The notes below the pieces were generated by a model. That model did no database searches, was not told the DNA's origin, and saw only the letters and a program-made list of their open reading frames with translations. From Euglena gracilis (lineage: Eukaryota): a DNA stretch of 20,000 nucleotides. Below are positions 1 to 20,000 of this stretch, piece after piece. The stretch is taken from positions 10,984,670 to 11,004,669 of the forward strand of contig CP154954.1 in assembly GCA_039621445.1 (NCBI GenBank). Reading direction: 5' to 3'. The position numbers and the translations under genes were made by a program. Position 1 is the first letter of the stretch. The number at the start of each line of letters is the position of its first letter.

Positions 1-3
1 TAG

Positions 4-1962
4 CGGGTTTCACACCGAAATTCGGCAGTATGCATTGCCGATGATGCGCCAAATGTTCCAGAGTCGCGTTTTCATAACCCGGCTCTGGGTGCACATGCAC
101 CACCACCACCCGTGTCCCGAGTGTCACAATCCGCGATTCCGCGAATTGTGCCACCATTGGCCTTGTCCACAACCCAAACCCAGTTTTCGGATGAATCTCC
201 CATTACGGGAACCGAATTCGCGGAAAACATGGCGATTCTGCCAAGTCTCCACCAAGAAATCCATCATTCCATGCTTGTGCGTGGAATGAGCCAAACCCGT
301 ACACCGGGAGTGGGTCACATGTTGCATGCGCGACATACCCCCACACCGGAGAGTCTCCCTATTACGGGTGACCAACAGGGTTTGCGACCGGATTTCCGGT
401 ACCAGGATTCACCTTCACCAGAAATTTCGCGATTCCGACAAGAATCCGGAAAGGATACGCTTGGTGCTCGAGCGTACCCAGGCCCGAATCCACGGAATAC
501 CACCGAGGGCCAACGGGTTTTTCAGAAAGACTTCAAGGGCACCATCGCAATCGCGAACAAGGTGAAACCCCAGTGGGATGGTGATCCAACCACATGGAGA
601 CAGTTTTTCCGGGACTAGGAGTACTACTGGGCATTGAAAGGGACAACCCAGGACACAAACCCGGAGGTGATCAAGATGGAATTCATCGATTGCCTCCCTA
701 GGGATGAAAAGGAGCGCGCGCGACAACTCGTCATTCGCTACCGCGTTTCCTTTGATGACCTGGTGGAGCAATATGCTTCCACCAGTTCAAGTTTGGTCGC
801 TAGGATTACCCTGGAGACCAAGTGGCGGCAATGCGCCCCACCCGATCGCAAGTGGAAGTCCATTGACCTTTGGTATGCCAAATGGTTAGGACTTGCCGCT
901 GAAGTGGATGAACTCAGTGAAAAGCAAATGCGCGAACAGTTCGACGCTGTTCTCATGCATTTCACGCCTAGCCTCATCAAGGATATCCATCGTGAGGAGT
1001 TGGCGGGTAATGCAATGACTCTTGACCAACGCTGGAACTACGTTTCCAAGCAATTGAAGCTATCACAGCTTCTTGGTCAGATTCAATCCGCGTATACCGC
1101 ACACCCAACCGCTGGATTACCGGCTGGTTCGGTGAACGCAGTGCAAAAATCACCGGTTCCACCCGCTTCACCCACCACGGGATCGAAAACGCGATAGCCG
1201 CGTTCTTCGGACCAAGCCACGGATAAAGTGTGCTTTTTGTGCAACAAATCGGGACATATGTCTCGGGAATGTCCTAATCCTGAAGCGCGAAAGCGTATTC
1301 AGAGTCCGCGAGGCTCGACCTCATCACGAGGTTCGGGTTCCTCCGCGTTTTCACGCCAATCGGGCAATTCACGGTCATCGGGTCCCCGTTCCGGTGGTAT
1401 TAGCCCCCGGATCCCGTTCCGCGATGAGCGGAAACACGGTACCCCTCGGGGTAGGTCACCCGATGCCCCGGCCAAGACGCGTGATTCTCATCGCGAGACA
1501 TCGCGATCGCGTTCGCGAAGCGGATCATCTTCTTCGCGATCCTCATCGGGAAAACCCCGATACACCGGTCATGGTCGACGGGACACCCGGTCACCACGAC
1601 GGTCTGACGGGAAATCGGGAAACCGATCCCCCCGTTACCAAGAATCGCGACCCAAATCTCGGTGTTCGCTTTGTGGATCGAGTGATCACCACTCATCCAA
1701 ATGTCCGCGTTCTCGTTCTCCCCGCCCTGGCCAACGTCATCGCGGTATGAATCGCGGTGACAAGGGTCACTCCTCCAACCGCCATAAAGTCGGTTTCAAG
1801 ATATCTTGTTTGGAGGATGACACCCCGGCTTCGGGCAGGGAGGGGGATGAGACCACGGATACCGATTTCGACGAGGCCCGCATGGCGGTGCGCACGTTGA
1901 AATCCGTTTATACCTCTAAAAGGCCCATAGCCGGCTATTCGGCCGGTTCGGACCTGGAGTAG
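4..1962 (+). pseudogene. gag: Gag with two CCHC zinc knuckles, interrupted by in-frame stops; true start probably upstream of the window
   Basis: ORFs 112-618, 634-1197 and 1228-1962 share frame +1, which is open from base 4 and broken only by TAG at 616 and 1195. Gag-like WDGDPTTWRQFFRD*EYYW. CX2CX4HX4C knuckles CFLCNKSGHMSREC (1231-1272) and CSLCGSSDHHSSKC (1663-1704). Confidence 0.85.
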
Positions 1963-2045
1963 GGGAGCCCGAGGTCCGAGGGCACGGACCTCTGGGCTGA
2001 TGAACAGATGGAGGTAGGACCTGATCAACCCTGCCCCCCCTGCCC
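1960..2045 (+). promoter_or_regulatory. Candidate gag-pol stop-codon readthrough signal (UAG plus stem-loop/pseudoknot)
   Basis: TAG 1960-1962, GGG spacer, then AGCCC-GAGGTCCG (1966-1978) pairing with CGGACCTC-T-GGGCT (1985-1998). Loop GGGCA is complementary to TGCCC at 2032-2036 or 2041-2045. pol continues in the same frame. Confidence 0.6.
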
Positions 2046-2199
2046 ATCTGCCTTTCTGGTCGGTACCCGGAAAATTTTCGGGTCCCCCACCCCCCACTCC
2101 AACTTTCCGCTCGGAATGTTGTGCAAAGTAGGAAAGGGTTCATGGGAAAGCTGGCAAGAAAATGTATTTTCGCCAGGCCCTTCACTTTGCTTACCCCCC

Positions 2200-2559
2200 A
2201 TGGAACTTTTGGTCCAAGCGGAAATCAAAATACAAAATTTTTGTGCAAAAGTCAAAATTCTCATTGACACTGGTTGTCGCATTGCACTACTTTTTCGGTT
2301 TGGGTTGATACCAACCCCCCTCTTGGTGAAAGCCAAGAAGCCGATCAAAATTACGACGGCTGACAACACCCCTATGTGCGGTGGTGACTTGGGATGCTTT
2401 TTGGACATTGTCCTACCCCTCATCCCCAAGCACCACTCACACCCCCCCCAACCGCAAAATTTTCCGGATACCTGGGGATATGAATCCGGAATCCATGGTT
2501 CTGACGTAATTCTGGGATACCCCTTTTTACGTCAGCACCGGCTGGTAGTGGATTGCCAC
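2200..2559 (+). other. Retropepsin aspartic protease domain
   Basis: ILIDTGC (DTG at 2266-2274), flap-like ITTADN, and C-terminal DVILGYPFL (2503-2529). Confidence 0.9.
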
Positions 2560-3408
2560 TCCCACGGTTTGCGCACATCACCATTCTCCTCATTGCCCCC
2601 CAAACCCTCATCACCTGTGGCGTCAACCGCGATAGCCACCAATTTTTCCACACCGTTTTCGAAAACTTTCACCCCGTTACCAACCACACCAACCAACGTT
2701 TTCCACACCGGGTGTACCGAGAAAGTTCACCCCCTGCCCATTGACACACCAACGTCCGTTCCCCATGAGGCAGGGCAAGCGAGTAGCGGTACCCCCCTCG
2801 TTCCACTGGGTTACAAGACGAAAGCTCAAAGGCCTGAAGTTATAACGGTGTCGAGTAGTCGCCCAGCTGCACTAATACCCCGTTTTCCACCAGATGTATC
2901 GCTTTCAGATACATCTGTATACCCCCCAGCAGCTTCAAAAGCGCATCCCAACTTTTACACACACCCCCACCAGACCAACATGCGCGACCAGGACCACTAC
3001 TCCGACACTACCTTCCAATGTGTGCACTGAAGGAGAATTTCCGCCCAGCCAGATTTCGATTGTGGATGTCTAGTCCAAACACCAACACTAATCCCGATTT
3101 CGCGTAACCATACACTTGGTTGCGGATCGCAATGCGCGACCGTACATCAAGTGCTCCAACAACGAGGTATTGCCTTGTTGTTTGGGACCGCGAAATCCGT
3201 GTCACACACCTCCCCCACCTCCATCTGGCATGATATGGACTGGGTATGTACCCATCCAACCCATCAACCCTTGGGAATGCCCCTTGGGAGTGTGGATGAC
3301 ACACCCTTGACCTATGTTTGCGGATCCCTGAATTGCGTTACCGCTCTTCAACCCGCGAACCAGGTCGACACCTACGCGATGCGCGTATGGAACGCATTTA
3401 ATTTTGGT

Positions 3409-3813
3409 CAATACCGTATTTTGGAGGAATGGTTCTCCAAAATCGCGGCTTTGGCTGATTCCTTCGATTTGCCGTTGGAAATTGATGCGTTCTCATCAAA
3501 AGCGCATGCGCGCTTGTCGCGATATTGGTCGCGACATACCAACGCATTCCGTAAAATTTGGGGTGATACGGTGCTATGGATGCACCCTCCCCCAAAACTT
3601 ATTTCGGATGTGGTGGAGAAAATCCTCCGCGATGAAGCGCGAGGAGCTCTCTTCATACTGGTCAATCCGAATGCGGATTGGTTTCACCAACTATCCTATG
3701 TGTGTTTTCATTGGTGGGATTTACCCGCTGATGTACCACTATTTGAGGATTTTTGTGGTATATTATTACCACCTGTCAAAGAAATCATTTTTCGCGTTTG
3801 TTTCTTCGACGCA
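3409..3813 (+). other. DIRS/phage Dam-like N6-adenine DNA methyltransferase domain within Pol
   Basis: IDAFSSKAHARLSRYWS...NAFRKIW...LWMHPPPKLISDVVEKILRDEARGALFILVNPNADWFHQL follows the pattern I recognise from DIRS MT domains (IDLFAS..N.....F.S...DAF...W.....x-P-P..LI..V+.K+..E....IL+.P.W....WF..L). Motif IV equivalent HPPP at 3583-3594. Confidence 0.8.
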
Positions 3814-4014
3814 TTCGGAATATCCGATTTGCGTGTGCCAAGATACCTTGGTACGGATGGGGATGCCACACCCTCAACGCAGATTTCTGCGGTCATTGAG
3901 AGTGCGGACCAACATCCCAAGTCTTCTGATTATTGTTCGCGAATTGCTCGCGAATTCCATGGTGTACTGGATAACCCAGTTTACGCCTGCGACATCGACC
4001 CCGCGATTCGCGGT

Positions 4015-4970
4015 CCGTTCGGTGTTTGCAAAATCGAGCTCAAGGATGGCGCTAAACCTATGCACCGGAAATTCTTCCGTTGCTCGGGTGAATGCGAACA
4101 GGCTCTCAACGAGATGATTGAGAAGCTCATCCAGCGGAAGTGGATTATCCCTTCCAAGAGCGAGTGGACATCACAAGCTTTTGTGGTGCCCAAACCCGCT
4201 GACCAGTCTGGTCAGAAGAAGTGGAGACTGGTGCTGGATTACCGGTACCTGAACTCCCAAACAAAGGATGACCCCTTCCCGTTACCGCTGATCGAGGATT
4301 TGATCACAAAACAATCGGATAACCGGTTGTGGTCAATCTTTGATCTGGAAGACGGTTTCCATCAGATGCATTTGCATCCTGATTCGCAACCGTACACGGC
4401 ATTCGTGACATCCAAGGGTGTGTACCAATGGACGGTACTCCCCATGGGTGTTAAGAATGGCCCAGCCATGTTTCAACGCATGATCCAGTGGGTTTTGCGC
4501 GATTTACCGTTTGCTATGGTGTACATCGATGATGTACTGGTGGGAACCCAACCGCCATCCGCGAAATCGGGCGAGGATATCCTCGACCCGCATTATCGCG
4601 ATGTGCGCGCGGTATTATCCGCGTTCTAAAAGCATGTGCTTTTTGTGAAGGGTTCCAAAATGCACCTGTTTCGCAAAATTATTAAGTTTTGCGGACACAT
4701 CCTGAGCAACGGGCAGCGTAAAGCCGCACGCAGTAAGATGGAGGCCATTAAGAAATGGACTCCTGAGGTCATTAAGACCTTAACGCATTTAAAGGGATTT
4801 TTGGGATTAGCCCAGTACTACGCGATTTACATGAAAGATTTCGCGAAAATCGCGGTACCCCTAACCCGACAACTCAAAAATCGGACACCCGATAACGCAA
4901 AAGTCATTTGGGATGACCAAATGCGCGAGGCCTTGAATAAAATCAAGGACTTGCTCCTCGAGAACGTGGT
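4015..4970 (+). other. Ty3/Gypsy reverse transcriptase domain (with thumb/connection)
   Basis: WRLVLDYRYLN, FPLPLIEDL, FDLEDGFHQM, TAFVT, LPMGVKNGPAMFQR, YIDD (4522-4533), KFCGHIL, LKGFLGLAQYY. One in-frame TAA at 4627. Confidence 0.97.
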
Positions 4971-4998
4971 TCTCGATATCGCGGATCCATACAAACCG

Positions 4999-5465
4999 TA
5001 TGTCCTGGAGGTCGACAGCAGCGATTACGCTGTTGGCGGGGTTCTTAGCCAGCATAATGCGGCGAATGAACTCCGACCTGTGGCTTTCTTTAGCAGGAAG
5101 CTACAGGGCGACAACGGGAAGCGTTCACGGATTATCAGCTCTGCTGCAGAAAGCAGTCCGCAATTCCGCGCCCGAGTAGCTGCGCAAGGGAGGCCGACAA
5201 GGGATAGGACAGGGTTAAATGGGCATTCGCGAAAAGGAGAACTATGCCATTGTTGTTAATTCTCAGAAAGAAAGTCGCAGGGATAGCCAGCCAGCCTGGC
5301 CAGATACTGCGTGGTGGCGGATCCCATGGAGCCTTCACACTGGTTCCCGAGGACCTGAACAAGGCCATGTCATCAGTGGGCAGAAGATGCCGATAGCATG
5401 AGTTCTTGAGCCAGTTTAACCTGGTGGTAGTTTATACCCCAGGTCATACGCAAAAAGTTGCCCCC
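4999..5465 (+). other. RNase H domain, frame-disrupted
   Basis: LEVDSSDYAVGGVLSQ (D at 5014), RPVAFFSRKL, out-of-frame REKENYAIV and R*HEFLSQFNLVVVYTPG..QKVA. The usual ADALSR motif appears deleted at ~5462. Confidence 0.85.
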
Positions 5466-5701
5466 TGGTATTATCCTGGGAACCCGGATGAGGGTGATGC
5501 GACTTTTCATGGCAGCCATGAGGCTGACCAGTTCGCACGTCGATCCGACGCTGCGGACAACATGCTCGATTCACTACCGGTTTCCCGGGTGTATCGCAGC
5601 ATCGCCATTTCACCATTGCGTGGAAGGCGCCGGCGTGGACGCACTGCCGGACCCCGTCGCATTACGCGTACGGAAACTCCTACCCCCCTATTTTTCCGCG
5701 A

Positions 5702-6961
5702 ATGGGTTATTCGCGTGACCCTATATATAGTACCATTGTGAATAGACGTAGTAATGGTGAATCCATAGAGAGTTACTCTCTATCACCATTGCGGCTTATT
5801 TTCCGGAATGATTCTGGTTATAAATATTGTATACCCCAAGACCTGGTTGATGATGTGATTTTGAGCTATCACAACCATGGTCACCCTGGGGCCCCCAAAC
5901 TTCTTTCACTAGTGGGTCGCAGATATTGCACAACCCTGAGTGAAAAAGAATTATATTCGCGCTGTTTGCGAATTTCGCAACGGTGCCAAAATTGTCAGGC
6001 TGTAAAACCGCGCAGAGGTACCCCCCCTGGTACGATGGACTTTTTCCCCGTACCACCTGACATTTTTACGTCCCTCTGCATGGATTTTCTCGAACTTGAA
6101 CCTTGCAAAGGATCAGATGACAAAATTTACGATTACGTTTTTGTTGTCGTCTGTCGGCTGAGTGGGTACATAGTAGCCATTCCATGCCGGAAAGCAGGGT
6201 TGACAGCCCAAATTTTGGCATCCATATTCCTGGAGAAATGCATCTGCTTAATGGGTTTACCGAACGAAATCGTGAGTGATCAAGATCACTTGATCTCTTC
6301 GCGGTTTTTCACAACTTTGTGCGGTTTACTCGGCATTGAGCAGCATTTTTCCATTATATACCGCCCGAAAGGCAATGGTAGGGCCGAGGCAGCCGTGAAA
6401 TCCGTTGTCAATATGCTTCGCCTTTCACTGGCTGACTCGGGTAAGAATTGGTTATCCGTTCTTCATTGTATTTTTTACATCAATACCTTGCCAGGGTTGG
6501 TATTACCACACTCACCGTACAAAATTGTTTTCGGACGTGACCCTCCGGCCATAGGGGATATCCCCTCGGAGAGACCCGCCCGAAGTAGCGTCAGCTGTGA
6601 AACGTGGTTTGCAGAAGTGGAATCACTCCGCTCTGCAGTCCAATCACGTATCACAGAAATTCATTCCAACAAACGGAAATCGTTTTTGCAGAACTTCAAC
6701 ACACCTGTGTATAGTCCAGGTGACCGCGTGTGGGTACGGAATAACCGCACCCGCATGCAATCTTCCAAGCTAGATCCTCTTTGGCTCGGCCCATGCGAAA
6801 TTTTGGAGAGGTTAGGTAGTAGCGGGCGATATAAAGTTGCCTTGCCCAACGGGATTGAGGACGTCCATATGGACGACTTCAAACCGTACCTAAGCCCCCC
6901 AGACGGAAAAGCTATCCCCTGCCTATATTTCAAGCCCCGTTCCAGATTACCTGAAACGGAC
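5702..6961 (+). other. DDE integrase with HHCC zinc motif and GPY/F-like module
   Basis: HNHGHPG...[36 protein letters not shown]. Confidence 0.95.
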
Positions 6962-7110
6962 GACTTTGTGGTCGATAAGATAATAGACCACAAGGTCGAC
7001 AGGGGTGTGCACTACTGGAAAGTTCGCTGGAAAGGGTATGGGCCAGAGGAGGACACTTGGGAGCCAGCATCCAGTTTTGTTGGATATGTCCAACAGGATT
7101 GGAAGCTGTG
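6962..7110 (+). other. C-terminal chromodomain of integrase
   Basis: [10 protein letters not shown]...[18 protein letters not shown], with all three aromatic-cage positions (F, W, Y) present. Confidence 0.95.
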
Positions 7111-7207
7111 GAACAAGCGCAATAACATAGACATAAACATAAACACTTTCTGAAACGATTTCGTTTTGGAGAATGCGTGTGTTTTATGTGAATGTTTCGC
7201 GTTTATA

Positions 7208-7281
7208 CCCCCCCCTGCACTTCATTATTTCTCTATCTTTCTCGCAGAGTTTTGATTAAGATAGAAGCCTTGCTTTTTCAG
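7208..7281 (+). promoter_or_regulatory. Candidate 3' splice acceptor(s) for the downstream ORF
   Basis: Long pyrimidine tract ending ...tttctctatctttctcgcAG (AG 7246-7247) and a second, ccttgctttttcAG (7280-7281). The first ATG downstream of either is 7349. Confidence 0.55.
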
Positions 7282-7348
7282 TGCTCTCGCACTCAAAGCG
7301 ACTGACAACAAGGTTACCCTTAGTTGTCGTCGTCGTTCGGGTAGCATC

Positions 7349-10300
7349 ATGCTGCCTGGGCGCGGACCTGGACCAGGTCCACCATGGCCGCAGCCTTCTG
7401 GCGCGCCATACCCCCAGTACCCTCAGTATGCTGAGGCCCCGATTCCGGGTGCCCCACATGCTGAGAGGGTTTCAGCCCCGGTATTCGCCGCGGCTACCAG
7501 CAGCCGGTCCGCATATGCGGTACCAGATCCATCTGCCGTCCAGCAGCCGGCACCTCAGCCACCAGCGCAGCGCAGATCGCGCCTGCCCCCGTATGCGGGA
7601 GAGATGATCTTCCGCACTACGGAGACGTTGGAGCGGGCGATGCGTATGTGCGCACACCCCCCAACGGAGCCCTTTATGCAAGCCCTTTGGGATGCATACT
7701 GTGCTCAGTTGTTGGTGGTAGCCAACACCCCTGTGGCTCAGTGGTGTCCCTGCGGTCAAGCCCTGATGACAGGGAGACGGTATTTCTCGTCGGCATCCGA
7801 TTCCGGATTCGAGCCGGGTGAGACTATGATGGACCTGGGCGTGTATGTGCCGCCCATGCTGCAAACGCAGACGCCGGTGGGATCCCACACCGTGCATATG
7901 CGTGAGCACACGCCCCCACCGGTAGGTGAGGCTGTGCATGTCCCACCTGGGATGACGAGAAGTTTTGCTCGCCCGCCCTCGCCGCAGCGAATGCCGCCGC
8001 GCGAGCCGCCAGCGGAGCAATTTGTCTCGCGGTACGCGACGCACGCGGATTCCCCGCGCGGCGCACGCGTGCTCCCAGCCGGACAGTCGGACGTGCCCTC
8101 GGAGGCATACGTCCAACACATGTTCATGCACTGGATGCCACAGGCATCACCGGTCGTCCCTGTCCCGGGCGTTGAGCCACGGCGGCAAGTGGAGCCCATA
8201 GTGGTGGAGGATGAACCTCCCCGCCATGCTGCAACTCGACCGCCCAGTGCACCTCCTGTCCAACCCGGGGATGTCCCGCGTCGGCAGGACGCTCCCTACT
8301 ACCACATGGCACCTCCGGGAACCGAGCAGGATGAGCTTGCTCGGCATTTCCTGCAGGAGCCAGTATTCACGTCTGAAGAGCATCAGGCGAGGTATTACTC
8401 CTCGCTGGCCGCCCTTCAGGGCCGTGGATACACCCCGTACCATCCGTACCAACCGCAGCTGCGGGTGGCGACCCCGGTATTACCCGGTGAGCCCCCGGCA
8501 GGAGCGGCAGGATTACCTGCCACCCTGAAGCGCGATAGGGTTACGGAGAACCTTACCCCACAGCCCAGGCGACCCAGCCCACGGGACGCGGAAGGCGGTG
8601 TGGCAATGCAGGTGGAAGCCAGCCCGGATACCCCGGCTGGGCAACCACCGGCAGTGGCACAGGCAGCGATGAGCCGTCCTGTTGCCGCAATGCCACCGCC
8701 GATCCCTCCGGTATGGAAGGAGCCGCGACCCCCTACGCCGACATCAAGCCCACGCCAGGCTCCTAGCCAGCGCGCAGCCACGCCGTCACCGCGACGTGCA
8801 GCGGAACGGCAAGGTCCCTCCCCAGAGATGGAATGGGAAGGTACCGAACCGCCTCCTGCCGCACCGAGCGCCCGACCCTCTGGTATTCGCCAGACAGGGA
8901 AGGATAAAGGTAAGGCTGAGGGCAAAGTCAAGGGAGAAGGCAAAGGCGTGGCCGGCAAAGGTAAGGCTGAGGGCAAGGGTAAAGGTACAGCCCGTGAGGA
9001 GGAGGAAGAACCAGCAGAAGTCCTCTCGGACTTTGAGCAAATGCTCAGATTCAAGGAGGAGCTGGAGGACGAAGGCTGGCGAATGCAGCATGATTACCAT
9101 GTTGCAGGAAACCGCCCCGTCACCCCTCCGGAAGCAGTCATCGAGGTGGTATTACACCACACCGAGAACAGAGTCAGACAATTCCATTACGGAATTGACC
9201 TGTACGCCTTCGAAGGTGAAGGTGGCAGACCCTTGCTGGATGCCCAGCCGGGTTTCTGGGAACTCTGGTTTTGGCTGGGATACCCCTGCCAGAACTGGGG
9301 TCTCTTCAGCGACTCCACTGGCCGCAGTTACCTGCACCAGTTAGGATTTCGGGACCAGCATGTGTTGGCCCGAAGGCTGAAGGCAATCTTCGACTGTATT
9401 CACACAGTCGGGCCCCTCGGTGTGCAGTGGAAATACTACCCACTGAACCCCGACATCGAACGCCTGATCGAGGTGTTGTGGTGCAACAACCTCCAGGTGT
9501 GGCTGGTGAGCCATTACGGCTCCACCTTCCGCGTTAAGCGCGTTTCCCTGGCTTACCCACAGAGGTATGACCTCTGTTGTAAGTATTGCCGGCAGGAGTT
9601 TCCTGTCGACTTCTGGTGATTCGGCGTACGCGGAAGTCCTCCACCGCCTCGGGATAACCCGGGACTGGAGATGGGACGCCGCATGCTTATGCATGTGTGC
9701 CGCGACGCCCCGGATGTCCAGGGCAAAAGTCGCCGCGTCCATAAGCAGCGTATTTTTATGCTGCAACAGTTCTGGTGGCGAGCCTGAACGACCTATGTCA
9801 TGGAGGTGTATATACATCTCCGTGACCCCCAGGACGATAGGCCTGGTATGGAAAGCTTGCCACCAGACTACGGCGACCCCGTTGAGGGACCTCGTCGTCG
9901 TCGCGTTATCGCCGACCTGCGCCCCAACTGGCACCTGGCCGGGATAGACCTGGAGGAACATTTGAGGCGACAGTTTGGCGGTACCCTCGACAGGAAGGTA
10001 TTCCTCCAGCTGATGAATCACCCGAAGGCCATCCTCGACCTGGGTATGCCGATTCTGGCATGCGTGCAGGAGTTCGAGGACGGGTTTTTCGAGGTCTGGG
10101 AGGACACGCGTTACCGCAGCTTCCTGGGCCCGAACAGGCCTGCCAACGCTTGGGTGCAGCCATCATGGCCACCACCCTGGCCCAACAGCGCCAGTAGCAG
10201 TACGCTGGTCTTTTACAGGCTGGCGGATGCCCAGGGATGCCGATGGCACCCCGACGACCCTCGTTCGCCGGAGGATCTGCGCGCCTTCATCGCCCCAGAG

Positions 10301-12868
10301 GATGAACCTCTGGCGCGAAGGAGACGTGAGGCGTCAGTCGCTTCCACCACTGCGATTCCGCGGCGGGAGGAACGCGACCGCAGCCCCTCCGTCACCATAC
10401 TGGAGGCAGCGCCGCCGTCTCCGACAGGAACGGCTGTATCATTCGTCTCTGCCCCGCGAGCGGCAGGGGAACGATCGGTTTCCCCGGCCCCCGCGACGGC
10501 TCACGTCTGTCCACCGGTAGGTGGAGACCAGGAACTTCCTGAGGAGGAAGGTGAGAACGTGGAGGATATCCTCTACGCTGCTCTGCATGCTCCGGCACAG
10601 CCTAGGCCAGACACAGCACCCGCAGGGGATATACCTGTGGATGCTACGCCTGTTCCAACGGCTGAGCCTCCAGTCGAGGTGACTGGTATGGTCGTCGAGG
10701 ATATCCTCGAAGAACCTGCCAGTCCCACAGCACGCACCTCGTTAGGAGGCCGTGTGCTCGGCGCCGTGGTCACTGGCATTACTGCCGTGGCTGCTGCACT
10801 AACGCCACGAGGTGGAGGCGTAGCATCAAGCTCCGCCGCTGAGGTCGTGGAGACACCAGATGTCGGTGTCCCCACACCTCCGTCTCCGGCAGCAGTGCAA
10901 CCACCATCAGGGGATGAACCCCAGCCGACAGAGACATCTGTCGCACCGGCTACACCGGAGGATCAACCTCCCGTAGCACCTGCGCCAGCGGTTGTGGAGG
11001 ATCAACCTCCTAGACCGGATGTCGAAATGGAAGTGGAAGAAATACCCCCACGACCACCGACACCGCGCAGGGTCCCTGCCGTCCCGAGGACAATGGCAGA
11101 GTTTCTGGGAGTGCCAGCGCCTGTGGAAGCACCGATTCCGGTGACGACCACAGTGCCACGCCTCGTCGGAAAGGATGAACCTGCTCGGCGACGGCCGGCT
11201 GAACAACCCCAGGAACGAGTGCCGACCCCTCGGAGCGTCATGCGCGACCCAGCGGTCAGTATGCCCGCTTCGCCCAGACGGCAAACGTCTACTCCGGCAC
11301 CGTCGGCTCCTGATACCAGGAGTAAGCCGCAGGCGTCACCTCCTGATTCCGGGAGTGCGAAGCCGAAAGGAGGCAAACCGGGTGCTGCACCCTGTAAGCC
11401 CCCTTCCAAAGGCGGTGACGGGAAACCACCACCGAAAGGTGGCGCTGGAGGTCAGACTGGCGGACAGCCGAAAGGCCCTACGACAATGCACGACTATTCG
11501 GCCGTTGCATCGTCCGGGTACGGCCAGAGCAAACCGAAAGGTAAGGCTCGTGGTCGACAGGCCCAGTCTTCCGCCGGATCGACGGATGAGGAGCAGGACG
11601 AACCTGCTTCACCTCCTGTGTCTGCGGATGCCCAGCTCTGGACCCAGGATATCCTGACCAGACTCAGCACCGTCGAAGAGAGGACGAAGAAACTGGCTGC
11701 TATTAGGCACCAGAAAGGGTCACTGAATCGATGGATTCAGCCCCTCTTCGTCCGAGGAGAACCTTTCCACTATGCCCCGGAACATACCTGGACATTCTGG
11801 AACAGGCGCTTACCCAGAGTACTGGCACAGTACTTTGGCGAGGACTGCGTGTTGGATTTCCAGCACGGCACGTCCTTTGCCTGGACGTGCACCGTATGCC
11901 ACCATGTGCGGCATAACCAACCGCTTGTGCATGTGTGCAAGCGGCAGGTGCAACCCTCGTGGTTCCATCACAGGGCATATGTGCCGAACTGTGTGGCGCT
12001 CGTATGTGGCGAGTGCCTGAATGCCTGGAAGCACAGCTTGAACTACTCCTACAGTGAGAATGCTCACGACAGGGATATCCCTGCCTTGTGCATCAACTGT
12101 ATAGGAGGCAAGTTCGTGCAGACTGCTGATGGAGCAGTCACCACCATTGTCCCCCAGCACTGGGAGACACTGGAGAAGTGGAAGAAGGAGTACAAGCAGG
12201 TGGAAGGACGCCTGAAGCACTCCGACTTCAAAAAGGTAGAAAGCTACCGCCACACGGGAATGGCCCGTGACTTCCAGATCGACGCTGGGGCAATGCGCCT
12301 CGCCGTCGAGGAACACGCCAGGGTAAGAATGCCTTACCTCTGGACTGATGGCGACTGGGAGACACAGGTTTACCCCCTGTTCTCCAAGCGTCAGCATGGC
12401 GGATACGCCTTGCCACTGTGGCCTCCTGAAGAACACGACTTGGTGGACTTCAGAGGTTGGTTGGCGGCTGTATTACGGCCCCATACCGCAAGAGCTCGGA
12501 CAGCGAGGTGGATGTATGACATCAACTTCAAGCAGACCCCGGGGATGCCCCCGCAGGTGCCTGCGAATCACCCCCGGATGAATTACATCATCTGGCCGGT
12601 GATGCTGCCCAGAATTTTCTGGGAGCAGCTCCAACGGTATCTTCAGCATCATGCTGAACGTACCAGGGAGAAGCTGCCGGAAAATTGGATCAAGGACTGG
12701 GAGACCCCTTCCTTTGATGTCAACGATCCGGAGCTCAACACCATTCGGAGTGAATCAGCTCCGCCGCGTTCCCCACGCCAACTGGAGTTGGTTGAGGACC
12801 CATTAGGGGACCCCCAACACGACTACTGGCGTGAGGTCCGCGAACGTCCAGCCGATAAAGGCAGGTAA
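7349..12868 (+). pseudogene. Extra ORF of unknown function in the env position (~1839 codons, two in-frame TGA): Pro-rich disordered tracts, Trp/Cys-rich globular blocks, C-terminal 8-Cys zinc finger
   Basis: ORFs 7349-9619 and 9800-12868 are both frame +2. The gap translates FW*FGVRGSPPPPRDNPGLEMGRRMLMHVCRDAPDVQGKSRRVHKQRIFMLQQFWWRA*TTYVM, with stops only at 9617 and 9785. Could alternatively be two separate CDSs. Confidence 0.75.
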
Positions 12869-12902
12869 GGTGTCTGTCAGCGCCAATGCGGCGTCTTTCA
12901 GC

Positions 12903-12985
12903 ACCCTCGTCAGGTATTCGCCTGACACCCTGTTTGGGTATTCGCCCGAACAGCCCCTTTGAAGACCCTTTGCGGTATTCGCCGC
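12903..12985 (+). repeat. Three tandem hairpins with identical TATTCG loop
   Basis: GTCAGG-TATTCG-CCTGAC (12909-12926), CTGTTTGGG-TATTCG-CCCGAACAG (12930-12953), GCGG-TATTCG-CCGC (12972-12985). Each is preceded by or overlaps ACCCT. Confidence 0.85.
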
Positions 12986-13685
12986 TAGTAAGTTCCCACC
13001 GGGATGCTGCCATGTGCAGGATTCCGTGCGCATGCATGCACACCCCTCTCCGCTCTCCCCTCTCGCGGGCGTGCGACACGCAGCGCACAGGGCCGACGGC
13101 CCCTTTTCCTTTCTCTCTCTTTTCTTTTCGGCCGTTTGAGGCCTTAAGGCTGCCAGACAGCACAACTTTTCTGGCCTAAGCCAACCCCCCACTCCTCTCT
13201 ACTTTCCCCCCGCGGCAAATGCTGTCGCCGGCAGTTGGTTTTGTAGAGTAGGATTTCCTTTTGCGTGGTCAGGTTTGACTGGCCATGCGCCCTGCCCAGG
13301 TTTGACTGGTCAGAGGCCCCCTCCTTCCACACCCTCCCCATGGGTTTTCCTGGAATGCCCATGGACCCAACCCCAAGTGCCTTGGGCACACCCAAACTGG
13401 GTGGATGGGTTTGCTTGGCAAGGAAACCTGCCAGCCCCATTTTCCCCAGTGGGCTATAATATACTATACACCCATAAGCCACCGCAAAATAGGTGAAACC
13501 ATTTTGCGCGTTTTGGGCTTTTTGGGTCCCTCCCTTTCCGCCCCCCCCCCCTTTTTGAGTAGACCCTTGTGCGACGGAAAGGGCCCCTGTGGATGCGCCA
13601 GGGTGCACCTCCCACAGACCAGGTCTGTGTCCGAAATCCCTGTGGTCAGAATGCCTGGTCCAAAGGGGAAATCGGGCATAGCCCT

Positions 13686-13695
13686 GGGAGGGGGA
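13686..13695 (+). other. Polypurine tract (plus-strand primer)
   Basis: GGGAGGGGGA, followed by a 2-nt spacer and then TGTAC. Confidence 0.65.
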
Positions 13696-13697
13696 TG

Positions 13698-14002
13698 TGT
13701 ACCAGGCGTATGCTTCTGTCCCCCCCCCGTTGAGGAAGTTAGGATGGAAGCAGATCCTATTAGGATTTCCTAATGGGTGCCCCCTCTCTCTCCACAGGTG
13801 GTATTCTGTTTGTCTTTCCTTTTCTCCGGACCGGACTTGGTTATCCAGTCCGTCCTCCCTGCATTGCTCCGTGCTTTGCTTCTTGGGAAGTGGGAAAAGG
13901 GTTTTCACTGTTACTCTGATTTTCAGTTCCCAAGTAGGTGCGCCAAGGCGAAAGCGAAGGCTTTTGGGAATTGGGAAAGGGGAATTGGGAATCAGACGTA
14001 CA
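13698..14002 (+). repeat. Candidate 3' LTR (305 bp)
   Basis: Starts TGTAC 2 nt after the PPT and ends GTACA (5-bp terminal inverted repeat, TG...CA). Composition becomes AT-rich afterwards. No partner LTR in the window. Confidence 0.6.
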
Positions 14003-16513
14003 CTTGTATACCCGAATCAAAAAAATTCGGCATATTGCCAAAAAGATCATATTGAGGTGTACAACCGCAGAATTGTGCCAGGCTGCTGCCAATTCACAGA
14101 ACAACTGTGGTTGTTGTGGCTTATACCACTTTGAAAAACCGCAAATGAACTTTGAATGCACATAAAAGGATGGAACATTGTTCAAGTGCAGTGAAATTTA
14201 TCACTCTGTACCTTTCAGTACAATCAGAGGCATGATACCTCCAAAAGCAAAGTGTGTGTATGAAAAATTGTGGGTATCCCCATATTGCGCACAAGAAAAA
14301 AGGAACTATCACAAAAAATACACGGAAGTCAACCACTTCTATGATGGTGGTCTGGCAGGCATGTTCTGTGATAAGCGTGAACTCAATCGAGTTTTTTTTT
14401 TCGACAAGTTGGCCATATAGCCGTCACTGCAGTGGGTGGTGGCATATACCACCAAAAATTACTAAAAATCTCTATTTTTTTGCATAATTGCAAAGAAGCA
14501 CTACAACTATGCCTTTTGGCGTTTTACCGTTTGCGGTGAAGCTTTCAACTGAATAATCGACCTGTTGGTCAACAACGCATGCAATCTGTTACAGAGAATA
14601 TGCAGTTTTTCTGCACGCGTTAGGTTCATAAACTACATTTTTGCACCAATTGGTACTACAAGGGCTAGGAAAAGAACAAAAGCACATAGTGCCGATTGTG
14701 AAACAAGCCGATTGGCTTAAGAGCATTGGTACCATATCGGTATGCTACCACTATGTGGTTTTGGACTGTCCCATTAGGACTAACATCTCACCTAGAACGG
14801 TGACACTGCACACAAAAATCTTGTACGGCTATAAGTATTCCGCGTGAAAAATTCTGAAGGAATCTGAAAAATATTCACGTCGTGAGAGAGCCATAGGCTC
14901 AAAAATTGCACCACGATGGTGGAACGTAAGATATTTCGCCGAATAGCGATTATGGATTCATAAATTTCAAACTGGGAGTTGATTCTCCTGCGCACAAACT
15001 TCTCTATGAGAAAAATAACGGTATGTGCACACTTAAGTCATCTTGATCGATGGCCGAGAAAATGCATTGCGGTTCAAGCATTTTAACTGTCCAACAGAAT
15101 TGGGTGGCTATCGCCACAAATGATGCGGTAACGATAAAAGTGTGGATATCACCACTGAAAAATGAAAAATTTGCATAACAACAAATAAATGAAACATTCT
15201 TCGCATTAGAGGTATCCCACAAAAATTATAGTTTTTTGAAATGCAGCGCATACTGCATCACATCACTAGTATAATGAGCTATCCTCGCGTCAACAAAAAA
15301 AAGTTGAAATTGCACATGTACGCATATTGCGCACACGTGGTCAAAATCACATATTGTGACACTGAGTTCAGACCAGTAGGTTACAAACGACAAAAATGCA
15401 TGAGAAACGGGGGAACTGCACAAAACGACTAATCATCAATGAATATGGTGCTGTGACACGCACCATTTGAGGATTCGCTCGGAAATTTTGAACAGATTGC
15501 GAAATATTCGATGAACACGTGGCAATTGATCCGCATTCAGAAAATTTGCGGATGATCTGCACACGGAATCCTAAATGTGGGTCAAAAAAAGCTGGATTTC
15601 ACCATTTCTGAGGTATGGTTCTTATAAACCTTGCAGAATGACACCATTGGTGTTGCAAATGATGACCATTGGGTCCTCCGAATTATATCGGTAAGGGGAT
15701 CCCACTGAATGAAGCGGGGGGGGGGGGCAAGAATGCCGTTGGTGTGGTAAGCAGGAAAAAATACTGCAAATATGACAAAATCTCATCATTAATGACTATG
15801 CCACTGAGAAATACTGACTTTCATCGGATTTTTAGGGAAATCCCTATCAGGATTTAGGGCAGAAATGCAGATTCTGCGTCGAGAGTTGCATTTTTGTAAC
15901 CAAAAGTGCAACTTTGTTGCATTTTGAGTCATTTAAGACGGAAAATTTGTCAAGTGCACATAGTGCTTGCTGAGAGTGTCCAATTACACTGCATGTTTGC
16001 TTTTGTATAGATTTTGGGATTTGGGTGACTCATAACACCACATCACCCAAAAATATCGCAAAAAACCAAAATACACCTCAAAATACAAGTAAAACATGTC
16101 TATGACATGTTGAACAAACGAAAAATTGCCATTATCAGCATATCGCTTTACATTCCACTCTGGCATAGTGCCTCATGGTGACTTCCATTAGTGATATGAG
16201 TGCCAGAATAGGGAAAAATAACCAAAAAAATTGCAGAAAATAAATGATTTAAATCAAAATTTGCACATAAGTGCTCCTAAAAATCATTCTAGTGAGTCGA
16301 AATGACTCCAAATTGTGGGCTATAGCCCTCTGAACTGTACGAGGCCTTATAGCCCATACAGAAGGGGTAATGGGCAGAATGCTGCCAAAGGTACTAAAAA
16401 ATGGCCATTAGCCAATCTGTTAACCAAAGGTAATTAGCCATCAGAAACGATGTGGGGAACAGTATAGAAGCCTTTCAGGCTGATTTGCAAGTCTGGTACA
16501 CGATCGTACAAGA

Positions 16514-16525
16514 TCCGGCCTAAAA
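16514..16525. repeat. Target-site duplication, left copy
   Basis: TCCGGCCTAAAA matches 18713-18724 at 11/12 positions. Confidence 0.75.
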
Positions 16526-16796
16526 GGACAACTCCCGGTGGTGGGGCGAACCGAATCCACCGACCAGTGGCACAGCCTACTGGATTTGAAGGTCCGCTGG
16601 CGGTTATGATAATTTACAGCTTGGGTATAGGACGGCGGGTGGAAAATGGGCTCGGCCCACCTTCAATACGTTGCGCGAGGATAGAGGGGCGAGGGGGAGC
16701 GGGGAGCTGAAGGGAACGGCAGTGCTGGAGTATAGAGGGGTCGGCGGCAGGGCGGCGGTACGTGGCTTGACGGGGGGAGTGGCGGTGGGTCGTGGT

Positions 16797-16847
16797 TGTG
16801 TGTGTGTGTGTGTGTGTGCTTTGTGGGTTGTTGTTATTGTTGTTGTT
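16797..16847. repeat. (TG)11 microsatellite plus imperfect (GTT)n tract
   Basis: Directly visible: 16797-16818 and ~16827-16847, immediately 3' of the non-LTR ORF stop. Confidence 0.95.
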
Positions 16848-18710
16848 TTATCGGAGAATGTGCTTGGGTTGCAGGAGATGGAAGACTTCGCGTAATAGGG
16901 CGATTGCGACTTTCTGGTAAATATCTGCCTCCTTTAATTCTCGTTCCGCCCCCTGTTGCCAGGACGAGGCGCGTTTCGCCACGCGGCTCAGGGTTTTGGC
17001 TGTCTCGGGCCCCATGCCCGCCCACGTTCCCAGGGCGAAGGGCGTGAAGCCCCAGCCTGCTTGCTGGCATGGGATGTTGTACTTCTGCTTTTTGGCCTCC
17101 TCCCTTCTCTTCAGGAAGGATCTCCACCGTTCGCGGGTGGCAGTGTGTTCAGTCGCCTGCCATCCGTTGCAGACGGTGACATCCAGCGCTGTCGGCTTCC
17201 CGTCAGACCAGCAGTCTAGGAGGAGATCGGCCGGGCGGAGGTGGCTATCTCGGGCCGTTGGCAGGGAAACCTCCTTCTGCACCCGCTGTCCGCTGTTGGA
17301 CAAGGTTTGGAACAGTGCGTCCTGAACAGCGTTGTGGCGGGTGGCAAAGTTATTCCTGCGACAGCAAAGGAGGTGGTCACCTTCCTTGTCCAGGGGCTGG
17401 TTGCATCCCGTGCATGGTTGGCTGACGTCGTTCAGCACCAGGAGACCCAGCCACCACTTCAACCCCAAGGTGTACTCTTCGCTGTAGAAAGTGGTGTGGG
17501 AGTTGTTTGAGGGGGTTGCTGCCATCCAACCATGCCCGAAACCTGTGGCCTGTTCGAGGAGGCGGTTCTTGTCCCGGGGCCGCGCCTGGTCCACCAGGTC
17601 ATCCATCGTCTTCTTGCCCAACTCGTGAGTCCACCACTGGTGCGCTACCTGAGCGTCGGTGACGGACGTGATGGTGGATGCGGCCTTCTCGATTTTGGCG
17701 GCGGCAACCTCCCACGCCGTCTGTGTGGTGTCCGTAGACGCTGGGTGGTCAACTGGGATGCCCAGGACGGTGATGCCTTCCCCTGGGGTCCAAGGGACGA
17801 CTTGCATCCTCTCACAACTCGGCGTACTCCTGGCTCTCGGGCCCCACATGACGCACTTCTGCAGGTTGAGGCCGAGCCCTATTCGATGAGACTCTTGCAT
17901 CAAGAAACGAATGCAGTGCTCAATCCGGTCTGGGGTCCCGACCAGCAAGCCGTCGTCCAAGTACCAGCTGTTCCACAGCAACTGACCATCTTTGGTGATC
18001 TGTTCCAGTAGAGGCTGTAGCGCGAGAGCGAACCCTATGGGGCCCAATGGGCAGCCCTGGTGGGTGCCTCTCTGTGACAGGATCGAGCGACCACCACAGA
18101 ACAAGGGAACGTGCCCACTGTACGCGAATCGCAGAAAATTGAACAAGCTGGGGGTGCGCGTTTCAGCCTCCGTCAGGATCGCCCCTCGGTCCACCGTGTT
18201 GAACGCACTGGAGAAGTCCACCTGGAGAGAAACCCAGGGCGATGTGTCCGCCAGCTGAATGACCAGGTGTTACATACCTAATGCGACGGCCTCAGCCGCG
18301 TTTCGTACCCCAACCCCAACTTGGGTAGGGGCGAGGGTTGCGACCTAGGATCTGGCGTTTGGTGTCTGGAGCAAGGCTTTCCCCACCAAGCGACGGATGG
18401 TTTCCCCAACCGCCACCGGACGTACCCCGTTATCCTTTTTGCGGAGCGGCGTTAGGTTCGCACAGCACCAGGCCGCGGCGTGGTGGGGCGGTAGCTGGCC
18501 GTCCACCAAGGCTTGAGTCAGCAGTGCGAGGGCAGTGATCAGCCTTGCTCCCCGACCTGGTCTCCGCAGGCAGTCTTGGAGGTGGCCTGGTCGCAACCCA
18601 GATGGCGCCGGCGCCGATCCCCGTGGGAAGCGACGGATGGCTTCCTTCAATCTGTCCTCCCAGTCCGGGGTGTGGTTCTCGGGGAAAGGGCGGACGTGAC
18701 GCGGCAGGCG
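16848..18710 (-). pseudogene. RT / zinc finger / restriction-like endonuclease ORF, truncated, two nonsense codons, internal deletion
   Basis: One frame: GSAPAPSGLR, GVRPVAVGETIRRLVGK, QVGVG, VDFSSAFNTVDR, GTHQGCPLGP, YLDD (17952-17963), CTGC-x9-HLLCC, RHNAV, RPADLL..ALDVTV..KKQKY. Stops TAG 18345-18347 and TAA 18270-18272. Confidence 0.92.
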
Positions 18711-18712
18711 AT

Positions 18713-18724
18713 TCTGGCCTAAAA
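18713..18724. repeat. Target-site duplication, right copy
   Basis: TCTGGCCTAAAA lies exactly where the RT reading frame and GC-rich composition end. Confidence 0.75.
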
Positions 18725-19169
18725 TTTGGCTTTTGGCCGGATTGGCTGGGCTTAATTCAATTTTTCACGATCTCCTCAAATAAGAGTACCGTGCAGAGTT
18801 ACAGCGACCTGTTAGCACCGCTGGACGGCTCATCGAACGAGCTTTCGAATGAGGGGTAACATGGCCTATCGGCCAGCTACGGGTGCTGAGATACTTCATT
18901 GATCTTTTGCCTGTGTGAGTGAGCTTTTGCTATAAGCTTCCATAATTTATTCTAGAAAGAGAACTTTTGGTTCCTATCTCATAGGCACTAATACATGCAG
19001 TCAAAACCTCATGGTACGAGGTGCCAGAAATTTTGAAGCTTTTGTGGTGGTTTTGGGCTATGCCAAAGTGACACATATGCAAATGTGCATGAAAAAAGCC
19101 TATTTGGCCTGTTTTGGCCAATTCAGCCACTTTCAGCCATGTAATATGGCTTTTTGTGCCATTTTTTGA

Positions 19170-19283
19170 GGTCCTATGGACTTTTCACTTCATAATATAG
19201 AAAATGTGGATTTGTGGACCTTTGGTCCTTTTGGTCCTTGCATTTTGTGCAAATTGGTCCTATGGACCCATGGACCACGGACC
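19170..19283. repeat. Cluster of eight GGWCC motifs in both orientations
   Basis: GGTCC/GGACC at 19170, 19216, 19224, 19233, 19256, 19264, 19272, 19279. Confidence 0.7.
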
Positions 19284-19853
19284 ACGTGGGTAATGGCCAA
19301 TAGGCCTTGCACATCATAGGGTGTATTGGTCACATAGACCTAAAGGCCAAGTGGTTAAGTCCACAAGAGTGCATGTTTGAATGAATTTTTTTCCTTTTTT
19401 TGGGGGGGGGCAACTATGTTGCAGATTTTCTCAAGGAATTCAACTTATTTCCCTATCGGGATTCACTTCTGCAATAGGAAAAAGGCCATTTTGTTCACCA
19501 AATAGCTGTTCTTCACAAAGCTGTGCAAGTTCACGGGAAAAATGCAGTATTTGCAATGTATCCCAAAAACTTATCACACACCTTGTGTTTTTGCAAATAA
19601 CTTTGAATGATCAAAACACCTTTGGTGTTCGTCAACTTGACCAACAAGTTCGTGGTCAAAGAAGGATGGATGGCTACTTTTGTTGCTTAAGTAAACCAAA
19701 TCTGCATTTTGAGCATGTGGTTTGCAAACCAACAACAAAAGTGCCATTGTGAAATATGTACACAAACATCTTTGGGACTTATTCCCAAAAGAAGATGGTT
19801 GGGTTGGGCAGACAGACACCCATTTGTAAGATATACGCAATTGTGCGAGATTT

Positions 19854-19993
19854 GCGCTATGCACGGGTGGGGGTGGGGGGGCACATCTTGTGGGGGGGGG
19901 GCTGTTTGCGGGCTGCGCAATATGCGCGGTGGAGGGAGGTGTGCGCTATGCGCGGCGTGCAAAGCAATATGCACGCGATGAGCGCTATGCGCG
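19854..19993. repeat. Degenerate repeat with core TATGCRCG and G-rich spacers, probably continuing past the window
   Basis: gcgctatgcacg, gcaatatgcgcg, gcgctatgcgcg, gcaatatgcacg and gcgctatgcgcg within ~140 bp. Confidence 0.65.
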
Positions 19994-20000
19994 TGGAGAG

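Follow-up and report, generated by a model that had tools for sequence, protein, structure and literature searches.

A probable DAM-LTR copy from Euglena with a large third open reading frame and a repeated RNA-type hairpin

LTR retrotransposons that pair a Dam-like methyltransferase with a chromodomain, elements of Euglena gracilis included, have recently been reported and termed 'epigenetic toolkits' (Fernandez-Moreno et al., bioRxiv 10.64898/2026.05.21.726589, May 2026). According to that preprint, expression of the E. gracilis LTR elements is low or undetectable, and E. coli DNA did not gain 6mA from eukaryotic DAMs, for which a non-duplex substrate was suggested. The DAM-LTRs described there (Euglena DAM-LTR/DIRS group, 'EpiLTRs') share with the element presented here a Ty3/gypsy-like character, a PF05869 Dam-like domain in pol, a chromodomain and E. 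gracilis as host. A second point of comparison is provided by the plant Ty3/gypsy elements of the Tat/Ogre/Retand type, where a multi-kb extra coding region, whose function is unknown, is located between pol and the 3' LTR (PMC11963269). These are, however, non-chromovirus plant elements for which no sequence similarity to the one analyzed here was found, and the latter has an ORF with a conserved Cys/His domain along with Dam-like and chromo domains.

Organization and state of the copy

The whole stretch of DNA analyzed (20,000 nt, hereafter the window) contains, at positions 1-14004 of the + strand, a single collinear Ty3/gypsy-type unit, as deduced from ORF reading and Pfam searches. Its order is gag, protease, a weak Dam-like domain, reverse transcriptase (RT), RNase H, integrase, chromodomain, a third ORF (ORF3), a purine tract and an LTR-like end, and all the features described below lie on the + strand. 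This one-unit anatomy had been proposed in the first-pass annotation, and every item listed there (gag-pol, methyltransferase domain, chromodomain, extra ORF, hairpins, polypurine tract and LTR-like end) is present, with the caveats given in the following sections. The element is truncated by the 5' end of the window, so that its 5' LTR falls outside, and a common sequence is found upstream of position 2 in 36 X2 contigs and one X15 contig. In one DNA run, 132,406 contigs match the element with a likeness of at least 80%. We consider it probable (roughly 0.6) that 1-14004 is a decayed, 5'-cut copy of a very abundant Ty3/gypsy-type element of the DAM-LTR kind, from E. gracilis or a near relative.

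Decay is evident in gag-pol, with five in-frame stops and one frameshift, and in ORF3, with two TGA codons. Frame 1 is open from 1 to 5257 except for stops at 616, 1195 and 1960 (TAG), 3028 (TGA) and 4627 (TAA). The shift from frame 1 to frame 2 could be located between 5257 and 5528, and frame 2 is open in 5528-7153 and also in 7265-12868, with the exception of the TGA codons at 9617 and 9785. In most sibling contigs the TAG at 616 is replaced by TGG (G at 617) and the TAA at 4627 by CAA (C at 4627).

The N-terminal, capsid-like part of gag (1-1197, in frame 1), which continues beyond the 5' end of the window and includes the TAG codons at 616 and 1195, gave no match in the Pfam search. It is followed by a nucleocapsid region (1231-1704) with two CX2CX4HX4C zinc knuckles, the first of which (1231-1272) matches Pfam zf-CCHC (E 9e-7), while the second (1663-1704) was identified from the translation. 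There was no Pfam match for the protease, but its active-site motif, LIDTGC (2260-2277), can be read in the translation and aligns with the DTG column of the relatives. RT (YIDD, 4522-4542) and the start of RNase H occupy positions 4189-5124 (RVT_1, E 2e-23; RT_RNaseH_2, E 2e-19), a region interrupted by the TAA at 4627 and after which, from around 5130, three-frame reading indicated loss of the reading frame. Integrase, with its HHCC zinc domain, DDE core and SH3 domain, and a C-terminal chromodomain (6962-7078) extend over 5831-7153, where Pfam identified Integrase_H2C2, rve, SH3_Tf2-1 and Chromo (E 3e-10); the pol stop is a TGA (7151-7153). At the 3' end, the sequence GGGAGGGGGA (13687-13696) would function as polypurine tract, given its location directly 5' of the TG of the LTR-like end (TGTGTAC...GTACAC, 13697-14004).

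The Dam-like domain and the DAM-LTR class

The Dam-like domain (N6-adenine methyltransferase family), located between protease and RT (3412-3819), was recognized by a weak match to PF05869 (E 2e-4; 21.5 bits versus a cut-off of 28.1). The same profile was matched at E<=1e-3 by 10 of the 12 aligned relatives, and precomputed Dam and RT domains are found within one protein in 5 of 58 homologues. As in the eukaryotic DAMs of the preprint, the match spans just part of the Pfam profile. Motif IV reads VLWMHPPP (3571-3594), with a His in the place of the usual catalytic Asn in the alignment with relatives, whereas NPP is nearly universal. As judged from this substitution, the domain may be inactive in this copy and, possibly, in this lineage. 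Together with the chromodomain, it might act on 6mA and chromatin, as has been suggested for the class (bioRxiv 10.64898/2026.05.21.726589). No DNMT domain was found in the element in the Pfam search, and it is therefore not an EpiLTR.

The 'epigenetic toolkit' architecture had initially been considered as possibly undescribed. This can no longer be said of the combination of methylase and chromodomain, which is already known from the preprint, but it may still apply to the giant ORF3 and the RNA-type hairpin set, neither of which is mentioned in its main text; the words 'accessory' and 'zinc' do not occur there, and 'hairpin' is used for protein only.

ORF3 as a gene of the element

ORF3 (7349-12868) starts with an ATG at 7349 and is 1,839 codons long, and most of it is disordered: a proline-rich disordered N-terminal part is followed by a Lys/Gly-rich tract (8897-8926), a middle globular region (around 9011-10348), a second disordered part and a C-terminal domain. 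The latter (11606-12748) is conserved in 11 aligned relatives, with 24-40% identity, and contains, at 11888-12100, a Cys/His cluster (CxxCH..HxC..CxxxxCxxC..CxNC) and, at 12539-12601, the motif PGMPPQVPANHPRMNYIIWPV. The cluster is kept in these relatives, as is a PG[ML]PxQxxxNHP..IWP motif. Among 1.84 billion representatives, 21 detectable relatives were found; there was no Pfam, PDB-sequence or fold match, and the AF2 model of the domain was of low confidence (mean pLDDT 55.7). The domain belongs to a rare, uncharacterised family. The earlier description of a giant zinc-finger accessory ORF was right about the size of the reading frame but overstated its nature, with a single conserved Cys/His cluster and no Pfam zinc-finger match.

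The presence of only two stops in 1,839 codons, the Trp found in the relative P0072 at the position of the TGA at 9785, the conserved motifs and the existence of transcribed paralogues (E. gracilis transcripts P0066 and P0075, 40-42% identity) all indicate that ORF3 is a real gene. In addition, a further E. gracilis transcript (P0060, EukProt EG_transcript_25142) is 98% identical over 230 aa, corresponding to residues 567-796 of the open frame 9788-12865, and this match assigns the element to E. gracilis or a species close to it.

ORF3 is integral to the element, between pol and the polypurine tract, since contigs bridge both of its ends: contig 21 of the RNA library X18 spans 6679-9092, from pol into ORF3, and X15 contig 8, which covers 11340-13522, connects ORF3 with the 3' region, while the sequence of one X15 contig departs from that of the window after 14006. 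These contigs, which come from other runs, bear out the initial proposal that the extra ORF is the element's own. ORF3 is covered by both RNA-library and DNA contigs. In the spacer that separates it from pol (7154-7348), a pattern scan revealed two polypyrimidine-CAG acceptor-like sites (7236-7247 and 7273-7281). Spliced-leader trans-splicing is widespread in Euglena, and it is plausibly by this process that a subgenomic mRNA for the translation of ORF3 would be generated at these candidate acceptors.

The repeated hairpin and its possible roles

Five exact copies of GGTATTCGCC are present on the + strand (7480, 8882, 12913, 12937 and 12974), plus a one-mismatch copy at 1396, and there are no reverse-complement copies in the window. 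With one mismatch allowed, 1.0 matches would be expected, and six were reached in none of 200 shuffles. All the copies fold as hairpins, which agrees with the five reported in the first-pass annotation. Five hairpins share the invariant apex GGUAUUCGCC: two within ORF3 (7473-7496 and 8875-8898; 26.1 and 24.7 bits with the covariance model) and three in tandem at 12906-12990 (12906-12929, 12930-12953 and 12967-12990), the first of them beginning 45 nt past the ORF3 stop. The fold of this tandem region (12869-13010) has a z of -4.08, and an equally good one was obtained in 0 of 200 shuffles. Scanning also identified a hairpin with a 7-bp stem and the loop UAUUCG in gag (1929-1948; 14.2 bits) and another with an 8-bp stem and the loop UAUUGG in the region coding for the Dam-like domain (3515-3536; 18 bits, E 0.016). 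There are thus at least seven sense-strand hairpins with the loop UAUU(C/G)G, distributed over gag, the Dam-like domain, ORF3 and the 3' UTR.

The lower stems of these hairpins vary in sequence while pairing is kept, and G-U pairs are present. In the covariation analysis, 90.5% of the cells were paired, with 10 double-change cells versus 3.3 ± 1.6 in shuffles, a number reached in none of 500. A stem of at least 5 bp was found at 5 of 19 TATTNG sites on the + strand and at none of nine on the opposite one (background 237/19,950), and there were six hairpins with stems of at least 4 bp, whereas 300 shuffles yielded 0.16 on average and never more than 3. No such hairpin was found in two related DAM-RT fragments (L001 and L002). 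As far as can be told from sequence and predicted folding, the repeated motif fits an RNA hairpin and not a duplex-DNA site.

Cis-acting RNA elements in retroviral 3' UTRs, such as the Mason-Pfizer monkey virus constitutive transport element, are bound by proteins for the export of full-length RNA, and single-stranded RNA viruses have dispersed packaging-signal hairpins that are protein-bound for genome packaging. The hairpins described here likewise constitute a repeated RNA structure whose loop is conserved, and they are dispersed and/or situated in the region that separates the last ORF from the 3' LTR, although they have no sequence similarity to those elements and gave 0 matches in the Rfam search. 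They could be repeated binding sites, in the RNA of the element, for the nucleocapsid or the ORF3 protein, and this binding might single out full-length RNA to be packaged, exported or stabilized.

VANC anti-silencing proteins of the Arabidopsis VANDAL DNA transposons act on duplex-DNA motifs, and the first-pass annotation had invoked them as a model for a protein acting on a repeated DNA word. ORF3 would then be a sequence-specific DNA-binding anti-silencing protein with GGTATTCGCC as its target. Both cases have in common a transposon-encoded accessory protein and a short motif repeated within the element, ORF3 and the motif sharing here the same one, and the conserved Cys/His cluster could bind zinc and nucleic acid; furthermore, VANDAL is named as a precedent for transposon-encoded epigenetic counter-measures in the Discussion of bioRxiv 10.64898/2026.05.21.726589. 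However, the location of all copies on one strand, the covarying flanks and the G-U pairs, which would be A-C mismatches on the opposite strand, argue against a duplex-DNA word. Two more hairpins retain the loop without the GG/CC apex, and ORF3 showed no similarity to known DNA-binding families in Pfam, PDB-sequence and fold searches, so that we do not favour this proposal and regard it as very unlikely. It also seems highly improbable that the Dam-like domain docks on the hairpins or uses them as substrates, methylating their loop adenine in RNA or in plus-strand DNA in its single-stranded form. This would be in line with the one invariant A in the loop UAUUCG, with the non-duplex substrate suggested for eukaryotic DAMs and with the precedent of METTL16, an N6-adenine methyltransferase whose repeated-hairpin substrate in MAT2A (PMC9850920), located in the 3' UTR, consists of several hairpins with one conserved, adenine-containing loop. 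The two cases differ, though, in enzyme family and loop sequence; besides, the HPP of motif IV may reflect an inactive domain, and L001 and L002 lack such hairpins. Least probable of all is an origin of the hairpins by chance or as relics of local duplication, with no selected function. Three of them are in tandem within 85 nt, and they are known from a single copy of the element, but their flanks, although without sequence similarity from copy to copy, are complementary, and the number of hairpins is far above those in shuffles and on the opposite strand.

The remaining alternative is that ORF3, unrelated to the hairpins, derives from the capture of a host gene or from an old nested insertion and was amplified with the element as a passenger, without any role in its life cycle. 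This we consider unlikely. GC content is higher in ORF3 than in gag-pol (0.60-0.62 versus 0.49-0.52) and CpG o/e is lower, and pieces of ORF3 are found within the E. gracilis transcripts P0064 and P0074, for kinase-like or receiver-like proteins. In all four runs, moreover, the summed contig depth over ORF3 was below that over gag-pol, which is weak evidence, as depth is not copy number. Nevertheless, ORF3 lies on the strand of pol and has accumulated fewer stops than the gag-pol of the same decayed copy, hairpins of one type are found inside it and elsewhere in the element, and its paralogues are transcribed in the same species. Finally, one X2 contig joins position 4806 to 7277, a deletion form that retains the sequence from just before ORF3 onward.

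A chromodomain-bearing DAM-LTR element

Positions 1-14004 of the window hold, on the + strand, a single retroelement. Between the window start and 5257, frame 1 is interrupted only by stops at 616, 1195 and 1960 (TAG), 3028 (TGA) and 4627 (TAA); the reading frame breaks somewhere between about 5130 and 5528, and frame 2 is open on the same strand from 5528 to 7153, and again from 7265 to 12868, where just two TGA codons occur (9617 and 9785). Pfam families follow one another in the order zf-CCHC, weak Dam, RVT_1, RT_RNaseH_2, Integrase_H2C2, rve, SH3_Tf2-1 and Chromo, and the translation also contains a protease motif, LIDTGC (2260-2277, + strand), and a readable second CCHC knuckle. Pfam order and DTG motif together give the Ty3/gypsy arrangement, a zinc-knuckle gag followed by protease, reverse transcriptase (RT), RNase H and integrase, and the Chromo match (E 3e-10, residues 480-516 of the 5528-7153 ORF) lies C-terminal to rve and SH3, placing a chromodomain at the integrase C-terminus as in chromoviruses. 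The collinear + strand gag-pol unit with a methyltransferase-like (MT) domain and a chromodomain, proposed in the first-pass annotation, is thus present in the frames and the Pfam order, the Dam match itself being weak. Since all three stop codons are used and in most contigs from sibling copies a G at 617 makes the TAG a TGG and a C at 4627 makes the TAA a CAA, the in-frame stops are attributed to private decay of the window copy, and an alternative genetic code was rejected on the same grounds.

The Dam match (PF05869, 3412-3819, in the same ORF as RVT_1) has E 2e-4, and its 21.5 bits fall short of the Pfam cut-off of 28.1. It is nevertheless taken as real because PF05869 is recognised at E<=1e-3, and down to 5.2e-10, in 10 of 12 aligned sequences. 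Of 4,498 candidates, 58 were homologues of the MT-RT ORF at E<=0.001; identity was 50-57% for the best of them, and in 5 of the 58 Dam and RT had been precomputed within one protein. When the DAM-RT alignment was compared with metagenome contigs, 2 of 50 were confirmed, both short (L001, 1,709 nt, and L002, 2,012 nt). Dam-like domains in Ty3/gypsy-like LTR elements, many of them chromodomain-bearing, have been named "DAM-LTRs" in a preprint of May 2026 (bioRxiv 10.64898/2026.05.21.726589), and the defining PF05869-type domain inside an LTR-retrotransposon polyprotein is found here. Motif IV of the window copy (3571-3594) reads His-Pro-Pro and not the conserved catalytic Asn-Pro-Pro, which the main text of the preprint describes as almost universal (bioRxiv 10.64898/2026.05.21.726589). 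Of the 12 aligned sequences, 6 have Asn in this column and 4 have His, the other two carrying one Cys and one Ala. His was also seen at this position in three relatives of 47-48% identity, and to judge from the alignment the substitution may not be private to the decayed window copy. Between the protease and the Dam-like domain there is also a Cys-rich motif (..QPDFDCGC.., 3031-3075), present in 4 of 11 aligned relatives, where it follows a CxxC.

The same preprint, in its main text, describes a Euglena DAM-LTR/DIRS group, finds E. gracilis RT placements unusual, and uses the term "epigenetic toolkits", giving the name "EpiLTRs" to DAM-LTRs with an added DNMT (bioRxiv 10.64898/2026.05.21.726589). 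Raised 6mA on insertions would be a further feature of a DAM-LTR. The EpiLTRs it describes combine a cytosine DNA methyltransferase with Dam and a chromodomain, whereas Pfam returned no DNMT family in any window ORF at E<=0.01 nor in ORF3 parts at E<=0.1, so that the window element is not an EpiLTR. The combination of methyltransferase and chromodomain is already known. The "epigenetic toolkit" put forward as possibly undescribed is therefore real as an architecture, while the novelty of its core falls away, being covered by the DAM-LTR preprint.

At the 3' end, the polypurine tract GGGAGGGGGA (13687-13696, + strand) is directly followed by TGTGTAC, which opens a segment closing with GTACAC at 14004. 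The sequence fits a polypurine tract plus an LTR of roughly 308 bp with short inverted ends, called "LTR-like" as the window contains no 5' LTR. These two, the tract and the TG...AC-ended 3' segment, are the LTR-element hallmarks visible in a window that begins inside the element. Both had been proposed earlier and both are in the sequence, a contig from the public run X15 departing from the window sequence past 14006, and the segment keeps its LTR-like label. The DNA run X2 has 36 contigs, and X15 has one, that agree on the sequence upstream of position 2, so the element extends past the window start. The 12-mer GGGAGGGGGATG, made of the polypurine tract and the first LTR bases, has exact copies at 13686-13697 and at 1838-1849 in gag. 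The gag copy could be an internal polypurine tract; by our own estimate, however, chance alone would be expected to give an exact pair of 12-mers in 20 kb.

ORF3, an accessory gene between pol and the polypurine tract

ORF3 (7349-12868) is an integral part of this DAM-chromodomain Ty3/gypsy element. A 2,402-nt contig from a leaf-litter metatranscriptome covers 6679-9092, running from the chromodomain through the spacer into ORF3, the same run also supplies contigs over 9132-9627, 9665-10971 and 11259-12207, and a 2,182-nt X15 contig covers 11340-13522, from ORF3 into the 3' region. Part of the stretch 7200-14100 was present in 20 of the 24 public runs listed, 15 of these with at least half of its words. 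The family is very abundant, as 132,406 contigs of one DNA run align to the whole window at >=80% likeness. ORF3 has less summed contig depth than gag-pol, and past 14008 the depth drops; this measure is not a copy number or a copy ratio. A 230-aa protein 98% identical to ORF3 corresponds to EukProt Euglena gracilis EG_transcript_25142, and three further transcript proteins of E. gracilis resemble ORF3 with 40-90% identity, which identifies the host as this species or a very close relative. A deletion form without RNase H, integrase and chromodomain is represented by one DNA contig, in which 4806 is joined to 7277 and the sequence runs on into the stretch immediately ahead of ORF3.

Counted from its ATG at 7349, ORF3 comprises 1,839 codons (14% proline). 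Long parts of it are disordered; it also has two Lys/Gly-rich tracts, a globular region in the middle and a C-terminal domain (11606-12748). The TGA at 9785 corresponds to Trp in the relative P0072. Residues 1-1026 of the second half of ORF3 gave only 21 matches at E<=0.001 in a full HMMER search of 1.84 billion representatives, all of 86-506 aa and encoded on short contigs (573-3,715 nt). Eleven of these 21 relatives, 24-40% identical, align over the C-terminal domain and share the cluster CxxCH..HxC..CxxxxCxxC..CxNC and the motif PG[ML]PxQxxxNHPxxNxxIWPV. The E. gracilis transcripts P0066 and P0075 encode ORF3-like proteins just 40-42% identical to the window copy, so diverged ORF3 lineages coexist in this species. 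The middle region, used as a query (P0081), had no matches among proteins of 275-875 aa and one (P0082) among shorter ones.

ORF3 as such matched no Pfam family, and the 12-member C-terminal family gave nothing below E 0.02 against Pfam. A PDB profile search with the C-terminal domain yielded best values of just E 0.59 and 0.81. AF2 models had a mean pLDDT of 55.7 for this domain and 33.9 for the middle region, the latter being unusable; with the weak C-terminal model, Foldseek against PDB returned 0 matches at E<=0.001 and in a wide VIA-align search none of 48,161 chains reached Z 5, the highest value being Z 4.2. In the ESM Atlas, RING-like viral clusters scored <=0.82, at noise level, and the middle region was without a usable match. 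The C-terminal alignment gave 81 pattern matches in metagenome contigs, 0 of them confirmed, and 0 of 11 confirmed in viral contigs. On this sequence evidence, ORF3 is a real, conserved and transcribed gene that sequence and fold searches place in no family or fold. Of the "giant zinc-finger ORF" of the first-pass annotation, the large ORF stands, while zinc finger is a reasonable guess for one 70-residue Cys/His cluster only. Env-bearing, errantivirus-like Ty3/gypsy elements have a third ORF with a signal peptide and a membrane anchor. A simple hydropathy scan of ORF3, in itself a weak test, detected no signal peptide and no clear anchor: its N-terminus lacks a hydrophobic segment, and the sole borderline stretch (mean 1.6 over 19 aa) falls in a disordered part.

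Two E. gracilis transcript proteins, P0064 (identified by name) and P0074 (which overlaps P0064 in sequence), share 44-67 residues at about 90% identity with a disordered stretch of ORF3 (window about 10853-11056). P0074 has a weak Response_reg match (E 4e-4), and the shared stretch may represent a chimeric transcript or an exonised transposon piece.

Sense-strand hairpins and their possible reading

The motif GGTATTCGCC has five exact copies, all on the + strand, and the flanks of every copy are complementary yet differ in sequence between copies. On an alignment of six copies (the five exact ones and a one-mismatch copy at 1396), a 7-bp helix pairs 90.5% of cells, compared with just 33-50% in slid controls, and changes on both sides occur in 10 cells versus 3.3 +/- 1.6 in shuffles, a value reached by 0 of 500. 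G-U pairs are present in the stems, so that only the sense-strand RNA would form them. A TATTNG hexaloop with an uninterrupted stem of at least 5 bp was found at 5 of 19 + strand sites versus 0 of 9 - strand sites (background, 237 of 19,950 positions), and with stems of at least 4 bp there were 6, whereas 300 mononucleotide shuffles averaged 0.16 and never gave more than 3. The 5-bp scan added + strand hairpins at 1929-1948, in gag, and at 3515-3536, inside the coding region of the Dam-like domain. Three tandem hairpins lie 45-122 nt past the ORF3 stop, the fold of that stretch having a z of -4.08. The five hairpins noted at first pass are thus confirmed and joined by others. In a VANC-like system the motif would work as a duplex-DNA word; its strand bias, the covariation of its stems and their G-U pairs speak for a hairpin in single-stranded form. 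In this one copy, the motif is an RNA-type hairpin of the sense strand, with more than five present. Rfam gave 0 matches at gathering scores, and no such hairpins were found in L001 and L002, short fragments covering DAM-RT only. Neither ORF3 nor the hairpin set is mentioned in the main text of the DAM-LTR preprint (0 occurrences of "accessory" and of "zinc"), whose supplementary maps may include ORF3, and a full-text literature search found no other description of either.

The hairpins are probably repeated protein-binding sites on the element RNA, with nucleocapsid or ORF3 as the putative partner. By analogy, their dispersed and 3'-UTR placement recalls packaging or export signals. ORF3 itself is probably expressed from a subgenomic mRNA through polypyrimidine-CAG sites at 7236-7247 and 7273-7281. 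Trans-splicing, extensive in Euglena according to the preprint (bioRxiv 10.64898/2026.05.21.726589), would be a plausible route to it, and the Dam-like domain and chromodomain would have the roles that the preprint proposes for the class.

At roughly one chance in eight, we consider a private RNA-recognition system in which UAUUCG-loop hairpins tag the element's own transcripts and either the ORF3 Cys/His domain reads them or the Dam-like domain methylates the loop adenine. The latter is the bolder reading. By analogy, the MAT2A hairpins of METTL16 are a precedent for a hairpin-loop adenine as target (PMC9850920), and such a target would fit the negative duplex-DNA assay of DAM in E. coli reported in the preprint (bioRxiv 10.64898/2026.05.21.726589). 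If private recognition were true, the "DNA adenine methyltransferase" of DAM-LTRs would act on structured single-stranded nucleic acid and not on duplex DNA, which would explain that negative result. DAM-LTRs are newly described, and in Euglena at least one lineage, a very abundant one, has two extra parts, a large conserved accessory gene belonging to an almost unsampled protein family and dispersed structured RNA signals, which together are experimental handles on how DAM-LTRs deal with RNA and the host epigenome. Should ORF3 and the hairpins prove unconnected, the result would be a fuller annotation of a known family and nothing more.

Repeats downstream of the element

Another highly repeated stretch occupies 16009-16675, and many contigs stop at 16536, where the DNA run has 153 loose ends. 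A 2.2-kb insertion (16527-18715) lies between 9-bp direct repeats GGCCTAAAA (16518-16526 and 18716-18724) and encodes a reverse transcriptase on its - strand (ORF at 16848-18269, RVT_1 E 5e-12). Contigs from two runs lack the insertion, 16513 being joined there to 18713.

Follow-up and report, generated by a model that had tools for sequence, protein, structure and literature searches.

A 1839-codon reading frame behind integrase in an abundant Euglena gracilis LTR retrotransposon may well encode a non-Env accessory protein

Env-like third ORFs are known in Ty3/Gypsy elements, as in the insect errantiviruses and plant Athila. A different kind of extra protein, CERV, has been described for the Ty3/Gypsy-type element Cer1 of C. 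elegans. The available text of that report presents CERV as a family-less accessory protein besides gag and pol that is produced from a spliced element mRNA, is nuclear, and acts on the genomic RNA of the element (PMC10309623). Plant Retand elements, as the available part of their description has it, carry a region of several kilobases between pol and the 3′ LTR that contains conserved ORFs and a TRP28 domain, with a possibly nucleic-acid-binding and regulatory role (PMC11963269). In Euglena itself, the DAM-LTR and EpiLTR elements are Ty3-like, have a chromodomain, and are defined by a DAM (N6-adenine methyltransferase) domain in pol, a DNMT (cytosine methyltransferase) domain being required for EpiLTR; for E. 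gracilis, the accessible portion of the same account describes integrated sequences resembling giant viruses and elements that are chimeric or nested, and it reports LTR expression that is low or undetectable (10.64898/2026.05.21.726589).

The window, that is, the whole 20,000-nucleotide stretch of Euglena gracilis DNA that was analyzed, contains an element that, judged by its coding sequence, is a decayed and very abundant Ty3/Gypsy chromovirus-like LTR retrotransposon. On the + strand, frame +1 of positions 1–5259 encodes gag, a protease-like stretch, a weak Dam-like stretch, reverse transcriptase (RT), and RNase H, with six stops (616 TAG, 1195 TAG, 1960 TAG, 3028 TGA, 4627 TAA, and 5257 TAA). 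The gag region has a CCHC zinc knuckle (Pfam zf-CCHC, E = 9e-6, over the cut-off), and the motif LIDTGC is read in the gag–pol translation. Pfam gives the pol order on this strand as RVT_1, RT_RNaseH_2, and then Integrase_H2C2/rve/SH3_Tf2-1. The integrase (H2C2 zinc, core, and SH3) occupies 5528–7153 in frame +2, ends with TGA 7151, and carries a C-terminal chromodomain (Pfam Chromo, E = 3e-10, residues 480–516 of the 541-residue integrase frame). With six stops and a frame change in gag–pol, and two nonsense codons in the gene described below, the window copy is dead. No direct repeat of at least 40 bases that could represent an LTR pair was found within the window, which begins inside gag and in which the copy is cut at 14006.

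Directly after the integrase–chromodomain, and on the same strand as pol, lies a large coding region at 7349–12868 that we refer to as ORF-X. At 5.5 kb, it is about as long as the gag–pol region within the window (1–7153). Its product would resemble CERV, as the latter is partially described, in being a novel, family-less protein of an LTR retrotransposon, extra to gag and pol; however, ORF-X is far larger, it has Cys/His clusters of which the available description of CERV makes no mention (PMC10309623), and the two are likened by description only, ORF-X being known from sequence alone. The long ORF-bearing region from pol to the 3′ LTR recalls Retand, but the extra ORFs of Retand, according to the same limited description, run antisense in plant elements outside the chromoviruses, whereas ORF-X is on the sense strand of a chromodomain-bearing euglenid element. 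The host element shares with DAM-LTR the organism and the Ty3-like type with a chromodomain. Its pol has a weak Dam-like stretch; this stretch (64 residues, approximately 3445–3636, between protease and RT) gives a Pfam Dam match of 20–22 bits (E = 1.7e-4 to 4.9e-4), which is below the cut-off of 28.1, and no DNMT family was found by Pfam in any ORF or read-through scanned, whereas EpiLTR requires such a domain. A large post-integrase ORF is not mentioned in the accessible portion of that account (10.64898/2026.05.21.726589).

Translation of 7349–12868 in frame +2 gives 1839 codons, in which the only internal stops are TGA 9617–9619 (stop 1) and TGA 9785–9787 (stop 2); the two ORFs at 7349–9619 and 9800–12868 have this frame in common, as the sequence-only reading had described. 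Over this span, frame +2 contains 3 stops, compared with 22–64 in the remaining five frames and a mean of 56.6 (minimum 33) in 1000 mononucleotide shuffles, an openness that is far from chance. The same reading took the two ORFs to be a single gene of about 1839 codons and proposed a comparison of codon 9617 among sibling copies. In these copies, position 9617 is G in essentially all contigs of all four runs (T>G for 659464.5 of 661033.1 depth, 58 contigs, in run X1, and for 11.8/11.8, 11.7/11.7, and 48.8/48.8 in X15, X16, and X18, respectively), and both covering homologues, P0015 and P0020, have Gly. Stop 1 is private to the window copy, and conservation of both stops in every copy, which would have spoken against the single-gene reading, did not occur. 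On one detail, the earlier proposal failed: stop 1 had been regarded as one transition away from CGA or TGG, but the relatives read GGA, which makes the change a transversion.

Stop 2 corresponds to Trp in the diverged homologue P0009, which reads through it. Positions 9785–9787 are absent among the 40 variants listed of 566; because a near-fixed difference might be expected among those listed, as is the case for 9617, stop 2 could be common to the close copies, and an active lineage might carry a split gene. This, together with the occurrence of a pair of in-frame stops 168 nt apart, is what speaks for two separate genes, or for 9617–9787 being an intron. Against such an arrangement, the interval from one stop to the other is translated without a break into similar protein in P0015 and P0020, a conserved HxC included, stop 1 is missing from other copies, and none of the 15 joints listed of 105 crosses the stretch; we regard it as very unlikely. 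At the end of ORF-X (TAA, 12866–12868), other copies mostly have TGA (12867 A>G for 636875.6 of 645829.8 depth in X1 and for all depth in X15, X16, and X18), and the end of the ORF is therefore kept. With homologues that continue across both stop positions, a single post-pol gene is the supported reading of 7349–12868.

The predicted protein alternates between probably disordered and globular stretches, all encoded on the + strand, and the composition bins agree with the sequence-only reading in this respect (Pro/Ala-rich; G/K/E-rich at residues 501–600; aromatic/Cys-rich at residues 601–1000 and 1401–1800). An N-terminal Pro/Ala-rich low-complexity region (7349–8896), in which Pfam found no match and which was left out of the homology searches, is followed by a Gly/Lys-rich basic patch and an acidic run (8897–8986, ends counted by hand). 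The patch contains KGKAEGK twice, at 8906–8926 and 8957–8977, as had been noticed earlier; Tandem Repeats Finder did not report this pair as a DNA repeat. Globular block 1 (9014–10300) is rich in Trp, Cys, and aromatic residues and has the homologues P0020 (27% identity in the alignment, 34% over the matched stretch), P0015, P0009, and P0018, and searches of Pfam and PDB sequences gave no match to it. A Pro/Ala/Glu-rich linker (10301–11629) with a second basic patch, rich in Gly, Lys, and Ser (approximately 11249–11548), leads to globular block 2 (11630–12865), which comprises a predicted long helix, a Cys/His cluster, and a conserved C-terminal domain. Pro/Ala/Glu-rich low complexity accounts for more than half of the protein.

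ORF-X, which follows the integrase–chromodomain and precedes the element's 3′ end, occupies the position of env, as had been pointed out; the env-like ORFs of errantiviruses and Athila likewise lie between integrase and the 3′ LTR. A membrane or fusion protein of the Env type would fit this location, the richness in Cys, and the presence of a mildly hydrophobic segment in the linker (10742–10798, residues 1132–1150), which is the best 19-residue window of the protein with a Kyte–Doolittle value of 1.6. We nevertheless find this reading scarcely credible. This sole hydrophobic segment sits in the middle linker and contains Pro in the sibling P0005, and no strongly hydrophobic 19-residue window occurs at either end, the eight best windows of the Kyte–Doolittle scan all falling elsewhere, in agreement with the earlier statement that ORF-X lacks a signal peptide and a C-terminal anchor. 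Over half of the protein is of low complexity, its Cys residues are arranged as CxxC/HxC pairs that are typical of metal sites, and no Env family was matched in Pfam. In these respects, ORF-X differs from the env-like ORFs of errantiviruses and Athila, and the claim that it does not look like Env holds.

A search of 1.84 billion representatives gave 23 matches at E ≤ 1e-3. About 20 fragmentary relatives, the distant ones metagenomic, have in common a ten-position Cys/His cluster and the motif PG(M/L)PxQ...NHP...IWP. Globular block 2 has homologues at 25–40% identity (P0014, P0024, P0007/P0010, P0004, P0013, P0011, P0019, P0023, P0008, and P0021), and the motif with the strongest conservation in the family, PG(M/L)PxQ...N(H)P..N..IWP(V), lies at 12539–12601 (end counted by hand), with alignment columns P72, G73, P75, Q77, N81, P83, I89, and P91 invariant in all seven sequences. 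Pfam gave no family at E ≤ 10 for six pieces that together cover all of ORF-X, and neither PDB sequences nor folds gave a match, which supports the earlier view that the protein belongs to no known family. The conserved Cys/His cluster and C-terminal motif, together with a third-position bias in the differences between copies, argue for a maintained function; among the 38 differences in ORF-X that were listed (40 listed of 566 variants), 20 fall at third positions (binomial p = 0.011), and 20 leave the amino acid unchanged.

These data also bear on whether ORF-X could be a host or foreign coding sequence that is carried passively and amplified with the element, with no role in its life cycle. 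The composition changes at about 7300, with a GC content of 0.57–0.655 in ORF-X versus 0.48–0.52 in integrase, and GC3 is 0.63 in ORF-X (0.685 in both globular blocks) versus 0.49 in integrase, which bears out the earlier remark that ORF-X is the more GC-rich. Moreover, part of the linker, 67 residues long, has 90% identity to a segment of the host-like proteins P0006 and P0017, and exchange with cellular transcripts has therefore occurred. Both observations would suit passive cargo. Against it, diverged lineages at 25–60% identity have preserved the reading frame together with the Cys/His positions and the C-terminal motif; two of these conserving lineages are further Euglena gracilis transcripts by label (P0008, 40%, and P0018, 42%); the listed differences are biased to third positions; and other copies retain a stop at the end of ORF-X. 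A single X1 contig joins 7411 to 13965 and skips 6553 bases, at a depth of 161 versus hundreds of thousands. Run X1 gave 40,681 contigs on 7000–14500, and the summed word depth, which should not be read as a copy number, stays within the same order of magnitude from the integrase end through ORF-X into the 3′ region and drops past 14028. In this organism, ORF-X is repeated in high copy and linked to the integrase end, and the outcome of a single-copy host gene, which would have spoken against the sequence-only reading, did not occur. We consider passive carriage doubtful. The notion that ORF-X was acquired is based only on the difference in composition.

Two Cys/His arrangements stand out in the protein. 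The first, CKYC (9578–9589) followed by MHVC (9689–9700), is a possible metal site that spans stop 1, as had been proposed, and its residues are kept in every covering homologue (C744 and C747 in 3/3, H782 and C784 in 4/4). The second, C-x2-C-H ... H-x-C ... C-x4-C-x2-C ... C-x2-C at 11888–12100, is a candidate two-zinc cross-brace. Its conservation is high (C1514 6/7, C1517 7/7, H1518 6/7, H1528 6/6, C1530 6/6, C1548 7/8, C1553 7/8, C1556 6/8, C1581 8/8, and C1584 8/8), and the eight conserved Cys/His ligands of RING or ZZ fingers have their counterpart in ten candidate positions that are kept in 6/8 to 8/8 of the covering sequences.

Like RING and ZZ cross-brace fingers, ORF-X thus has at least eight conserved Cys/His residues in CxxC/HxC pairs. 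The language-model neighbors (Atlas) are mostly RING-type zinc-finger clusters with scores of 0.78–0.82, scores below 0.9 being leads only. Among the VIA structural matches with Z ≥ 2, 9 of 36 titles name RING or ZZ; the best is the Slx1 RING (Z = 3.3, RMSD 3.2, 64 aligned residues), followed by many ZZ/RING matches at Z 2–3, and all have Z < 5, a range in which chance arrangements are common. Confidence in the AF2 models is low (a mean pLDDT of 57.7 for globular block 2 and of 61.8 for a second model of the zinc module), and Foldseek found no match to them at E ≤ 0.001. In canonical RING fingers, two to three residues separate ligand pairs two and three, whereas this spacing is about 20 residues in ORF-X. 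RING, ZZ, and PHD Pfam models (zf-RING, zf-C3HC4) matched none of 13 family members at E ≤ 1, nor the window protein. Taken together, these structural (Z at most 3.3) and language-model leads weakly suggest a RING/ZZ-like zinc module.

The nearest Atlas clusters are Nucleocytoviricota hypothetical and RING proteins (0.81–0.82). This match, the change in composition at about 7300, and the giant-virus-like integrations and nested elements reported for E. gracilis in the available text (10.64898/2026.05.21.726589) would fit the view that ORF-X came from another mobile or viral entity, such as a giant-virus gene or a second retroelement, nested or recombined into a chimera. However, Atlas scores of this size are prone to chance, no viral contig encodes a relative, and ORF-X is not enclosed by a second set of ends or repeats. 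It is co-oriented with pol and lies between the spacer and the 3′ region of the element itself, and contigs of other runs bridge it to its flanks (X18, 2402 nt, from upstream of 7000 to 9092; X15, 2182 nt, 11340–13522). A chimeric origin is, in our judgment, unlikely.

On balance, we favor, with some confidence, ORF-X as one gene of the chromovirus-like element that encodes a non-Env intracellular accessory protein, intracellular being deduced only from the lack of hydrophobic ends. The intact product would have about 1839 residues, with no signal peptide or end membrane anchor, and would combine long, probably disordered spacers rich in Pro, Ala, and Glu with a pair of Gly/Lys-rich basic patches and a pair of folded modules rich in Trp and Cys. 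Its C-terminal module may hold two zinc ions through the ten-position Cys/His cluster in a RING/ZZ-like cross-brace. Inside the cell, the protein could act as an accessory factor of the element that binds chromatin, a protein of the host, or nucleic acid of the element itself, and the basic patches might confer nuclear targeting or nucleic-acid affinity. A bolder version, which we hold to be rather unlikely, is that ORF-X represents a new effector family, in which a giant disordered scaffold carries a novel cross-brace module, ubiquitin-ligase-like or a histone-tail reader, and is made from its own spliced-leader trans-spliced message. If true, euglenid retrotransposons with such a protein, a chromodomain, and a Dam-like domain would engage host chromatin or silencing, which would help explain how LTR elements came to make up between one fifth and one third of the genome of Euglena.

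Translation of the accessory protein would proceed from a sub-genomic mRNA, cis-spliced or spliced-leader trans-spliced. The non-coding spacer between integrase and ORF-X (7154–7348, + strand) contains two polypyrimidine tracts ending in AG (7220–7247 and 7268–7281); both are candidate acceptors (3′ splice or trans-splice) and would lie 65–130 nt upstream of ATG 7349. No splice or trans-splice junction was seen, and the low or undetectable LTR expression reported for E. gracilis (10.64898/2026.05.21.726589) speaks against the favored reading. In-frame stops are located at 7151, 7253, and 7262, and copies differ by indels at 7208 and 7249. A sequence with 98% identity to ORF-X, P0002, is labeled a Euglena gracilis transcript by its source. 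Behind ORF-X, a 3′ non-coding region with the probable start of the 3′ LTR extends over 12869–14006 on the + strand, where purine runs (13662–13671 and 13686–13695) are followed by TG. Loose ends of contigs occur behind 14006 in all four runs and before 13653–13667 in X1 and X16, and beyond 14006, where the window copy is cut, other copies go on with a sequence that they share.

ORF-X, the frame that follows pol on the + strand (7349-12868), translates to 1839 codons that end at TAA 12866-12868 and are interrupted only by TGA 9617-9619 (stop 1) and TGA 9785-9787 (stop 2); the two ORFs involved, 7349-9619 and 9800-12868, share frame +2. The ORF-X frame contains three stops, compared with 22-64 in the remaining five frames, and 1000 shuffles of the span gave a mean of 56.6 stops and a minimum of 33. 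Hence, ORF-X is a real long coding frame.

The features that had been noted from the sequence alone were all recovered in this analysis. CKYC (9578-9589) and MHVC (9689-9700) lie one on each side of stop 1, and KGKAEGK occurs twice (8906-8926 and 8957-8977); for several motifs in this analysis, positions come from a manual count and could be one codon out. Tandem Repeats Finder called no DNA-level tandem repeat for this GK repeat. Composition bins showed the described alternation of Pro/Ala/Glu-rich and aromatic/Cys-rich stretches, and ORF-X is richer in GC than the integrase (0.57-0.655 versus 0.48-0.52), with a GC3 of 0.685 in both of its globular Trp/Cys-rich parts, block 1 (9014-10300) and block 2 (11630-12865), versus 0.49 in the integrase. 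The two blocks have no detectable kinship to each other (BLASTP best E 1.2; hhalign probability 0.2). One alternative for a large gene at this place is Env. In a Kyte-Doolittle scan, the ends of the protein were without a hydrophobic 19-residue window, in line with the earlier impression that signal peptide and membrane anchor are absent, and the top window (1.6; aa 1132-1150) falls in the middle linker. ORF-X is the third gene of the element, lies on the sense strand, and is not Env-like; its product would be an intracellular accessory protein of the element.

The element upstream of ORF-X is Ty3/Gypsy chromovirus-like, based on its + strand content of gag with CCHC knuckles, a LIDTGC protease-like motif, reverse transcriptase (RT) and RNase H, and, in frame +2, an integrase with H2C2, core, SH3, and a C-terminal chromodomain. 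The window copy of the whole element is dead, a pseudogene, because the gag-to-RNase H frame (1-5259, +) has six in-frame stops (three TAG, one TGA, and two TAA) and the frame shifts ahead of the integrase. No LTR pair was found within the window. The spacer between integrase and ORF-X (7154-7348) has three in-frame stops and two polypyrimidine tracts ending in AG (7220-7247 and 7268-7281), and expression of ORF-X may proceed through a spliced or trans-spliced subgenomic message.

The sequence-only reading had treated the two ORFs as one gene, the alternatives being two genes or an intron. Contigs from four public sequencing runs (X1, X15, X16, and X18), compared with window positions 7000-14500, showed that G replaces T at position 9617 in the entire depth of X15, X16, and X18 and, for X1, in 659464.5 of 661033.1 units of depth (58 contigs), so that the stop 1 codon reads as GGA (Gly) in other copies. 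At the same place, the homologous proteins P0015 and P0020 have ...DFWGF..., and the stretch between the stops is coding in both, conserved HxC included, which rules out an intron at 9617-9787. At stop 2, the relative P0009 (57% identity) has Trp, and Gln is aligned in P0020, where the alignment is less certain; no variant at 9785-9787 occurs among the 40 listed of 566, which is compatible with TGA in close copies. The position of the terminal stop is retained in other copies, with TAA changed to TGA. The single-gene claim stands for stop 1 and for the stretch between the stops, and these comparisons support one gene, with the sole proviso that TGA 9785 may be common to close copies.

Relatives of ORF-X were sought in an exhaustive HMMER search, the query being the translation of 9266-12865 with X at both stops; of 1.84 billion representatives, 23 proteins matched at E<=1e-3. 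The top match, P0002 (98% identity over 230 residues), carries the source label of a Euglena gracilis transcript, as do P0008 (40%, block 2) and P0018 (42%, block 1); the other relatives lie on contigs of 0.6-3.7 kb from ENA, JGI, and Logan. Among word-indexed proteins, a profile of A1, the alignment of 13 family members, matched only P0007 and P0002 in the "near" length class and nothing in the "longer" class, and residues 600-1022 of ORF2 had no match in the word-indexed protein search. Searches of metagenome contigs with the family alignment A3 or the relative P0024, and of prokaryote genome contigs with A3, found none. A further alternative is a chimeric element, with ORF-X derived from a virus or another mobile entity; no viral contigs were found with the window protein or A3.

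A third alternative to an accessory protein is passive cargo. The variants listed, a subset of 566, include 38 differences within ORF-X, of which 20 leave the amino acid unchanged and 20 affect the third position of a codon (p 0.011); this pattern gives a hint of purifying selection on ORF-X. The frame and the motifs are kept down to 25% identity, also within E. gracilis, which points in the same direction.

The ORF-X protein belongs to no known family among Pfam, PHROGs, and PDB sequence profiles. Pfam gave no match to pieces of ORF-X at E<=10 and, for the 13 members of A1, four single-member matches only (E>=0.022), none of them consistent; against PDB sequence profiles, A1 matched nothing, and the family alignment A4 gave one chance hit (E 0.92). 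Relatives of block 2 (25-40% identity) keep a ten-position Cys/His cluster, C-x2-C-H ... H-x-C ... C-x4-C-x2-C ... C-x2-C, the positions of which are conserved in 6/8 to 8/8 covering sequences, and they terminate about 30-60 residues past a W..P.F(D) motif. A core, PG.P.Q...N.P.....I.P, is invariant in all seven sequences of the alignment A2.

AF2 models were of low confidence, with a mean pLDDT of 57.7 for the whole of block 2 and 61.8 for its 136-residue Cys/His part, and for both of them Foldseek gave no match at E<=0.001. In the VIA-wide comparison, the small Cys/His model gave 36 matches with Z 2.0-3.3, nine of which have RING or ZZ in the title; the top one was the Slx1 RING (Z 3.3, rmsd 3.2, 64 aligned). 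Matches of the 412-residue model were confined to its long N-terminal helix. Neighbors in the ESM Atlas at 0.78-0.82 were mainly RING-type zinc-finger clusters, and the part of block 1 that precedes stop 1 had no usable match there. Taken with the ligand pattern, these structural leads, which are leads only, make a two-zinc cross-brace the most likely predicted fold of the Cys/His module. The putative zinc module and the basic patches of the protein could bind a host protein, chromatin, or nucleic acid.

ORF-X sequence is repeated, as indicated by its depth in X1, where 40,681 contigs matched 7000-14500. The summed word depth, which is not equal to copy number, was 0.58-0.88 million over ORF-X; it reached 1.03 million where the integrase ends and 1.1-1.2 million over 13275-14027, and past 14028 it fell to 0.25 and then 0.03 million. 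Single contigs run across the gene borders: record 25 of X18 (2402 nt) extends from upstream of 7000 to 9092, record 17 of X16 from upstream of 7000 to 7337, and record 16 of X15 (2182 nt) from 11340 to 13522. X18 is an RNA library from an environmental sample and carries no weight for habitat or transcription. In X1, a single contig of depth 161 passes from 7411 to 13965, the two being separated by five other letters, so that nearly the whole of ORF-X is gone; this is a rare derivative without the gene.

Copies in all four runs continue past 14006 with common sequence, which means that the window copy is cut there; within the window, this continuing sequence has only one match, with three mismatches, at chance level. 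The AT-rich sequence from 14005 onward, in turn, is preceded in X1 by a shared sequence of its own. With shared continuations on both sides, 14005-14007 is a junction of two repeats, both of which seem to be cut.

Genes added after pol are known from other LTR elements, among them CERV of Cer1 (PMC10309623) and, in Retand elements, the ORFs with TRP28 (PMC11963269). A 2026 preprint (10.64898/2026.05.21.726589) deals with Ty3-like elements of Euglena that contain Dam, DNMT, and chromodomain; its passages on these elements do not mention ORF-X, and no description of ORF-X appeared among the listed literature on Euglena LTR, gypsy, or transposable elements or integrase, or on additional ORFs in LTR elements. 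As ORF-X shows, euglenid Ty3/Gypsy elements bear a large third gene encoding an uncharacterized protein family that is retained through deep divergence. According to PMC11252322, the 2.37 Gb assembly of E. gracilis consists of LTR elements to about 22-33% and of unclassified repeats to another third; ORF-X, 5.5 kb in length and riding one of the most abundant families, is therefore a sizeable share of the genome. Many "hypothetical" transcripts also originate from ORF-X, its matches including three proteins of the E. gracilis transcriptome, and it offers a concrete handle on the success of euglenid elements in a heavily methylated, trans-splicing host. Recognition of the family would improve both repeat and gene annotation in Euglena and would flag exonized fragments in host genes, for example, P0006 and P0017. 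In these two host-like proteins, stretches of 67 and 44 residues share about 90% identity with the linker of ORF-X (about 10853-11053, +), which suggests an exonized or chimeric element fragment in a cellular transcript. One of the two has a weak response-regulator receiver match.

Other observations concern the surroundings of ORF-X. At the chromodomain end (7016-7117, +), some contigs in all four runs match just 100 bases and have the same foreign flanks on both sides, so that evidently a separate repeat family has only this segment in common with the element. A 457-aa ORF at 16848-18221 (-), with a partial RVT_1 match (E 1e-10), sits in a GC-rich island amid 40%-GC sequence and represents a piece of another retroelement. 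A Dam-like stretch of 64 residues (3445-3636, +), placed after the protease-like motif and before RT, is matched by Pfam Dam at E 1.7e-4 to 4.9e-4 and 20-22 bits, below the 28.1 cut-off. Its translation has HPPP at the place where, presumably, (D/N)PP(Y/F) is to be expected. The stretch agrees with the Euglena DAM-LTR elements in the passages of preprint 10.64898/2026.05.21.726589. The 3' non-coding region contains short imperfect direct repeats at 12880-12990 and 13268-13312 (+), with ggtattcgcc present three times and caggtttgactgg twice.

Follow-up and report, generated by a model that had tools for sequence, protein, structure and literature searches.

The sense strand of a long terminal repeat (LTR) retrotransposon of Euglena gracilis carries a large class of hairpins whose loops start with AU, and what is new here is that hairpins capped by the invariant 10-mer GGTATTCGCC are the best-conserved members of this much larger class. 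The hairpins prove to be genuine, non-random features of one strand, with stems that co-vary between paralogous copies. The GGTATTCGCC sites are tentatively read as sense-strand RNA stem-loops and putative multivalent protein docking sites, akin to dispersed packaging signals. A first-pass annotation of the window (the whole 20,000-nucleotide stretch of DNA analysed here) had described a private motif in six copies, which turns out instead to be the top class of a pervasive AU-loop hairpin population.

Host element

The hairpins reside in a Ty3/gypsy chromovirus-like element (Table 1) whose 3' end lies near 14006. This assignment is drawn from the domains in the window, the 5' LTR lying outside it: matches above the respective cut-offs were obtained for zf-CCHC, RVT_1, RT_RNaseH_2, Integrase_H2C2, rve, SH3_Tf2-1 and Chromo. 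In addition to the retrotransposon core, the element contains two extra open reading frames, ORF2 and ORF3, and the C-terminus of ORF3 forms a Cys/His-rich domain with 16 distant relatives. A Dam-like region is located upstream of the reverse transcriptase (RT), and the ORF that matches Pfam Dam at 21.7 bits (E = 1.7e-4, below the 28.1-bit cut-off) also carries RVT_1 at 83.6 bits. The element is very high-copy in public DNA runs, with 120,721 matching contigs in run X1, and its family is detected in an RNA-seq metatranscriptome. DAM-LTR retrotransposons have been outlined as Ty3/gypsy-like LTR elements that combine a Dam-like domain with RT and integrase, plus a chromodomain in some clades (bioRxiv 10.64898/2026.05.21.726589). 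The host element may be of the same kind, its Dam match in the window being sub-threshold; a term search of the main text of that preprint returned no mention of RNA stem-loops or accessory ORFs.

Table 1. Coordinates (window positions) of the host element and of its sense-strand hairpins
Feature	Position	Strand	Description
Host element	1..14006	+	Ty3/gypsy chromovirus-like LTR retrotransposon; 5' part beyond window edge
Frame 1 of host element		+	gag (two CCHC knuckles), Dam-like region, RT, RNase H; in-frame stops present
Frame 2, integrase plus chromodomain	5528-7153	+	
Frame 2, ORF2	7265-9619	+	
Frame 2, ORF3	9788-12868	+	
H6	1929-1948	+	AGCCGGC-UAUUCG-GCCGGUU; 7 bp including one G.U; C-G closing pair; loop 1936
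H1	7474-7495	+	AGCC-C-CGG UAUUCG CCG-C-GGCU; 3 + 4 bp flanking a C.C mismatch
H2	8876-8899	+	(ACCC)UCUGG UAUUCG CCAGA(CAGGG); 5 bp (8879-8894) + 3-bp extension over a 2-nt bulge
H7	about 11486-11509	+	CGAC UAUUCG GCCG, one A.C mismatch; inside a longer AUGCA/UGCAU stem; in ORF3; loop 11495
3' cluster (H3-H5)	12903..12987	+	Three tandem ACCCU + GG-UAUUCG-CC hairpins
H3	12909-12926	+	6 bp, GG-UAUUCG-CC; 3' cluster
H4	12930-12953	+	9 bp including one U.G, GG-UAUUCG-CC; 3' cluster
H5	12972-12985	+	4 bp, GG-UAUUCG-CC; 3' cluster
GG-UAUU class example	3158..3182	+	AACAACGAGG UAUUG CCUUGUUGUU, 10 bp
Other GG-UAUU class loop starts	1398, 3523, 3761, 4613, 4680, 5469, 6501, 7781, 8393	+	
Further GG-UAUU class loop starts	8478, 9150, 9397, 9751, 9999, 11701, 12471, 13758, 13802	+	

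Hairpins with an invariant apex

The window contains five copies of GGTATTCGCC, every one on the + strand and at the position given by the first-pass annotation (7480, 8882, 12913, 12937 and 12974); dinucleotide shuffles predict 0.03 copies, and five were reached in none of 200. The different complementary stem that had been described under each copy was recovered in every case, as was the ACCCT just 5' of four of the five, which begins at 8875, 12903, 12927 and 12965, within 10 nt. Their common apical module consists of two G-C pairs and UAUUCG, which ViennaRNA folds as a U.G-closed AUUC tetraloop. Two copies are coding and lie in ORF2: H1, 125 nt past the ATG, is read as P-V-F-A, and H2, which has ACCCT at 8875 and a local fold z of -2.31, as G-I-R-Q, so that their codon phases differ as had been reported. 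The other three form the 3' cluster, which begins 39 nt past the ORF3 stop (12866-12868) in the 3' untranslated region. Over 132 nt this cluster folds at -51.3 kcal/mol, compared with -33.3 +/- 3.6 in shuffled sequence (z = -4.96, 0/200). A hairpin with an AAUGC loop is also seen 5' of the cluster, at 12880-12894.

Two relatives carry the same loop on a closing pair that is swapped relative to the GGTATTCGCC hairpins. The sixth hairpin, H6, had been announced near the gag stop and is indeed present there, ending 12 nt ahead of the gag TAG (1960-1962), with a local fold of -18.2 kcal/mol (z = -2.12). H7, an imperfect seventh TATTCG hairpin, is absent from the earlier account. As training members of covariance model R1, H6 and H7 score 28.5 and 22.5 bits on it, respectively.

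Of the window's 12 TATTCG sites, seven have three or more contiguous pairs, against a background probability of 0.062 per site, and pairing beyond GG/CC at the five GGTATTCGCC sites totals 17 bp (P = 0.00023 for five random sites, 200,000 draws). These stems are less exceptional than the invariant 10-mer itself, because the whole window is rich in short hairpins. Among the seven TATTCG paralogues, compared within one element copy, 83.7% of stem cells are paired (53.3% when shuffled; 0/500), six of the seven stem pairs are changed on both sides, and the covariation score reaches 0.796, compared with 0.209 for shuffles (0/500) and 0.04-0.22 for slid partners.

Sibling copies may add weak hints of RNA pairing. 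Among the best-supported 40 of 2,212 copy differences, 38 fall within the element and four of these in the arms of AU-loop hairpins, where G.U becomes A-U in two of the four and the loop-closing pair is broken by two of the four; none of the 40 lies inside the five 10-mer hairpins. A single sibling protein was found, at 96% identity; it is unchanged in the residues that span H1, and a Leu-to-Pro replacement in it implies that G.U has become G-C in the hairpin at 8393.

A wider class of AU-loop hairpins

Hairpins with a stem of 6 bp or more and a loop starting in AT number 63 on the + strand of the element, compared with 10.5 in shuffled sequence (maximum 17 in 60 shuffles), and loops ending in AT number 20 against 10.0. 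The roughly 6-fold excess is confined to loops starting with AT, that for other dinucleotides being about 2-fold. It is not a codon artefact: 57 AT-start hairpins are coding, whereas codon permutation yields 8.9 (maximum 15 in 60 permutations). The 63 hairpins occupy every 1-kb bin of the 14-kb element and are found across gag, pol, integrase, both accessory ORFs, the 3' untranslated region and the LTR, and more than 50 AU-loop hairpins sit inside conserved coding domains, which they do not disrupt.

A similar pattern holds for TATT, which starts a loop with a closing stem of 5 bp or more at 17 of 46 sites on the + strand of the element and at 2 of 18 on the - strand, with null means of 1.15 for shuffles (maximum 5, 300 shuffles) and 2.4 for displaced sites (maximum 7). 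GGTATT occurs 16 times on the + strand, always within the element and mostly as a loop start, and five times on the - strand. The 19 coding TATT-loop hairpins are spread over all three codon phases (5, 8 and 6), which bears out the proposal that conservation operates at the nucleotide level. Loops are graded from the invariant GG-UAUUCG-CC (5) through GG-UAUU-N (16 GGTATT sites) to AU-NN (63).

Part of the signal is generic, as the hairpin excess extends throughout the window. Short hairpins in the whole window, including the flank, are about 2.6 times as frequent as in shuffles, and the counts of Watson-Crick stems with 5 bp or more are 197 against 74.6 in the element and 85 against 32.7 in the flank. 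The sense (-) strand of the flank, which bears an RT ORF, has 18 AU-start loops against 4.8 in shuffles (maximum 11), and its + strand has 8 against 6.2. The flank RT shows no significant similarity to the element RT, and no Dam domain is seen in this RT-bearing flank.

Possible functions

A reading in RNA or another single strand, rather than in duplex DNA, is favoured by the common orientation of all seven TATTCG hairpins in the element, by the surplus of AT-start over AT-end loops (63 to 20) and by that of G.T over A.C interruptions in the stems (15 to 7), G.T being permissible in + strand RNA. The AU-loop pattern resembles a series of protein docking sites. In such a system, one RNA-binding protein would read the 5' side of the loop at many hairpins, the stem sequence below the apical module would be free provided that pairing holds, and a single-stranded ACCCU would lie just 5' in four of the five GGTATTCGCC copies. 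The consensus sites of the 3' cluster may serve as high-affinity nucleation points and the degenerate AU-loop hairpins as weaker sites. The preferred reader, which is a guess, would be the element's own Gag/nucleocapsid with its two CCHC knuckles; if Gag does read the hairpins, they would single out full-length element RNA to be captured and assembled into particles. The analogy with packaging is based on the many dispersed stem-loops, their common loop motif and the combination of few consensus with many degenerate copies. Retroviral and Ty packaging signals, however, are typically found within the 5' leader or gag, and consensus copies clustered in the 3' part would be common to any subgenomic ORF2/ORF3 RNA, which would count against packaging. 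Moreover, CCHC nucleocapsids prefer exposed G-containing motifs, so a UAUU or AU loop is not an obvious target for them. The RNA protein-binding element proposed by the first-pass annotation survives as a set of real, strand-specific hairpins with stems that co-vary among paralogues, but not as a private motif, and a reader specific to the accessory proteins is made less likely by the AU-loop enrichment on the unrelated RT-bearing flank.

That same flank enrichment points away from a Gag specific to the element and towards a host reader, or a mutational process, common to element and flank. A host RNA-binding factor, acting in nuclear export, translation or stability of the intronless element RNA (a long 3' untranslated region being protected from decay), is fairly unlikely, although convergence of two dissimilar retroelements on one host reader would explain the 18 loops against 4.8. 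Many weak copies with a strong 3' cluster would then recall retroviral constitutive transport and RNA stability elements, and such a role fits the placement of the consensus cluster, which begins in the 3' untranslated region 39 nt past the ORF3 stop, as well as that of H6, 12 nt ahead of the gag stop. Yet H1, H2 and most hairpins of the wider class are far from stop codons, and nothing in the window matches Rfam. Known transport elements, unlike these simple hairpins, consist of long stems interrupted by internal loops, and a host factor recognising AU at the 5' edge of loops is not known to us. It is also rather unlikely that the hairpins are a by-product without a specific reader, left by a strand-oriented mutational process during retroelement replication (for instance template switching that perfects quasi-palindromes) or by general selection for RNA that is compact and structured, with the 10-mer spread by local duplication. 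The window-wide excess of short hairpins in element and flank alike accords with such an origin, as does the excess of A.C-interrupted stems (7 against 2.1 shuffled), which is expected if some inverted repeats exist at the DNA level. H3-H5 may be a triplication, since they are tandem and have ACCCT and the 10-mer in common, and GGTATTCGCC sites may be breakpoints, given that a contig of run X16 begins to match exactly at position 12913 and that run X1 has a joint at 12978. Nevertheless, a mutational process leaves unexplained both the invariant 10-nt apex on five unrelated stems and the ACCCT at the unlinked H2. The restriction of the 6-fold excess to AT-start loops, the more than 50 hairpins within intact conserved coding domains, and the freedom of the five 10-mer hairpins from the best-supported 40 of 2,212 copy differences likewise speak against a by-product.

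It is improbable that the hairpins are substrates of the Dam-like methyltransferase, in which case the enzyme would target the (G/U)-A-U on the 5' edge of each loop, either in RNA or in single-stranded cDNA, and ApT sites would receive an initial mark for maintenance by the host 6mA machinery. The element does encode a Dam-like region upstream of RT (E = 1.7e-4), and an A-T dinucleotide adjoining the stem is the feature common to the whole hairpin class. DAM-LTRs are described as enriched in 6mA at ApT, and eukaryotic DAMs as lacking part of the target-recognition region; they failed on duplex DNA in E. coli, from which the authors suggest a non-duplex substrate (bioRxiv 10.64898/2026.05.21.726589). 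METTL16 acting on MAT2A provides a precedent for an N6-adenine methyltransferase that reads repeated hairpins with an invariant loop. On the other hand, the Pfam Dam match stays at 21.7 bits against a 28.1-bit cut-off, the 10-mer contains neither GATC nor another Dam-type site, and similar enrichment occurs in the unrelated flank without a visible Dam domain; a Dam substrate alone does not explain the strand asymmetry either, because AT is self-complementary. Very improbable is a duplex-DNA binding site at GGTATTCGCC for integrase, chromodomain, accessory protein or transcription factor, with the inverted repeats incidental: invariance of the 10-mer and the Cys/His-rich C-terminal domain of ORF3 would suit it, whereas the single orientation of all copies, the flank pairing far above chance, the use of G.U pairs and the lack of any DNA-binding domain suggested by fold or family searches would not. 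Pairing of the loops with another RNA appears equally remote. The tRNA T-loop contains CGAAU, to which AUUCG is complementary, and the bipartite primer-binding site of yeast Ty3 offers a model for T-loop pairing, the alternative partner being a sequence in the 5' leader; however, the match is just 5 nt, the wider class has only AU in common, and CGAATA is absent from the + strand of the element (whose 5' leader is outside the window).

Comparison with known systems

A search of the whole window on both strands with Rfam 15 gave no match at the gathering score. The METTL16 hairpins of the MAT2A 3' UTR are likewise several, have an invariant loop and are read by an N6-adenine methyltransferase, but that enzyme is host-encoded and of an unrelated family, and its loop is UACAGAGAA; with UAUUCG in the element, a METTL16-type hairpin was rejected. 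The gammaretroviral encapsidation double hairpin also presents adjacent hairpins with invariant loops and variable stems in a retroelement RNA. It comprises two hairpins with GACG tetraloops that lie ahead of gag, in the part of the 5' leader that follows the primer-binding site, whereas the element has three consensus copies 3' of its last ORF and dozens dispersed. With a UAUUCG loop and a cluster 39 nt past the stop of the last ORF, a gammaretrovirus-type Psi double hairpin was rejected as well.

The favoured comparison is with the packaging signals of single-stranded RNA viruses (MS2, STNV, picornaviruses and the HBV pregenome), in which variable stems present a short apical-loop motif in coding and non-coding RNA (PMC6281560, PMC7793301). 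Packaging-signal-mediated assembly is described as relying on dispersed stem-loops with a shared loop motif, at few consensus and many degenerate sites (PMC6281560). The element similarly displays dispersed stem-loops and a shared loop motif with variable stems and graded deviation. It differs in that the protein would be the Gag/nucleocapsid of an LTR retrotransposon instead of an icosahedral coat protein, and in that an unrelated neighbouring retroelement is similarly enriched; its own motif consists of AU at the 5' edge of the loop and, at best, UAUUCG.

Recurrent hairpins with the loop TATTCG

The 10-mer GGTATTCGCC, which forms the apex GG-TATTCG-CC of recurrent hairpins in an LTR retrotransposon, occurs at 7480, 8882, 12913, 12937 and 12974, always on the + strand, against a shuffle expectation of 0.03 and with five copies reached in 0 of 200 shuffles. 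As the first-pass annotation had described, the copies are carried by stems of 3 + 4 bp around a C.C mismatch, 5, 6, 9 (one U.G) and 4 bp, ACCCT lies 5′ of four of the five, and the two coding copies are read in different codon phases. The sixth hairpin that it listed is also present, with the loop TATTCG, a C-G closing pair and 7 bp, ending 12 nt upstream of the gag TAG, and an imperfect seventh, absent from that annotation, is located in ORF3. TATTCG has 12 sites in the window (11 on the + strand, 1 on the - strand), and at least three contiguous pairs flank 7 of them, compared with a background of 0.062 per site. Pairing outside GG/CC at the five 10-mers totals 17 bp (P = 0.00023 versus five random sites). 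The 132 nt located 3′ of the ORF3 stop contain four hairpins and fold at -51.3 kcal/mol, compared with -33.3 +/- 3.6 in shuffles (z = -4.96), while the folds of individual hairpins have z values of -1.07 to -4.19. The observation of recurrent 10-mer hairpins is real and statistically solid.

The seven TATTCG hairpins were aligned on the loop and a 7-bp helix was scored. Standard pairs fill 83.7% of the helix cells, versus 53.3% with partners shuffled (0/500), and both sides change in six of the seven pairs among these paralogous hairpins. The covariation score is 0.796, compared with 0.209 after shuffling (0/500) and 0.04-0.22 with partners offset by 1-3 columns. In a covariance model built from the seven hairpins, the members score 22.5-29.2 bits by construction, and the next best match in the window reaches 15.1 bits. 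Additionally, public collections were scanned for two tandem 10-mers (at least 119 loci in metagenome_contigs, 30 in viral_contigs and at least 120 in genome_contigs), which returned no sibling element; the loci were all unrelated DNA of prokaryotic, phage or tandem-repeat type. At 269 unrelated loci with the 10-mer, used as a control, three or more further pairs are present at 65 of 640 sites, and the covariance model applied to 706 kb of this DNA (100 of the 269 loci) yields one match of at least 22.5 bits, the score of the weakest window hairpin. The word itself thus occurs elsewhere, but its arrangement on a stem is no general property of the word. Stem pairing, polarity and covariation among paralogous copies support the proposed reading as a structured, strand-specific cis element.

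Features of the window and their coordinates
Feature	Position	Strand or frame	Description
Element	1 to ~14006	+	Ty3/gypsy chromovirus-like LTR retrotransposon, one copy; 5′ part cut by window edge
Gag C-terminus	~1228-1960	+	two CCHC knuckles with a long Arg/Ser-rich stretch between, SR-protein RS domain-like (translation)
Sixth hairpin	1929-1948	+	in gag
gag TAG region	1960-1998	+	TAG in frame with pol; 13-bp hairpin 4 nt downstream
Palindrome core GGATATCC	4574-4585, 6555-6566, 10563-10574, 10698-10709, 11646-11657, 12072-12083		six copies
Hairpin close to the end of the chromodomain ORF	7070-7103		15 bp, z = -7.42
ORF2	7265-9619	frame 2	long ORF, no Pfam family
Stem at ORF2 start	7334-7363	+	ATG (7349) in apical loop of 12-13 bp stem, -25.1 kcal/mol, z = -3.56
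10-mer hairpin H1	7474-7495	+	in ORF2
10-mer hairpin H2	8876-8899	+	in ORF2
ORF3	9788-12868	frame 2	long ORF, no Pfam family
Stem at ORF3 start	9797-9826	+	ATG (9800) in 5′ arm of 13-bp stem, -21.2 kcal/mol, z = -3.86
Seventh hairpin	~11486-11509		in ORF3, imperfect
ORF3 C-terminal domain	11750-12865	+	Cys/His-rich
AAUGC-loop family	12292-13655	+	loop starts at 12292, 12328, 12885, 13218, 13650
10-mer hairpins H3-H5	12903-12987	+	3′ cluster
Purine run GGGAGGGGGA	13686-13695		followed by TGTGTAC
Second RT ORF in flank	16848-18221	-	RVT_1 42.1 bits

A wider class of AU-loop hairpins

ViennaRNA predicts that a U.G pair closes GG-UAUUCG-CC into an AUUC tetraloop, which makes the motif the consensus representative of an "AUNN-loop" class. 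Weaker matches of the covariance model lead to hairpins with the loops UAUUGG, UAUUAG and UAUUACU. When loops of 4-8 nt with a closing stem of at least 5 bp are counted, 17 of 46 TATT sites on the + strand of the element start such a loop, compared with 2 of 18 on its - strand and, in the flank beyond the element, 0 of 19 on the + and 3 of 32 on the - strand; the mean is 1.15 in dinucleotide shuffles (max 5, n=300) and 2.4 when the sites are shifted by 10-40 nt (max 7). The + strand has 16 copies of GGTATT, always within the element, and the - strand has 5, and 12 of the 16 + strand sites have at least four contiguous pairs including GG.

A census of the + strand of the element (at least 6 bp, G.U allowed, loops of 3-8 nt, 60 shuffles) contains 293 hairpins versus a shuffle mean of 177.5 (max 210). 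Loops starting with AT account for 63 of them, versus 10.5 (max 17), and for almost half of the overall excess, whereas loops ending with AT number 20 versus 10.0 (max 18) and loops with other first dinucleotides show an approximately 2-fold excess at most. The AU-start class comprises mostly tetraloops, and nearly all recurrent + strand loops start with AT (ATTC 12, ATAT 9, ATTT 7, ATGC 5 and ATTA 5), with ATGT (5), ATTAC (5), AATGC (5) and ATCAC (4) among the further ones. In the coding part, 57 AT-start hairpins are present, versus 8.9 with codons permuted inside the ORFs (max 15, n=60), and 19 coding TATT hairpins are distributed over codon phases 0:1:2 as 5:8:6. Codon usage was rejected as a signal of constraint, as neither GTA (14% of Val) nor ATT (33% of Ile) is rare enough in ORF2/3.

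A second invariant-loop family was observed toward the 3′ end, in which five AAUGC-loop hairpins have five different stems of 5-7 bp; they represent 5 of 26 + strand AATGC words, and the - strand has none with that loop. Four AUCAC-loop hairpins (1062, 1323, 1685 and 6622) likewise combine the same loop with differing stems, and GGATTTCC-type hairpins recur at 391, 11855 and 13764. Likenesses to the histone stem-loop, the tRNA T-arm, U1A, MS2 and TTP, the last with a UAUU half-site, were discarded, as none agrees with the motif in loop length and in sequence alike.

Specificity to the element

Watson-Crick stems of at least 5 bp exceed shuffles throughout the window, with 197 versus 74.6 in the element and 85 versus 32.7 in the flank. 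Part of the hairpin signal is this window-wide excess of short hairpins, and claims on individual stems therefore need copy-level evidence. The second RT ORF in the flank (14007-20000) has no significant similarity to the element RT. On the - strand of the flank, which is the sense strand of this ORF, AU-start loops number 18 versus 4.8 in shuffles (max 11), a figure that local composition in the AT-rich part of the flank may inflate (a stretch at 14-16.8 kb has 40% GC); the + strand shows no excess (8 versus 6.2). This enrichment and the window-wide inverted repeats count against a purely element-specific function.

Host element and sibling copies

Pfam places gag (zf-CCHC), a Dam-like region, RVT_1 (83.6 bits) and RNase H in frame 1 of the element, the Dam match scoring 21.7 bits, below the cut-off of 28.1. 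Frame 2 contains the integrase (Integrase_H2C2, rve, SH3_Tf2-1) with a chromodomain, followed by ORF2 and ORF3. As direct repeats of 40 nt or longer are absent from the window, the 5′ LTR lies beyond its edge, and the limits of the LTR are putative. The element terminates in ...GTACAC near 14003, and the stretch from GGGAGGGGGA to GTACAC could be a polypurine tract plus an LTR of ~310 bp with inverted termini; a TATA-like CTATAATATA lies upstream of the purine run, at 13455. A degenerate tandem copy after the LTR was ruled out, as blastn gave no match at E <= 1e-3.

Contigs of four public runs were matched to positions 1-14500. The family is hugely multicopy, with 120,721 matching contigs from one DNA run, and is also present in a leaf-litter RNA-seq metatranscriptome. 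Its sequence extends 5′ beyond the window, and its 3′ end lies near 14006, marked by a collapse of depth and the appearance of loose ends. The window copy is slightly decayed: at three of its in-frame stops, most matching contigs have a different letter. An 85-letter stretch (5121-5205) coincides with the pol-to-integrase frame break between RNase H and integrase. This stretch, whose ends are not GT..AG, is skipped by one contig in each of the four runs; these contigs carry the smaller share of the depth in the DNA run and the larger share in the three RNA-labelled runs. One contig of run X1 joins 7278 to 13071, a rare variant devoid of both accessory ORFs and of the five 10-mer hairpins; another joint in this run falls at 12978, within a hairpin loop, and the fit of a contig of run X16 begins exactly at 12913, the first base of a 10-mer.

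Among the 40 of 2,212 copy differences listed, 38 fall inside the element, 4 of them in the arms of the 63 AU-loop hairpins (these arms make up 6.7% of the element) and 2 in their loops. Two of the four arm differences convert G.U to A-U, and two disrupt the loop-closing pair. None of the 40 lies within the five 10-mer hairpins, which is no proof of identity. Searches with the ORF3 C-terminus in metagenome_contigs, viral_contigs and genome_contigs, and with RT in viral_contigs, yielded no relative, and the ORF2 protein had no match at near lengths. The only sibling protein found, P0003, is a fragment among shorter proteins that is 96% identical over ORF2 residues 29-395; it retains the residues over the 10-mer hairpin H1, and its Leu-to-Pro change points to G-C in place of a G.U pair in the hairpin at 8393. 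Such sibling differences are regarded as hints and no test.

Accessory proteins and other motifs

The C-terminal domain of ORF3 (CTVCH...C..C...C.NC, then PGMPPQ..NHP..N..IWP) has 16 distant relatives in a library of 1.84 billion proteins. Its AlphaFold model is mediocre (pLDDT 62) and has no fold match in the PDB at E <= 0.001; in the ESM Atlas, ORF3 gave weak RING-like rows only (best score 0.85) and ORF2 nothing. At the level of sequence and predicted structure, the accessory proteins offer no apparent lead to the hairpin reader. The start codons of both accessory ORFs lie inside the strongest hairpins of the element. The hairpin following the gag TAG, AGCCCGAGGUCCG...CGGACCUC-U-GGGCU, folds at -25.2 kcal/mol (z = -3.31), and this layout resembles the stop-codon readthrough signals of gammaretroviruses. 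Furthermore, three of the six GGATATCC palindromes are GAGGATATCCTC, encoding E-D-I-L; GATATC is the site of M.EcoRV, a Dam-family methyltransferase.

Candidate readers of the hairpins

The apical module is invariant and the stems are free, with many degenerate relatives, sense-strand polarity and independence of coding. One protein may recognize the 5′ side of the loop, docking at many positions on the element RNA, and Gag/NC would capture this RNA through the dispersed hairpins. Capture by Gag/NC is tentatively favored because the architecture matches the packaging-signal model, which involves many dispersed stem-loops with a common loop recognition motif and affinities varying around a consensus (PMC6281560). 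Against it stand the location of the consensus copies in the 3′ part of the element, a loop that is U-rich rather than G-rich, and the similar enrichment in an unrelated neighboring retroelement. A host factor acting in export, stability or translation is a rather unlikely reader, and it is also doubtful that the hairpins arise as a by-product, either of mutation linked to replication or of RNA compaction in general.

It is improbable, too, that the AU-loop hairpins serve as built-in substrates of the element's own Dam-like adenine methyltransferase. The adenine beside the stem would then be methylated in single-stranded cDNA or RNA, and the element would enter the genome pre-marked with 6mA at ApT, the host machinery propagating the "active chromatin" mark; such cis-encoded epigenetic camouflage would have the GG-UAUUCG-CC cluster as its strongest sites. 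The idea is attractive in that the A-T step beside the stem is the feature common to the hairpin class. A preprint (10.64898/2026.05.21.726589) reports 6mA at ApT on DAM-LTR elements and enzymes inactive on duplex DNA in E. coli. The orientation bias of the hairpins and their G.U use argue against a duplex-DNA site, which is very hard to credit, even though the excess of G.T over A.C is only modest (15:7; 46 once-interrupted stems comprise 15 G.T, 7 A.C and 24 other, versus 1.5, 2.1 and 7.5 in shuffles). Kissing of the loops with another RNA is likewise most improbable.

Relation to known systems

LTR retrotransposons with a Dam-like methyltransferase have been described in the same 2026 preprint, and a term search of its main text retrieved no RNA hairpins, stem-loops or accessory ORFs. 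Among the matches listed for the loop word UAUUCG, the literature contained incidental uses of the sequence only, and a search covering main texts outside subscription journals turned up no LTR retrotransposon described as carrying such hairpins. If Gag reads them, this would be the first LTR retrotransposon shown to use many dispersed loop-motif signals in place of a single leader Psi, and the packaging-signal model would be extended to Gag-type capsids, an extension present as speculation only in PMC6281560. If the Dam-like enzyme or a host factor is the reader, the hairpins would provide the substrate or cofactor logic that is still missing for the newly described DAM-LTR elements. Being short, invariant and highly abundant, with over 100,000 contigs of the family in a single run, the motif lends itself to direct testing. 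As far as the searches reach, the hairpins appear to belong with the cis-acting stem-loops of retroelements or viruses and to resemble dispersed packaging signals.
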